A stretch of 64,000 nt of DNA from Nitrospirota bacterium (GCA_963796285.1 CAWCKW010000013.1:96001-160000), one strand, 5' to 3'. Counted from the stretch's first letter, positions 1 through 64,000 are shown. Program-made: numbers and translations. Notes: generated by a model from the sequence alone, not told the origin.

Positions 1-156
1 ATGCAGATTTCCAGACTTCATCTGGAAGGGTTGCCCCATTCGGAAATCTCCGGATCACAGCCTGTTAGCGGCTCCCCGAAGCTTATCGCAGCTTGCCACG
101 TCCTTCATAGCCTCTTGGCGCCAAGGCATCCACCATACGCCTTCTGTAGCTTAACC
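1..156 (-). rRNA. rrl: 23S rRNA, 5' end only (runs off window)
   Basis: Reverse complement reads GGTTAAGCTACAGAAGGCGTATGGTGGATGCCTTGGCG...GAAGGACGTG...CCGAATGGGGCAACCC, the conserved 23S 5' domain; lies downstream of 16S and the tRNAs. Confidence 0.97.
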
Positions 157-327
157 ACCAAAATCTGCTTCTGGCAGATTCGGCGTTTCTTGATTTTTCG
201 CCTCAGCTTTTCTTGTATTCTTGCATATTCAGTTGTCAAAGAACAATCCCGAGCTACGCTCGGGAATTCAAAATTCAAGATTCAATACTCAAATACTTGA
301 ATGTTGAATTTTTAATTTTGAATTATT

Positions 328-403
328 TGGTGGAGCTGAGCGGGATCGAACCGCTGACCCCCTGCTTGCAAAGCAGGTGCTCTCCCAGCTGAGCTACAGC
401 CCC
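328..403 (-). tRNA. tRNA-Ala (TGC), ITS
   Basis: GGGGCTGTAGCTCAGCTGGGAGAGCACCTGCTTTGCAAGCAGG...GGTTCGATCCCG...CCACCA; 76 nt with encoded CCA. Confidence 0.98.
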
Positions 404-462
404 TTGATAACGTCAAACTCCAAAATTCAAGTGAGATACTCGAACTCAGATTTTGTTGTAAG

Positions 463-539
<77 letters not shown>

Positions 540-683
540 GTTTCGTTCAGGCTCAGGACTTTTCCCGGGGGTAAAGCTCCGAGCCCATGCCTATAGCCCT
601 GAGCAACGCTCATGGTCCTTCAAAACTAAATAGGTGATGGCGGAACGACCTGGATGAGAGGTTACCAAGGTAACCCCTGATTC

Positions 684-2252
<1,569 letters not shown>

Positions 2253-2405
2253 AAAATCTGATCCTATGCAATGTTACTCAAGGTAACTTGACTAATTTGT
2301 ATCTCTACAACCCGCCAACTTAAAACAGACTATTTGAAAATCTGTTAAAATTTTTCACCTATTTAGTTTTCAAAGACCATGCTCTGCACACATCGCAGAA
2401 TAATA

Positions 2406-2541
2406 AATATAATTTATTAGACTTGTTTTGTCAAGGACTTTATTCTATTATTTGATGTTTTTTATCTTCCGAGCCCGCTGTTTTCTTTCGCGGTCCCATC
2501 GAACGAAGGCGCAATTTATCAGAAACCGCACTCCGTGTCAA
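2406..2541 (-). promoter_or_regulatory. Tandem rRNA sigma70 promoters (P1/P2-like)
   Basis: TTGACA-N17-TAAATT (2541-2513) and TTGACA-N17-TATATT (2434-2406); boxA-like TGGTCTTTGAAAA downstream (~2368-2380). Confidence 0.75.
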
Positions 2542-2568
2542 GCCTTTTTTCTTTTCTTGTTCATTATT

Positions 2569-3786
2569 TTACTTTTTCGGTGCTACTCGCACAAAACGCT
2601 TCTTTCCTACCTTCAAAGTATACTCACCGGAAACTTGTAACTCAGCATCAATGTCTATTATCGGTGTTCCATCCACTTCGACAGCCCCCTGCTGTATCAA
2701 TCTCCGCGCCTCGGAATTGCTCTTGGCCACCCCAGCTTGCGCGATGACCTTTGCGAGCTTCATCTTCTCGCCTTCCCAGGAGACCTCGACGACCGGGATA
2801 TCGTCCGGCATGTTCTTCTTGCTGAACACCCTCTCGAACTCGGCGCGCGCTGTGGCGCCTTCCCCGGTGCCGCAGAACCGGTCAACCAGCTCCACAGCCA
2901 GCCGCTTCTTGGCCTCCATAGGATGAAGCGCGCCTGATTCGATATCGTCCTTGATCTGCTGTAACTCATCGAGCTTCACTGCACTTACCAGCTCATAATA
3001 TCTATACATAAGGACATCGCTCACGGACATCACTTTGCCAAAGATTTCTTTCGCTGGCTCGCTGATACCGATATAGTTCCCCAGGCTCTTGCTCATCTTG
3101 TTCACACCGTCGAGACCTTCGAGGAGCGGCATCATCACGATTGACTGCGGCTCCTGCCCGCATTCCTTCTGAAGCTCACGGCCAACGAGTAGGTTGAACT
3201 TCTGATCCGTACCGCCCAATTCTACATCCGCCTTAAGCATCACTGAATCGTACCCCTGGATCAGTGGATAAAGAAATTCGTGAATACTAATTGGTAGCTC
3301 TGATTGATATCGTTTTTTAAAGTCCTCACGCTCAAGCATGCGTGCCACCGTATGCTTGGCAGCAAGCTGGATTATCTCCTCGGCCGTCATCTTCGACATC
3401 CACTCGCTGTTAAAGGCAATCTTGGTCTTGGCTGGATCGAGTATCTTATACATCTGAGACTGGTAGGTCTTTGCGTTCTCGAGAACTTCCATTTTCGTAA
3501 GATGTTTCCTTGTCTCTGACTTGCCCGTGGGATCGCCGATCATTCCGGTGAAGTCGCCTATCAGGAAAATAACTTCATGGCCCATTTCCTGAAACTGCCG
3601 CATCTTGTTGAGAAGCACCGCATGGCCAAGGTGGATATCCGGCGCAGTCGGGTCAAATCCCGCCTTCACGCGAAGCGGCTTGCCGCTGGCGATAGAACGC
3701 TCCAGTCTTTTCAGGAGTTCATCCTCTACAAGGATTTCGACGGTGCCCCGCTTGATAATGGAAAGTTGTTCTTGTGCTGAACGCAT
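2569..3786 (-). CDS. tyrS: Tyrosine--tRNA ligase
   Basis: [13 protein letters not shown] (HIGH), [14 protein letters not shown]-terminal S4-like domain. Confidence 0.98.
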
Positions 3787-3853
3787 ACGCCTCTTCTTTA
3801 GACAAACCGGAGGAGCACATTGCCGCTCTGCACTCCGTGCCGAACAGCAATAA

Positions 3854-4219
3854 TCACTTCGCTTTGCCCACCAGATCCATCACGATCTGCGTCATCAACG
3901 GATGAGTGCCGACATAATCGGTCACCCTTATCTCGAAAGTCGGATGCTGTTTTCTCGCCATCTCTAGAAAGACGGGGATATCCTGCGTAACATGCACACC
4001 CGACTGCATAAAGAAGGGAACAATAACGATTTTTTTCGCCCCTTGCCGGATACAACGATCCACAGCTTCATCTGGAGTCGGTTGAACATATTGCAAAAAA
4101 GCGTATTCTACGATCTCGTGGCTATGGCTCATCTTAATCGCTTCCACAACTCGCTTGATTGCAGCATCATTCCCGTTGCCTCTGCTGCCATGCCCCAGAA
4201 TTATGACTGCCGTCTTCAT
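3854..4219 (-). CDS. cbiX: Short single-domain CbiX/SirB-family chelatase
   Basis: ILGHGSR and [15 protein letters not shown] His motifs; 121 aa. Confidence 0.85.
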
Positions 4220-4433
4220 GCAATCTCCTTCAGACGTGTAAGAAGAAAATTTTTATCATAGACCATCGAAAAAGTCAATTTAATAGTGACCGGCATGCAT
4301 TGGGAAGAGAACAACAGCTCTAATAAAAATGCGGGGTCAAATGAGTTCAGGATAATCCGGCTTCACCTTTATGGAATGACCGGAGACAAGGAGATCTGAT
4401 CGTATACAATCGCCGTAGCTGCGCAATGGACAC

Positions 4434-4467
4434 GAAATAAAAGTGGCGGGTAATGTTCTCACCCGCC
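4434..4467 (-). terminator. Intrinsic terminator after small ORF
   Basis: GGCGGGT-N9-ACCCGCC hairpin followed by ACTTTTATTT on the minus strand. Confidence 0.7.
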
Positions 4468-4483
4468 TTGGACACTGTTCACT

Positions 4484-4549
4484 CTATTTCTTTTTTGTGG
4501 CTTTCTTTGTGACTGCTTTCTTTGTCCCGCACTTTGTTCCACATGCCAT
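4484..4549 (-). CDS. 21-aa Cys/Lys-rich small protein MACGTKCGTKKAVTKKATKKK (not in ORF track)
   Basis: ATG with SD AAGGGGGTGA just upstream, TAG stop, own terminator. Confidence 0.65.
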   Translation of the reverse strand: MACGTKCGTKKAVTKKATKKK

Positions 4550-4688
4550 CAATCATCACCCCCTTAGGAATATCAGTAGACTCAGAGTCAATCAAGTTTT
4601 ATCCCGTTGTAAACAATATAGCCCGTACCCCTTATATCACAACGGGTCCGAAACTACACGAACGACCGAGAAAACAATATTCGACCTA

Positions 4689-5615
4689 TCAGAGATTTTG
4701 TAGGGCCACGTGTGCATCCTGCACATCCTTCCGGATCTGCTGAACAAGTGCACCTGCATTGGAAAACTTCTCTTCTCCACGCAAACGTTTTACAAATTGG
4801 ACCTCTATTTCCTTGCCGTAGAGCCCCTCGTGGAAATCAAAAAGGTATACCTCTATTGAAACGGGTCCGGCATCAAAGGTGGGCCTGACCCCTATTGATG
4901 CCACCCCCTTGAGCGTTTGATGTTCAACCTGTGCGAGCACTGCGTAAACACCGTGAGCGGGTATAAGCTCATTGGCTATTTTAAGGTTGGCTGTAGGAAA
5001 ACCCAGCGTTTGTCCACGGTGCGATCCATGCACGACCTCACCCTCAACGGCATACCTCCTGCCGAGAAGACCGGCGGCCTCCTCAACGCTGCCTGCTGAT
5101 ATAAGATCACGGATGACTGAGCTGCTGACCACGATATCGTTCACCTGAACTGCTTCAACCACGCCCACTTCGAACCCGAAGGTCCGCCCCATTTCTTTCA
5201 ATGATTCAATACTACCTTCACGACCCTTACCAAAAGCATAGTCATAGCCGACATAAACCTCACGGACACCTATCTGTTTGAACAGAACATCGCGGGCGAA
5301 ATCCTCGGGATGCTGCTCAGCAAAAGTCCGCGTGAAGTTGGCACAGATCACGATCTCGATACCTGCCGCGGCAAGGAGCTTCATCTTGCCGTGAAAGGTG
5401 TTCAGCATCCTGGGCGAGCGCTCCGGGGCAAGGACCTTAAGCGGATGGGGCTCAAAGGTAAAAACAATGCTGGTCCCGTTGATCTCCCGGGCCCGTTCGA
5501 TCACTTTCTTGAATATCGCCTGATGCCCCAGATGCACCCCGTCGAAGTTCCCCAGCGTAAGCACCGGGCTCGGAAGCCGCTCGCTAAAGTTTTTAAGGCC
5601 ACGTACAATTCTCAT
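4689..5615 (-). CDS. ribF: Bifunctional riboflavin kinase/FAD synthetase
   Basis: GNFDGVHLGH, VSSS, GFPTAN, GVRPTF; start taken at MRIVRG. Confidence 0.97.
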   Translation of the reverse strand: MRIVRGLKNFSERLPSPVLTLGNFDGVHLGHQAIFKKVIERAREINGTSIVFTFEPHPLKVLAPERSPRMLNTFHGKMKLLAAAGIEIVICANFTRTFAEQHPEDFARDVLFKQIGVREVYVGYDYAFGKGREGSIESLKEMGRTFGFEVGVVEAVQVNDIVVSSSVIRDLISAGSVEEAAGLLGRRYAVEGEVVHGSHRGQTLGFPTANLKIANELIPAHGVYAVLAQVEHQTLKGVASIGVRPTFDAGPVSIEVYLFDFHEGLYGKEIEVQFVKRLRGEEKFSNAGALVQQIRKDVQDAHVALQNL

Positions 5616-5847
5616 CGCGCACAGATAATCGCACAACAGGACAAAATTGTCAATCTCCCCTTTGCTCCGGCACTCGCCTTAGTAAGACCGCTTCGAGAAA
5701 TCCCAGACACGTTAATATATATTATTGTAAATCGCCCCCGCTCAAGCTGTTTTCTCTTGACTTTTCGGGCAAATAAGACTAATTTTCATTAGATTTCACG
5801 GGCGGACCGGAACCTTACAGGCCATGCACGGAGGGGCTTAACCATCC

Positions 5848-6606
5848 ATGTCGTACCAGATAAAGCTGGAGATCTTTGAAGGCCCAATGGACCTTCTCCT
5901 GCACCTGATCAAAAAGCACGAACTCGATATCTACTCCATCCCCATCGCACTCATCACCCAGCAGTACCTCGAATATATCGACCTCATGAAGAGCCTCGAC
6001 ATGGAGATCGCGGGCGAGTTTCTGGTGATGGCATCCACGCTCACTCACATCAAATCCAAGATGATGCTGCCGCCGTCCGAGAACCCCGACAGCGATGACG
6101 ACGGTCTGGATCCCCAGGCCGAGCTCATTCGACGGCTCCTCGAATACAAGAGCTACAAGGAAGCGGCACTATCGCTCGAGGACAAGGAAGAAACCTGGTC
6201 ACAGGTGTACACACGGCCTGCCGATGCCTCACTTGACCTCCCGGCCGACGATGAACCCCTGCTCTTCGACTTTCACCTTTTCGATCTGCTCGCGGCGCTC
6301 AAAGACGTCATGGCGCGGGTGCCTGATGCCAATTTCGAGATCACGGCCGATACCGTATCGATCACCGAGAAGATCTCCCAGATCCTGTCGCGACTTGAGT
6401 CCGTGGACAGCATGCTCTTCGCGGACCTCTTCGAGGGGAGCACGTCCAAAGCCCAGGTGATCGGCACGTTCCTGGCGCTCCTCGAGCTGGTCAAGACCCG
6501 GGTGGTCAAGGCGTTCCAGGTCGAGCAATTCGGTGCGATCCGGATCATGAAAGCCGTAAACGATCGGCAGAACCGGGACACTGCAACGGGAAATCTGTTC
6601 GGATAG
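5848..6606 (+). CDS. scpA: Segregation and condensation protein A (kleisin)
   Basis: FEGPMDLLLHLI N-terminus, AGEFLVMASTL, FLALLELVK C-terminal winged helix. Confidence 0.96.
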   Translation: MSYQIKLEIFEGPMDLLLHLIKKHELDIYSIPIALITQQYLEYIDLMKSLDMEIAGEFLVMASTLTHIKSKMMLPPSENPDSDDDGLDPQAELIRRLLEYKSYKEAALSLEDKEETWSQVYTRPADASLDLPADDEPLLFDFHLFDLLAALKDVMARVPDANFEITADTVSITEKISQILSRLESVDSMLFADLFEGSTSKAQVIGTFLALLELVKTRVVKAFQVEQFGAIRIMKAVNDRQNRDTATGNLFG

Positions 6607-6650
6607 CAGCGACAGCTGTCAAGCCTCCAAGCTGGCAAGCTGATTCAATT

Positions 6651-7502
6651 ATGAAACCCGACATCAAAGCACTTGCGCAAGCAAAAAAATTCGGCGACAT
6701 CGAAACCGCGATCTATGCAGACCGAACGCTCATCGGCGATCTCGTTGTACTCCTCGCTGAAAAGGATGGCGACGTCCGGTCCGGTGTGCTGAACCTGCTG
6801 TCGCGCGTCGGGTTCGACTTCCCGAACGACACCCGGCAGCACCTGCCGACCTTGATCGCGCTGCTCGACGACCCTGATATGTTCATCAAGATCGACGCGG
6901 CGAACGCGGTCGGTAACCTGGGTTTCAGCTTCAAGGATGCGGCTGCCAAAGCTGCCCCAAAGTTGAAGCTGCTCCTGAATCATGAGCAGAGTCTCGTGCG
7001 TCAGGAAGCGGCCTACGCCCTCGGAAACATCGGTTTCGCCCATACGGACCTTGTGAAGGATGCGGTCCCCCGGTTGATCCAGATGCTCGAAGGGGGCGAT
7101 GACGATGAACGCGAGTCAGCCGCTCATGCCCTGGGCAAGGTAGGCATCAACGCGCCGGAGCTGATCAGGGGGATCCTTCCTAAACTCGTGGAGGTGCTCG
7201 AGTTCTCGAAAGAGGCGACCTGTGGAGGCGTGCTCTTTGCCCTGGGCGCCATCGGCCTGCATTATCCCCGGGAAGTGGCGAGCCTGGTGCCGCGGCTGAT
7301 CCAGTATCTGGACAGCGGCAACCCGAACGCGGTCAAGAACGCGGTGGCCGCACTCGGGAACATCGGCAGCTCCCGCCCGGAGCTCGTCAAGGACGCGATC
7401 CCAAAAATCAGAAAGATCATGGAGACCACGACGGACATTGACGTAAAGATGAACACCAAGGTGGCGCTTGGAAGACTGGGCGACCCCTCGGCGATGGAAT
7501 GA
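6651..7502 (+). CDS. HEAT-repeat protein (~7 repeats)
   Basis: ~38-aa repeats such as VRQEAAYALGNIG, ERESAAHALGKVG, AVKNAVAALGNIG, each preceded by a PxLxxLL helix. Confidence 0.9.
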   Translation: MKPDIKALAQAKKFGDIETAIYADRTLIGDLVVLLAEKDGDVRSGVLNLLSRVGFDFPNDTRQHLPTLIALLDDPDMFIKIDAANAVGNLGFSFKDAAAKAAPKLKLLLNHEQSLVRQEAAYALGNIGFAHTDLVKDAVPRLIQMLEGGDDDERESAAHALGKVGINAPELIRGILPKLVEVLEFSKEATCGGVLFALGAIGLHYPREVASLVPRLIQYLDSGNPNAVKNAVAALGNIGSSRPELVKDAIPKIRKIMETTTDIDVKMNTKVALGRLGDPSAME

Positions 7503-7598
7503 AACCGTTTTGAGTTATTAGTCCATCGATTCGATCGTCGTTTCACAACTCAAAGCTGAACACTCTAAACTCATAACTTTTTTTGAGGTTTTTTAAAA

Positions 7599-8282
7599 TT
7601 GGAAGATCATCAACTGAAATCAGCGATCGAGGCGCTCGTTTTCTCCTCGGGCAATCCCCTGTCCCTGGACCGGCTCAAAGCTATCTTTGAAGAGGCAACA
7701 GCCGAGCAGATCATGGAACAAGTCCGGCTGCTTCAGCAGGAATACATCGACCGAGGATCGGGTCTTATGCTGGCCGAAGTCGCCGGCGGATACCAGCTCG
7801 CAACGCGGCCGGAGCACTTCGAATGGATACGGAAATTCAAGACCGTAAAAACAACAACCAGACTCTCGAAGCCCGCGCTCGAGACCCTCGCCATTGTGGC
7901 GTATAAGCAGCCCATCACCCGCTCGGAAGTGGAAGCGATCCGCGGCGTGAACATCGGCGGCATCATGAGAAACCTCATGGAGCGACGCCTTGTGAAGATC
8001 GTGGGCAAGAAGGACGTGCCGGGCAAACCCATGATGTACGGAACCACGCTGGATTTCCTCCAGTACTTCGGTTTGAACGATCTCTCAGCCCTCCCGACGC
8101 TCAAGGAGTTCCAGGAGCTTGAGGCAGGAGAGGAAGTCATGGAAGAGGTACCCCTTGTTGAGGAAGAGAACTCAGATGCATCCTCATCCGAGGATACGGC
8201 CTTAGAAGAGGCGTTGTCCCCAGAGGCGGCTGAACCTGAAACACTGACAGCAGCCTCAACCGAGGAGAACGTGTCAGGATGA
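7599..8282 (+). CDS. scpB: Segregation and condensation protein B (KITE), acidic C-terminal tail
   Basis: IEALVF, VAGGYQLAT, LETLAIVAYKQPITRSEVEAIRGV, FLQYFGLNDLSALP; TTG start after GAGG. Confidence 0.96.
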   Translation: MEDHQLKSAIEALVFSSGNPLSLDRLKAIFEEATAEQIMEQVRLLQQEYIDRGSGLMLAEVAGGYQLATRPEHFEWIRKFKTVKTTTRLSKPALETLAIVAYKQPITRSEVEAIRGVNIGGIMRNLMERRLVKIVGKKDVPGKPMMYGTTLDFLQYFGLNDLSALPTLKEFQELEAGEEVMEEVPLVEEENSDASSSEDTALEEALSPEAAEPETLTAASTEENVSG

Positions 8283-9223
8283 TCGAGCTCAAGGATGCTT
8301 TGCGCAAAAAAGAAATTTGGGCCATCGGCGGCGGCAAGGGTGGGATCGGCAAAAGCCTGATCACGGGGAACATCGGCATCACCCTCGCGCGCCTTAAGAA
8401 AAAGGTCCTGCTGGTGGACGCGGACCTGGGAGGAGCGAACCTTCACACCACGCTCGGTATCGGCGTCCCGCAGATGACGCTCTCCGATTTTCTTGACCAT
8501 CGTGTCAAGACCATCCAGGAAGTTATTATCAAGACAGGCATCCCGAACCTGAGCCTCGTCAGCGGCGCCCAGGACTTCCTCGACGCGGCCAACCCGAATT
8601 TTGCTCAGAAAACGCGCCTGCTGAGACACCTCGAGACGCTGGATGCGGATTACATTCTCCTCGACCTCGGTGCGGGCACCTCGTTCAACATCCTCGATTT
8701 TTTCCTATTCTCGGACCACGGCATCCTCGTGGTGCTGCCCGAGCCTACGGCCATTGAGAACGCCTACCGATTCATCAAGAGCGCCTTCTACCGCAGGTTC
8801 AAAAGGGTGGTGGTGAATCAGAATATCAAGGACCTTATCGATGCGGCCATGGACCAGAAGAACACCATGGGCATCCGCACCCCCTACGACCTGATCGAAC
8901 GCGTGAAGCTGATGGAGCGGGAGGTGGGCGAGATCCTCGAACTCGAAGTCATGAAATTCCGTCCCAAGCTGATCGTGAACCAGGTGAGGACCAAGAACGA
9001 CATCCAGATCGGGTTCTCGATGAAAAGCGCCTGCCAGAAATACTTCGGTATCAATGTTGATTATCTTGGCTATGTGGAATACGATGATTGTGTATGGCAG
9101 TCCATCAGGAGCAAACGGCCGCTCATGATCGAGTACCCCTTCTCACGGCCATCACGCTGCATTGAGCGGATCGTCCACAACCTGCTCAGGAAAGAGCAGC
9201 TGACGCTCAGCATGCTCTATTAG
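8279..9223 (+). CDS. MinD/FlhG-family P-loop ATPase
   Basis: Deviant Walker A GGKGGIGKS, VDADLGGANLH, LDLGAG, PEPTAIENAY; ATGA overlap with scpB stop. Confidence 0.9.
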   Translation: MIELKDALRKKEIWAIGGGKGGIGKSLITGNIGITLARLKKKVLLVDADLGGANLHTTLGIGVPQMTLSDFLDHRVKTIQEVIIKTGIPNLSLVSGAQDFLDAANPNFAQKTRLLRHLETLDADYILLDLGAGTSFNILDFFLFSDHGILVVLPEPTAIENAYRFIKSAFYRRFKRVVVNQNIKDLIDAAMDQKNTMGIRTPYDLIERVKLMEREVGEILELEVMKFRPKLIVNQVRTKNDIQIGFSMKSACQKYFGINVDYLGYVEYDDCVWQSIRSKRPLMIEYPFSRPSRCIERIVHNLLRKEQLTLSMLY

Positions 9224-9234
9224 GGGAGGTTCGT

Positions 9235-9945
9235 ATGATCAAAAAGATAGAAGACCTGAACTACTACGAACTGCTGGAGGTCAGTCCCCGGGCAACCTCC
9301 CAGGAAATCCACAAGGCCTACGAACGGGTCCGGCGAGTGTACGAACCGAATTCCATGGCGCTCTATTCGCTCTTCAGTCCCGAAGAGTCCGCGATCATTA
9401 CCCAGCGGATAGAAGAAGCTTACCGGACCCTTGTGTATGATGACAACCGAAAACGGTACGATGCCCTCTTGCGAGGACAGGACGAACTGCCTGAGTTGCC
9501 GCTACTCCCGTCTGAGCCGGAATACGAGCCTCGTCCTGTTGAGCCGACACATCATCCTCGCCATGCTCAGTCGACCCTCACGCTGCCGTCGGAGAACCGC
9601 TACATTACCGCTCCGGAATTGCCTTTCCAGCAACCAATCCCTCAAAATAATGTGCGCGAGCCAATTTCGCCGGTCTCCCAGTTCATTGCGGATTTTACCG
9701 GACCCGCCATCAAGATGCTGAGAGAGCAACACAGCCTGACGCTGCGGAATATCGCTGATATGACAAAGATCGGAACGCGATACCTCGAATGCATCGAAGA
9801 TGAAATATATGATAAACTGCCTGCCCGTGCCTATATCCGGGGGTTCCTCATGCTCTATGCTAAGGCCCTCGGCTGCGAACCCGAGCGGATGGCAAGCGAC
9901 TATCTCAAGCGCTATGATGCAGCGAAGAATCCACCGAAAAAGTAA
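9235..9945 (+). CDS. J-like domain + Pro-rich linker + RodZ-type (HTH_25) helix-turn-helix protein
   Basis: YYELLEVSPRATSQEIHKAY (J-like, EPN in place of HPD); C-terminal LREQHSLTL...TKIGTRYLECIE...YIRGFLMLYAKALG. Confidence 0.8.
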   Translation: MIKKIEDLNYYELLEVSPRATSQEIHKAYERVRRVYEPNSMALYSLFSPEESAIITQRIEEAYRTLVYDDNRKRYDALLRGQDELPELPLLPSEPEYEPRPVEPTHHPRHAQSTLTLPSENRYITAPELPFQQPIPQNNVREPISPVSQFIADFTGPAIKMLREQHSLTLRNIADMTKIGTRYLECIEDEIYDKLPARAYIRGFLMLYAKALGCEPERMASDYLKRYDAAKNPPKK

Positions 9946-10017
9946 AGGAACTCGGGTTCAAGGTTCGATGTTCAAAGTTAGCTTCTCAACGCTGAACCCT
10001 ACAACCCCCAACCCTGC

Positions 10018-13000
10018 CTACCGACTGCTGTCTACCGACTTTCTCAATTCCCTTTCCTTCCAGATCACATAGATCGCCGGATAGATAATGAGCTCCAGGA
10101 TCGTCGAGGTGATTACGCCGCCGACCATGGGCGCGGCAATGCGCTTCATCACGTCCGCACCCGTCCCGTTCGAGAACATGATCGGCACCAGGCCCGCCAG
10201 GATCACCGACACGGTCATGATCTTGGGCCGGATCCTCTTTACCGCACCTTCCATCACCGAGTCCTCGATATCGCGGAGCGAATGAATGTTACCCTCTGCC
10301 TTCCACTTGTTGTACGCGAGATCCAGATAAAGCAGCATCACGATCCCGGTCTCAGCATCGAGCCCGGCCAGGGCGATCACGCCGACCCAGACCGCGGTGC
10401 TCAGGTGGTACCCAAGAAAGTAGAGAAGCCAGACCGTGCCCACGAGCGAGAACGGCACCGCGAGCAGCACGATCGCGGTCTTGGTCCAGGACCCGGTGTT
10501 CAGGTAGAGGAGCACGATGATGATCAACAGCGTGAGCGGGATAACGTAGAAAAGTTTGGCTTTCACGTTCTCCATGTACTCGTACTGGCCGCTCCACTGG
10601 AGCCTGTACCCCGTCGGTACCTTGACATGCCCGGCAATGGCCTTCTTTGCCTGTTCAACGTATCCGCCGAAGTCGCTTCCGGATATGCTGAGAGTGACCG
10701 CCGCGGTCAGCATCCCTCCCTCGCTCTGTATCATGCCCGGTCCCCGTTTCACCTGAATGTCCGCAAGCTGTCCCAAAGGCACCTGGGCCCCGCCCATTAC
10801 CGGGACGAGGACCCGCTGCAGCTTTCCGATGTCGTCCCGCAGCTCGCGGCCATAGCGGATGTTCACGGGATAGCGTTCCCTGCCCTCGACCGTGGTCGTC
10901 AGGTTCATTCCGCCGATGGCCGACTGGATGACTTCCTGCACATCCTCGATGGTAAGCCCGTATCGGGCGATGGCGTCCCGGTTGATCGTGAAATCCAGGA
11001 AATATCCCGTGTTCGCCCGCTCGGCATAAGCGCTTCTCGTGCCCGGAACATCCTTGAGCGTCCGTTCCACATCGAGCCCGATACGCTCGATCTCGTCCAG
11101 ACGGGGCCCAAAGACCTTAATGCCGAGGGGAGTACGTATGCCTGTGGAGAGCATATCGATCCTGCCGATGATCGGCATGGTCCAGGTATTGGCTACACCG
11201 GGGACCGACAGGGCGCTGTCCAGCTCATCGCGTAGGTCCTCCCACTTCCTGAACTGGGGCCGCCACTCCTTTTCCGGCTTCAAATTCACGATGGTCTCGA
11301 ACATCTCCAGGGGTGCCGGGTCCGTGGGCGTCTCGGCCCGTCCTGCCTTGCCGAAGACCGACTCCACTTCGGGGAACTGCATCAGGATCCGGTCCTGGGC
11401 CTGGACCAGCTGCCCCACGGTGGTAATGGACGCGCCGGGCAAACTTGAGGGCATATAGAACAGCGTCCCTTCATACAGGGGCGGCATGAACTCAGACCCG
11501 AGTTTCATAAAGGGGATGATCGTAACGATCACAACAACGATGGCAGCAAGGATAACCGCTTTCCGCCAATGGAGGGAACATCCGGCCACGGGGTGGTAGA
11601 GCCTAATCAGAAAACGGCTGACCGGGTTATCATCCTCATGCCTGATCTTCCCCTTGATGAAAAGCGTCATCAGCACCGGTGTGAGCGTGATGGCCAGAAA
11701 GCTCGCAAAGAGCATCGAAAAGGTCTTGGTGTATGCCAGGGGTTTGAACAGCCTGCCCGCCTGGTCCTCGAGCGTGAATACCGGAAGGAACCCGACGGTG
11801 ATCACGAGGAGCGAGAAGAAGAGCGACGGCCCCACCTCTTTTGCCGCGTCAATGATCACGTCAACCCGCGATCCCGGCCTGCCCGCCGCTTCCCAGTCCT
11901 CGAGCTTCTTGTGGGCGTTTTCGACCATGATGATCGAGGCATCGACCATGGCGCCGATGGCGATGGCAATGCCGGACAGACTCATAATGTTCGAGCTGAT
12001 CTTTAGATAGTACATGCAGATGAACGAGATAAGGATCGCGATCGGCAGCGTCAGGATAACCACCAGGGCGCTAGGAAGATGAAACAGGAATATGATGCAA
12101 ACCACGCTCACGGCGATTCCGAGCTTGATCACCTCATCGCGGAGCGTATCAACGGACCGATGGATCAGCTCCGACCGGTCATAGGTGGTAATGATCTTCA
12201 CTCCTTCGGGCAGGGACGGCCTGATCTGCTTGATCTTCTCCTTCACCCGCTCGACAACAGCAAGTACGTTCTCGCCGAACCGGACCACCACGATGCCGCC
12301 CACGGCCTCGCCCTTGCCGTCGAAGTCAGCCAGACCGCGCCGGATTTCGGGGCCAAGCTGGACCGTGCCGACATCCCGGAGCAGGATTGGCGTTCCCTTT
12401 CCGTCGCCACCGACGGCGATCTTCTCAATGTCTGTTTTGTCCTTGATATATCCACGGCCGCGGACCATGTATTCGCGGCCCGACCACTCCACCACCCGTC
12501 CTTCGACATCACGGTTGCTTCTCCTGACCGCCTCCATCACCTTCATGAGCGGTAAATTGTAGGCGATCAGCCGGTTCGGGTCAACCGTGATCTGGTACTG
12601 CTTCACGAACCCGCCCACACTCGCGACCTCGGAAACGCCGGGCACGGATTCGAAAGCGTACTTGAGCGTCCAGTCCTGGAGCGACCGGAGCTGCGCGAGG
12701 TCTTGCTTGCCCGACTCATCCACCAAGGCGTACTGAAATCCCCAGCCAACGCCTGTGGCATCCGGCCCGAGAAGCGGAGCCACTCCGGCGGGAAGTTTGC
12801 CCTGCACACCCTGGAGGTACTCGAGCACCCGGCTCCGCGCCCAGTAGATGTCCGTACCGTCCTCGAAGATGGCATAGACGAAGGACAGGCCGAGGAAGGA
12901 CTTGCCTCGCACGGCCCGAACCTTCGGCGCGGCAAGAAGGGTGGAGACGATGGGATAGGTGATCTGGTCCTCGACCAGGTCCGGACTCCTTCCGGGCCAG

Positions 13001-13155
13001 TCGGTGAACACGATCACCTGGACATCGGAAAGATCGGGGATCGCGTCGAGTGGCGTATGGAACACCGCCCAGATGCCCCAGATCGTGAGGAAACCCACGA
13101 GGAGGAATACCAGGAACTTATTTCGCGCTGAGAGCTCTATGATTTTGGCAAGCAT
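10018..13155 (-). CDS. cusA: CusA/SilA-type heavy-metal RND efflux permease
   Basis: LDAIPDLSDVQVI, GPDATGVGW, GSEFMPPLYEG, MLSTGIRTP, RIRPKIMT; 1045 aa. Confidence 0.95.
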   Translation of the reverse strand: MLAKIIELSARNKFLVFLLVGFLTIWGIWAVFHTPLDAIPDLSDVQVIVFTDWPGRSPDLVEDQITYPIVSTLLAAPKVRAVRGKSFLGLSFVYAIFEDGTDIYWARSRVLEYLQGVQGKLPAGVAPLLGPDATGVGWGFQYALVDESGKQDLAQLRSLQDWTLKYAFESVPGVSEVASVGGFVKQYQITVDPNRLIAYNLPLMKVMEAVRRSNRDVEGRVVEWSGREYMVRGRGYIKDKTDIEKIAVGGDGKGTPILLRDVGTVQLGPEIRRGLADFDGKGEAVGGIVVVRFGENVLAVVERVKEKIKQIRPSLPEGVKIITTYDRSELIHRSVDTLRDEVIKLGIAVSVVCIIFLFHLPSALVVILTLPIAILISFICMYYLKISSNIMSLSGIAIAIGAMVDASIIMVENAHKKLEDWEAAGRPGSRVDVIIDAAKEVGPSLFFSLLVITVGFLPVFTLEDQAGRLFKPLAYTKTFSMLFASFLAITLTPVLMTLFIKGKIRHEDDNPVSRFLIRLYHPVAGCSLHWRKAVILAAIVVVIVTIIPFMKLGSEFMPPLYEGTLFYMPSSLPGASITTVGQLVQAQDRILMQFPEVESVFGKAGRAETPTDPAPLEMFETIVNLKPEKEWRPQFRKWEDLRDELDSALSVPGVANTWTMPIIGRIDMLSTGIRTPLGIKVFGPRLDEIERIGLDVERTLKDVPGTRSAYAERANTGYFLDFTINRDAIARYGLTIEDVQEVIQSAIGGMNLTTTVEGRERYPVNIRYGRELRDDIGKLQRVLVPVMGGAQVPLGQLADIQVKRGPGMIQSEGGMLTAAVTLSISGSDFGGYVEQAKKAIAGHVKVPTGYRLQWSGQYEYMENVKAKLFYVIPLTLLIIIVLLYLNTGSWTKTAIVLLAVPFSLVGTVWLLYFLGYHLSTAVWVGVIALAGLDAETGIVMLLYLDLAYNKWKAEGNIHSLRDIEDSVMEGAVKRIRPKIMTVSVILAGLVPIMFSNGTGADVMKRIAAPMVGGVITSTILELIIYPAIYVIWKERELRKSVDSSR

Positions 13156-13285
13156 GAAGTACCTCAGTTCGGAGTGCGGAGTTCGGAGTGCGGAGTGATA
13201 GCAGGCTGCGTAGAGAGCCTCCGTTGATTCAACTTCCGTTTCATTCGTTCATTCCGCACTCGCCACTCCGCATTCCGCATTTGTC

Positions 13286-14482
13286 CTACTGTCCGGACTG
13301 CAGCTGGCTCTCCGAGTCGATCAGGAAGTTGCCCGAGGTGACCACGCGCTCGCCCTTCTTGATCCCCGTAAGCACCTCAACCTCGTTCTCACCGCGCACG
13401 CCGAGCGTCACCTTGCGCATCTCGAAGACACCTGGTTCTTTTTCCACATACACGATCTGGCGCGTACCGGAATCCAGCACCGAGCTTCGGGGGATGACAA
13501 GCCTGGCGTGGGAAGAGGTCATGATTTCGACATTCACATACATGTCCGGTTTGAGAACAAGTCCCGGATTTTGCACAGCGATCCGTACCTTGACCGTTCG
13601 AGTCATGGGGTCAAGCACCGGGTTGATGAAGCTCACCGTTGCGTGCAGCACCTCGCCCGAAGAGTACGGCACGGTCACCCGCGCCTTCTGGCCGACCTTC
13701 ACGAGAGGGACCTCATATTCATAAACGTCCGCGATGATCCAGACCGTGGAAAGGTCCGCGATCTTGAACAGGTTCATTCCCGGCGTGATATAGGTGCCGT
13801 CGAGCACCATCTTTTCAAGCACAATGCCGTTCAGCGGGGCATGGATGGTCATTTCCGTACTTGTTTTTCCCGTCTTCTCGATCCCCGCGATCTGCTCCTC
13901 CGTGATGTCCCACAGAATCAACCTGCGCTTCGCGGAATCGATCAACGATTGCTGGGATGCCTGGACCTCCGCAATGCCTCCTGAAATCGCGGTCCGTGCC
14001 CGCAGGGCCAGCAAGTACTCCTCCTGGGCAGAGACCAGGTCGGGGCTGTAGATCGAAAGGAGCGGCTGCCCCTTGACGACCCGATCTCCGGTAAAGTTCA
14101 CGAATAATTTTTTGACCCATCCGGCTATCTTCGTGTTCACGAACGCGAGCCGGGTCTCGTTGACCTCTACCTTCCCCACGGTCCGGATCTGCTTGTCCAG
14201 CGTGCGAAACCCGGCTGCTGCGGTCCGCACCCCGATCAGCTGGCGCTTATCCTCTGAGATAGTTATGGTCGGCGCTGCTTCCGCCTGCACGGATGCCGGG
14301 GGAGTCTGCGCCTGTGTTGCCGTTGCCGCGCTTTGTGTTTTGGTCCCGTGGGCCGAATGGTCCTGGTTCTGGGCCAGTGCCGTCGTCCCCGGTACGATCA
14401 GGAGGACCAGGACGAGTGCATATGGCAACGGGTAAATTGAAACGTGCATATTTTTCAGTGTCCGCGATTTTGCATTTTTCAT
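13286..14482 (-). CDS. cusB: RND periplasmic adaptor (CusB-like)
   Basis: YSPDLVSAQEEYL, IADLSTVW, LKPDMY, SGNFLIDSESQL. Confidence 0.93.
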   Translation of the reverse strand: MKNAKSRTLKNMHVSIYPLPYALVLVLLIVPGTTALAQNQDHSAHGTKTQSAATATQAQTPPASVQAEAAPTITISEDKRQLIGVRTAAAGFRTLDKQIRTVGKVEVNETRLAFVNTKIAGWVKKLFVNFTGDRVVKGQPLLSIYSPDLVSAQEEYLLALRARTAISGGIAEVQASQQSLIDSAKRRLILWDITEEQIAGIEKTGKTSTEMTIHAPLNGIVLEKMVLDGTYITPGMNLFKIADLSTVWIIADVYEYEVPLVKVGQKARVTVPYSSGEVLHATVSFINPVLDPMTRTVKVRIAVQNPGLVLKPDMYVNVEIMTSSHARLVIPRSSVLDSGTRQIVYVEKEPGVFEMRKVTLGVRGENEVEVLTGIKKGERVVTSGNFLIDSESQLQSGQ

Positions 14483-15729
14483 TTTACGTCTTCTCCTGTC
14501 AGTTCTCCGATCATGGAAAGGGTCTTGTGCAGAGACGTCAGCTCTTCCTGTTCCATCAACTGATACTTGAGCAAAAGGCTGTTGCTGTCCAGGAGGTTAA
14601 AAACATCTGTCTTCCCCACCCGGTAGTTCGCGGTGGTGGACTGGAGCGCCAGGGTCGCCTGCGGTATGATGCCCGTTTCGTAAAGATGAAGATGGTGCTC
14701 CGAGGTCTTTGCCGTGACATAAAGCTCCCGCACCCGCGCCAGAACGGAGAGCTGAGCGTTGTTGTAATCGTATCGGGACGACTGCAGGTCCGCATTCGCT
14801 GCCTTCACGCCGGTGGACTTGTTCCAGAAATAGAGCGGGACCTTGAACATAACGCTCGCCTGCCACACATCCGACTTGTCGCCCCGCGTGAACCATCCGC
14901 CGGACAGGACGAGATCGGGCAGAAACTCCTTCTTCCGGGAAGAGACCTCGAACTCGCCCTGCTCAACCATCCGCTGTTTTCCCTGGAGCAGCGGCGAATG
15001 GGCCTGCGCCATGGCAGCAAGGTCCTCGATGCTTTTCTCCAGAGAAATCCGGGGGAGCTCGGCGGGTTTGCCCAAGGGCGCCAGGGGATCTCGGCCAACG
15101 AGTCGGTTTATCATGGACGCCTGCGTCTCCGTCTTGCGTTCTTCCTCCGCTATCTTGTCCAAAAGCATCAGGACCTCGAGCTGCGCGCGGAGGACGTCCT
15201 GCTGCATTCCCTGGCCGGTCCCATACCGGGTCTCGGCGATCTGCTGAACGTTCTGCATCAGGTCCTTGGTCCGGGTGAAGATCTCAGTAGAGCGGTAGGC
15301 CAGGTAGTATTCATAGTAGGCGTTCCGGAGTTCTGCTAGAACCCGAAGCTGCATCTCCCGCGCGTTCTCATGTTCACGCTCGGCCATTTTTCCCGCAGCA
15401 TGGCCCATGGTCGTGAGCTTGCCCGGGAACGGGACCTCCTGCGAGAAGACAATGCCCTGCATGCTCATATCTTCCTTGCCCACGCTCCAGGCGACCGGCG
15501 ACCCGACGTTCTGGACCATATAACCGATCATCGGGTCGGGCATGGCCGCGGCAAGGGACCTTTTCTCGTCTGCGGATTCTGCTTTCTTATCCACCATGCG
15601 GATCTCGGGGTTGTTCTGCAAGGCCTCCTGCTCGAGGTCTTTCAGCGTTACCACGCCGTCATCTGCCCGTGCATGCGCGGGAAACAGAATGCCCACAACG
15701 ATCAGCAGGCTCGTCAGTGTTCTCTGCAT
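14479..15729 (-). CDS. TolC-family outer-membrane efflux protein (CusC-like)
   Basis: Signal peptide, ALQNNPEI, SQEVPFPGKL, OEP repeats; coupled to cusB. Confidence 0.9.
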   Translation of the reverse strand: MQRTLTSLLIVVGILFPAHARADDGVVTLKDLEQEALQNNPEIRMVDKKAESADEKRSLAAAMPDPMIGYMVQNVGSPVAWSVGKEDMSMQGIVFSQEVPFPGKLTTMGHAAGKMAEREHENAREMQLRVLAELRNAYYEYYLAYRSTEIFTRTKDLMQNVQQIAETRYGTGQGMQQDVLRAQLEVLMLLDKIAEEERKTETQASMINRLVGRDPLAPLGKPAELPRISLEKSIEDLAAMAQAHSPLLQGKQRMVEQGEFEVSSRKKEFLPDLVLSGGWFTRGDKSDVWQASVMFKVPLYFWNKSTGVKAANADLQSSRYDYNNAQLSVLARVRELYVTAKTSEHHLHLYETGIIPQATLALQSTTANYRVGKTDVFNLLDSNSLLLKYQLMEQEELTSLHKTLSMIGELTGEDVK

Positions 15730-15955
15730 CTATCCCTCCTGGATAAAAAAAGTGCACTGTGCGTGCTAACGTATATACTTCGCGAAATAATAAACATGAA
15801 CAAATGATCAACATACCGAAAAAGAGTGTTCTGCATTGCGTGATGAACAATCTGAAGGACCCTACGCTCAACTATATCAGAAAAAAAGGGCGCTCGTGCT
15901 TTTGCACGGCGCCCTATCCAACAAGATCCATTACAGCGTGCACGGTATGTTTCAT

Positions 15956-16354
15956 CTATCGTGCGTCAAGGTTAAAGGTGGCCGTGGCCGGGGACTTTCC
16001 AGGTCGTACCACGGTGACCTCGGTCTTCCACGTGCCCTCCATGCTCACTCCTGCTTTATACTTGTAGACATCACCGGTGAGCACCGGTTCGGGCTTAGAA
16101 GACATGGGCGCCATCCCCGGCATGGCCGGCATGAAAAAACGCGCCGTGACCTTGGCATCCGTCACTGCCTTGCCCGCCTCGTCGGTGATTTTCACGCTCA
16201 GATCATTATCACCCTTCACCAGTGGGTAACTGCCGGTAGAAAGCGTTATAGTCAAACCACCCGTTGTCTTCTGGGCTTCATAACCCCAGGATATCCCGAT
16301 GCCCAGTACAAGCATCACAATCACTGCCACTGTTGCGAGAGAGAACCTTTTCAT
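15956..16354 (-). CDS. YtkA/FixH-like Met-rich periplasmic metal-binding protein
   Basis: Signal peptide, FFMPAMPGMAPM, SMEGTW; first gene of the cus operon. Confidence 0.8.
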   Translation of the reverse strand: MKRFSLATVAVIVMLVLGIGISWGYEAQKTTGGLTITLSTGSYPLVKGDNDLSVKITDEAGKAVTDAKVTARFFMPAMPGMAPMSSKPEPVLTGDVYKYKAGVSMEGTWKTEVTVVRPGKSPATATFNLDAR

Positions 16355-16482
16355 AGAATTTGCACCCCTTTCAGCCGAAATATCGACTTGATACATAATG
16401 ATCCTTCTGTTAATATTTGCAGCATCCACTGTTCAGTATGAAAGAACATCATCTATCGTTTGTCGAATTCTATTGAGGAATA

Positions 16483-16500
16483 TTGCAAGACAAGGGCCAG
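16483..16500 (-). promoter_or_regulatory. Sigma54 -24/-12 promoter for ytkA-like/cusCBA
   Basis: CTGGCCCTTGTCTTGCAA with exact GG-N10-GC spacing, ~130 bp upstream of the ATG. Confidence 0.75.
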
Positions 16501-16975
16501 AATGTCGAAATACTATTTCCCCTTACAATTCGACCTGTTAAATAGATAATGCTGATTGATAAATTAACCAAACTGGAGCATTTGCTTCATGCTGTGTATT
16601 CTTTCATATATTGGGGATTCGGAAAGCAGTTTTTAGTTTTTAGTTCATGGTTCTTATTTAGTGAATAAACTCATAACTGAACAACGGAGAACTCAAAACT
16701 AAGAATTGCTTTACTAAGAACCTTTTATCCCGCTTTTTCAGAAAAAACGCAAGAAATACACCCATCATCAAACTTATCAAGCCAGCAGTTGTCATGTTTT
16801 TTTGGCTGATTTTAGGCGAGGACTTTTCCCCCGCGGAAACGGCGCGATCAAATGACGCGAGTTCAATCTCGAAGTGCAACGCTTGAGACCGCGGCCTCCA
16901 ATGGCGTTTTATAACCGAGGCGCGGAACCCCTATCACTGCCGCAGAGCGGGGGATGGAGGGGATGCTGCAGGCGA

Positions 16976-17896
16976 CTAGGGGGAGGTGAAGATGGAGGCG
17001 CCGGGAGTCTTCGCAGTAGACAGGGCACCTTCTACGTCACCGGGAGACGCTCCTGCATCAGCGGCCCCCACATAAATGGATTTTTTATCCGCTCCCGCTT
17101 TGGTGGCCGCATTCACCACAACTTTCAACGGAGCGCCCGCCTTCAGGGCTGCCTTGACAACAATCTGAACCGGGTACCCCTGCTTAATAGCGGAATACAC
17201 TACCAGAGACGGATCTTTTCCGATCTTTATAGCCACGGAAACGACTTCCCCGCAATATGTTGATTTGTCATTCGGTCCCGCATGAGTGGCTGATTTGATC
17301 ACAGCATCCAGGGGAGCGCCCGCCTTTAGGGCTGCATTGACAATGGTTTGGGCCGAATACCCTTCGATAATGCCGATATACACCACCAGAGACGGGTTTT
17401 CCCCGGTCTTAATGGCAGCTTCCACGATATCACCGATGTATGTCGATTTTTCATCCACTCCCGTGTGGGTGGCTGAGTTCAACACGACATTCAGGGGAAC
17501 GCCCGCTTTTCGAGCAACCTTGACAATGGTCTTAGCAGCGTATCCTGCGGAAATGCCGGTATACACTACGAGGGATGGATCAACACCAACCTTAATACAG
17601 GCGGCGACGATTTCAGGGATCTTTTCTCCCGATCTCATGGCATCATTGATGATATTTCGCAGCGGTACCCCCTCAGACAATTGCCGAGCTATCTCCGCTT
17701 CAGTTACCGTCCACTCTAGTCTCTTCTCTGTTGCGGTTTTAGCAGCATCCGCCCACAGGGGAGCCATCATGATCGTGTACCCAAGAACCAGCGCAAACAG
17801 TGCTAAGAGGCTGGTTATTCTCCTCTTGGCTTTATTTTTTCGCACCGGAGGCCCTCCCGGCATTTGTTCCGTTTTTATGATCATGTTATAAGACAC
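16976..17896 (-). CDS. Secreted/membrane-anchored hypothetical protein with ~62-aa helical repeats
   Basis: Hydrophobic N-terminal segment; three copies of IVxAxIKxGxxPSLVVYxxIxxGYxxxxIVxxAxKAGxPLxxVxxxATxAG..KSxY. Confidence 0.75.
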   Translation of the reverse strand: MSYNMIIKTEQMPGGPPVRKNKAKRRITSLLALFALVLGYTIMMAPLWADAAKTATEKRLEWTVTEAEIARQLSEGVPLRNIINDAMRSGEKIPEIVAACIKVGVDPSLVVYTGISAGYAAKTIVKVARKAGVPLNVVLNSATHTGVDEKSTYIGDIVEAAIKTGENPSLVVYIGIIEGYSAQTIVNAALKAGAPLDAVIKSATHAGPNDKSTYCGEVVSVAIKIGKDPSLVVYSAIKQGYPVQIVVKAALKAGAPLKVVVNAATKAGADKKSIYVGAADAGASPGDVEGALSTAKTPGASIFTSP

Positions 17897-18127
17897 CTCG
17901 TCAATAAAAAACGTTGCATGGATTGGCCCCCAACTGAGGGTTTCGATTCGTATCCGAAAGTCTTGAACGTTTTTAATGATGCATTTTTATAGCACACAGA
18001 CTATCGACGAGACAATAGAATAGAAACCCATTATATTTCCGGGGAGGCAAAGAGTTTACGGGATGGCCGATCGCGGAGGTATTTCGCCGATGACCGGTAA
18101 TAAATTCAAGAACGACCATTGAAAGAG

Positions 18128-18976
18128 TTATTCGTGGATTTTATTGATCCGATCCTTTGCAATCGCCGCCTCGGTAGTACCGGGATGGTCCTTGATGACC
18201 ATATTGAGGAATTCCTTGGCCTTGGCAGTGTTCTTCTCGTTCAGATAGGACAGGCCGATCTTGAGCTTGGCCCCGGGCGCCTTGTCGCTCCTGGGATAGG
18301 ACGTGATGACCTTTCGAAAGGACTCGATGGCCTTGGTGAATTCCTTCTTGGAGGAGTAGCACTCGCCAATCCAGTACTGGGCGGCGGCAGCCAGGCTGGT
18401 GTCCGGAAAGAGGGCGATATAATTTTTAAATCCGTCGAGCGCAAGGTCAAAATTCCCCTTGTCGAAATCGTTCTTTGCCTGATTATAGGCCTCGGATGGC
18501 TCTCTACCCTTCAGGGCGGCCTTCTTGTCCCTGTCAGTCGCGGTCCCGATCGGCGCCGTTGAAAGGCCTCCCGTCCCGGAGCCCGACTTATTCACCTTTG
18601 CTTCGAGCTCCTCGATCCGCGCAGTGAGTTCCGCAATTTTGACGCTCTTATCATCAAGCTTCTGCGCAAGCTCGGTAATATGGAAGTTGTTCTCCTCGAG
18701 CTTGCCCTGGACAAGCTGGATGTCCGTGGCGAGCTGGTCCGACTTGGCGCCTGAATCCGCCATCACCTTCTGCACGTCAACCGTTCCCCGGATGTTCGCA
18801 TCGAGAACATCGATACGCTTCTGCAGTTCCTTGATCTGCGTCTTCGTTGCTGCCTTTTCCCCACGCAGTTCGGACATGTCGGTATTGATCTTCACGAGTT
18901 CAGACTGGGGAGCGCAGGCGGCCATCAGGAACAGGCAACCGGCAACGGCAATAGCAAGATAGGGTTGGGTCGTCAT
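18128..18976 (-). CDS. cpoB: Tol-Pal protein CpoB/YbgF (lipoprotein, coiled coil + TPR)
   Basis: Lipobox MAAC, coiled coil, AQYWIGECY, KAPGAKLKIG; adjacent to pal. Confidence 0.9.
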   Translation of the reverse strand: MTTQPYLAIAVAGCLFLMAACAPQSELVKINTDMSELRGEKAATKTQIKELQKRIDVLDANIRGTVDVQKVMADSGAKSDQLATDIQLVQGKLEENNFHITELAQKLDDKSVKIAELTARIEELEAKVNKSGSGTGGLSTAPIGTATDRDKKAALKGREPSEAYNQAKNDFDKGNFDLALDGFKNYIALFPDTSLAAAAQYWIGECYSSKKEFTKAIESFRKVITSYPRSDKAPGAKLKIGLSYLNEKNTAKAKEFLNMVIKDHPGTTEAAIAKDRINKIHE

Positions 18977-19106
18977 GGTATTTTTTCCGTGTACAAAGAG
19001 AAACTAATGAACGGGAGCCGATGGCGTAGAACAAGGAAAGCGGAGAAGGGTAATCCGACGATGTCCCGCCGAAGATCCCCCTCACCGTTTCATGATGATA
19101 CCGATC

Positions 19107-19652
19107 CTACTCCGCAACTGCGATAAAATCGTCTCTCCGGTTTTTCTGCCAGCAGCCTTCAGTGGAATCATTGCAAACAGGCTTTTCCTTGCCATAGCTG
19201 ATGAGCAAGATCCGTTTCCCAGAAATACCCATATCGGTGAGATATTTCTTTGCGCTTGTGGCGCGGCGCTGGCCGAGGGCCTGGTTGTATTCCTTGGTGC
19301 CGCGTTCATCGCAACTCCCCTCGATCCTGACCTTCACCTTGGGATTGGCCTTGAGCCACTCCGCATTCGCCTTCATCACGGCCCTGGCGTCGTCACGAAC
19401 AAAGGACCTGTCAAAATCGAAGTAGATGGACTGCAGACCCGCTGCAGCGGCGCGCTCCATGGACTCATCTTTTGCCGCAGGCTTCGCTTCTTCCTTCATC
19501 GGTTCAGCCGTTTGTTCGGCTGCCGGTTCAGCTTTTGTGGCAGGGGCCGCTTCCGGTGTCGTGGTCACCTGCGCCTTCTTGGGGCAGCCCCAGAGGGCAA
19601 ACAAGCTGAGCAGTACAATAACACCAAGCATGAAAATTCGTCTGTTCTTCAT
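19107..19652 (-). CDS. pal: Peptidoglycan-associated lipoprotein
   Basis: Lipobox LWGC, IYFDFD, EGSCDERGTKEYNQALGQRRA, SYGKEKP, KNRR. Confidence 0.95.
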   Translation of the reverse strand: MKNRRIFMLGVIVLLSLFALWGCPKKAQVTTTPEAAPATKAEPAAEQTAEPMKEEAKPAAKDESMERAAAAGLQSIYFDFDRSFVRDDARAVMKANAEWLKANPKVKVRIEGSCDERGTKEYNQALGQRRATSAKKYLTDMGISGKRILLISYGKEKPVCNDSTEGCWQKNRRDDFIAVAE

Positions 19653-19761
19653 CGCAATCCTCCTAATAAATAGTATACGAGCAAAGGTCCGTAATAGGCG
19701 TTGAAAATCGCAAGAGGTGACGCGGGGTTGAGATGTACCGCATTACCGTCTAACTTCCGTT

Positions 19762-19790
19762 AAGATAGCATACAACATGGTTGATGTCAA
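19762..19790 (-). promoter_or_regulatory. Sigma70 promoter for pal-cpoB
   Basis: TTGACA-N17-TATCTT with an extended -10 TG. Confidence 0.55.
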
Positions 19791-20021
19791 CGGGAAAGGA
19801 TTTTTAACAACCGCATGGAGACGCGCCGAGCTGAGACAAAATGCCGCCTGATAAATATCTACTTTTTTTGGCTTCCGGCAGACCGGAAAGCAATCCGTAC
19901 TCATCTCCTCTCTCTGCGTTCGGCTGAGCGTTCATCTGAACTCGCGCGGAAGACTTACCCGGACGAGCTATACCGAAGTCGTTTCAAAACATACCCGTGG
20001 TGTGAGTGCTGCGGACCCACC

Positions 20022-20540
20022 TTACCAGCGGTTCTCGTGGACCCGCGAGCCGTCAAAACGGTCACCCGCTTTCTTTTCCTCGGCAGGGAAGCCTATGGGG
20101 ATGAGCGAAAAAGGAACAATGTGCTCCGGCACCTTCAGGAGCTTCCTGAGATTCAGGATCCGGTCCTCGGTGGGATAGACGCCGCACCACACCGCGCCCA
20201 GTCCCTTGGCATGAACGGCGAGCAGCATGTTCTCCGTGGCCGCGGCACAGTCAAGCACCCAGCACCCTTTGTGTTTCTCGAGCGCTGTGTCTCCGCACAC
20301 GAGGACGGCCACCCCGGCCTGTTTCAACATCGCGGAATAGGGATGGAACTTCGGGATCTCATCGAGCAGTGCCCGGTCGGTCAGAACAAGAAAATGCCAG
20401 GGCCGCTCGTTCCCTGCCGACGGAGCGCTCATCGCTGCATGCAGGATCTCGTTGATCACCTCCCGGGGCACCGGTTTTGGCGCGTATTGGCGCACGCTTT
20501 TCCGTGAAAGGATCTTTTCCATCATGTCCATATTGTCCAC
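20022..20540 (-). CDS. Nitroreductase family protein
   Basis: RKSVRQY, APSAGNERPW, ENMLLAVHAKGLGAVW. Confidence 0.92.
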   Translation of the reverse strand: MDNMDMMEKILSRKSVRQYAPKPVPREVINEILHAAMSAPSAGNERPWHFLVLTDRALLDEIPKFHPYSAMLKQAGVAVLVCGDTALEKHKGCWVLDCAAATENMLLAVHAKGLGAVWCGVYPTEDRILNLRKLLKVPEHIVPFSLIPIGFPAEEKKAGDRFDGSRVHENRW

Positions 20541-21114
20541 CAGCCTTTCTGATCAGCTTCGCTTCTTCCCGTATTCCCGGACAAGCCGGAACCAAAAGGA
20601 AAAAACTAAAAGTCATCTCTCGCAAAGCCGTACCCTGCTGTTGCCAAGGCGCGGGCACAGACAAAGGATGCTAAGAAAACCTTTAACCCTTTTTTTAAAA
20701 AACAAATAATTTGGCCTTTCTTTGCGAGCTTAGAGCCTCAGTGCTGCCCTCTTCTTCGCCATTGAACGAAAATATTCTTGTCGTTTTGACTAGAATTTGA
20801 TTCCTGAGTTACTATAATAACCTCTTTCTGTTCGAGATACGTACAAGCATATCATAAATTTATAATTAACGCGGGCGGGACGCCGTGCCCGCTATCCGGA
20901 ATCTGTACGTACAAGATGAACCCAGGATAACGATGAAGCATACGGGAACAGGTGAAAAGTAAGACAGACCAGGTCGAATGGCCTTCCCCTCTTTCATGAG
21001 TTGCCAAGAATAACTTGTCCTGAAAAAATCGAGTGGCAAGCCGCAATCGTCTGCGAACGCTCCCCCTGTATCCTCGCTCAAGTAAGTCAAGTCATTTCTA
21101 AGAGGAGGTTTCCC

Positions 21115-21633
21115 ATGGCTTCGAACAAAACGATCATCGCTGAAAACGTGCAGGAACATCTTGAAAGGTCAGACTGGAAGGCAGCCATCGCGGAGATGGA
21201 AAAACTGTATGCCATCGACCGGGACCCTCTCATCAGGGTGCGGATCGGCGACGCACGGCTGAAACTCAACCGGAAATGCTCGGCAATAAGGGAATACCTC
21301 CGCGCCGCCGGGCTGTTCGCGGAAAAAGGATTCGTGGTCAAGGCGCTGGCACAGTATAGTCTCGTCTTACGGCTTGATTCCTCGAACGCGTACGCCCGAA
21401 AAAGGATGGAGGTGATGGAGATGCTTCGCCCGGGCAAGACGGCGACGCAGCAGCACCGCGCACCAATGGAATATCTCGCGCCCCAGCCGTTCGAGAGCAC
21501 TATCCCGCCTTATGCGTCCCGAACATTATTAGTAGCAGCTGATGAACAAGCCAAGGAACGTCAGGCTCTTTGCCACTTCGATCCAGCCGGTGGTCTGGAG
21601 CTTCACGCGATAAAGGACAGCCGCAACGACTAA
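21115..21633 (+). CDS. Hypothetical TPR-like protein (3' end uncertain; overlaps ywiC)
   Basis: SD AGAGGAGG before ATG; helical TPR-like RVRIGDARLKL...AEKGFVVKALAQY. Confidence 0.6.
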   Translation: MASNKTIIAENVQEHLERSDWKAAIAEMEKLYAIDRDPLIRVRIGDARLKLNRKCSAIREYLRAAGLFAEKGFVVKALAQYSLVLRLDSSNAYARKRMEVMEMLRPGKTATQQHRAPMEYLAPQPFESTIPPYASRTLLVAADEQAKERQALCHFDPAGGLELHAIKDSRND

Positions 21634-22231
21634 ATTGTCTACGAGAGGCAGAAGAATGATGATCGGGATGTGCATGAGATGATACACAACGACTGCAACA
21701 ACCACGGCGATGGCCGTCAAAACACGGTCCCTCGTTTTCTTCAGCAGTACCGCTTTGATCTTGAATACACCGGCTGAGAAATACAGTGCCACGCCCAGGA
21801 AAAGCCGTACGTCCAGACCGTCCGTCAGCAGGAATTTTGCTAGACACGGCCGCAAGACTGAGAAGCGTAAAACCCAGGACCTCGGTCAGAACAAAGTGCT
21901 CTCCTTTAAGCTTGTTCATGAAAAGATAGAGTGCCGGGAAGATAAGAAGCGGAAGGAGCCTGGGGATATCACCCCGAAAAACACCCACAAGGATCGCCAC
22001 TGCCACAGCGATCTGCCCGAGAAAGACCGTGAGAGATATCCTGTCCCCTGTCCGGCGCACCCATTTCATGAAAGCCTGCTTGGAATTGATCAGCAGCCCA
22101 AGGGCGACAAAAAGGGGTATTGCTGCCCAGGAACAGTCGTGGCTCACGCCCAAGCCGATCAGATACGCAATGATGAGAACGCTCCAGGAGCCGTACTCTT
22201 TCAGGAAATATCCTCGCGCCTCATTTCTCAT
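21529..22231 (-). CDS. YwiC-like membrane protein, frameshift near 21850
   Basis: KEYGSW N-terminal motif, multiple TM helices, C-terminal GWIEV; split across two frames. Confidence 0.75.
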
Positions 22232-22382
22232 GGATGAAATATATCATGGTTTACAGAAGGAAGGTATGAGGGAAATCATATGATGCGAGCAGCAAGGATC
22301 AAAAAAGACAGATCCAGGATGAGATTGTCCAGGTTCTTTTTTCCCCGGATCCCGGCCCCTGAACCTTTGACCCTTTGAAGAT

Positions 22383-23837
22383 TTACATGATCCCGATGAT
22401 GGATGCCCGCGCGTAGTTCAGGAGGTCGGTCGGATACACACCGATCCAGATCACTGCCGTGGCCGAGATCGCAAGCGCAAGCGCGAGAGACGGCGCGGAA
22501 GAGAGTTCGATACTGCCCTTCGGCTCGCTCATGTACATGACCATGATGACCCGGAGGTAGAAGTAGGCGCTGATGGACGAGAACAGCACGCCCGCGACGG
22601 CAAGCCAGACAAGGCCGGCCTGGACCGCGGATTTAAAGATATAGAACTTGCCCACGAACCCGGCCAGGGGCGGAATGCCCGTGAGCGAGAACATGAAGAT
22701 GAGCATGAGGAACGCCGCGGTCTTGTGGGTCTTGCCGAGACCGGCGAAGTCCGTTATCTCCTCACCCCGCTCGCCGGCCTTCCGGAGCATGATCACCACG
22801 CCGAAAGCGCCCATGTTCATGAGCGCGTAGATAAAGACATACAGCATGACGCTCGCTGCGCCTTCCGGCCCCCCAGCGGCCAGGCCGACGAGGGCGTACC
22901 CGGCGTGGGCGATGGACGAATAGGCCAGCATACGCTTGATGTTCGTCTGGGACAGGGCCATGATATTCCCGACCGCCATGGTCAGCACGGCAAGACCGGC
23001 GAGGACCGCGGTGGAATGCTCGTGCAGGGGCCCGAGCGTGTAGAGAAAGATCCGGAGCAGCACGGCGAAGCCGGCGACCTTGGGCCCCGCGGACATGAAC
23101 GCCGTGACCGGCGTCGGCGCCCCTTCGTACACGTCAGGCACCCACATGTGGAAGGGTACCGCGGCCACCTTGAATCCGAAGCTCACGATCAGCATGATCA
23201 TGGACAGGAAAATAACGGGGTTCGTGAGGTCGGCCGACTGCAGGAACAAGAGGATCCCCGCGAGGTTTGTGGTGCCCGAAAGCCCGTACAGGAGCGACAT
23301 GCCGTAAAGCATGATGCCTGACGAGAATGCGCCGAGCACCAGATACTTGATCGCGGCCTCGTTCGACCGGTTGTCCCTCCGCATGAAACCCGCAAGGATA
23401 TAGACAGAGAGCGCCATGAGTTCCAGACCGAGATACAGGGTGATCAGGTCGCCTGCCGACGCCATCATCATCATCCCGCTCGTGGCAAGGAGCATCAGGG
23501 CATAGTATTCGCCGCGATGGATGTCCTCGATCTTCAGATAGTTGATGGACACCAGGATACCTAGGCCGCAGGCACTATAGAAAACAAATTTGATGTACGT
23601 GGAAAAAGGATCGAGCAGGAACGTGCCGTTGAAGAATACCCCGTTCAGGTTCATCAACTTAGTGCTCGCATACGCCGCGATGATAATGCCGCCAAAGCTG
23701 TACCAGCCGAGAATGGCCTTGCGCTCCTTCTCCACAAAAAAATCGAGCACGAGCACCGAAAGCGCCACAACGATCACAACAAGCTCGGGCAGTATCGGGA
23801 GTATGGTTTGCTGAAATTGCTGATACATGCTGGACAT
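22383..23837 (-). CDS. nuoN: NADH-quinone oxidoreductase subunit N
   Basis: EAAIKYLVLG, FKVAAVPFHMWVPDVYEGAPTP, KRMLAYSSIAHAG. Confidence 0.97.
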   Translation of the reverse strand: MSSMYQQFQQTILPILPELVVIVVALSVLVLDFFVEKERKAILGWYSFGGIIIAAYASTKLMNLNGVFFNGTFLLDPFSTYIKFVFYSACGLGILVSINYLKIEDIHRGEYYALMLLATSGMMMMASAGDLITLYLGLELMALSVYILAGFMRRDNRSNEAAIKYLVLGAFSSGIMLYGMSLLYGLSGTTNLAGILLFLQSADLTNPVIFLSMIMLIVSFGFKVAAVPFHMWVPDVYEGAPTPVTAFMSAGPKVAGFAVLLRIFLYTLGPLHEHSTAVLAGLAVLTMAVGNIMALSQTNIKRMLAYSSIAHAGYALVGLAAGGPEGAASVMLYVFIYALMNMGAFGVVIMLRKAGERGEEITDFAGLGKTHKTAAFLMLIFMFSLTGIPPLAGFVGKFYIFKSAVQAGLVWLAVAGVLFSSISAYFYLRVIMVMYMSEPKGSIELSSAPSLALALAISATAVIWIGVYPTDLLNYARASIIGIM

Positions 23838-23854
23838 CGGGTTCTCCTTGACCG

Positions 23855-25394
<1,540 letters not shown>

Positions 25395-25506
25395 GGATCA
25401 GGCTCCTTTAACGAACGAATAAATAGCACCGAACGGATCTATTTTGCAAATATCGTGTACGCCGATGAACGGTGTACGGTGAACCGTGAACGCTGAGCAT
25501 TGAACG

Positions 25507-27432
25507 TTATTTTAAAATATAATACAACCCGAGCAGCACCACGAGACCTAGACCCATCGTGAATGCGTACTGCTGGACGAACCCGGATTGAAGCTTCTTG
25601 CCGCGCTGGCTCGTACTGCCGATGGCGGTTGCCAACCCGTTGATAAGACCATCAATGATCTTGACATCTCCCACCGTATAGAGGAACCTTGCTGTTTTGT
25701 GGACCAGTCCGTCGACGAAGAGATAGTTATAGATCTCGTCAACGTAGTATTTATTGAGAAAAAGACTGTACCCATTTTTAAACTTTTTAGCGATCCTATC
25801 GGGCCAGGCGCTTTCTGTCTTATACATGCCCATCGCCAAACGCCAACCTGCCGCCGCAATGCCGACCGACAAGAGCATTGCGAAAAGCTCGGCTGAATGG
25901 CTGCCGGTTTCTGATGCGTGTTCGGCAGGGGGAAAGAGCGGCGCGAGAAATTCTCCAAAGAGATTTCCACCGTGGATGATAGGCATGCCGATGAATCCGA
26001 TGGTGGTTGAGAAAAAGGCGAGGATCATGAGCGGCACGGTCATCACCCGGGGAGATTCATGCACATGATGCGCGACCTCGTGGTCCACGTGTGACGTGTT
26101 GTAAAAAGTAAGGTAGATCAGCCGGAACGAGTAGAATGCCGTCATAAAAGCACCGACAAGTCCGAGAAACCAGAGCGCTGGTCCGATCGAAGAGGCGTTG
26201 TAAGCGCTCCAGAGGATCTCATCCTTGCTGAAGAAACCGGCAAATGGCGGGATGCCGGACAATGCCAGAGTTCCGATAAAAAATACCGCCCACGTGATTT
26301 TTATTTTTGGCTTGAGCGCACCCATCTTGCGCATGTCCTGCTCGCCGGACAGGGCGTGGATAACGCTACCCGAGGCCAAGAACAGGAGCCCTTTAAAGAA
26401 GGCGTGAGTCGTGAGGTGAAAGATGCCGGCCGAGAACGCACCGACCCCCAGCGCCAGGAACATGTAGCCAAGCTGGCTGATCGTGGAATAGGCGATCACG
26501 CGCTTGATGTCATTCTGCACCAGGCCGATCGTCGCGGCAAAGATCGCGGTAAGAGCGCCGACGATCGCCACCGTGTTCATCGCCGTCGCGGAGAGCGAGA
26601 AGATCGGCGCGCAGCGCGCGATCATGAACACGCCCGCGGTGACCATGGTCGCGGCGTGGATCAGGGCGCTTACCGGCGTCGGGCCTTCCATGGCATCCGG
26701 CAACCAGACGTAGAGCGGCAGCTGCGCGGACTTGCCCGTTGCTCCCAGGAACAGGAGGAGCGCGATGAGGGTTATGACGCTGATCTCGCCGCCGAACAGA
26801 TGGTACGGGGCATTCCCGACGGCCGAGTGCACCGAGGCAAAGACCTCGGAGAAATCCAGGGTGCCGAAGGTAAGAAAAATGAGCAGGACGGCGAGCACAA
26901 ATCCGAAGTCACCGACGCGGTTCACGACAAAGGCCTTGATACCGGCGTCTGAAGCGGATTTTTTTTCGTACCAGAAGCCGATCAGAAGGTAGGAGCAGAG
27001 ACCGACGCCCTCCCAGCCGACGAACATGACCAGAAAGTTATTGGCCATTACCAGCACGAGCATGAAGAAGGTAAAGAGCGCCAGATAGGCGAAGAACCGG
27101 GGATATCCCTTGTCGCCGTGCATGTAGCCCACGGAGTAAATATGGATAAGCGAACTGAGCGTGGTCACGACGAGCAGCATCACCGCGGTGAGCTGGTCGA
27201 TCTGGAACCCCACGTTCACCGAGAAGGTCCCGATGGAGATCCAGGAGTAAAAGTTCTCGTTCAGGTGGACACCCGCGACCACATCGAAAAATGCGCTGAC
27301 GGACAGGATGAACGCGCCGATAACGCCGGCGATGGGGAAATATGCGGACTTCTCCTTCAGGAATTTACCAAACAATCCCGCGATAAGGAATCCGGCGAAC
27401 GGCAGCAGCGGTATCAGTGCGTAGGTGAGCAT
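25507..27432 (-). CDS. nuoL: NADH-quinone oxidoreductase subunit L
   Basis: WEGVGLCSYLLIGFW, GKSAQLPLYVWLPDAMEGPTPVSALIHAATMV. Confidence 0.97.
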   Translation of the reverse strand: MLTYALIPLLPFAGFLIAGLFGKFLKEKSAYFPIAGVIGAFILSVSAFFDVVAGVHLNENFYSWISIGTFSVNVGFQIDQLTAVMLLVVTTLSSLIHIYSVGYMHGDKGYPRFFAYLALFTFFMLVLVMANNFLVMFVGWEGVGLCSYLLIGFWYEKKSASDAGIKAFVVNRVGDFGFVLAVLLIFLTFGTLDFSEVFASVHSAVGNAPYHLFGGEISVITLIALLLFLGATGKSAQLPLYVWLPDAMEGPTPVSALIHAATMVTAGVFMIARCAPIFSLSATAMNTVAIVGALTAIFAATIGLVQNDIKRVIAYSTISQLGYMFLALGVGAFSAGIFHLTTHAFFKGLLFLASGSVIHALSGEQDMRKMGALKPKIKITWAVFFIGTLALSGIPPFAGFFSKDEILWSAYNASSIGPALWFLGLVGAFMTAFYSFRLIYLTFYNTSHVDHEVAHHVHESPRVMTVPLMILAFFSTTIGFIGMPIIHGGNLFGEFLAPLFPPAEHASETGSHSAELFAMLLSVGIAAAGWRLAMGMYKTESAWPDRIAKKFKNGYSLFLNKYYVDEIYNYLFVDGLVHKTARFLYTVGDVKIIDGLINGLATAIGSTSQRGKKLQSGFVQQYAFTMGLGLVVLLGLYYILK

Positions 27433-27559
27433 AGGTACTCCCAATAAGGAATCTGTTGAGTCTGACAAGATTATGGGGTCTAAGGAGCGTCAGGAGCCCG
27501 CAACCCTGACCGCAACTATCGAGACGCTCCGGATCCGTTTGATTCTCGGGACCCGAAGA

Positions 27560-27862
27560 TCATCCCTTCAAGATATTAAACTCATCCGCGTATACGGTCC
27601 CACGGTTCCGCGAGATCAGGATGATGATCGCAAGCGCAACTGCCGCCTCGGCCGCCGCCACGGTAATGACGAAGATCACGAACACCTGCCCCGTGAGCGA
27701 CTGCAGATAGTGCGAGAATGCCACCAGGTTGATGTTCGCCGCGTTCAGCATGAGCTCAATAGACATGAGAATTATGAATATATTTCGCCGGGAGAGCACG
27801 CCCACCACGCCGATGGTGAACAGCAGCGCGCTCAGGATCACGTACCAGGACAGGGGGATCAT
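27560..27862 (-). CDS. nuoK: NADH-quinone oxidoreductase subunit K
   Basis: [29 protein letters not shown]. Confidence 0.96.
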
Positions 27863-27997
27863 AAAACCTCCAGAATCACCGTAGTCAGTAGTCAGTAGCC
27901 AGAAGTCAGAAATCAGAAGAGAGAAGAAAAAACCGGCCATACGGCAGCTACCGATTTACTCCCAGCTCTGTATTCTTGCTCCCGTCTCCTTCTCGTT

Positions 27998-28504
27998 TTA
28001 CTCCTTCACATTCTTCTTCGCCAGCATGACAGCGCCCACCAGACCTACGAGGAGGATGACGGACGCGATCTCGAATGGCACCAGATACTTCTGGTACAAT
28101 GCCATCCCCAGTTCTTTGACACCTGTGCCCGCGAGCAGCATGGGTTGACCGGTGTCTGCGGGGAACGTGCCGCGCGAGATCAACAGTACGATCTCACCTG
28201 CGATCAGTATCCCGAACCCAACCATCCAGGGCCAGAACCGGTTCGCCCGGGCGGCGGAGCTTTCCCGGTCGACATTCAGAAGCATGACCACGAAAAGGTA
28301 GAGGATCAGGATGGCGCCGGCGTATACGATGATCTGCACTGCCGCCAGGAACTCGGCATTGAGCAGAACAAAGACCCCCGCTATATGGAAGAAGAGGAGC
28401 AGCATGAACAAGATACTGTGCACCGGATTCCGGCGCGTGATCGTGAGGATTGCCGATGCCAGGATCACTATGGCAAAGTAAAGGAAAACGAACTTGTTCA
28501 TCAT
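27998..28504 (-). CDS. nuoJ: NADH-quinone oxidoreductase subunit J
   Basis: NPVHS, QIIVYAGAILILYLFVVMLL, PFEIASVILL. Confidence 0.96.
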   Translation of the reverse strand: MMNKFVFLYFAIVILASAILTITRRNPVHSILFMLLLFFHIAGVFVLLNAEFLAAVQIIVYAGAILILYLFVVMLLNVDRESSAARANRFWPWMVGFGILIAGEIVLLISRGTFPADTGQPMLLAGTGVKELGMALYQKYLVPFEIASVILLVGLVGAVMLAKKNVKE

Positions 28505-28971
28505 TGTTTTTTTACCGCCTTTTTGCCCATATAGCGATCTCCACCCTCAACGAGCCGGTTCTTGGAATAGAACGCGTCGTTCCGGGAGTAGCAGGCAAGT
28601 TCGAACTCCGGCGTCATCAGGATCGCGGACACAGGACAGGCATCGATGCAGAAGCCGCAGAACACACACCGGAGCAGGTCGAGTTCATAGGCCATCACCA
28701 GCTTCTGGTGCTCAGGACCTTCGGTCGTCACCACGGTGATGGCCTTGGACGGACAGACCGCCTCGCACAGACCGCACCCGATGCATGCTTCCTTTCCCGT
28801 TTCATCGCGACGCATGGCGTGAAGTCCGCGCGACCCCGGGATCGGCTTCCGCTTGAACGTGGGATACTGCCGGGTGACCGCCGGGGCCAGCATGGTTTTG
28901 AGCGTCAAGGCCATTCCCTGGGCGATCTCGAACAGGAATATCTTTTTGAGCAGTTTTGTTATTTTGTTCAT
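28501..28971 (-). CDS. nuoI: NADH-quinone oxidoreductase subunit I
   Basis: CIGCGLCEAVCP and CVFCGFCIDACP. Confidence 0.96.
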   Translation of the reverse strand: MNKITKLLKKIFLFEIAQGMALTLKTMLAPAVTRQYPTFKRKPIPGSRGLHAMRRDETGKEACIGCGLCEAVCPSKAITVVTTEGPEHQKLVMAYELDLLRCVFCGFCIDACPVSAILMTPEFELACYSRNDAFYSKNRLVEGGDRYMGKKAVKKQ

Positions 28972-29007
28972 CGCCGTCAACTCCTCACTCCGCACTCCGA
29001 ACTGCTT

Positions 29008-30102
29008 CTAAAGCCATCCCATCTGCTTCATTCCGGCCGCCACCAGCAAGGTACCGAGCGACAGAGGAAGCAGCACCTTCCAGGAGATCGTCATAAGCTG
29101 GTCATACCGGTACCGGGGAAGCGTGGCCCGGAGCCATATGTAGAAGAATATGAAAAAGTAGAGTTTGCCGAACAGCCAGAATATCGGGGGGATGGCGGCC
29201 AGCATCCGGTTGATCCAGGCTATATGGGCGAGGTGGCCGAGCGTCTGCGGCAGGATCTGCACCGGCAGCCAGCCTCCCAGGAACATGATACTCACGAGCA
29301 GCGATACGACCATCATGTTCACATACTCCGCCATGTAGAACAACCCGAAGCGGATACCGCTGTACTCGGTGAAGTACCCGGCAACGAGTTCGCTCTCTGC
29401 TTCAGGAAGGTCAAACGGCACACGGTTCGTTTCGGCGATGCCCGCCATCAGGTAAAGGGCAAAGGCCACGGGCCCGACCGGCAACGCGACGATGAACCAC
29501 CTCTTGGACTGGGCATTCACAATGTCGGTCAGGTTCAGAGACCCGGCCATGAGCACCACGGTGATGATGGCAAAGGCCATGGGGATCTCGTAGCTGATCA
29601 TCTGCGCCGCGGAGCGGAAGCCGCCCATGAGGGAATACTTGTTGTTCGAGGCCCAGCCGGCCATGATCACGCCATACGTACCGATGCTGGCAAATGCGAT
29701 GATATAGAGAACGCCGATGTTCAGGTTGGAGATATAGAGCGGGACCTTGTGGGACAGGAGCCCGTAGAAATTCGTCGGCGGACCGAACGGCAGCACTACG
29801 ATGGCCCCGAAGGCCATGACGAACAGGATCAGGGGCGCAATGCTGAACACCCACTTGTCGGCCTTGGCGGGGATGACGTCTTCTTTCAGCAGGAACTTGA
29901 CGGCATCGGCAATGGGCTGCAGGAGTCCGTGCCATCCGGCCCGCATGGGTCCGAGCCTCGACTGCATATGCGCAAGCACCTTACGCTCCATGTAGGGTAA
30001 ATACATGATATTGGCCAGGAGGAATGCCACCAGGACCAGGGCCGGTATAAGGAAGATCACCAGCATCAGGATGCTATTCAGAACGTGATGGATATCGGGC
30101 AT
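29008..30102 (-). CDS. nuoH: NADH-quinone oxidoreductase subunit H
   Basis: ERKVLAHMQSRLGP, GLLQPIADAVK, ETNRVPFDLPEAESELVAG. Confidence 0.97.
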   Translation of the reverse strand: MPDIHHVLNSILMLVIFLIPALVLVAFLLANIMYLPYMERKVLAHMQSRLGPMRAGWHGLLQPIADAVKFLLKEDVIPAKADKWVFSIAPLILFVMAFGAIVVLPFGPPTNFYGLLSHKVPLYISNLNIGVLYIIAFASIGTYGVIMAGWASNNKYSLMGGFRSAAQMISYEIPMAFAIITVVLMAGSLNLTDIVNAQSKRWFIVALPVGPVAFALYLMAGIAETNRVPFDLPEAESELVAGYFTEYSGIRFGLFYMAEYVNMMVVSLLVSIMFLGGWLPVQILPQTLGHLAHIAWINRMLAAIPPIFWLFGKLYFFIFFYIWLRATLPRYRYDQLMTISWKVLLPLSLGTLLVAAGMKQMGWL

Positions 30103-30111
30103 GGTCTGCTC

Positions 30112-32286
30112 CTATACTTCAATCTTCAAATGCCGTATGGTACCGATTTCATGCGAACGCGTAATCGTCCCGCCTGAGGAGAAAAGCAGCCTCTCGGCCG
30201 TCAGCACTTCCTGCGTCATGATCGAGTCCGAATGAAGCGAGAGATCGATGTCCGTATTCATCAGCGGGGACTTCTCGCGCGGCCAGCATGCGCCGATCGC
30301 GAGGTCCGCGTACATCGGCACAACCGCCCTGATCTCGTTCATAATATCCCGGGCCGAGGCATAGTGCATCGGGTCGCCCATCCGCTTTGCTATATCCTGA
30401 ATGATTTCCCAATCCGGCCGTGACTCTCCGATCGGCTCTTCCGCCTTGTTCAGCTGCTGGAGCCTGCGTTCCAGGTTGGTGAACGTACCGGTCTTCTCCG
30501 CGCTCGCCGCCGCCGGGAGCACCACGTCGGCGATCATCGCCGTCTCGGTCATGAAGATGTCCTGCACGACCAGGAACTCGAGCTTGTCGAGCTGCTGCTG
30601 GAGGCGCCGGTCGCTCCCGACCGGATCATCGCCCATGATATAAAGCGCCGCGAGCTTGCCCGGCGCAATGGCCTCTATCATCTCGATGGCGTTCATGCCG
30701 GGCGTTTCAGATAGGACCGCGTTCCAAGCGCTCGCAAACACGGCGGTCTGGTCAATGTCCACCGAGCGATAGCCGGGGTAATAGGCCGGGTGCATCCCCA
30801 TATCGAGCGTCCCCTGGAAGTTGCTTCGCCGTACCAGAGGATAATGCGTGACGTTCTTGAGCTGCCCTGAGAGCTCCTTGATCTGCACGAACTCCTTGTC
30901 GGTCATCCGTGCTGGGACGATGATCGCAACACTCTTGGCCGCCTTCAGAAGCTCAACAGCCTTCAATACCTCGCTCCCGCCCTTTTCGGAGGAGAGAGCG
31001 GATACCAGTCCCTCGATCGCTTTTTCTGAGCTGTCAGGAATGACCACCGAGGCGATCTTGTTGAATTTATTTTGCTCGCTGTTAACGAGTATGACCTTCC
31101 GCTCCTTCCGTGTCACGGCACGGACGATCTCAATGCCGGTAAGCGGATTGATCTCTCCCACATTTTTATCGAGAACGAGGATAACGTCGTGCTCGCTCAT
31201 CTTGTTCAATTCTCCCGAGAAAAACGCCGTATTCAGTCCTTTTGGCACTTTCAGCCTCGCGAGCATGTCCACATTGTTCGTCCCGACCACGGCGCGCATG
31301 AACTTCTGAAAAAGATAGCTATCTTCATTCGTTGTCCGGACCGAACCGAGCGCGCCGATGCTCTGAGGCCCGCGCTTGCTCTTGATCACCTTGAGCGTGG
31401 TCGCGATGACCGACAGCGCCTCGTCCCAGTTGCAATCCACGAGTTCGCCGCCGATCCGCATCTTCGGGGTCGTGATCCTCTCGCTGCTGTGAACAGCATC
31501 CCAGCCGAAACGGCCCTTGGCGCAGAGATAGTTATCCTTGGCCGGACCCACGCGCATGATCTTCCCGTCGCGTGTTTCATACTGGATCCCGCAGCCGCAG
31601 CCGCAGTAGTTGCAGACCGACTTGGTCCCCTCGAGGTTCCAGCTCCGTGCCTTGTATTTGAACTGGCGCGTGGTAAGCGCGCCCACGGGACAGATCTCGG
31701 TGCACTCGCCGCAGAACTCACAGTCGAGCGGACGGTCGAAGTCAGTGCTGATACGCGCCCTCGTTCCCCTGCGGGTAAAGGCCCACTCTCCCACGCCGTT
31801 CTGTTCATCGCAGATCCTGACACATTTTCCACAGAGAATGCAGCGGCTGATGTTGCGTTCCACGATCGGGCTCTCCAGGTCCGGCGGGAGGTACCCTTTT
31901 TCAGCGTCGAACCGGCTCGGTGCGAGACCGTATTCGTGAACAAGGTCCTGAAGCTGGCACTCGCCGGCCTTGTCGCAGACCGGGCAGTCGAGCGGGTGCT
32001 TGATCAGCAGGAGTTCGAGCACCATCCGCCGCGCCTCAATGAGCGCCGGGCTTGTCGTTCTGACGACCATATTATCAGTGGCCGGCGTGGTGCAGGACGG
32101 CGTGAACTTGCGGGGGGTTCCCTCCACCTCAACCAGGCAGATCCTGCAGGCGCCGAAGGGATGCAATTTATTGTCCTGGCACAAGGTCGGCACCCGTGAT
32201 CCCGCCGCGTTAGCAGCGTCAAGGATGGTGGACCCGTGGGGCACCTCGACCTTCTTTCCATCAACCGTAACCGTCATTTTCAACAT
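30112..32286 (-). CDS. nuoG: NuoG-like subunit (Fe-S relay + degenerate molybdopterin-oxidoreductase fold)
   Basis: [2Fe-2S] (PTLC...GACRIC...C), HPLDCPVCDKAGEC, CILCGKCVRIC, CEFCGECTEICP, CNYCGCGC; no Cys/Sec-His Mo ligand. Confidence 0.85.
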   Translation of the reverse strand: MLKMTVTVDGKKVEVPHGSTILDAANAAGSRVPTLCQDNKLHPFGACRICLVEVEGTPRKFTPSCTTPATDNMVVRTTSPALIEARRMVLELLLIKHPLDCPVCDKAGECQLQDLVHEYGLAPSRFDAEKGYLPPDLESPIVERNISRCILCGKCVRICDEQNGVGEWAFTRRGTRARISTDFDRPLDCEFCGECTEICPVGALTTRQFKYKARSWNLEGTKSVCNYCGCGCGIQYETRDGKIMRVGPAKDNYLCAKGRFGWDAVHSSERITTPKMRIGGELVDCNWDEALSVIATTLKVIKSKRGPQSIGALGSVRTTNEDSYLFQKFMRAVVGTNNVDMLARLKVPKGLNTAFFSGELNKMSEHDVILVLDKNVGEINPLTGIEIVRAVTRKERKVILVNSEQNKFNKIASVVIPDSSEKAIEGLVSALSSEKGGSEVLKAVELLKAAKSVAIIVPARMTDKEFVQIKELSGQLKNVTHYPLVRRSNFQGTLDMGMHPAYYPGYRSVDIDQTAVFASAWNAVLSETPGMNAIEMIEAIAPGKLAALYIMGDDPVGSDRRLQQQLDKLEFLVVQDIFMTETAMIADVVLPAAASAEKTGTFTNLERRLQQLNKAEEPIGESRPDWEIIQDIAKRMGDPMHYASARDIMNEIRAVVPMYADLAIGACWPREKSPLMNTDIDLSLHSDSIMTQEVLTAERLLFSSGGTITRSHEIGTIRHLKIEV

Positions 32287-32393
32287 AGTTTTTACCTTAA
32301 ACCTTTTTACCACAGAGATCACAGAGATTTGAACCTGACGTGTCAAATCTTTCCTGTTTCTTCTCTGCGTCCTCTGTGGTGAAGATTTTATTC

Positions 32394-34187
32394 TTAATCG
32401 ATCGACCAGAACCTGCATGCCTTGATGCAGGATTTGCACTTCGTGCACTTTTCCGGATCGATATAGGCTACCTGTCCCTTTTCCCAAATAAGCGCCCCGG
32501 TCGGGCAGGCCTTAAAGCACTGACCGCATTTCTTACACTTGTCCTTGTCCACCACGAACTTGACGAGGGGAGTACAGACCCTGGCCGGACAGCGGTGCTC
32601 CTTGATGTGCGCCTCGTATTCGTCGCGGAAATACTTTATCGTGGTGAGCACCGGGTTGGGCGACGTCTGGCCCAGGCCGCAGAGCGAGGTGTCTTTGATC
32701 TGCTGCGAAAGCTCGAGCAGGAGCTCGATATCGCCCTCGCGGCCTTCGCCGTTCGTGATGCGCTGCAGAATGGTAAGAAGCGTTTTGTTGCCGATGCGGC
32801 AGGGAACGCACTTGCCGCAGGACTCGTCTTCCGTGAACTCGAGAAAGAACTTTGCCATGGCCGGCATGCAGGTCGTTTCATCCATCACCACCATGCCGCC
32901 GGAACCCATGATCGCGCCGGTTTTGTTGATATTCTCGAAGTCCACGGGCGTGTCGATCAGGGTATGAGGGATACAGCCGCCCGAAGGTCCTCCCATCTGC
33001 ACGGCCTTGAACTTTCGGTTGTTTTTGATTCCGCCGCCGATTTCAAAGATGATGGTCTTGAGCGGAGTGCCCATCGGCACCTCGACGAGGCCGATATTGT
33101 TAAGCGCGCCCGAGAGCGCGAACACCTTGGTCCCTTTGCTCTTTTCGGATCCGAGGCTCGAAAACCAGTCCGCGCCGTTCAGGATGATCGGCGGCACATT
33201 CGCAAAGGTCTCCACATTGTTCAGCACCGAGGGACGCATCCACAAGCCCTTGACCGCGGGAAACGGCGGTTTGGCCCGGGGCATGCCGCGCTTGCCCTCG
33301 ATGGACGCCATGAGGGCCGTCTCCTCGCCGCACACGAAAGCGCCCGCCCCCTGATAGATCTCGATATCGAGGTCGAACCCCGTGCCGAGGATATCGTTGC
33401 CCAGCAGCCCGTTCTCCTTGGCCTGATCAATGGCTATCTGGAGACGGTGCACGGCAAGCGGATACTCCGCGCGCACATAGATATAGCCATAGTGGGCGTT
33501 GATGCCTTTGGCCGCGATGATCATTCCCTCGAGCACCGAGTGGGGATCCGCCTCCATGACACTCCGGTCCATGAATGCGCCGGGGTCGCCCTCGTCGCCG
33601 TTGCACAGAATATACTTGATATCGCCCTGTACCCGGGCGCAAAGCTCCCACTTGAGGCCCGTGAGGAACCCGGCGCCGCCGCGTCCGCGCAGTCCCGAAC
33701 TCTTCACCGTGCTCACGATCTGCTCGGGCGTCATTTCGGTCAGCGCTTTGGCTGCGGCCATGTAGCCGTCGCGGGCAATATACTCCTCGATCTTCTCCGC
33801 ATCAATGAGACTCCGATTGCGAAGCGCCCGCAGCACCTGGTGCTTGAAGAACGGGATATCGTTCATCACGGGGATCGTGTTTTTCGCCGCTGGCGGCGTG
33901 TAGAGGAACTTCTCGACCGGCCTCCCCTTGATGAAGTGCTCCTCCACGAGGAACGACACATCCTCGGGCTTCACCAGCTGGTAGAAGATGTCCTCGGGGT
34001 ATACCACCATGACCGGGCCCTTGGCGCAGAATCCGTTGCACCCCGTCAGCACGATCTTGACCTCGTTCTGGAGGTTACGCTTGATGAGCTCGGTCTCGAG
34101 GGCGTCCTTGACCTTGAGCGATCCGTTCGCCACGCAACCCGTACCGGCGCAGATCATTATGTTAGAACGGTATGTCGTCGTTTCCAC
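32394..34187 (-). CDS. nuoF: NuoF / HydB-like (BfuB-like) flavoprotein with extra N-terminal [2Fe-2S] and C-terminal 2x[4Fe-4S]
   Basis: CAGTGC...GCNGFC, GRGGAGF, NGDEGDPGAFMDR, FVCGEETAL, GGPSGG, ESCGKCVPCR, CKKCGQCFKACP, CTKCKSCIKAC. Confidence 0.92.
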   Translation of the reverse strand: METTTYRSNIMICAGTGCVANGSLKVKDALETELIKRNLQNEVKIVLTGCNGFCAKGPVMVVYPEDIFYQLVKPEDVSFLVEEHFIKGRPVEKFLYTPPAAKNTIPVMNDIPFFKHQVLRALRNRSLIDAEKIEEYIARDGYMAAAKALTEMTPEQIVSTVKSSGLRGRGGAGFLTGLKWELCARVQGDIKYILCNGDEGDPGAFMDRSVMEADPHSVLEGMIIAAKGINAHYGYIYVRAEYPLAVHRLQIAIDQAKENGLLGNDILGTGFDLDIEIYQGAGAFVCGEETALMASIEGKRGMPRAKPPFPAVKGLWMRPSVLNNVETFANVPPIILNGADWFSSLGSEKSKGTKVFALSGALNNIGLVEVPMGTPLKTIIFEIGGGIKNNRKFKAVQMGGPSGGCIPHTLIDTPVDFENINKTGAIMGSGGMVVMDETTCMPAMAKFFLEFTEDESCGKCVPCRIGNKTLLTILQRITNGEGREGDIELLLELSQQIKDTSLCGLGQTSPNPVLTTIKYFRDEYEAHIKEHRCPARVCTPLVKFVVDKDKCKKCGQCFKACPTGALIWEKGQVAYIDPEKCTKCKSCIKACRFWSID

Positions 34188-34306
34188 GGTTATTTACTCC
34201 GTAAATATATTGGAAATTGAAGATTGGAAATTTTAAATTTTAAAGAAGAACATACTGTTTTTTAATCTACAATATTCAATCTACAATTTCCAATTTTCAA
34301 TTCTTC

Positions 34307-34684
34307 TTAATACGTCGTCTCATGCCCGACAACCAGCGCGTACTCCGGCACCGGCTTGCCCCCTGCGATGTGTTCGGCAAAGATTTTTCGCATTTTCTCG
34401 TCCGTCAGCGAAATGTATTTCACCGGCGGCTCACCCGTGGTCTCGATGGTGGCCATGGGCTCCTTGCTGCAAAGGCCCGCGCAGCCTGATGTGGTGATCG
34501 CGACGTCCTTCAGGTTCGATTTGGCAAGCTCTTCCATGATCGTGTTCATGATTCCCCTGGCGCCCGCGGCGATCCCGCAGGTCCCCATGTGCACCGTGAC
34601 CCTGACGCGGAACCCACCCTCGCGAAGTCCCTGGTGGTAATCTTCCTTGATCTTCTTTAAATCAGCGATCGTGAGTTTGGCCAT
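34307..34684 (-). CDS. Thioredoxin-like [2Fe-2S] ferredoxin (HydD/HndB-like)
   Basis: VHMGTCGIAAGA and SGCAGLCSKEP. Confidence 0.9.
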   Translation of the reverse strand: MAKLTIADLKKIKEDYHQGLREGGFRVRVTVHMGTCGIAAGARGIMNTIMEELAKSNLKDVAITTSGCAGLCSKEPMATIETTGEPPVKYISLTDEKMRKIFAEHIAGGKPVPEYALVVGHETTY

Positions 34685-34769
34685 AGTTCATCACTCCGTG
34701 AATTGTAAGATACGACATGACACCGGCTGGTGCGTGTGTATTTTGCGCTTTGTAATTTGCGTTGTGGTC

Positions 34770-35279
34770 CTACTCATACTTCTTGACAATGTCCATCACC
34801 TTCGTGGCGGCAACATCTCCGTAGGTGTCCTGGCCGATAACGACGACCGGCGCGAGACCGCACGCGCCAAGGCACCTCACGGCCTCGAGGGAATACCTCT
34901 TGTCCCGCGTTACTTCGCCGACCTCCAGATCGAGTTCGTCCTTGATCTTATTGAGGATCTCCTCGCTCCGTTTCACATAGCAGGCCGTGCCGAGACAGAC
35001 CCGGATCACGTGCTTGCCGCGCGGCACGAGCGTGAAGAACGAGTAAAAGGTCGCGACGCCGTAGACCACGCTCGGCGACATATTGAGACCCCGGGCAACG
35101 TATCGCTGCACCGCAGGGGGGAGATAACCGCATACTTCCTGTGCCTGCTGGAGCACGGGGATGAGAGAACCGGGTTTGTCCTTATACTTAGCGACGATCG
35201 CGTCGATCCTCAGGAACATGGCCGGCGTTATGACCTCATTGTTTGTCGCAGTCTGCTGTGCAACCGCTTCGCTACTCAT
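34770..35279 (-). CDS. nuoE: NuoE / HydC-like [2Fe-2S] subunit
   Basis: LIPVLQQAQEVCGYLP, GVATFYSFF, CLGTAC, CLGACGLAP. Confidence 0.93.
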   Translation of the reverse strand: MSSEAVAQQTATNNEVITPAMFLRIDAIVAKYKDKPGSLIPVLQQAQEVCGYLPPAVQRYVARGLNMSPSVVYGVATFYSFFTLVPRGKHVIRVCLGTACYVKRSEEILNKIKDELDLEVGEVTRDKRYSLEAVRCLGACGLAPVVVIGQDTYGDVAATKVMDIVKKYE

Positions 35280-35305
35280 CGTTTACCTCTTGGCAATGTG
35301 AAATG

Positions 35306-35842
35306 TCACTCTTCAAACCGGGTCTGCTCCCTGAACATGCCCCTGATCGCATCAAGCACCGCCGGAGCATTGATCGGCACCTCTTCAAGGTCGTTTTTGA
35401 TCTCCCGTGTGTCGAGCCGGAAGACCCTGTCGCCCTCCCGTGCCTCATACACAACATCAAGATCGGGGTGTCCAGCGATCAGAGTGAGCACCGTATCTGC
35501 CATGCTGCCGATCGCCGGCCGGTCCACATGGCTCCATCGAAAAATTACTGCGACCTTTGTTCCCTTGCCCGGAGCGGAATCCACGGTTACCTTCCCGCCT
35601 GCCTGCTCCGCCGCCTGGGACAGGAGCGGTATCCCCAGTCCCGTCTTTTTGTGTTTGGTGGTGAAAAAAGGGTCCCGGACCTTTGCAAGCGTCTCGGCAT
35701 CCATCCCCCTGCCGTCGTCAATCACTTCAACGCGGATACGGTCGTGCTCCACGTCCCTTGTGATAATGATCGATATCGTCTTCGCATCAGCGCGGACCGC
35801 GTTCTCGGCTATATCAAGGATATGCAGCGAGATATCTTCCAC
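35306..35842 (-). CDS. Stand-alone HATPase (GHKL) ATP-binding protein of hydrogenase-operon type
   Basis: VEDISLHILDIAENAVRA, DDGRGM, DPFFTTK, GLGIP, HVDRPAIG; no His-acceptor domain; GTG start. Confidence 0.88.
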   Translation of the reverse strand: MEDISLHILDIAENAVRADAKTISIIITRDVEHDRIRVEVIDDGRGMDAETLAKVRDPFFTTKHKKTGLGIPLLSQAAEQAGGKVTVDSAPGKGTKVAVIFRWSHVDRPAIGSMADTVLTLIAGHPDLDVVYEAREGDRVFRLDTREIKNDLEEVPINAPAVLDAIRGMFREQTRFEE

Positions 35843-35846
35843 GGCC

Positions 35847-36593
35847 TCAGCAGACCGCCTTCCTGCCGTCTCTGCCTGCCAGCGCTTTTTTGATCTCCGC
35901 CACGTTCCCGTCTTCGATCGTAAAGCACATGGTCCGTTTTCCGATGTCGCCGAGACCGTGAGCATCGGAACTGGTGATGATCGGATACTTCCCGCAGTCA
36001 GGGAACCGGATTGCCGCCTCGACCGCGGTCATATGCGCTGAGACCTCAAGGGCATCAAGAGCAAGCTGAGGCGGGACAAAGCCAAGCTGTCCAATGATGC
36101 TGAACGACTCTCGGTCCACATGCGCCGCGATCACCAGGCTTGCACCTTGTGCCGCGCGCGCCGCTTCAACGATTGCCGCGGCCGGCAGCGAGGTTGCCCC
36201 GATCAATAGCCGGTCGCAGAATCCGGTCACCCCGTCTTCGTCATCAGCGATCACCTGCTGGCCGAAGGCATGCTCATCATTCGTGCCCTGCTGGTGGCGG
36301 TAAATAAACCCCTGGAATTTCAGGAGATCGTCATCGTCATCAAAGAACACCAGGATGTGCGCTTCCTCGGAAGAGGTGACTTCCATCCCGCCCAGCACCA
36401 TCAGCCCGTTCCGCAAGCCCGCCTTTTTCACCGCAAGGACGTTTTCCGCCGAGTTGTGGTCACAAATACCGATCAGATCAAGGCCCTTCCCGAGGGCCGC
36501 ACTCACAACTTCACGGGGCGACATGTCCAGACCGGAGCACGGAGACAGGCAGGTATGCACATGCAGATCCGCCTTAATCCGCCTCAGCGCCAT
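35847..36593 (-). CDS. PHP-domain metal-dependent phosphoesterase
   Basis: DLHVHTCLSPC, ICDHN, GMEV...H, AAHVDR, SSDAH. Confidence 0.9.
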   Translation of the reverse strand: MALRRIKADLHVHTCLSPCSGLDMSPREVVSAALGKGLDLIGICDHNSAENVLAVKKAGLRNGLMVLGGMEVTSSEEAHILVFFDDDDDLLKFQGFIYRHQQGTNDEHAFGQQVIADDEDGVTGFCDRLLIGATSLPAAAIVEAARAAQGASLVIAAHVDRESFSIIGQLGFVPPQLALDALEVSAHMTAVEAAIRFPDCGKYPIITSSDAHGLGDIGKRTMCFTIEDGNVAEIKKALAGRDGRKAVC

Positions 36594-36924
36594 GGATCCC
36601 TGCCTTGTATAATCTACCAACCAGCTCAAATGCCGACAGACTGCTCACCAGGACTGGGATGCCCTCTTCCTCAGCCTTGGCAATGGTGTCCTTTTCGGGC
36701 TGCCGTCCCTGGACCAGGATAATGCCCGCCAAGTCCTTGTGCGACGCCACTGCCACGATATTCTGATGAATGTGGAGCGTTACCCAGAGAGTCCCCTCGT
36801 CTGCATGGGCCAGGACATCCGACAGGAGGTCGCTCACGTAACCGCTGCTCACCTCACGGTCAAGGTTTTTGGCGCCGGTTTTTACTTCCAGATCGAATTC
36901 CTTTACAAGGTCACTCAAGGTCAT
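36574..36924 (-). CDS. DRTGG-domain protein (HPr-kinase N-terminal-like)
   Basis: GYVSDLLSDVL, LWVT, NIVAVA, KAEEEGIPVL. Confidence 0.85.
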   Translation of the reverse strand: MTLSDLVKEFDLEVKTGAKNLDREVSSGYVSDLLSDVLAHADEGTLWVTLHIHQNIVAVASHKDLAGIILVQGRQPEKDTIAKAEEEGIPVLVSSLSAFELVGRLYKAGIHGAEAD

Positions 36925-36937
36925 AATGGGTTCCCGA

Positions 36938-37891
36938 TCAGCTCGTATAATAGAACTGCATGGTCAGATGCGTTCCGTCGGGCACCGACGATCTCAGGTC
37001 CATCTCATCGGCGCATTTCTTTATGTTCACCAGCCCCATGCCTGCACCGAACCCCAGTTCCCGCACCCAGTCGGGGGCAGTGGAGTATCCCGGCTGCATG
37101 GCACGCTCGACGTCCGGGATTCCAGGACCATTGTCTGTCACTTCCACAATGATTCCCCACTTTTCCACCTGGGCCCGTATCACACCGCCCTTGGTGTACG
37201 AGGCAAGGTTGATCTCGGCCTCATAGGTGGCCACCCCGATTCGCCTGAGGAGCGGGGGACAGACACCCAGTTTTTTGAGTGCGTTCTTGAGCTCGCTCGC
37301 TGCCTTGCCTGCCTCCTTCAAAGTTTGGCCCGCAACGTTGAACTTGAAAATGAAGCTGACCTCGTCAGCGGTTACGTCCTCAAAGAACTTCCGCATCGTG
37401 GGCCGATGACGCGCCAAGGCAGCCTTCGACTCGGTCTGTTCGTATTCGATCTCAAGCTTCCTGAGCAGTCCTTCGACGATGCTCCCCTTTGTAATGATGC
37501 CGACCAGCTCTTCCTGACGATTCAATACGGGGTATCGCTTAAACCCGTATTTGGAAAACTTCGCGATACAGTGAACGAGCAGTTCGTCGGCGTACAGGCA
37601 CTCAACCTTCGTCTTCATCTTGTCCCGGATGAGGGCGTTGATGTCATTATTACTGAGGGCATTGATCAGGTCCGCTATGCTGACCATGCCAACAAGCTTC
37701 CCGTTCTCGACGACCGGCGTTCCGGAGATGCGGTTGGCCTTCAGGAGGATACTGAGCTCAGACATGGTCTGGTCCGGCCTTACGGTAACGACCGTGGCGG
37801 ACATGACCTCGCCGACCGTGATCTCATAGACCATCTCCTGGGTCTTGGTCACCCGGTCCGTCGCTGCCTGCTCTTTTTCTTGTTGTTCCAT
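36938..37891 (-). CDS. CBS-pair + RsbT/SpoIIAB-like Ser/Thr kinase fusion
   Basis: ISGTPVV...LVGMVS and RYPVL...LVGIIT CBS motifs; YEAEIN, DNGPGIPDVERAMQPGYSTA, GFGAGMGLVN. Confidence 0.9.
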   Translation of the reverse strand: MEQQEKEQAATDRVTKTQEMVYEITVGEVMSATVVTVRPDQTMSELSILLKANRISGTPVVENGKLVGMVSIADLINALSNNDINALIRDKMKTKVECLYADELLVHCIAKFSKYGFKRYPVLNRQEELVGIITKGSIVEGLLRKLEIEYEQTESKAALARHRPTMRKFFEDVTADEVSFIFKFNVAGQTLKEAGKAASELKNALKKLGVCPPLLRRIGVATYEAEINLASYTKGGVIRAQVEKWGIIVEVTDNGPGIPDVERAMQPGYSTAPDWVRELGFGAGMGLVNIKKCADEMDLRSSVPDGTHLTMQFYYTS

Positions 37892-37895
37892 CCGT

Positions 37896-38252
37896 CTAAT
37901 GCCGCTCGGCCACTCCTCTAAGTCCTTTCAAGTACAGTATGCCGCAGGCCTCGAACATCGTGAGCTTCGTCACGAACAGGGGGATGTCCTTCTGTTTTGC
38001 CAGCGCCACAGTGTCAGCATCCGGCTGCTTGCCGCGCACGACGCAGACCGCCTGGATATCAGCGATGTCGGCCGTCCGTACCGCCTGGGGGTTGGTGAGT
38101 CCCGTGATCAGAATGCCGTTTGCGTGAGTGCGGCCGAGCACGTCGCTCATGAGGTCGGCGCTGAAGCAGTGCTCCACCTCGATCTCATCGATAAGGCCGT
38201 TCCCGGCAAGGACCTGCGCGCCCAAGAGATTCACAATCTCTCTCAAATTCAT
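37896..38252 (-). CDS. DRTGG-domain protein
   Basis: FSADLMSDVL, LITGLTNPQAVRTA, VRGKQP, MFEACGILY. Confidence 0.87.
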   Translation of the reverse strand: MNLREIVNLLGAQVLAGNGLIDEIEVEHCFSADLMSDVLGRTHANGILITGLTNPQAVRTADIADIQAVCVVRGKQPDADTVALAKQKDIPLFVTKLTMFEACGILYLKGLRGVAERH

Positions 38253-38268
38253 CCGGCAACCCTCTCCT

Positions 38269-39463
38269 CTATCGGTCACACTCGCCGAGCACGATATCGA
38301 TCGTGCCGATGCAGGCGATAACATCCGCCATCATATGTCCGGTCACCATCTTCGGAAGGGCGCTCACATGCACATACGATGGCGCGCGGATCTTGATGCG
38401 GTACGGCCTGCCGCTGCCGTCGCTCACGATATAAAACCCGAGCTCGCCCTTCGGCGCTTCGGTGGCCACGTAGACTTCGCCCTTGGGCATGGGGACCCAC
38501 TTGCTCATGTACACGAACTGGTGCGCAAGGGACTGCATGTTCTGCATAACCTGTCGTCTTCTCCGGCATGGCGTAGCGCGGGTCATCGGTCGTGATGGGC
38601 CCCGGCTGCATCATGTCCAGACATTGTTTGATGATACGGTTGCTTTGGCGCATCTCGTTGATGCGCACGATGTACCGGTCGTACACGTCCCCGTTCTTCC
38701 CGAGCGGGACATCGAACTCCACCTTGTCATACGCAGCATAGGGCTCTACCTTGCGCAGGTCGTAGTTCACTCCCGAGCCGCGGAGCGTGCCGCCGGTCAG
38801 ACCGTAGTTGACCGCGTCCTCGGCCGAGAACACGCCGATACCCACTGTCCGCTTGAGCCAGATCCGGTTCTCCCGGATAAGCGTATCGTAATCCTCGAGC
38901 CGCTTGGGGAACACTTCGGTGAACTCGCGGCACTTATCGATAAAATCGCGCGGCACGTCGTTCCGCAGACCGCCGATGCGGACATAACTTACGGTCTGTC
39001 GCGCTCCCGTCACCATCTCCGTCAGATCGAGGATGAGTTCCCGTTCCCGCAGCGTGTACATGCAGACCGTCATGGCGCCGATATCAAGGGCGTGGGTACC
39101 GAGCCACACTAGGTGCCCGGAAAGCCTCGTGAGCTCGGCCATCAGCGTCCTGATGAACTGCGCCCGCTCCGGCACGGTGATGCCGGCGAGCTTCTCCACG
39201 GCCACGACGTAGCCCAGGTTGTTGTTCATGCAGGTGATATATTCCAGCCGGTCCGTCATGGGGATGATCTGGTGGTAGGTGCGGCTCTCCATCCACTTTT
39301 CGATCCCGCGGTGAAGATACCCGGGACGCGGGTCACAGCCCACCACGGTCTCGCCCTGCAGATCGAGCACCAGGCGCAGCACGCCGTGGGTGGCCGGATG
39401 CTGGGGACCCATGTTGAGGGTAATTTCTTTTTGCACTATCTCTTTAGTCTCGGTAACGGACAT
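38269..39463 (-). CDS. nuoD: NADH-quinone oxidoreductase subunit D (frameshift near 38555)
   Basis: [42 protein letters not shown]; no NiFe CxxC ligands. Confidence 0.96.
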
Positions 39464-39575
39464 ATGTTCACCATGTAATGTCAAATGTCAAAACCCAAAG
39501 TTCAATTCAAACTTCAAACAGCAAGGCCACATGTTAAAATATTTTGACCTTTGAATTTTAAACTTTGAATTTTCT

Positions 39576-40046
39576 TCAGTAGCCTTTCAGCGGATATTCC
39601 TTCCGGAGAGGATACCCTTCCCAGTCCTCGGGCAGGAGGATCCTGCGGAGGTCCGGATGACCGTCGAATTTTATTCCCATAAGGTCATAGGTCTCTCGCT
39701 CATGCCAGTTCGCTGTATGCCAGATCGCGGAGACCGTGTCTATTCGCGGGTCCTCTTCCGGTACTCTGACCTTCAAGCGAATACGATGGTGGAATGTGAT
39801 CGAGATCATATTGTACACGACCTCGAACCGCGGTCCGCTGTCGCCGGGGTAAGTTGAAAAATCGACTGCCGTAAGATCGGCCAGATGGTCCATCCTGACC
39901 AACGGTTCGTCGCGGAGGTAGAGGCAGATGTCCCGGATCATGTCCTTTTTGAGGGACACTCCCACCTGCCCCGCATGGGTCGTCGTGCCGAGTACCTGGC
40001 CGGGAAAGTTTTCTTCTATCATTTTGGCGATCTGCAAGGGGTCCAT
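39576..40046 (-). CDS. nuoC: NADH-quinone oxidoreductase subunit C
   Basis: RFEVVY, ANWHERETYDLMGIKFDGHPDLRRIL, PLRKEYP. Confidence 0.97.
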   Translation of the reverse strand: MDPLQIAKMIEENFPGQVLGTTTHAGQVGVSLKKDMIRDICLYLRDEPLVRMDHLADLTAVDFSTYPGDSGPRFEVVYNMISITFHHRIRLKVRVPEEDPRIDTVSAIWHTANWHERETYDLMGIKFDGHPDLRRILLPEDWEGYPLRKEYPLKGY

Positions 40047-40167
40047 ACAACCTCGTATCGTACTGATCTCTACCCAAGGCTCCGGGGCAAAGCGGCCTGG
40101 TATTCGGAGTCTCTGTGGCCTGCTGCAGGAGATTGGGTATCGTCTGTGTTGATCTTGTGTGCAGGAT

Positions 40168-40647
40168 CTACTTCCGGATGTAATGCTCAGCTCTGATCTT
40201 TTCCTGAAGCTTCATGATGCCGAACATGAGGGCCTCCGGCCGCGGCGGACAGCCGGGGATATACACGTCTACCGGGACAATATTATCTACCCCCTGGACC
40301 ACGCTGTAGGTGTTGAAGATCCCGCCGGAACCGGCGCAACTGCCCATGGCAATGACATACCGCGGCTCTGGCATCTGGTCGTACACACGGCGCACGATCG
40401 GGGCCATCTTTTTAGTCAAGGTTCCGGCGACGAGCAGAAGGTCTGACTGCCTTGGTGACGGTCGAGGCACCGTGCCGAACCGGTCGAAATCATGCTGCGG
40501 AGCGGAGTAGTACTGGATCATCTCGATGGCGCAGCATGCGAGACCGAACGTCATGGGCCAGATGGAGTAGGAACGCGCAAGGTTTAAAAGCTCATCGAGC
40601 TTCGTGGTGATGTACCCCTCTTCGAAGGCGTTCTGGATTATTCCCAT
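40168..40647 (-). CDS. nuoB: NADH-quinone oxidoreductase subunit B
   Basis: [27 protein letters not shown]. Confidence 0.97.
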
Positions 40648-41012
40648 TCAAGGGCCCCCTTCTTCCACGCATAAAGATACCCAACGAGCAGGATGGCGAT
40701 GAAGACCACCATTTCCACGAAACCGTACAGGCCAATGTAGTCATAGGCTACGGCCCAGGGATAGAGAAACACGGATTCGATGTCGAATATGAGGAACAGC
40801 ATGGCGATGATGTAGTAACGGATAGAGAACTTCTGATGGGCGTCCATGAAGGGCGTGATGCCGGACTCGTAGGTCAGCAGCTTTTCGGGATAGGGGTTCC
40901 GCGGCCGGAGGACCCAGCTGAAGACAAGCATCCCGATGCCGACGGCGGAGCCGAGCAGCAAAAAAACGATCACGGGCAGAAAGTGGTCCGGAAGATAGGT
41001 ACTTGGTGTCAT
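40638..41012 (-). CDS. nuoA: NADH-quinone oxidoreductase subunit A
   Basis: [27 protein letters not shown]. Confidence 0.97.
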
Positions 41013-41067
41013 ACACTAAACTCCCTGCTATTAAATTTTGGATTAGCAGAACTTCTAAAACGGGCTC

Positions 41068-41096
41068 ATGATAAGCCATGCAAAAAAATTTGTCAA
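41068..41096 (-). promoter_or_regulatory. Sigma70 promoter of the nuo operon
   Basis: TTGACA-N17-TATCAT, -10 element 55 bp upstream of the nuoA ATG. Confidence 0.75.
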
Positions 41097-41303
41097 GCAA
41101 AACATTTGCACAAAAAGTTGCTCGGTTCATACGAATCAAGTGTTGAGATTTCGCGGCCCGGGAAGCCCTTTCCCCTTGTTTTCAGGCGTTTGAAGCAGTA
41201 CAATAGCCTCCACTCGTGAGGTTCGCCAGAACCTATCCGCCTTCCCCCATGTTGCCCTTCACTCTTGAACAAGGAGATTTTTAATGTTACACATTAAACG
41301 TGA

Positions 41304-42702
41304 TCAAAGCTGTACAAAATAATTCGCCCATGCCCCGTCGATGACCTCTTTGGTCATTACCGGCGGGGTCTCACGGTATCTGGCTATATCGATGATCTGA
41401 TCTATGATGTCCCTCGGGTGGCAGGCATTCAGTTTGACACCTATTTTGTCATAGTGTTCCTTGAGCAGATAGTCAAGGACATCTTTTCTGAGTTCCAGCC
41501 CCTTCTGTTCAGCTACCCGATGGAATATCTGACAATATTCTTCCAAAGGAGGATGGTCTATCTTGATCTTGTACCTGATCCTCCTTAGAAAGGCCTCATC
41601 CACTAATTGCCTAGGCTCTATGTTGGTTGCAAATATAATGATCTCGTCAAATGGTACCTCAAACTTGTTTCCCGTATGAAGGGTGAGGAAATCCGTTCCT
41701 CTCTCTAGGGGCACGATCCAGCGGTTCAGGAGGTCTATGGGCTTCACCATCTGCCGCCCGAAGTCGTCAATGATAAAAATACCCCCATTTGCCTTCATCT
41801 GAAGTGGGGCCTCATAGTATTTGAACACCTCGTCGAAATCCAGGTCCAGGGTCTTTAACGTAAGTTCCCCTCCCACCATGATGATAGGTCGTTTGCACCG
41901 GACCCATCTGGCATCTCCATGGATTTCTTCCATGATAGGTTTGTGATTAACAGGATCAAAGACTTTTATCACCTGACGATCAACGATCACTGCATGGGGC
42001 ATGCAGACCTCGCCAGGTAAAAGGGAGCCAATGGCCTCTGCTATGGCGGTCTTTCCGTTTCCTGAAGGACCGTATAAAAAAATGGATTTGCCTGAGTTCA
42101 CCGCCGGGCCAAGCTGGTCAATGAGGGTCCCGCCGATGACGAGGTGGGAAAATGCCTTTTGTATGGCCCCTTCATTCACAAGTACGCTTTTTACAGACTG
42201 ATACTTCATCTGCTTGGAATAATCAGCAAGGGTGACAGGGGCTGCGCCAATATATTTACACATGTCAAGCGCCTCCTGTGCCCTTTTTCTTCCCAGCTCA
42301 GTTATGGAGAATTGATACGTAGTAGCTTCGTAACCGGTCCCTCCCTTTACTTCACACATCTTATTCTTTCTTAGGGACTGGACCGTCTGGTCCATAATGA
42401 GGATCGGGAGCTTGACCGCCTTGGCCAGGTCTTTCAGTGTAAAACTTCCCATGGAATAAATGTGCTTCAGGGTCAGATCGGATATGAATCCGGATCAAGG
42501 CCTGTTTCCTCCAGGGTTTTAGGTTCACGGGGGATATTTTTAAAAAAAGTAGTGAGCTTTTTCTCCTTTATCAAACCGAGGGCCACAAAGGTCTCACCGA
42601 GTCGTCATCTCCTTTACTTTTTTGCGTGTTCAGTGCCTTTTCAAGCTGCTCCGGAGTAACAAGCCCTTCATCGATCATCCTCTTACCAAGCACATATTCC
42701 AT
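41304..42702 (-). CDS. AAA-type P-loop ATPase with N-terminal MshEN-like domain (two frameshifts in the 5' part)
   Basis: GPSGNGKT, IFIIDDFGRQ, FLRRI. Manual reading from ATG 42702 gives VLGKRMIDEGLVTPEQLEKALNTQ, then RLGETFVALGLIKEKKL and PKTLEETGL. Confidence 0.8.
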
Positions 42703-42797
42703 AAAATAATCCTCCCTTCAATCTAAAGATCTACGTGTCGACCGAGACTTTCGTCCGGAAGGCATGGTCCCTTCGGGGCAGTGCAAGGATCATTATT

Positions 42798-42877
42798 CGT
42801 CATTCCCGAGTGTCCCTATCTGGAATCCAGTTTCTTTACGATAAGTCCCTGGATTCCGGGTCAGGCCCGGAATGACG
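42798..42877. repeat. REP/RPE-like palindrome (GTCATTCC...GGAATCCAG / CTGGATTCC...GGAATGAC)
   Basis: Nested inverted repeats in an intergenic region. Confidence 0.75.
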
Positions 42878-42917
42878 GCTAATAAAACCGTGTCAAGCAT
42901 CGACACTTTTGTCGATG

Positions 42918-43655
42918 TTAAGACAAAAGGTCTAAGACTTTCCTCGTCCCGTGGCAATAGTAGAACCGTATCTTGAGAATGTCCCATAGCATCTGAAGGG
43001 AATCCCTGAATATGCTGACCTTTGAATCGGCGGAATTCACCCAAACAACCGGCGCCTCCCTGATCCTCAAGCCCATTTTTTTTGCCAGATAAAGGGCCTC
43101 CACATCAAAGGCGAACCTCTCTATCCTTTGCCTGGCAAACACCCTCCTCGCTGCATCCCCCTTGAAAAGCTTGAAGCCGCACTGAGTATCACGGATACCG
43201 GGCACGGCAACCACCTGGACAATCTTATTGAAGATCTTTCCCATGAGTTGTCTATACCACGCTTGTTTTTTGAGGATCTGCGATCCTGAGACAGACCTTG
43301 AACCTATGGCGATATCATATCCCTCTTCCAGTTCTTTAAACAATTTCCCGATCTCTTCAATGGGAGTTGAGAGGTCGGCATCCGACATTAATACAAATCT
43401 TCCCCGGGAAGAGAGTATCCCGCGTTTGACCGAATGCCCCTTCCCTTTGTTCATGCCATTCTGAAGAAGGACGGTAGCGGTATGCTTCTTTGCCGTTTCT
43501 CTTACAACCTTTTCAGTATCGTCATGACTGCCGTCATCCACAACGATGATCTCATAGAAAGGTTCGTATTCTTTCAGATATTCATCGATTTTTTCCAATG
43601 TTCTGCCTATACGCAGGGCCTCATTGTATGCAGGTATGACTATCGAAAGGTTCAT
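42918..43655 (-). CDS. GT2 polyprenol-phosphate glycosyltransferase (DPM/DPG-synthase-like)
   Basis: SIVIPAYNE, VDDGSHD, NKGKG, DADLS, DTQCGFKLF, FAFDVE. Confidence 0.92.
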   Translation of the reverse strand: MNLSIVIPAYNEALRIGRTLEKIDEYLKEYEPFYEIIVVDDGSHDDTEKVVRETAKKHTATVLLQNGMNKGKGHSVKRGILSSRGRFVLMSDADLSTPIEEIGKLFKELEEGYDIAIGSRSVSGSQILKKQAWYRQLMGKIFNKIVQVVAVPGIRDTQCGFKLFKGDAARRVFARQRIERFAFDVEALYLAKKMGLRIREAPVVWVNSADSKVSIFRDSLQMLWDILKIRFYYCHGTRKVLDLLS

Positions 43656-43733
43656 GTCCGGAACGTCCCCCTCCGGCCTGAACATCATGCTGTCGTGAAA
43701 GGAAGCCATATATCGCAAACCCCGCTATGAGAA

Positions 43734-45362
43734 TTAGTCCGGTTTCTCTTCATCGTTCGGCACCAGTTTAACATCCCTATACCTGTCTCTCAAACCGGCA
43801 TTCAATGGCCCTTTTCTCACAAAAACATTTGCCACCTTGTCCGCGTACACAAGGCTCCATTGATCAGTTTCCAGAAGGAGGACCGAAAGAGGTGAATTGG
43901 CGCTGATCAACATCCATTCGATATTGAAGCGTTCAAGGACCTCCTTCCATTCCGGCTTCAGGTCCACGACATCGAAATAATTTTTCAGGAATGAGTCATA
44001 CATGTCCGCCCGGCCATCAACAAATACGCCGTCCCTGGGGAAACCTTTGTAGATCAGATATCCTCCAAAGTGATAGGTATTAAACAGTCTCCCCTCTATC
44101 CTGTTTCTCTCGGCAAATTCCACCGCCTCTACAGGTAACTTTTTTTTGTCAAATTCATATTTCATGAAAGGCATGCCCAGGACTTTTCCTCCGGTCAGAG
44201 TAATCGCAGTTACGGAGAGGACAACGATGGTCTTCAGAACATGCCCTTTCAAGGAAGCACTGGTTTTTTGAATCCTGTCTGAAAAGGCGAAGACACTGGA
44301 TATCAACCGGTTGCCGCCCGCTCTCCCTTCTTTCATCAGCCCTTCCAGTCTTATCGCCATAATGGGAATGACAATGATGGCAAAGATCGGGCCATAACGC
44401 ACAGAATGGAGGGAAAGATGGGTCCAGAGGAGGACAAGACCGGCCTCTACAAAACCCGGCCTGAGCAGGGAAAAACTGAGCACAATGATCAGGAAGAGCA
44501 GCAGATATTCGTACGGGAGAAAATTATGAAAATTGGGAGAAAGCCACTCGTCTATCCTCCCTATGTTCAGCTCCTGCCCCATGATACGGAAGGGAAACAG
44601 GATGGCCTTATAGCCATGCGGGTTTACCAGTGCTGCGGCGGTGGCCAGCAATCCGACCTTGCCATAGGTGATGACATTTTTTTTCTGATCTGACCGGCCC
44701 TTTTCATCCTTTGGAAAAGAACTCTGCCAGGCTTCCCAGACAGTAGACCGCGATCAGGAGGAGCCCTGCCATAAAACCACCATGGAGATTGACCCAGAGG
44801 ATGGTCACGAACGGGAGCAGATAGAGATACCGCTTGGCTGTCAACCGGTACTCTTCCAACGCTATATACCAGAGAAGCAGAATGGGCATTGACAGGATAT
44901 GCGGCCTGGCAAGCCAGTGGACAGAGGTCGTAGCCATTGCCGCGATCGTAAGGATGAGCGCTAAGGCCGTATTGACCCCCCGGGAAAGGAGAAAACCGTA
45001 GAAGGTGGAGTGAGTATACGCAATGGCCAGGGCCGCAAGAAGAACGATGCCGTTTAACCCGGCGAACTTATGTATGACTGCGAATATCAGTTCGGTCAGC
45101 CATCCATGGGCCATCCAGGGCATGTTTGCTGCTGTGAATGAAAAGATCCCGGTATCGGGGACGGTACCGGTCTCAAGGATATATCTCCCTATCCCAATGT
45201 GCCAGGCCGTGTCCGCATCACCCAAAAGGTCTTTCCCACCAACAATAAGGAACAGGAACACGACGAGGAACAGTGTATCCTGCAAAGAAGGAAGAAGCCA
45301 ATTGCCCAGGAGGTTGTGTTCTCCGAGGGTATCTTGACGCCGCCTACTTCATTTCTTTCCAT
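43734..45362 (-). CDS. Polytopic membrane protein, GT-C glycosyltransferase-like (frameshifted)
   Basis: DADTAWHIGIG first-loop acidic motif, HGWL, RPH, LWVNLHGGF, NPHG, EW, FVDGRAD; spans ORFs 44704..45285 and 43734..44651. Confidence 0.7.
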
Positions 45363-47850
45363 GTCATTCCTTCAGGAGATTTATATTTTGATATGCTGTC
45401 GCCGTTCTCGATCTTGCCCGTAAACCATTCGTCCTCATCCCAGTATATCCCCTCGGGCATGAGCAGGCGGCCGATGAACGTTCCTTCCTCACCGATCAGC
45501 ACCGGCCCGAACAGCCTTGTCTTTCGTTGTGAGGGAAGGGTAACCGAGAGAATGCACTTTGTCCTCTTCCCGCCGGTCACCGACAGTACGTACGCCCGGC
45601 CTTCGCTTCATAGATGGCAAATATTTTTTCCCGGTACCCTTCATGAGCGGACATCAATGCACTTACCTCTACTGCGGAAACTGCCCCCTGCTCATCATCG
45701 AGACTGTCCCTTGTTTTCCGCGCCACCTCCGCCCTCAGTTCACTGTCCCGATCCTCCCAATAGAGGTGCACCAGGATGTCAGGCGCTTTCTGGTTCGTTA
45801 CCATTACTTTCAGGACACTGCTCCTGGCAGATACTCCCTTCGAATTAACGGCCTCGGCCTGCAAGGAATTTTCCCTTCCTGAAATAAGACAGTCTTCTCA
45901 AAAGATCCATTCTCCACAGCGGCCTCGACAGATTCCCGTTGACGATCAGCCTCACCGTATCAACAGTACTGTCCCCGACCCTCCCCTTAACCGTTATGAC
46001 GGGGGATGCAACCTCTCCTGCTTCGGGCTCTTCCAGGGAAAGTGCAAAGCCGTTCCTGGCAGGCATTGCCTCTACGATGATCTGATCAGTAGCAGAATAC
46101 CGGTTCCTGTCCCAGGCAGTAGCCGAAATAGTATTTTTCCCGTCTATGAACGCGCTTTCCCATTGGAACTTATCATTCTCAACAGGGACAGTAACGGAAT
46201 CACCATTGATGGAGAGAATGACCCTGGTGATCCCATTTCCCTTTACCCGCCCGCCGATTTCCTGGACCTTGCTGCTGACCTTCTTCGTTGCAGGGGTTGT
46301 GATCTTTATCATCGGCCTGCTAACAGGGATGCTTATCCTGATGGGGTCTATGTCGGTCCCGAACCTCTTAAGAAGTGACAGGGAAATGGTCTTTTATTAA
46401 CGATTGCCGCGGCCTTCGTCTCAACAATTTTAGCGGGCGTCTCCGCTGCTTTCTCCCTTGCCCTGTCGGCGGTGATCAATGGCGCCACAGGGGTGATCTT
46501 TGCAGGGAGATCCCTTTCCTTCGCTTTATCGATCCCGTTCTTTTCCTTCTCCTCTTTTTTTAACATCATGCAGATCGGGAATCACCGGCACTGGTTTTGT
46601 GCTTTGCTTGAGTAATGACTGGTCAGATTTCATCTCGCCCGTCTTTACGGACGGAGGGATGTTTTGCGGCACCTCTTTGGGGGCGGGCGATACAACGGGC
46701 TGTTCAGCGGCCTTTGCAGGCGCCTCTTTGACAGGGGCCGCATGCCTTTCTTCAGGCTCACACCGTTTCTGCGGCCACAACCGGAGCGGGAGGCGGGGCC
46801 GCCGGCTTTATCGGTTCTTGAACTTTTTTAACAGGTGCTGCAACGGGCTGTTCAGAGGCCTTTACAGGCACCTCTTTGACAGGGGCTGCGTGACTTTCTT
46901 CAGGCTTAGCCGGCGCGGCCACAACCGGAGCGGGAGCAGGGCCGCCGGCTTAATTGGTTCTTGAACTTCTTGGAGAGCAGGATGGGGAATTTGCTCGGAT
47001 CTAGCTTCCCTTGCAGACTCTTCTTTCCGAAGGTCGCTTGAAGGCTGAACAAGCGGCTTTTCAACCGGCTTAGTAATCTCCGGTTTTGGCTTAAGGTTAT
47101 CCGTTATTGTGATGTCCTGTTTATCCGGTTCAATCACCGGCGGCTGGTAGGAATCAGCGAGTTTCTCCTCAGCAAATGAAGGAAGCACATCCTCGGCTTT
47201 TGGAGCGGCTTCTCTGGCAGTATGTGCACCAGAATGCAAAAAGGACGGGTGCAGGTCAGGACGGGTACAGACACAGGAACAGGTACAGGTACAGGTACAG
47301 GTACTGGTACAGGTACGGGTGCAGGTACGGGTACAGGTACCGGTGCAGGTACCGGTACAGGTACAGGTACAGGTGTAGGTACCGGTACAGGTACGGGTGC
47401 AGGTACCGGGAGGTGACAGGACGGTACAGGTACCGGTGCAGGTATGGGTAAGACTGGTGCGCTATCCACCTTAGGGGCCTTCGATACTTGAACAAGCTTA
47501 TGAACCGGGCTGATAGGTTTGACTATTGTACGGGGAACCTTGCTCTTTAACGATGGCAGGTTATTATTTCTTGCTCTTTCTTCTGCTTCTCTCGGCTTTT
47601 CCCTGCGACACCTTCTTAGCAGCTGCCGGCTGCGATGGCCCCATGTCTTTCCGTTGTCCTTCATCAACGCTATCCTTCAGATTTACCATGAGGATCGTGT
47701 TTTGCTGTTCTGTCAGTCGATCACTGACATTAAAGTGATAAGGGGTCAACAGCAAGAGAACAGCATGCAACACAATTGAGAGCCCGCAGGCAAACACCAG
47801 GTCAGCGGATGAGGTTCGTTTTGTTAATCTATTATTATAATCCGGCTGTA
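45344..47850 (-). CDS. Large TonB/TolA-anchored Pro-rich protein with C-terminal Ig-like domains (multiply frameshifted; start approximate)
   Basis: [15 protein letters not shown], (PV/PA)n tract, Pro/Ala/Glu/Lys linker, IKITTP...[11 protein letters not shown] and ITVKGRV Ig-like strands across consecutive ORFs. Confidence 0.55.
46690..46975. repeat. Imperfect ~147-bp tandem duplication within the Pro-rich gene
   Basis: CAGGCRCCTCTTTGACAGGGGC...GCGGCCACAACCGGAGCGGGAG...GGTTCTTGAACTT occurs twice. Confidence 0.75.
47260..47450. repeat. Hexamer microsatellite (ACAGGT/ACCGGT/GCAGGT)n encoding (PV/PA)n
   Basis: About 30 hexamer units visible directly. Confidence 0.92.
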
Positions 47851-47891
47851 GTAGAACATCGATCAAAATGATAATGAAAATGATTTTAATA

Positions 47892-49751
47892 CTATTTGCC
47901 GATAAAAGAAAGCCAGAATTTTCGCATAGTAACAAATAAGGTCTTTTTAAACGCCTCAAGATGAATTTTATTTGTAGCTAACCATGTATCGTCCGGGACT
48001 TCGCCCGGAAGACATGGCCCCTTGGGGGCAGAAATACCAAGACAGTCAACAGCCTGCACCTTGTTTTCTTTTTTGCCTTTCCAAAACAGCCCCAGCATGG
48101 CGGCAAGGCAGGAAAGAATGGAAATCCATTTTGCGGCCTTTCTCAAGGGTGTATCTCTGAACTCAAGTAAAACGGTATTCTCTCCTGAAGGGAGATTGAG
48201 CAGCATTGCCCCGCTGCCTATTTCAATGTCAATGGGAATTTCCCTCCCGTTGGTGAGCGCAGTCCATCCCGGGTAGTAGAATGTTGATATTCTCAACGTT
48301 GACGCGGTCGGGGCGATCGCCTTGATCAATCTGGATTGGGACATCCAGTCTCACGATTTCAACTGGTTCCACGCCCTTCTCGTATATACAACAGGAGTCT
48401 TTCCCTTTTCTTCGGAGAAAGCTTCTTTTCTCATCAACAAGCCAGATCGGCCGATACTCGATCAAATCCTGCACCTTCACTGAATATCCGTTCCCGGTCG
48501 CTCTGTTGCATCGGCTCTTACTGCTGATAGATAAGCTTGATGAAAGGTAAATGATTGATAATTAATGATGGCATGGAATAGCGCCTGTAGAAACCCTGGT
48601 CGTCCGGTCCGTCTTTATATCGGCTAAAGAAAGACTTGTCAAACGAAATACCAACCAGGGCGGCGGTGGCAAGGGTGGCATATCATCAGCCACCTCCAAG
48701 GGAAGAGAGTGGTTGGCAGCCCTGGAATGTGCAACTCCCAGAGAGGCATGGACAGAGAAGTTGAGATGAAAAGAGAAAAAACAAAAACCGATCACAAAAA
48801 ACAAAAAAAGATATTCGATTCGGGAAATTCGCCAGATCGCTTCTTTTTTTGGAATAGATCAGCATCAGAAGAAAGAATTACTAAAAGGACATGCAGCATA
48901 ACGAGTTCGTTCCAACTGTATATAAAACGGATCTAGGCCGTTGTTCTTTCAAATGCAGAAAATTGCGGGTATATATCCCATGGCCCTTCTTTCAGCCATC
49001 CTATGTGCACGAATTTTCTTTCAAAGAACATCGGCAGGAAATATACGGCCGAGAGCGAAAGGCCGACGAGAGACGCCAGGACGGCTCCTGAGCAATATCC
49101 GGTAGATCTTTTTCATAGTATGGCGAGGAACAGGGCATACGCGGCGATGACAAATGAAAAGATGATAAGCGGAGGCAAGATGGGTGAGCACCAGACCCGC
49201 ATAAGAAAACGCCATGCCTACCCAGAGAGAGGTCCGGTTTTCTGTAGCGCCTTTATACGCAAAATGCAGGATCATGGGAAGCCAGAAGAAGGCAAAGGTC
49301 TCGACCAGCGACTCCCGCAGATATAGGTCAAAGAGATGATACGGTAGGAGCTGATAAGACAATGCCTCCCTACCAAGCTACCTAAACGACCGCAGAAATT
49401 TCGCAGGAGTACATACATACGATATCCCTGATAGAAGGAATCCCGATGAGTGTTACGATTTTCAATGAGATTATCAGAGAGGGAGTGATAAAGTTTACTG
49501 ACACCGGTAAGGATATAAAAAAGAGGTGAATAAAAGATGGTGACAGGACTTCCATATCCCCCGTTGGAAAGAGAAAGCCAGCGCGGATAAAACGCTCCAT
49601 CTTTGATGCCCTCGCTGACCTGGAAGGCATTGTACAGATGGATTGAGAGGTCCCAACTGCCGGTAAAAAATCCGGAATTTATCAGAAGCGGCGTTATTGC
49701 GTAAAGAGCGCAGAGTGCCAGTGAAATAAATCCGACCGCGGTTTTCATCAT
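47892..49751 (-). CDS. PTPS-related/YfhO-like GT-C membrane protein (multiply frameshifted)
   Basis: DLSIH, FYPRW...GGYGSPVTIFYSPL, PYHLFDLYLR, THL, C-terminal FYYPGW...G..LLNLPSGENTV. Confidence 0.7.
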
Positions 49752-49887
49752 ATTAGCACCATCTTCAGGAGTATAAATCTGCTCAGCGAAATCATACTGC
49801 TCAGGAACTCGAGCATCTAACATACAAGCGTAGGGAGCGGCAAACTATCATATTCTTAGAACAGGACCATACGGAAATACAGCTATC

Positions 49888-51423
49888 CTACAGAACAGTC
49901 TGCTTGTTCTGCCACACAGTGAGCGGGCCGTCTTCCTTGACAATAAAAAAAAAGCGCTGCAGTTTTTCTTCATCCATATGGCCGACCTCCCATCCAAGGA
50001 GATATTGAATGGATGGATACAGAGACAAATCTATGCTTGACGGTTCGTAAGCCACTTGATAAGGTGAAGGAAATGACGGGAGGCCCTTCTTAAAGCGTAC
50101 CGGAAAATAATGAAAAGCCGTCTCGTAATTTCCGACATCTACGCACGCTCTCTTTAGACCATAATAGGATGCGGCATGCAGCAATACGTCTATACGAGAC
50201 CATTGAACGACCACCGGTTTGTAGGTCATCACAAAAGCCCCTTTCGGCAGCTGCGCATTTAATCCGCTGAGAAATTTTTTCACCTTGAGATTTTGTTCCC
50301 ATAATATGGCTGCGTTGAATGCAAAACAAACGGTGACAACGCCCGCTATCACGATGGGGGCAAATCGTTTGAATAACACCGTCATCGGGTACCCGCAGAA
50401 GGGGTACTATGATCAAGAGAATCACCCAGGGAAATCGCTGATTAAAGTAGTCGCCGTCCCCGACGCTATGATGGTGCCAATAGGTAGATTGCAATAAGGG
50501 CTGCAGCGAGATAGATGAGCGCTTTTTCCGAAGCCGGGATTGCACCGGATTGCGACCATTTCTTATAGATATCCTTAACCGCTGTATGGCCGAACAAAAT
50601 GATCAGAAACATAAAAAGGGCGGCAGAAAACAATTGCCACGGTGAATAATTTACCGTGGAAAAACTCAGAAAGATCAATGATCAATTCCATAAAACGAGA
50701 TAATGAGAACAGATAAGTAGTCTCGGGGAAGGCGTTTCTTGTTCCCTGGCCCAGGTAAATAAGGAGATTCAATAAAGACGGAAGGATTATTACCGTTAGC
50801 TTTAATAATTCACTGATCTTCCTTTTGTATCCAGCAGCTTCGGCCATGTTGATGGCCACCAGGGACATCAGAAAGAAGATGAACGGGATCAGATGAAAAT
50901 AAAAGAGTGCAAACCCCTCAATATTGAGACAAACAAATTTCAAACATATTGATCTATTGCGAATCTCCCAGTTCAGGGCGAATGCAAGGATAAAGAGGGG
51001 AACGGTTATTGCGTAACTGTAAAACCCCATTAACAAGGTGAAATTAAAGATAACAGGAAAGACAAGATATGCGAGGGGAAATACGGGCCTGTTGAAGGTA
51101 TGCAGTAAAAGCGGGACACTTACCCCCATAAGAACAATATAGCAGGAGATGAATATCTTTTCCGCAATCAATGGAGGGAAGAAGGACAGGAGCGGATAAG
51201 CAATAATATGAAATCCCAGATTCGGTACGGCACTCAATTGCACGGTAAAATATTCACCCCAGTCTTTTCCACCGTTTAACAGGTCCTTAAGAATTGCGAG
51301 ATTATAGATGTGACTGGGGCCATCCTGCGTCGGAACATATGGCAATAAACAGACTACCGCGATGTGTGCAGCAAGGAGAACAAAATAATAATATAAACGG
51401 CTGTCATAAGGCGATCTGGTCAT
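49888..51423 (-). CDS. Polytopic membrane protein, GT-C-like (frameshifted)
   Basis: PTQDGPSHIYN, PNL, MGFYSY, YFH, multiple TMs, NQRFPW, soluble C-terminal domain; spans four ORFs. Confidence 0.65.
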
Positions 51424-51612
51424 TTTTTATCAGGCTGAAGCATGGTCATGTCGTATTTCTCCAGAACCAGAGCACACTGGACGGAATCCATATGAGACAG
51501 GAACCTGCACTAAAGGGAATTCTTGTAATGATGGTCAACAGAAAGAGCACCGAGGGGAAAAACGGGTCATCATCAGGCGCGGCCGTATATCGCATAGTCT
51601 TCACGCCGCATT

Positions 51613-51954
51613 TCAGACTATTGTCACCCTGTCTCCTATCTGGATCTGTGCCCTATCAATAGTCCCTTCGGGCAACTCAAGGACGCCCTGTGCATGCCGG
51701 CACGAGACCACAGGGCGGAAAGGGCGTAGACCCTTGACTGTTTTTTTAACGATAAAATCCCTGTCCAGAAAAACCACGTCGATGGGGAATCTCATAAAAA
51801 AAGTATGGATGGCCTTGCAGCGGGCCATCCACAGGCCTTCATTGTTCTCCAGGCGGCCCCTTCCCATAAGCCCAACAAGCCTCTGGAAAAACTCCGCCGC
51901 CTCTTTCAGGTCGGATACTATGACCGTTTTCTTTGAACCATTGAGCGCCTTCAC
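51613..51954 (-). CDS. DUF192-domain protein
   Basis: RLVGLMGR, IHTFFMRFPIDVVFLD, VLELPEG. Confidence 0.9.
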   Translation of the reverse strand: MKALNGSKKTVIVSDLKEAAEFFQRLVGLMGRGRLENNEGLWMARCKAIHTFFMRFPIDVVFLDRDFIVKKTVKGLRPFRPVVSCRHAQGVLELPEGTIDRAQIQIGDRVTIV

Positions 51955-51957
51955 TAC

Positions 51958-52053
51958 TTATCCCTTCTTGGCAGCCATTCTCAGAACTATAAGAGCGAGT
52001 TGAATATTAGCAGCCACGAGCAATACCAGATTCAGCATTTCAAATGCCGTCAT
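51958..52053 (-). CDS. 31-aa single-TM small protein MTAFEMLNLVLLVAANIQLALIVLRMAAKKG (not in ORF track)
   Basis: SD AAGGAGGTG upstream; TAA stop 3 nt before the DUF192 GTG. Confidence 0.65.
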   Translation of the reverse strand: MTAFEMLNLVLLVAANIQLALIVLRMAAKKG

Positions 52054-52339
52054 ACCCTTCACCTCCTTCCGGTTATTAACAAATTGTCAAAACCCATCAC
52101 AGAGCACACGGAGAATATCTTGATTGTTTGGTTCTTAGTTGTCTTAAATCACGAGAACACTGAGTATCTTATTGAAAATTAAACTTAAGGTGTTCATGTT
52201 TTCCCCAAGCATTCCTCCGTGCTCTCTCTGCCTGCACCTAGCGTTTACGAGTGGAACCGCGAGTGCAGGGTGTGGTTTCATGCAGTGCCCATCTTTTTTT
52301 CATGAAACTTTTAACACTACCGTTGTTAATTCACCTGAG

Positions 52340-53242
52340 CTACTGGGTAAACAACTTGTAAATAGCTATCGCCGCGGGGCCGAGGAGCACGATAAAGACG
52401 GCTGGAAAGATGCACAAGACCAGCGGGAACACCAACTTTATCGTCGTTTTTGCTGCCGCTTCCTCCGCGATCTGCCTCCTTTTCGTGCGCAGGCTCTCGG
52501 CAAAACCCTTCAAAGCTTGAGCAACGCTTGTGCCGAACTTCTCCGACTGGATCAGCATATCGGTCAATGCCTTTATATCATCCAATCCCGTCCTTCTGTG
52601 AAGGTTCCTAAGGGCGTCAATCCTCGGCAGTCCCACCATAATCTCGTTGACTATCTGCCTGATTTCCATGGAAAGGGGCGTCTTCTCAAGGATCTGTTCC
52701 TCGCTCACCTTCCGTAAGGCCGCGTCAAGCCCCAGGCCGGCCTCCACAATGATCGCAAGAAGGTCCAGAACATCCGGCATGTTATGGAATATCTCTTCCT
52801 GCCTCGTTCTTACCTTATAAGAAAGGTAGCCGTCGACCGCGAAGAAACCGATAAAGGCAAGAAGCGCTGTTATGATAACGCCTGTGGTAATGTCAACGAA
52901 TCTGAAACCGGTGAACACAAAGACCGCGGGCAGCGACACGGTCAAGAAGATTTTAAATCCGTAAAACGCTCTCGCGCTCCCTTTGCTTCTGAAGCCGGCC
53001 AGAACAAGGAGGTTACGATAGCGGGACACCCGCTTCTCTTGCGGGGCAGGGAACAGATCGGTCACGTACTTGATACTTTTCTTGAGAAATGGCAGGCTCT
53101 CTTTTTTTGTTCGTCGCTCCCGGGTGACTTTCATCTGCTCCAGACGATCGGCCATAACATTTGTCCTGGAGGGTAGTAGAAGCGCAACGGCCCAAATGAT
53201 CCCCACGATGCTGATAAACAATAATATTAAAGTAAGGAACAT
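52340..53242 (-). CDS. tadC: Tad inner-membrane platform TadC
   Basis: PDVLDLLAIIVEAGLGLDAAL, QSEKFGTS, AEEAAAK, FPLVLCIFP. Confidence 0.93.
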   Translation of the reverse strand: MFLTLILLFISIVGIIWAVALLLPSRTNVMADRLEQMKVTRERRTKKESLPFLKKSIKYVTDLFPAPQEKRVSRYRNLLVLAGFRSKGSARAFYGFKIFLTVSLPAVFVFTGFRFVDITTGVIITALLAFIGFFAVDGYLSYKVRTRQEEIFHNMPDVLDLLAIIVEAGLGLDAALRKVSEEQILEKTPLSMEIRQIVNEIMVGLPRIDALRNLHRRTGLDDIKALTDMLIQSEKFGTSVAQALKGFAESLRTKRRQIAEEAAAKTTIKLVFPLVLCIFPAVFIVLLGPAAIAIYKLFTQ

Positions 53243-53296
53243 GCGGTCTCTCCCTGTTCTGTTCATACCCACCCGCCGGTGGATGGGAAGCACGGG

Positions 53297-54268
53297 TTAT
53301 ATCTTGATTCTTATTATCTTTCTTATAAACATGAAGCCTACGAACTGCAGGACCAATGCGCCGGCAATAAGATATTTGCCCGCCGTCTCCTTAAAAAGGA
53401 TGCTGATATAATCAGGATTCAGCACATGGATAACCACCACCAAAAAAATCGGGAGGGCACCCAGGATATATCCCGACAAACGTCCTTGCGCGGAAAATAC
53501 CCGCACCTGCCTCTTCAATTTCAGTCTTTCCTTGATAAGCAGGGAAAGGTTTTTCAAGATCTCCACCAGGTTGCCCCCGGTCACCCTCTGGATATTTACA
53601 GCCGTTACGAAGAACATCAAATCCATGCTATCAATCCGGTAAATCATCCGCCTCAGGGCGTCATAGTGGCTGAGACCCAAAGCCTGTTCGTCGATGGCTG
53701 TGTTAAAGATCGTACTAACGGGATCTGATGACTCCTGGGCCGCGTATTGCATCGCAGAGGTAAACGAGTGGCCTGCATCGAGCGATCTGGCAATAGTAGT
53801 AAGGGTGTCTGGAAACTGCTCCTCAAATTTTATGATCCTTTGCTGTTTGCGCCAATGAATATAGAAGTACGGCGTCGCGGCCAGAAAGAGGCACAAAGCA
53901 ATGGCGAAGAAAAGCCCTCTGTTGATCAGGATGCCGGCAAGTAAACCGGTCATGCCGATGGTAAGGGTGAGTAAGAGCAATTGCCCCACCTTTATTTGCA
54001 CGTTTGCCTGCTCAATAAGGACGGCGATTTTCTCCATGATCGGGATTTTATACAGTACTTTGTTCAGCGCGGGTATCTCGCTCAACAACTCATCACGCAG
54101 AAGCCCCGGCATTCTCATGCTGCCGGGGTGACTAACCTCCATATTCGCCAGCCTCGCCTTTATCACGGCCCTGGACGACTGCCTGAGTCCGCCGAGCATC
54201 AGATACAGTGAGATAATGCCTGATATAATTGCCATAAAAGCAAGAAGTACTATCAAAACGATATGCAT
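53297..54268 (-). CDS. tadB: Tad inner-membrane platform TadB
   Basis: FEEQFPD, RSLDAGHS, TGGNLVEIL, SAQGRLS. Confidence 0.93.
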   Translation of the reverse strand: MHIVLIVLLAFMAIISGIISLYLMLGGLRQSSRAVIKARLANMEVSHPGSMRMPGLLRDELLSEIPALNKVLYKIPIMEKIAVLIEQANVQIKVGQLLLLTLTIGMTGLLAGILINRGLFFAIALCLFLAATPYFYIHWRKQQRIIKFEEQFPDTLTTIARSLDAGHSFTSAMQYAAQESSDPVSTIFNTAIDEQALGLSHYDALRRMIYRIDSMDLMFFVTAVNIQRVTGGNLVEILKNLSLLIKERLKLKRQVRVFSAQGRLSGYILGALPIFLVVVIHVLNPDYISILFKETAGKYLIAGALVLQFVGFMFIRKIIRIKI

Positions 54269-54372
54269 GGGAACCTCATATATTACTTTTTCCGCTCTCC
54301 CTGAGAGAAGAAAGGCGGAATTTTTTGGTGACTACCGACTTTTTACGAGTTTATCAATTTTGACCTCGGCAG

Positions 54373-55740
54373 TTACAATATTGGCGTTATCTCGAAGGTT
54401 CTGGGAGAGAGATGCACCCCTGCCTGTTCCAATCTCTCTGCAAACTTGGGCCAGATCCCGTTCGCCTTGAACTGACCCAGGACCTTCCCGTCTTCATCGA
54501 CGCCGGATATACCGAAGTGGAAGATCTCCTGCATTGCTATGATGTCCCCCTCCATGCCTACTATCTCTGAAATACCGATGACCTTCCTGGTCCCATCGCT
54601 AAGCCTCGCAAGTTGTATCACGATGCTTATCGCCGAAGCGATCTGCTCCCGTATGGCCCTCTGCGGAAGGTCCATCCCTGCCATCAGCACCATGGTCTCC
54701 ACACGGGAGAGGGCGTCTCGCGGGCTGTTTGCGTGGACCGTGGTGATGGACCCGTCATGACCGGTATTCATGGCCTGCAACATGTCCAGTGCCTCTTCAC
54801 CCCTGACCTCGCCCACAATGATCCTGTCGGGCCTCATCCTGAGCGCGTTTTTAACGAGATTTCTCTGGGTTACCTCTCCCCTTCCCTCTATGTTGGGCGG
54901 CCTCGTCTCAAGCCTGACCACGTGATCCTGCTTAAGATGCAATTCCGCGGAGTCTTCAATGGTCACGACCCTCTCCCTGCCCGGGATGGACTCGGACAGG
55001 ACATTGAGCAAGGTTGTCTTGCCGCTTCCTGTCCCACCGGATATGATGATGTTGACCCTGGCCTTTACGGCGCCTTGCAGCACCTCGATCGCCTGGAGAT
55101 TCAGGCTCCCCAGGGCTAGAAGGTCAATCATCTTCAAATATTCCTTGCCGAACCGACGTATGGAAATAGCGGGGCCGTCCAGGGCAATGGGCGGTATGAT
55201 GGCGTTGACCCTCGACCCGTCGGGCAGCCGCGCGTCAACGTAAGGGGACGCCTCATCGATCCTCCTGCCGACCTTGGATATGATCCGGTCAATGATCTGC
55301 ATAAGGTGCGCGTCATTCCTGAACACAGTGTTCGTCTTTTCAAGCTTCCCGAACTTCTCTATGTATACCTGACCCGGGCCGTTCACGAGGATATCGGATA
55401 TGTCCATGTCGTGCAAGAGTGGTTCCAGCGGGCCGAGCCCCAGGGTTTCATGTAGAATCTCTATGAGCAGATGTTCCCTATCCGTCTCGCTCAAGGGGAC
55501 GCCCTCTTCTTTGATAAGGTCCTCGCTGATCAGCCTTATCTCCTCTTCGAGCTTGTCCCTTCCGATTTCGTTCAAGGCTGAAAGGTCCATCCTTTCCACC
55601 AGCTTACGGTGGATGTTTGCCTTCAGCTCCTGATAAGGGTCCAACTGGATGGACCGTCTCAAAATACTGGCGGCGTAACCCTGTTCCGGCCCGATGACTT
55701 CCGGCTTTTTAGTGCCCAACAGCCGATCTTTTAAACCCAT
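54373..55740 (-). CDS. tadA: Tad motor ATPase TadA/CpaF
   Basis: [52 protein letters not shown]. Confidence 0.97.
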
Positions 55741-55870
55741 GTATGTTCCTCCTCACCTTGTTTCCAAGGGGTGTAAAACAGAGAGTTCGTCCTGTTAGCT
55801 GATCAGAATAACTCATCCGAGAAATTAAATTTAATACAAACGAAATACTGATTGTTACATTTCGATGAGT

Positions 55871-55917
55871 CCCCCTCGCCCTACCCTCTCCTCTGGGGAG
55901 AGGGCAATGGTGAGGGG
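55871..55917. repeat. REP-like palindrome CCCCTC...CCCTCTCC/GGAGAGGG...GAGGGG
   Basis: Nested inverted repeat between tadZ and tadA. Confidence 0.65.
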
Positions 55918-55940
55918 CATGAATGTATCAAATGTTAAAT

Positions 55941-57167
55941 TTAATCTTTTTGCAATAACCTCTTGAGCAAAGATTTTTTTTCTTCTTTTTTTTCCTTTTC
56001 TTCTGTTGAGCACTCAGCGTAAAACGTCTTGTTTATGCCCCTGACGATGTTCTCCATGCTTTTCGTTATATTGGACGATGGCACAAGGGTCACCAGCGGG
56101 ATGCCCCGGTTGATGGAGGTGACCACGTTCTGGTATTCGTTCGGGATCAGCCACGAGATTGGATATTGCAGCGTGTCCTGGGCATAATCCGCCTTGATGT
56201 CCTCGTTTGCCCCATACCTGTTTATAAGCAGCCGAACCTTGTCTTGTCCATAACCCAGGTCACGAAAAACCTGAAGGCTCTTCTGAATATTACGGATGGC
56301 AGGGAGGGTCAAAACCCCTACCAGCAATATCATGTCGGCAATATCCATGACGGTCAGGAACCGTTCATCAAAAGAATATCCTCCGTCCACAATGACATAA
56401 CCTCCCATTCCTTTCAGCAAGTGAAGAACCGATTTTATCTTCGGCGCGGTGATCTCTTCCACATCTGCGACATTCTTCGGCTCGGCAAGCACGTAAATGC
56501 CCGATTCATGCCGGCACATTGCGCCTTTTACGTAATTGGCGTCGATCCCGTTCACGTTTCGCGCGACATCCGCTATGGTATAGCTCGGTTTTATGTTGAG
56601 GAAGGTCGAGACGTCCCCGCCCTGCAGATCCAGGTCCACGATCATTACGGGTCTCTTTTTATCCCGCGCCATTAAGGCCGCCAGGTTCACCGCGACCGTG
56701 GTTTTGCCGTACCCGTCCTTGCTGCCCAAGACAGCGATTATCTTCCCCTCCTCCGCCCCGGCCAGAGGGGCTGACCTTCTAGACATGGCCTGCATGGTCA
56801 CCTTCTCGATGGCCCTCGCAAGTTCCTTCTTATTAATGGGTCTCAGCAGGTAATCATCGGCTCCCGCGCGCATCGCTTCAAGGATAATGTCAGAATCTTT
56901 TTGATCGCACGTAATAAAAACAGCGGTAAGAGGATATTTTTTCTTCACACCTGCAACAAAGGCCAGAATACTGGCTTTATCGGACAGCTTCATTTCCACA
57001 ATGACAAAAAGCGCAACAGTCGGCCTATACCGGGAAAGCATCGAGTCGCCCGTTTTCAAGTCCGATGCCTTCAAAATCTGTTCGATATCCATCTCCTTCA
57101 GATATCCCGCGATTATCTCCATAGACTCGGTTTCCCGGTCGATTATCAACGCTGACAGATGAGACAT
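55941..57167 (-). CDS. cpaE: TadZ/CpaE (atypical receiver domain + MinD-like ATPase)
   Basis: EAMRAGADDYL receiver part; SKDGYGKTTVAVNLA, VDLDLQGGD. Confidence 0.9.
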   Translation of the reverse strand: MSHLSALIIDRETESMEIIAGYLKEMDIEQILKASDLKTGDSMLSRYRPTVALFVIVEMKLSDKASILAFVAGVKKKYPLTAVFITCDQKDSDIILEAMRAGADDYLLRPINKKELARAIEKVTMQAMSRRSAPLAGAEEGKIIAVLGSKDGYGKTTVAVNLAALMARDKKRPVMIVDLDLQGGDVSTFLNIKPSYTIADVARNVNGIDANYVKGAMCRHESGIYVLAEPKNVADVEEITAPKIKSVLHLLKGMGGYVIVDGGYSFDERFLTVMDIADMILLVGVLTLPAIRNIQKSLQVFRDLGYGQDKVRLLINRYGANEDIKADYAQDTLQYPISWLIPNEYQNVVTSINRGIPLVTLVPSSNITKSMENIVRGINKTFYAECSTEEKEKKEEKKSLLKRLLQKD

Positions 57168-57303
57168 ATTTCCGAAGCTCCTTTTAAGTTCTTCCTAGCG
57201 TACCGAATTTGCTCGTTGAGCCCCACATGGGGGCCATCGAACTGTTCATGTCATTGCATCTTTTTTATCGGGTCCGCATTGCTTGACCCAGGCTACCGGC
57301 TTT

Positions 57304-58401
57304 TTATTGGACCAGTACTGATTTCCAGCCTGACATTCCACCCGAAGCCGCGCAACTGGCGCACGTTACCCGATCAATAACAATGACATTATTAGGGTAA
57401 CCTGCACATGCACCGGCGGGCGCCGAATATCCTCTGCAAATAGACCCTCCTCCGCCTCCTTGAGCACATATTGCTATTATTCGAATTTGCGCATAACCAA
57501 TTACTGGTTGCGGATCAGGCTGAGTACCAGGAGGGCAAACTGCGGTATAAGGAACCGTAACCCACCAATAGGGATATCCGGTCGATTCATGTATTCCTTT
57601 CATGTTGCTTTCGTATGTTGGATCATACATTGCAGCCTCAAGATTTCTTAGTACGCTCGTTGGACCTCCCATCGTTGTAAATATAGAATTTCCACAACTG
57701 TCAGCAAATGGTGCCTCCCCACAGATATAAGCAATTAGACCATTGGCATTCGTTGACTGATCATTTAGTGAAGTCCACGCGTAGTTAGAAGTTCCGGTAG
57801 GTCCGGTGTCCAGAACTCTGGGTGGGTTTAATTCAGCAACAATAGGAAAGACACTTGCCGTGGGCGTAGGCGCGTTACACAAATCCGCGCAAAAAGATAT
57901 GTATCCGCTCGATCGTGCGGGTCTTGCCGCGATCGCGTAAGTGTTTATGTTTTGTTTTGTTGTGTCGAATATCTTGCCAAAAATCCTCGGGAAACCAGCG
58001 GTATCATTATCTGTACTTCGCGCTTTTACCTGCACGGCATTTACGGGCGTTACTCCAGGGGAATACGTATTTGTGGCCCAAGAACCAACAGTAATATTAT
58101 TGTTTTCGGATAGGGCATTGCTGCCGTCACTACTTAGATGAACCGGGCTTCCAGACGCCGTGTTTAATCCGGCGTACGTGACAGCCTCAGTCCGTGCATC
58201 TGTTTGAGTTAGATCGCTAGTCCCATTGAGCTTGATAGCCCCCGCCAATGCCGCGGCATCCGCCGCGCCCTGGAGCTGGTTCTTTGTGTGATAGAAGTAA
58301 CCGAGATCAATAGCAAGAGCGGCAAAGCCCAGCAAGACAACCAGGGAAATGGCCACAAGGACAAGTATCTGACCTCTATTGTTTTTACTTGAATCAACCA
58401 T
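57304..58401 (-). CDS. tadG: TadG-like pseudopilin/adhesin with Cys-rich C-terminus
   Basis: RGQILVLVAISL, LAIDLG, LQGAADAAALAGA. Confidence 0.87.
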   Translation of the reverse strand: MVDSSKNNRGQILVLVAISLVVLLGFAALAIDLGYFYHTKNQLQGAADAAALAGAIKLNGTSDLTQTDARTEAVTYAGLNTASGSPVHLSSDGSNALSENNNITVGSWATNTYSPGVTPVNAVQVKARSTDNDTAGFPRIFGKIFDTTKQNINTYAIAARPARSSGYISFCADLCNAPTPTASVFPIVAELNPPRVLDTGPTGTSNYAWTSLNDQSTNANGLIAYICGEAPFADSCGNSIFTTMGGPTSVLRNLEAAMYDPTYESNMKGIHESTGYPYWWVTVPYTAVCPPGTQPDPQPVIGYAQIRIIAICAQGGGGGSICRGYSAPAGACAGYPNNVIVIDRVTCASCAASGGMSGWKSVLVQ

Positions 58402-58464
58402 GTTATATCCCTCCTTCTCGAAGAGAAGAGAGCGAGCAACCACAAAGGTTGTCCGTGCATTATT

Positions 58465-59705
58465 CTACTTTCTTCGTTTCCTCTTTTTTTATCTTCCTTT
58501 ACCACTCCTTCACTCATGTCAGGCATCAAAGGTATCCAGCGCACTCTGTCCTCCTCACCGGGGGTTATGGTTGTCATCGCCTTAAGGTCCGGTGCCTCAC
58601 CCTTGGCAATGGGTTTCTTGAGAAGCGGGGTGATGATCACTATCAGCTCTGTCTCCTTGTTCTGAAAGTTTTTGCTCCTGAAAAGGGCTCCGAGTATCGG
58701 TATGTCCCCGAGTATCGGGAACTTGGATATGGCCCTGCTGGCCTCGCTCGAGATAAGTCCCGAAAGGATCAGGCTTTCACCCTCTTTCAGGTCTACTACG
58801 GTGCTGGTGGAACGCTTATTTATTATCGGGAACTGTCCTTGTGACAGGATAGTCGGGGTTGATGGATCAACGGTACTCACCTCCACAGGATCGATCTTAA
58901 GGCTTATAAAACCGTCCTTGAGGAGTATAGGCGCAAACTCAAGCTTTATCCCGACCTCCTCGAACTGGACAGTGGCTGTGCTTCCGCCGGTAGTGCCGAT
59001 AGTTGTCGTAACAAAAGGTATCTTCTGGCCGGCAACAAACTTACCCCTTTCCCCGCTCTTAACCACCAGATTCGGTTCTGCCAGGGTCTTGGAGAGCCCC
59101 TTCTTGTCCAATGCCTTTATCATGGCACTAATGTTTTGTGGGACTTGGACCAGGGCCGCCGTTACATCGGAGCCGAGAGTAAGTCCAGGGGCCATCGCAG
59201 TTCCGGCCGGCGCTGCAAAACTTCCACCGGCATAGCTCGCCCCTCCCCACTCCTTGCCCAGGGAGCTGAAGTTTATGCCGAGATCTCTCAGTGCAGACCT
59301 GCCTACCTCGGCCACCTTCACCTGGAGCATGATCTGCTGGTGCTGGTGGGCGGCTACGTCCAGATTAAAGAAGGTATACTGATCCGTTGCATCCCATACT
59401 ATGAGATTTGTAATGCCGGGGTTTTTCCCGATTATCAGCAATTGCCTGGGGGTCATCGTCCTGATATCGGCTATGTCACTGTTGCCGACTGCAACTTTGC
59501 TTATATTGTAGCCTACGGTCAGGACCTGGGACTGCCCTGTTTCCACGGCCACATTTACAGCCGGGGCTTCGGCCAGTGACTGCCCGGAGAACAAGATCAC
59601 TATCGCCCCTGTCGAGAAAATTGTTTTCAGCCACCCGGCACGATTAAACCGTTGCCTAACTGCCATGATCCTTCCAGCTATAATCAAGAAGTTTTTATGT
59701 TTCAT
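58465..59705 (-). CDS. rcpA: Tad secretin RcpA/CpaC (3' end probably frameshifted; ORF track extends it to 58209)
   Basis: VAVGNSDIAD, QIMLQVKVAEV, LAEPNL, PILGDIPILGALFRS, ETELIVIITP. Confidence 0.9.
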
Positions 59706-60598
59706 TTTGTCACCTCTCTTTTATTCCACATGCCGCCTTCTTCAGTAAAGCTGTCTTCGCTCTTTTTGGTCTCGCCTTTGCTGCCTTTTATCACGGTTAT
59801 GGTCAAGTTTTCGTTTTCTCTGATTGGTGCGGCTTCTCTGACTCGTACAGGGCGAGATCTTACAACAGTGGCGACCGTTCCGCTGCCGCTGAGCAGGTTG
59901 GCAGTCGAGGCCCCTCTTGTTGATGCAGGGGCATTATCCTTTGCGCCGCGTAAAAGGAGTTGAAGGGTGCCGACGTTACTGGCCAGGGCGAGCTTTTCCG
60001 CCTCCTCCGGCGTAATGGAAACAGTTACGGTCGGGACCTGAATGGCCTTCCCATCTTTTTCCTCCATTTTCTGACCCACGGCCAGTATCCTCAGGTTCTG
60101 AAGGACGATCTTGCTTATGCGCTCTCCCTTGGGTGGTGTGGTAGTAACGATAACATCAACCGTACTGTTTGGAAGGACGAAACCCGCCACTCCGGCCACG
60201 TCGTTTACCGCAACCGCCATGGCCCGGTGGCCTTCCGGAATGATGTATGCCATGACGCCTGACTTGGAATCGCTGGAAACAAGCTTTGCCTCCATCAAAG
60301 GCTCTCCTGCGACGATATTGTTCACAACAGTCCTTCCGACCAGCACACCCGGGTCCTGGAAGGTCCCTGGTGGGACGTTAGCCCTGGGCCATAGGACTTT
60401 TTTTAATTGTCTCTGCTCAATAGTTGAACCCAGGGGGATATTTTCAGCCGCCGCCACAACCTCGATCATGTTTACCTTCGCCCTCTCCACCTCCTGCTGC
60501 TTGGACTGAAGATAACTCCAGATAGAAAAAGTAGCTACGCCGGCCAGCAAAACAGCCACGATCAGCAATATGATTACCATCTTTCGTCTTTCCATCAC
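59702..60598 (-). CDS. cpaB: RcpC/CpaB
   Basis: SAF domain, IPEGHRAMAV, VAGFVLP..VDV, LQNLRILAVGQ, EAEKLALA. Confidence 0.94.
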   Translation of the reverse strand: MMERRKMVIILLIVAVLLAGVATFSIWSYLQSKQQEVERAKVNMIEVVAAAENIPLGSTIEQRQLKKVLWPRANVPPGTFQDPGVLVGRTVVNNIVAGEPLMEAKLVSSDSKSGVMAYIIPEGHRAMAVAVNDVAGVAGFVLPNSTVDVIVTTTPPKGERISKIVLQNLRILAVGQKMEEKDGKAIQVPTVTVSITPEEAEKLALASNVGTLQLLLRGAKDNAPASTRGASTANLLSGSGTVATVVRSRPVRVREAAPIRENENLTITVIKGSKGETKKSEDSFTEEGGMWNKREVTK

Positions 60599-60639
60599 GT
60601 CCCCCTTGATAAAAGTTCTGTTGTAGAGTTCAATTCAGA

Positions 60640-61141
60640 TGATTTTACTACTCCAAACGATACGTTGCGGTCCTTGGTATAATAATATTATTCAATGCTC
60701 ACTGGGATGAGGCTACATCCGAACTATGACTAACAGGTTGGAAATGTTTCACGTGGCAGTTGCAGTTACTGATGTTTGGACAGTGGCGGAGTAGTAGCGA
60801 TCCACAGCCGACCGGACTACCCAGAATCATCATTACAAGTAACACGAGTCGACATTGTTATCGTCATGTTGCCCTCTTACTGTGCCGTAGCCATCCGCTG
60901 AATTCTAAAGAGTGTACGCGTCAGTAGTATGCTTCAGCAACAGACTCGCTTCACCGTCTTTACGGCATAGGTCCTCGCCGCAAGGTTTGCATACCTCCTT
61001 AAGCAAATCCGCATGGTACCATGCCCTACCGAATTCCGTGATGCCGAAAAGCACAGGGATCAACACAAATACGGCTACCATGGCGAATTCCACCGTGTTC
61101 TGACCCTTTTCATTTTTCAATTTTGAGAGTATGTTTTTCAT
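60640..61141 (-). CDS. tadE: TadE-like pseudopilin (frameshifted; 3' end approximate)
   Basis: KGQNTVEFAMV...FGITEFG. Confidence 0.75.
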
Positions 61142-61185
61142 GTCCGGCTCCGATATTAACTCGTCGTAGTGACCAAACAGCGTTG

Positions 61186-61701
61186 TTACCTCATCTCCAG
61201 GAGCAGGCATGCCGCAGCCCCTGCTGAGATGGCGATCGCATAGGGAATCTTTTCCTTCCTCGCATACTCCGGAATTTCCAGAGCTGACCAGTTCCGGGTA
61301 TAGTAAGCGGTCCTCACCGAAGCTCCTAATGTTCTCATATCGGCCCTTTTCATAACAAAGGCCATCCTAACGACCGCCATGAGCCCGCCTATTATTGCCA
61401 TTGCAAGGAATGTGATAAAGACGAACCACGGCCCCTTGACAGCGCCTATGGCACCCAGGAGCTTCACGTCTCCGGCCCCCATCCCTCCCGCGGCATACGG
61501 GAGATAGAGAAGGCCCATCCCGATTATGAGCCCTGCAATTGAAACCGAAAGCCCGGGAAAACCTCTTTCCATGAAAGCAATGAATATTCCTGCTGCTACG
61601 GTGGGAATGGTTATGATGTTTGGGACCTTTTTGAATTTATAGTCAATGATGGCTGATGTGATTAAAACAGCTATCAATATCGCATTCTCGTTTATTTTCA
61701 T
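61186..61701 (-). CDS. tadV: A24 prepilin peptidase TadV/CpaA
   Basis: IIDYKFKKVPN, GMGAGDVKL, IPYAIAI. Confidence 0.92.
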   Translation of the reverse strand: MKINENAILIAVLITSAIIDYKFKKVPNIITIPTVAAGIFIAFMERGFPGLSVSIAGLIIGMGLLYLPYAAGGMGAGDVKLLGAIGAVKGPWFVFITFLAMAIIGGLMAVVRMAFVMKRADMRTLGASVRTAYYTRNWSALEIPEYARKEKIPYAIAISAGAAACLLLEMR

Positions 61702-61766
61702 TGTCCGGACAGCACATTGCACCTGTTCCATGAGCTTGTTACATAGATCGTTTGTTAAGATATTCC

Positions 61767-61840
61767 GTCATTCTGAGCGCAGCGAAGAATTTCGTTGTTA
61801 AAATATTAATGAGCGACCTTTCGCTCCGCTCAGGGTGACA
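61767..61840. repeat. REP-like palindrome GTCATTCTGAGCGCAGCGAAG / TTCGCTCCGCTCAGGGTGAC
   Basis: Inverted repeat between flp and tadV. Confidence 0.7.
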
Positions 61841-61907
61841 AAAACTGGATGCGCAGAGTAAAGTCTTTTCACTTAGTGTAAACTCTCACCGAAACAATTA
61901 AAACATT

Positions 61908-61929
61908 GCCCCTGCCTCGCGGCAGGGGC
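61908..61929 (-). terminator. GC hairpin after flp1 (terminator or mRNA stabiliser)
   Basis: GCCCCTGCC-TCGC-GGCAGGGGC followed by AATGTTTT on the minus strand. Confidence 0.6.
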
Positions 61930-61945
61930 TTATCTGTTTATCTGT

Positions 61946-62122
61946 TTATCTGTTAAGTGCCGCTCCAATATTGTTATAGGTATTACCAACTCTCCCTCCC
62001 AAGAACTGCAGGGCAACTATCACGACTATCGCCACTAATGCGATAATAAGCGCATACTCCACCAGCCCCTGTCCCTCCTCATTCTTCATGAATCCACTCA
62101 CCCTATTCATTAATTTCTTCAT
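61946..62122 (-). CDS. flp: Flp pilin 1, 58 aa (not in ORF track)
   Basis: MKKLMNRVSGFMKNEEG/QGLVEYALIIALVAIVVIVALQFLGGRVGNTYNNIGAALNR; G|xxxxEY motif; SD GGAGGTG. Confidence 0.95.
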   Translation of the reverse strand: MKKLMNRVSGFMKNEEGQGLVEYALIIALVAIVVIVALQFLGGRVGNTYNNIGAALNR

Positions 62123-62298
62123 TCGTTTTCACCTCCCTTCTTTAATATAAAATAATTTGTTTTGCCGCCTCAATTATGCGAAGTGTTTAATTACAAACGT
62201 AAAATACGCCAACATATACTTTTATAAATAAAAATCAGTAATTGCGTCATGACATGAAAAATTGTAAATCTCAGAATTCTTATCCTGTCTCCGCACAA

Positions 62299-62478
62299 TT
62301 ATCTGTTAAGTGCCGCTCCAATATTGTTATAGGTATTACCAACTCTCCCACCCAGGAACCTCAGGGCAACTATCACGACAAGCGCCACTCTAAACCCAGA
62401 ATAAGCGCATACTCCACCAGCCCCTGTCCCTCCTCGCTCTTCCACCAACCCACTCACCCTATTCATTAATTTCTTCAT
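62299..62478 (-). CDS. flp: Flp pilin 2 (near-identical paralog; compensating indels scramble the EY region as assembled)
   Basis: Same N- and C-termini as flp1; GQGLVEYALILG is readable in a shifted frame. Confidence 0.85.
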   Translation of the reverse strand: MKKLMNRVSGLVEERGGTGAGGVCAYSGFRVALVVIVALRFLGGRVGNTYNNIGAALNR

Positions 62479-63032
62479 TCGAACCACCTCCCTATTTGAA
62501 TTTAACATACGTTATTTTGTCGACTCAATTACGCGAAGTGTCTAATTACAATATAAAAATACCCCTAACGTGTTCTTTTATAATGAAAATACTGATTGTT
62601 CTTGACAGGAAACCTCTGCAAATAGGGATGGCTAGACATACAATGCTATTATCTTTACATTTATTTGTCACTCTGTCAAGGTCCCCCTTGCACATACTTA
62701 TTTAATGCTTCTTAAGTGCAATCACTCTCTTCCCTGCCTTCACACCAAACTTAGTTTGTTTCAAACAGACAGCAGTGCTTATCCCTAATCTTGGATATTA
62801 GTATGGATAAAATTGTTACAAAAAAAGAGTAAACTCATTGATAATATCTGCAATTAAAGTGCTAGAAATTTCGGACCTGTTTAATTTCAAATACTTGAAT
62901 AATATTGAATTGGAGATGTAAGATTTTCTGACAAACTAAAAAATAAATAAATTCTTTCTAATCAATTAGATATATAAAAACATGTGAAAAATAAAATTAT
63001 CATTCGATAAATGCAAAATTATCAAAATTGCA

Positions 63033-64000
63033 CTAATGCGTCTTTAAAACATGAAATAGGCTGCAAAATACCTGGGCCGCTCTGCCTGGACTTTGCGTGA
63101 AATGTGATGTATTGACTGTTGAATTCTCAGTGTGCGAGATGGTCGCCGGATGCTCTTCGTTTAAGGCCACAGAGTCGTTATCTCTTGAGTACGTGCGGGA
63201 ATCAACCAACTTTTTTTGATGGTAGAAAACCTTGTATTTAACGCCAAGTGATAGAGCCAGCACTCCCAAGATCGCTTCGCCTATAAAATACATGACGCGG
63301 GTCAGGATCGGAAAAAAGCAACGCTGTCTGGGTGCTCACGACATTGTTCAACATCCCCAGCACTATCCCCTCGCGGATACCCAGTCCGCCGGGCGAAATT
63401 ACGGCAAAATAGCCGACTAGCCACTGACAGTGACATGGAAAAAAAAAGGGCAAAGATACCCGCAGGGAGGATGGGCAGTCCTATTCCTTTTGCCAAAAAA
63501 TAACCACTGAAACCAGTAAGGAGCCAGCTGCACATATAGATAAACTGAATAAAAAAGGAGCAATGAACCGGAATTACTCAAAGGCCGGATATCTTTTTTG
63601 TAAAGTTTATTTAGGAACGCAATCAGTTTATTCATCAGTGCAGCATTCCATATAACATATACCGTGTTGAACAGTATCAATAAGATGAATGAGAGAACAA
63701 TCGCCTTCACACCCATCACGTCAGTATACAAAGCCATATACATAAGGCCAAGGTAAAAGGACACAAGGACCGAGCCCAAAATGCAAATCAAATTAACGTA
63801 AAGCACGATAGATGTAGAGATGCCATATTTCTTCAGCCATATTAATTGCGCCGTATATGTCCATACCCGGCCGGGCAAATATCTTAACAAGCCGCTCGCA
63901 TTCACCACGGCGATACTTTGAAAAAAGTTAAGTTGACGTCTGCCAAGGTGCTTATTAATGCAGACTTTCCAGATAAAGGTTTCAAAAAAGCACGCAATAA
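63033..64000 (-). CDS. UPF0104/LPG-synthase-TM flippase-like protein (frameshifted, 5' partial)
   Basis: RYLPGRVW, PGGLGIREG, multiple TM helices across ORFs 63417..63908, 63238..63535 and 63033..63293. Confidence 0.75.

Follow-up and report, generated by a model that had tools for sequence, protein, structure and literature searches.

A putative signalling cassette beside the Bfu-type NADH-input module in a Nitrospirota complex I operon

Organization of the locus

The window, by which we mean the whole 64-kb stretch of Nitrospirota DNA that was analysed, carries 14 of 14 nuoA-N genes in one minus-strand cluster (22383-41012), with genes of the Bfu type in mid-cluster. Between nuoD and nuoE, on the same strand, lie five additional genes (35306-38252). 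The coordinates and tight packing reported for them in a preliminary description proved exact, and Pfam confirmed their content. From the nuoA end, the features are:

41068..41096, minus strand: best sigma-70-like promoter match, upstream of nuoA (TTGACA-17-TATCAT, 11/12; consensus match only)
40638..41012, minus strand: nuoA (Pfam Oxidored_q4, E 7.2e-39)
40168..40647, minus strand: nuoB (Pfam Oxidored_q6, E 3.6e-29)
39576..40046, minus strand: nuoC (Pfam Complex1_30kDa, E 2.8e-47)
38269..39484, minus strand: nuoD (Complex1_49kDa), in two frames through a one-base insertion near 38553
37896..38252, minus strand: DRTGG-1, 118 aa (PF07085), with the invariant D33/S36/L39 motif
36938..37891, minus strand: CBS pair plus SpoIIAB/RsbW-type GHKL kinase, 317 aa (Pfam CBS, HATPase_c_2)
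36574..36924, minus strand: DRTGG-2, 116 aa (PF07085), paralogue of DRTGG-1, with conserved D-L-x-S and conserved His53
35847..36593, minus strand: PHP-family metal-dependent phosphoesterase, 248 aa (PF02811)
35306..35842, minus strand: stand-alone histidine-kinase-type HATPase_c protein of the HydE/'hisK' type (Pfam E 4.5e-19)
34770..35279, minus strand: nuoE, BfuC/HydC type (Pfam 2Fe-2S_thioredx, E 1.8e-51)
34307..34684, minus strand: small HydD/HndB-like thioredoxin-like protein, 125 aa (2Fe-2S_thioredx, weak at 22.3 bits, below the cut-off)
32394..34187, minus strand: nuoF, BfuB/HydB type, 597 aa (FMN/NADH core preceded by an N-terminal 2Fe-2S domain and followed by two 4Fe-4S domains at the C-terminus)
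30112..32286, minus strand: nuoG, BfuA equivalent (carries Fe-S domains and a molybdopterin-like domain; H-cluster absent)
22383..30102, minus strand: nuoH, I, J, K, L, M and N, the membrane arm (Pfam; nuoM broken near 25212)

The gaps within and around the cassette amount to 16 nt from the nuoD stop to DRTGG-1, 4 nt from DRTGG-1 to the kinase gene, 13 nt from the kinase gene to DRTGG-2, 4 nt from PHP to HATPase and 26 nt from HATPase to nuoE, while the end of DRTGG-2 and the beginning of PHP share 20 nt. Other gaps in the operon are larger (85-121 nt). Orthologues and fusion junctions place the probable start of the HATPase gene at a GTG at 35842. In a sigma-70 consensus search, no promoter-like site was seen on the minus strand within 35300-38300.

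The nuoG product scores 452.5 bits against the TIGR01973 model, whose cut-off is 470. The H-cluster domain (Fe_hyd_lg_C) was absent from Pfam scans of 61 ORFs in the window, and the matches obtained by tblastn with three HydA proteins were confined to the N-terminal Fe-S part of nuoG; both searches agree with the earlier statement that the window holds neither hydA nor an H-cluster.

In nuoD, positions 1-180 of Complex1_49kDa fall in an ORF at 38276-39484 and positions 174-271 in an ORF at 38269-38586, reflecting one extra base relative to two other Nitrospirota genomes, L001 and L002, in which nuoD is in a single frame. A one-base deletion shifts the frame of nuoM. The other 18 operon genes are intact and highly conserved (NuoF is 94% identical to its relatives), and in L002, a similar assembly, several nuo genes give split matches. 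A YwiC-like gene (21500-22231) also appears frameshifted, and the contig contains a complete rRNA operon.

Domains and conserved residues of the cassette proteins

DRTGG-1 (27.9 bits, E 2.2e-6) and DRTGG-2 (27.8 bits, E 2.3e-6) score just above the PF07085 cut-off of 25.2. They are 33% identical to each other (E 2e-20), and the D-L-[LM]-S-D-V-L motif that the preliminary description had noticed in both aligns in register, so that, as judged from the alignment, it is genuine and homologous. D33, S36 and L39 are invariant across 40 DRTGG-1 orthologues, and 67 DRTGG-2 orthologues conserve the D-L-x-S core to at least 90%.

The kinase protein comprises a CBS part, matched in two stretches (Pfam, E 3e-24), and a HATPase_c_2 part (E 2.2e-9). 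Its N-box (E224/E226/N228), G1 box (D253/G255/G257) and G2 box (G280-L287) are invariant in 35 sequences. Among solved structures, the kinase domain matches SpoIIAB (E about 6e-5), and it also matches the NCBIfam spIIAB model (E 6.6e-13), under the cut-off of that model. The best solved relatives of the CBS pair include AcuB-type proteins.

The PHP protein matches PF02811 (E 7.8e-8), and its residues H12, H14, D46, H47, E72, H159, D211 and H213, invariant in 42 sequences, are by their position the likely metal ligands. Its solved relatives, 2yb1 and 3e0f, are weak (E 0.017-0.05), and their deposited names are no more specific than 'amidohydrolase' and 'putative metal-dependent phosphoesterase', with the substrate unstated. 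Fused PHP homologues are named 3',5'-nucleoside bisphosphate phosphatase or TrpH-type phosphoesterase in two sources, and sub-threshold NCBIfam matches include nucleotide phosphoesterases.

In the stand-alone HATPase, D9, N13, D41, G43, G67, G69 and D106 are invariant (33 sequences), and the C-terminal part of about 75 aa is without a domain assignment. We considered and rejected a two-component histidine kinase: none of the 33 orthologues gave a HisKA-type match at E up to 5, leaving the protein without a HisKA/DHp domain, and a Pfam scan found no receiver domain in the operon to act as its partner. The likeness to a gene of the Acetobacterium woodii hyd cluster, which had been proposed, agrees with the description of HydE in the available text of Poehlein 2012, where HydE resembles histidine-kinase ATP-binding domains and is not part of the active enzyme. 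In A. mobile, 'hisK' and HydD were likewise reported outside the purified enzyme, as far as the available account goes.

Judging from these residues, the catalytic motifs of the kinase, PHP and HATPase proteins are intact. Against two Nitrospirota relatives, dN/dS of the cassette genes was 0.08-0.17 (NuoE, 0.08-0.10), revealing that the cassette is under purifying selection. The PADLOC anti-phage models gave no match to the five proteins beyond a weak one to the PHP domain (E 3e-4).

The NADH-input module is of the Bfu type

NuoF is matched over its full length by HydB of A. mobile (7t2r_B, 841.8 bits) and A. woodii (799.8 bits), whereas the match to canonical NuoF chains is confined to residues 133-530 of 597 (about 384 bits). 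Pfam assigned Complex1_51K, NADH_4Fe-4S, two Fer4 and an N-terminal 2Fe-2S_thioredx domain, with no separate match for SLBB. A canonical NuoEFG-type complex I was considered and rejected, as NuoF has extra Fe-S domains beyond the FMN/N3 core. Its architecture agrees with that of BfuB, a NuoF core with ferredoxin-type Fe-S domains, in the InterPro set given in the available text of Schut 2022. Every Cys of 7t2r_B and 7q4v_B aligns to a Cys in NuoF. A G-A-F-M-D stretch keeps the positions of A202 and M204 (A. mobile), which the same text (PMC9304861) names as Bfu-specific near the FMN site; the placement of the F182 equivalent is uncertain. The best solved relatives of NuoE are HydC proteins of bifurcating hydrogenases (7t2r_C, 154 bits), canonical complex I giving no more than 108 bits. 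By these comparisons NuoE is of the BfuC/HydC type and NuoF of the BfuB/HydB type, bifurcation itself being a prediction. A HydD-like gene lies between nuoE and nuoF, and such a gene adjoins NuoE/NuoF-like genes in most loci examined.

Since NuoE and NuoF are Bfu-type and a HydD-like gene is added, the operon matches Nuo-Bfu, a 14-subunit complex I with BfuABC replacing NuoEFG. The available text of Schut 2022 (PMC9304861) predicts Nuo-Bfu in Nitrospirae and includes Nitrospirae in BfuB clade 39. Nuo-Bfu is therefore already predicted in print, and the cassette embedded in such an operon is the added feature. The preliminary description correctly placed the cassette inside a complex I operon, but overlooked the Bfu type of NuoE and NuoF and the HydD-like gene; the Bfu-type input module is the likely reason for the presence of the cassette here.

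Distribution and natural fusions

Loci for comparison were found via the kinase and comprise the best-scoring 80 of at least 599 kinase matches, a biased sample. Within these best 80, 56 loci hold NuoE/NuoF-like genes, and the 36 BfuA-like partners include 5 HydA, 11 HdrA-like fusions and 15 molybdopterin/FDH-like proteins. Across these 80 loci, the Bfu modules that the cassette accompanies have many different partner enzymes, among which hydrogenases are a minority. The claim that this gene set normally accompanies [FeFe]-hydrogenase operons is too narrow for these loci. The HATPase gene is present in 46 of the 56 Bfu-linked loci and in 0 of the remaining 24 (same best 80 of at least 599).

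The two other Nitrospirota genomes, L001 and L002, show cassette synteny identical to that of the window, and two loci from two other phyla (L036 and L039) have a split version, in which nuoD and nuoE flank DRTGG2-PHP-HATPase, and DRTGG1-kinase lies upstream of nuoA. These loci contradict the possibility, raised earlier, that the arrangement is unique to this assembly or a misjoin. In a BfuB tree, groups follow the partner type and the Nuo-linked sequences form one clade (SH-aLRT 99). The kinase tree clusters by partner type as well, and in it the two Nuo-linked groups do not form sister lineages. In seven spirochaete loci that have full flanks, kinase-DRTGG2-PHP sits amid housekeeping genes with no Bfu nearby, indicating that this core need not act on Bfu.

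Natural fusions follow the gene order (DRTGG1-kinase, DRTGG2-PHP, PHP-HATPase, PHP-HATPase-NuoE). We found 21 PHP+HATPase and 2 PHP+HATPase+NuoE fusions; measured against the first of the set, these 23 proteins show 46-65% identity and hence represent a conserved lineage. One DRTGG2+PHP fusion was found, and in 6 of 9 short kinase relatives the CBS pair gives way to a DRTGG-1-type domain carrying the motif. A sensory-hydrogenase-like module (Fer4, Fe_hyd_lg_C, PF04060) is fused to the kinase domain in 14 proteins and to DRTGG-2 in 9. This chain of fusions suggests a protein-level switch that may dock on NuoE. The DRTGG-1-kinase fusions are explained no less well by an input role of DRTGG-1 than by a substrate role.

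Comparison with known systems

Nuo-Bfu as described in the available text of Schut 2022 (PMC9304861) is, like the operon in the window, a single nuoA-N operon with a BfuC/BfuB/BfuA-type module in mid-operon. The words kinase, PHP, CBS and ATPase are absent from that text, whereas five regulatory genes are embedded here. In its Geobacter sulfurreducens example, the locus tags of the Nuo operon GSU0338-0351 (D, E and F being GSU0341-0343) run through 14 genes without a break, leaving no space for additional ones, while the window adds the cassette and the HydD-like gene; because of the consecutive tags, the G. sulfurreducens operon is without a cassette, so Nuo-Bfu works without one.

HydABC-type hydrogenase operons similarly have HATPase-type and HydD-like proteins (A. 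woodii HydE; A. mobile 'hisK' and HydD) among hydC/hydB, in the accounts available. In the window, however, the partner enzyme is membrane-bound complex I, accompanied by the full five-gene set. Sensory [FeFe]-hydrogenases (HydS/HfsB) have a Ser/Thr kinase and a phosphatase adjacent, according to the available text of Eminoglu 2017 (PMC5707799), and modules of that kind occur fused to relatives of the window kinase domain and DRTGG-2; the input domain here, in contrast, is a CBS pair, and the H-cluster domain is absent. In the CBS-DRTGG-CBS insert of CBS-pyrophosphatases, the accessible description has CBS and DRTGG jointly responsive to adenine nucleotide/Ap4A; there the domains share one polypeptide and act allosterically on the fused enzyme, whereas the window encodes separate proteins together with a kinase-like protein and a phosphoesterase.

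As in the partner-switching modules SpoIIAB-SpoIIAA-SpoIIE and RsbW-RsbV-RsbU, a HATPase_c_2 Ser-kinase-type protein adjoins a partner with an invariant Ser and a metal-dependent phosphoesterase. However, DRTGG replaces STAS, PHP replaces PP2C (Pfam scans of operon and window gave neither STAS nor PP2C), a sigma factor is lacking and the apparent target is a redox subunit. The likeness is one of layout only.

Proposed role of the cassette

We hold with moderate confidence that the five genes form a conserved accessory signalling cassette of the HydBC-type (Bfu) NADH/ferredoxin flavoprotein module, rather than of complex I as such. A reversible phosphorylation switch acting on the input module is plausible, with phosphotransfer, acceptor, ligand and enzyme effect all presumed. 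The cassette lies at the junction where the Bfu-type module meets nuoABCD; with NuoE as BfuC, NuoF as BfuB and NuoG as BfuA, the operon would encode the predicted Nuo-Bfu. A portable core, made up of PHP, DRTGG-2 and the CBS-pair kinase (to which DRTGG-1 is attached), would read a nucleotide signal and set the state of DRTGG; most simply, the SpoIIAB-type kinase would phosphorylate the Ser and PHP would remove the phosphate. The Bfu-specific HATPase, together with PHP, would couple the DRTGG state to NuoE/BfuC. The outcome would be a post-translational switch of the flavoprotein module, either on/off or between NADH-only and NADH plus ferredoxin.

Several observations count against this switch. 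DRTGG is not a STAS domain, and to our knowledge no phospho-acceptor role is known for it. The weak solved relatives of PHP give no pointer to a protein phosphatase, as far as sequence can indicate, the names of fused homologues and the sub-threshold matches lean towards nucleotide substrates, and HydE/'hisK' is reported to lie outside the purified holoenzymes. An input domain accounts for the joining of DRTGG-1 to the kinase better than a substrate does. The nuoD and nuoM frameshifts, the non-sister Nuo-linked kinases, the spirochaete triads without Bfu, the cassette-free G. sulfurreducens operon and the biased locus sample also count against it. Our literature search found no experiment on any cassette protein, and among 18 papers listed as mentioning DRTGG, none deals with cassettes of Bfu, hydrogenase or complex I.

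Alternatively, though we think it rather unlikely, the cassette might be an assembly or maturation machine for Bfu, which loads or checks FMN and Fe-S clusters or acts as a NuoE/NuoF chaperone without switching the finished enzyme. GHKL ATPases include chaperones, the cassette is co-located with BfuBC, and the PHP-HATPase-NuoE fusion is as readily explained by a factor that acts on NuoE. On the other hand, CBS pairs and SpoIIAB-type kinases typically serve signalling; the kinase and DRTGG-2 are each fused to sensory-hydrogenase-like modules, and orphan kinase-DRTGG2-PHP triads exist without Bfu. The absence of HydE/'hisK' from purified enzymes accords with such a machine, and the available text of Poehlein 2012 proposes 'assembly or signalling'. 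The cassette-free Geobacter operon argues against it, as do the methods of Schut 2022, which in the text available name only Tsib1517-1519 as the Nfn-Bfu operon put in a foreign host, apparently with no accessory genes, although this concerns operon transfer alone.

A shade less likely still is a nucleotide-messenger module devoid of protein phosphorylation. In it, the CBS pair and DRTGG domains would bind a ligand, either an adenine nucleotide or a dinucleoside polyphosphate, that the ATPases produce or use up and PHP breaks down by hydrolysis, and the partner enzyme would be regulated solely through ligand-dependent binding. The CBS-pyrophosphatase insert, the AcuB-type relatives of the CBS pair, the nucleotide phosphoesterases among PHP homologue names and sub-threshold matches, and the unstated substrates of its only solved relatives are compatible with this. 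However, the kinase domain keeps all the SpoIIAB-type protein-kinase ATP-binding boxes, the layout of kinase, small conserved-Ser protein and phosphoesterase mirrors partner-switching triads, and a Pfam scan of the operon ORFs found no nucleotide cyclase or synthase domain.

HATPase_c_2 kinases are classic anti-sigma factors, and the spIIAB match and the orphan spirochaete triads could point to a partner-switching module with transcriptional output, through a sigma factor or regulator elsewhere, or one acting on a hydrogenase elsewhere, its nuo position being a historical leftover. The Thermoanaerobacterium hfs genes do influence expression, in the account available. We nevertheless regard this as very unlikely: by Pfam scan the operon has no sigma factor, STAS, PP2C or DNA-binding gene, the fusions tie PHP-HATPase to NuoE itself, and the genes are under purifying selection in nuo operons of at least three phyla. 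Least credible of all is a cassette non-functional in a decaying operon, as the indels in nuoD and nuoM and the apparent YwiC-like frameshift might imply, given the 18 intact and highly conserved genes, the split matches in L002, and the scattered one-base indels that, taken with the complete rRNA operon of the contig, fit long-read assembly errors.

Returning to the signalling cassette, we tentatively extend it to a more doubtful proposal, that the five proteins plus HydD constitute an uncharacterised partner-switching-like machine (a CBS- or H-cluster-type sensor, a SpoIIAB-type kinase, DRTGG for STAS, PHP for PP2C and a GHKL ATPase adaptor) docking on NuoE/BfuC and gating electron con-/bifurcation. 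If true, this machine would determine the input of a proton-pumping complex I (NADH alone, or NADH plus ferredoxin) and whether the enzyme runs at all, and would represent both the first prokaryotic complex I switched post-translationally and a general switch of all Bfu enzymes.

Organization of the nuo operon

Open reading frames and Pfam matches in the window delineate a cluster of 20 genes, all on the minus strand, which runs from 41012 down to 22383 in the order nuoA, B, C and D, five small genes, nuoE, a 125-aa thioredoxin-like gene, nuoF, nuoG, and nuoH to nuoN. The five small genes, referred to here as the cassette, were found exactly where the preliminary description had placed them, confirming that observation:

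37896-38252, minus strand, DRTGG-1
36938-37891, minus strand, CBS pair fused to a HATPase_c_2 kinase domain
36574-36924, minus strand, DRTGG-2
35847-36593, minus strand, PHP phosphoesterase
35306-35842, minus strand, stand-alone HATPase_c protein

The cassette genes are separated from one another and from their neighbours by at most 26 nt, or overlap by up to 20 nt. Elsewhere in the operon the gaps measure 85-121 nt. In a scan of the window sequence, the best promoter-like site lay upstream of nuoA, and no promoter-like site was detected on the coding strand within the cassette. Terminator-like sites numbered 11, as compared to 11.3 expected by chance, and no internal terminator or promoter sets the cassette apart.

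Relative to L001 and L002, two Nitrospirota relatives among the cassette loci described below, nuoD (38269-39484) contains one extra base near 38553 and is split over two frames. Similarly, nuoM (23855-25394) is apparently one base short near 25212, its N-terminus being encoded in the reading frame 24798-25394 and its remainder in 23855-25219. Assembly errors are the simplest explanation of both indels. A third single-base indel may be present in the reading frame of a YwiC-like membrane protein (21500-22231), the C-terminal half of which looks out of frame and seems to continue in the overlapping frame 21529-21855.

The remaining window is ordinary chromosome, including an rRNA operon, tyrS, ribF, scpAB, an RND pump and a Tad pilus locus. 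The rRNA operon (1-2254, minus strand) comprises a full 16S rRNA gene (692-2254), tRNA-Ile, tRNA-Ala and the start of the 23S rRNA gene; that the contig contains an rRNA operon in full points to a long-read assembly. The G+C content is 0.55-0.59 in the nuo operon region (22000-40000) versus 0.39-0.52 in the downstream DNA (40000-64000). Immediately upstream of the promoter-like site of the nuo operon, a 382-aa P-loop ATPase (41304-42452) has no Pfam family above threshold and matches the anti-phage IetA/IteA models only weakly, below their cut-offs (E 1.5e-9 and 2.3e-8). Membership of the cassette itself in a defence system was ruled out.

The cassette proteins are conserved and under selection

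The cassette genes are real, and their products are catalytically intact and look active. The best 120 clusters of kinase relatives are all at least 79% identical, those with names being mostly from Nitrospirota MAGs, and the N, G1 and G2 ATP-binding boxes are invariant across 35 diverse homologues. Eight His/Asp/Glu positions of the PHP protein are invariant in 42 sequences, and the stand-alone HATPase has kept its ATP-binding boxes in 33. The two DRTGG proteins are paralogues (33% identity, E 2e-20), in which the motif previously noted in both is in register. D33, S36 and L39 of DRTGG-1 are invariant in 40 orthologues from many phyla, and H53 of DRTGG-2 is conserved. No close solved structures were found for DRTGG-1, DRTGG-2 or PHP; the 'Pizza' matches of DRTGG-2 are designed repeat proteins without a matched stretch, and were disregarded.

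Following the ATP-binding domain of the stand-alone HATPase, residues 103-111 (approximately) form a nearly invariant S-H-x-D-R-x-P-x-G stretch, which we take to resemble the H-box of histidine kinases. An H-box assignment was nevertheless dropped, since a Pfam HisKA-type domain was found in none of the 33 orthologues. The C-terminal part (about 75 aa) gave no family match.

As compared to the two Nitrospirota relatives, the five cassette genes display dN/dS values of 0.08-0.17, similar to those of NuoE and NuoC. The cassette is kept under selection within a respiratory complex I operon.

The input module of the complex I is of the Bfu type

Sequence comparison identifies the input module of this complex I as non-canonical, of the Bfu type, a HydABC-like flavoprotein module in which BfuC, BfuB and the variable partner subunit BfuA correspond to NuoE, NuoF and NuoG. 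The NuoF protein (597 aa) carries a 2Fe-2S domain at its N-terminus and two 4Fe-4S domains at its C-terminus. It aligns over its full length with HydB of the bifurcating hydrogenases of A. mobile (841.8 bits) and A. woodii (799.8 bits), whereas canonical NuoF chains match only residues 133-530, with about 384 bits. Every cysteine aligns, and the protein has two residues that have been described as specific to Bfu. The nearest relative of NuoE is HydC, and the 125-aa thioredoxin-like gene occupies the HydD/HndB position. The Bfu type of the input module is the likely reason why the cassette lies in a nuo operon.

Schut et al. 2022 (PMC9304861) define the "Bfu" family and predict a 14-subunit "Nuo-Bfu" complex I, for which they list 51 sequences, with a BfuB clade that includes Planctomycetes and Nitrospirae; its proposed function is the joint oxidation of NADH and reduced ferredoxin. 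Their text contains no mention of a kinase, PHP, CBS or ATPase protein, all of which the window operon encodes. In the Geobacter Nuo-Bfu operon that they cite, GSU0338-0351, the D, E and F genes bear consecutive tags, and this operon therefore has no cassette. The present operon represents a form of the predicted Nuo-Bfu complex I that bears the cassette. Small genes such as that of the stand-alone HATPase (HydE or 'hisK' in the A. woodii and A. mobile hydrogenase operons) have been noted in Bfu-type operons since at least 2012.

The cassette accompanies Bfu modules in many phyla

The preliminary description had considered that the arrangement might be unique to this assembly or a misjoin. Neither is the case: L001 and L002 share the identical order (nuoABCD, DRTGG1, kinase, DRTGG2, PHP, HATPase, nuoE, hydD-like, nuoF, nuoG), and a split version occurs in an Actinomycetes MAG (L036) and a Thermodesulfobacteriota MAG (L039), in which DRTGG1-kinase precedes nuoA, and DRTGG2-PHP-HATPase separates nuoD from nuoE.

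We surveyed 80 loci, namely the 80 that scored best among at least 599 matches to a kinase profile; the sample is hence biased in favour of kinases related to that of the window. In this sample, NuoE/NuoF-like genes occur in 56 of the 80 loci; the order DRTGG1-kinase-DRTGG2-PHP is nearly constant, with the HATPase following either PHP or NuoE. This set of five genes recurs with the Bfu module in many phyla and alongside many partner enzymes.

Partner types among the 36 BfuA-like subunits scanned (from the best 80 of at least 599 loci)
Molybdopterin/FDH-like: 15 of 36
HdrA-like (Pyr_redox_2) fusions: 11 of 36
HydA: 5 of 36
Fe-S domains only: 4 of 36
Amidohydrolase fusion: 1 of 36

The molybdopterin/FDH-like group consists of 14 subunits with a molybdopterin domain, one being NuoG of L039, and that of L033, with an Fe4S4 domain only. 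Two of the 15 are formate-dehydrogenase-like subunits (L004, 3270-5726; L018, 16062-18785) with an in-frame TGA where the catalytic selenocysteine sits; when TGA is read as U, both become full-length molybdopterin oxidoreductases. The cassette had been described as a companion of [FeFe]-hydrogenases. HydA partners do occur, but account for only five of the 36 partners from these best 80 of at least 599 loci, and the absence of hydA reported for the window was borne out, as no hydrogenase was found within the 64 kb.

In a quick BfuB tree (47 rows, L036 being omitted owing to stops), the sequences group by partner enzyme. The Nuo-linked rows fall together in a single clade (SH-aLRT 99), the sister of which is the HdrA-like-linked clade. 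Clustering by partner is also seen in a FastTree of 79 kinases, but there the Nitrospirota kinases lie among the HdrA-like-linked ones, and those of L036 and L039 apart; in the two Nuo groups, the history of the cassette's first half may therefore be a separate one.

In an Atribacterota MAG (L065, 1500-13388), the cassette with HydD-like and NuoE-like genes comes directly after NuoL/B/C/D/H/I-like genes and is thereby linked to Mbh/Nuo-like membrane subunits, an arrangement that resembles the membrane-bound 'Mbh-Bfu' type of Schut et al. 2022. An Anaerolineae MAG (L016, 4651-20887) has a short nuoA-nuoB-nuoCD (fused)-nuoE cluster followed by a MazF-like gene; divergent from this cluster is an operon that combines HdrC/HdrB-like genes with the cassette and BfuC-HydD-BfuB-BfuA.

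The 24 of these best 80 (of at least 599) loci without Bfu genes comprise 14 that are cut short and ten with full 10-kb flanks. Among the latter, an Anaerolineales MAG (L003, 9526-15772) has DRTGG1-kinase-DRTGG2, lacking PHP and Bfu genes, flanked by hypF/hypE on one side and, on the other, by a group-3-type [NiFe]-hydrogenase of four subunits together with its protease. Seven Spirochaetota loci (L053, L067, L072, L075, L076, L078 and L080) place the kinase among unrelated housekeeping genes, as a kinase-DRTGG2-PHP triad in six and alone in L053, with no adjoining Bfu gene or redox enzyme; the other two had nothing obvious nearby. Of the 56 Bfu-linked loci, 46 have the stand-alone HATPase, versus none of the 24 others in the same sample, and we therefore read kinase-DRTGG2-PHP as a portable core and the HATPase as the Bfu-specific part.

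Natural fusions tie the cassette to NuoE

Searches of a large protein collection for longer and short relatives, the only source of fusions here, revealed a chain of natural fusions that follows the gene order. In six of nine short kinase relatives, a DRTGG-1-type domain with the conserved motif replaces the CBS pair. All 14 long kinase relatives have ferredoxin-type domains after the kinase domain, together with a weak Fe_hyd_lg_C match in ten and PF04060 in 13. This ferredoxin/Fe_hyd_lg_C/PF04060 module recurs in nine of the 12 long DRTGG-2 relatives, with DRTGG at the C-terminus, and another of the 12 is a DRTGG2+PHP fusion. The 24 long PHP relatives comprise 21 PHP+HATPase proteins, two PHP+HATPase+NuoE proteins and one without annotation. 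One fusion protein, P0291, aligns to both the window HATPase (52% identity) and the window NuoE (40% identity). The 23 PHP+HATPase(+NuoE) fusions share no more than 46-65% identity with the first among them, and so constitute a conserved lineage and not gene-calling errors. Within the 80 loci, no adjacent gene pair was fused (PHP-HATPase, 0 of 24; DRTGG1-kinase, 0 of 65). The cassette parts are thus tied to each other and to NuoE.

Proposed function of the cassette

As a companion of Bfu modules the cassette is widespread and uncharacterised, and we found nothing on it in the published literature. The preliminary interpretation, a phosphorylation switch built into complex I, has partial support: the gene set is selected and tied by fusions to NuoE, but it accompanies Bfu modules with diverse partner enzymes. 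Together, the association with Bfu modules, the selection in a complex I operon and the fusions make the cassette a concrete, testable candidate for the post-translational control, in anaerobes, of both electron bifurcation and complex I input, and we lean slightly towards its being a post-translational regulator of the Bfu module. The CBS pair would sense a nucleotide and control the SpoIIAB-type kinase, an H-cluster-like sensor perhaps substituting for it in relatives. The DRTGG proteins would be the kinase partners, and PHP the opposing phosphoesterase. The PHP/HATPase pair could then couple this state to NuoE/BfuC, thereby switching the flavoprotein module. Phosphorylation of a DRTGG protein on serine specifically is a more doubtful proposal, in which the invariant Ser would be the simplest acceptor.

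Alternatively, the cassette could be maturation machinery for the Bfu module, a nucleotide-messenger module operating without protein phosphorylation, or a transcriptional switch acting in trans; a further alternative is that the operon is decaying in this genome.

Bfu-type modules drive hydrogenases, formate dehydrogenases and Hdr-like enzymes, and the Bfu-type complex I predicted in print could use ferredoxin together with NADH. Post-translational control of these enzymes, if true, would also matter for the engineered production of H2 and formate.
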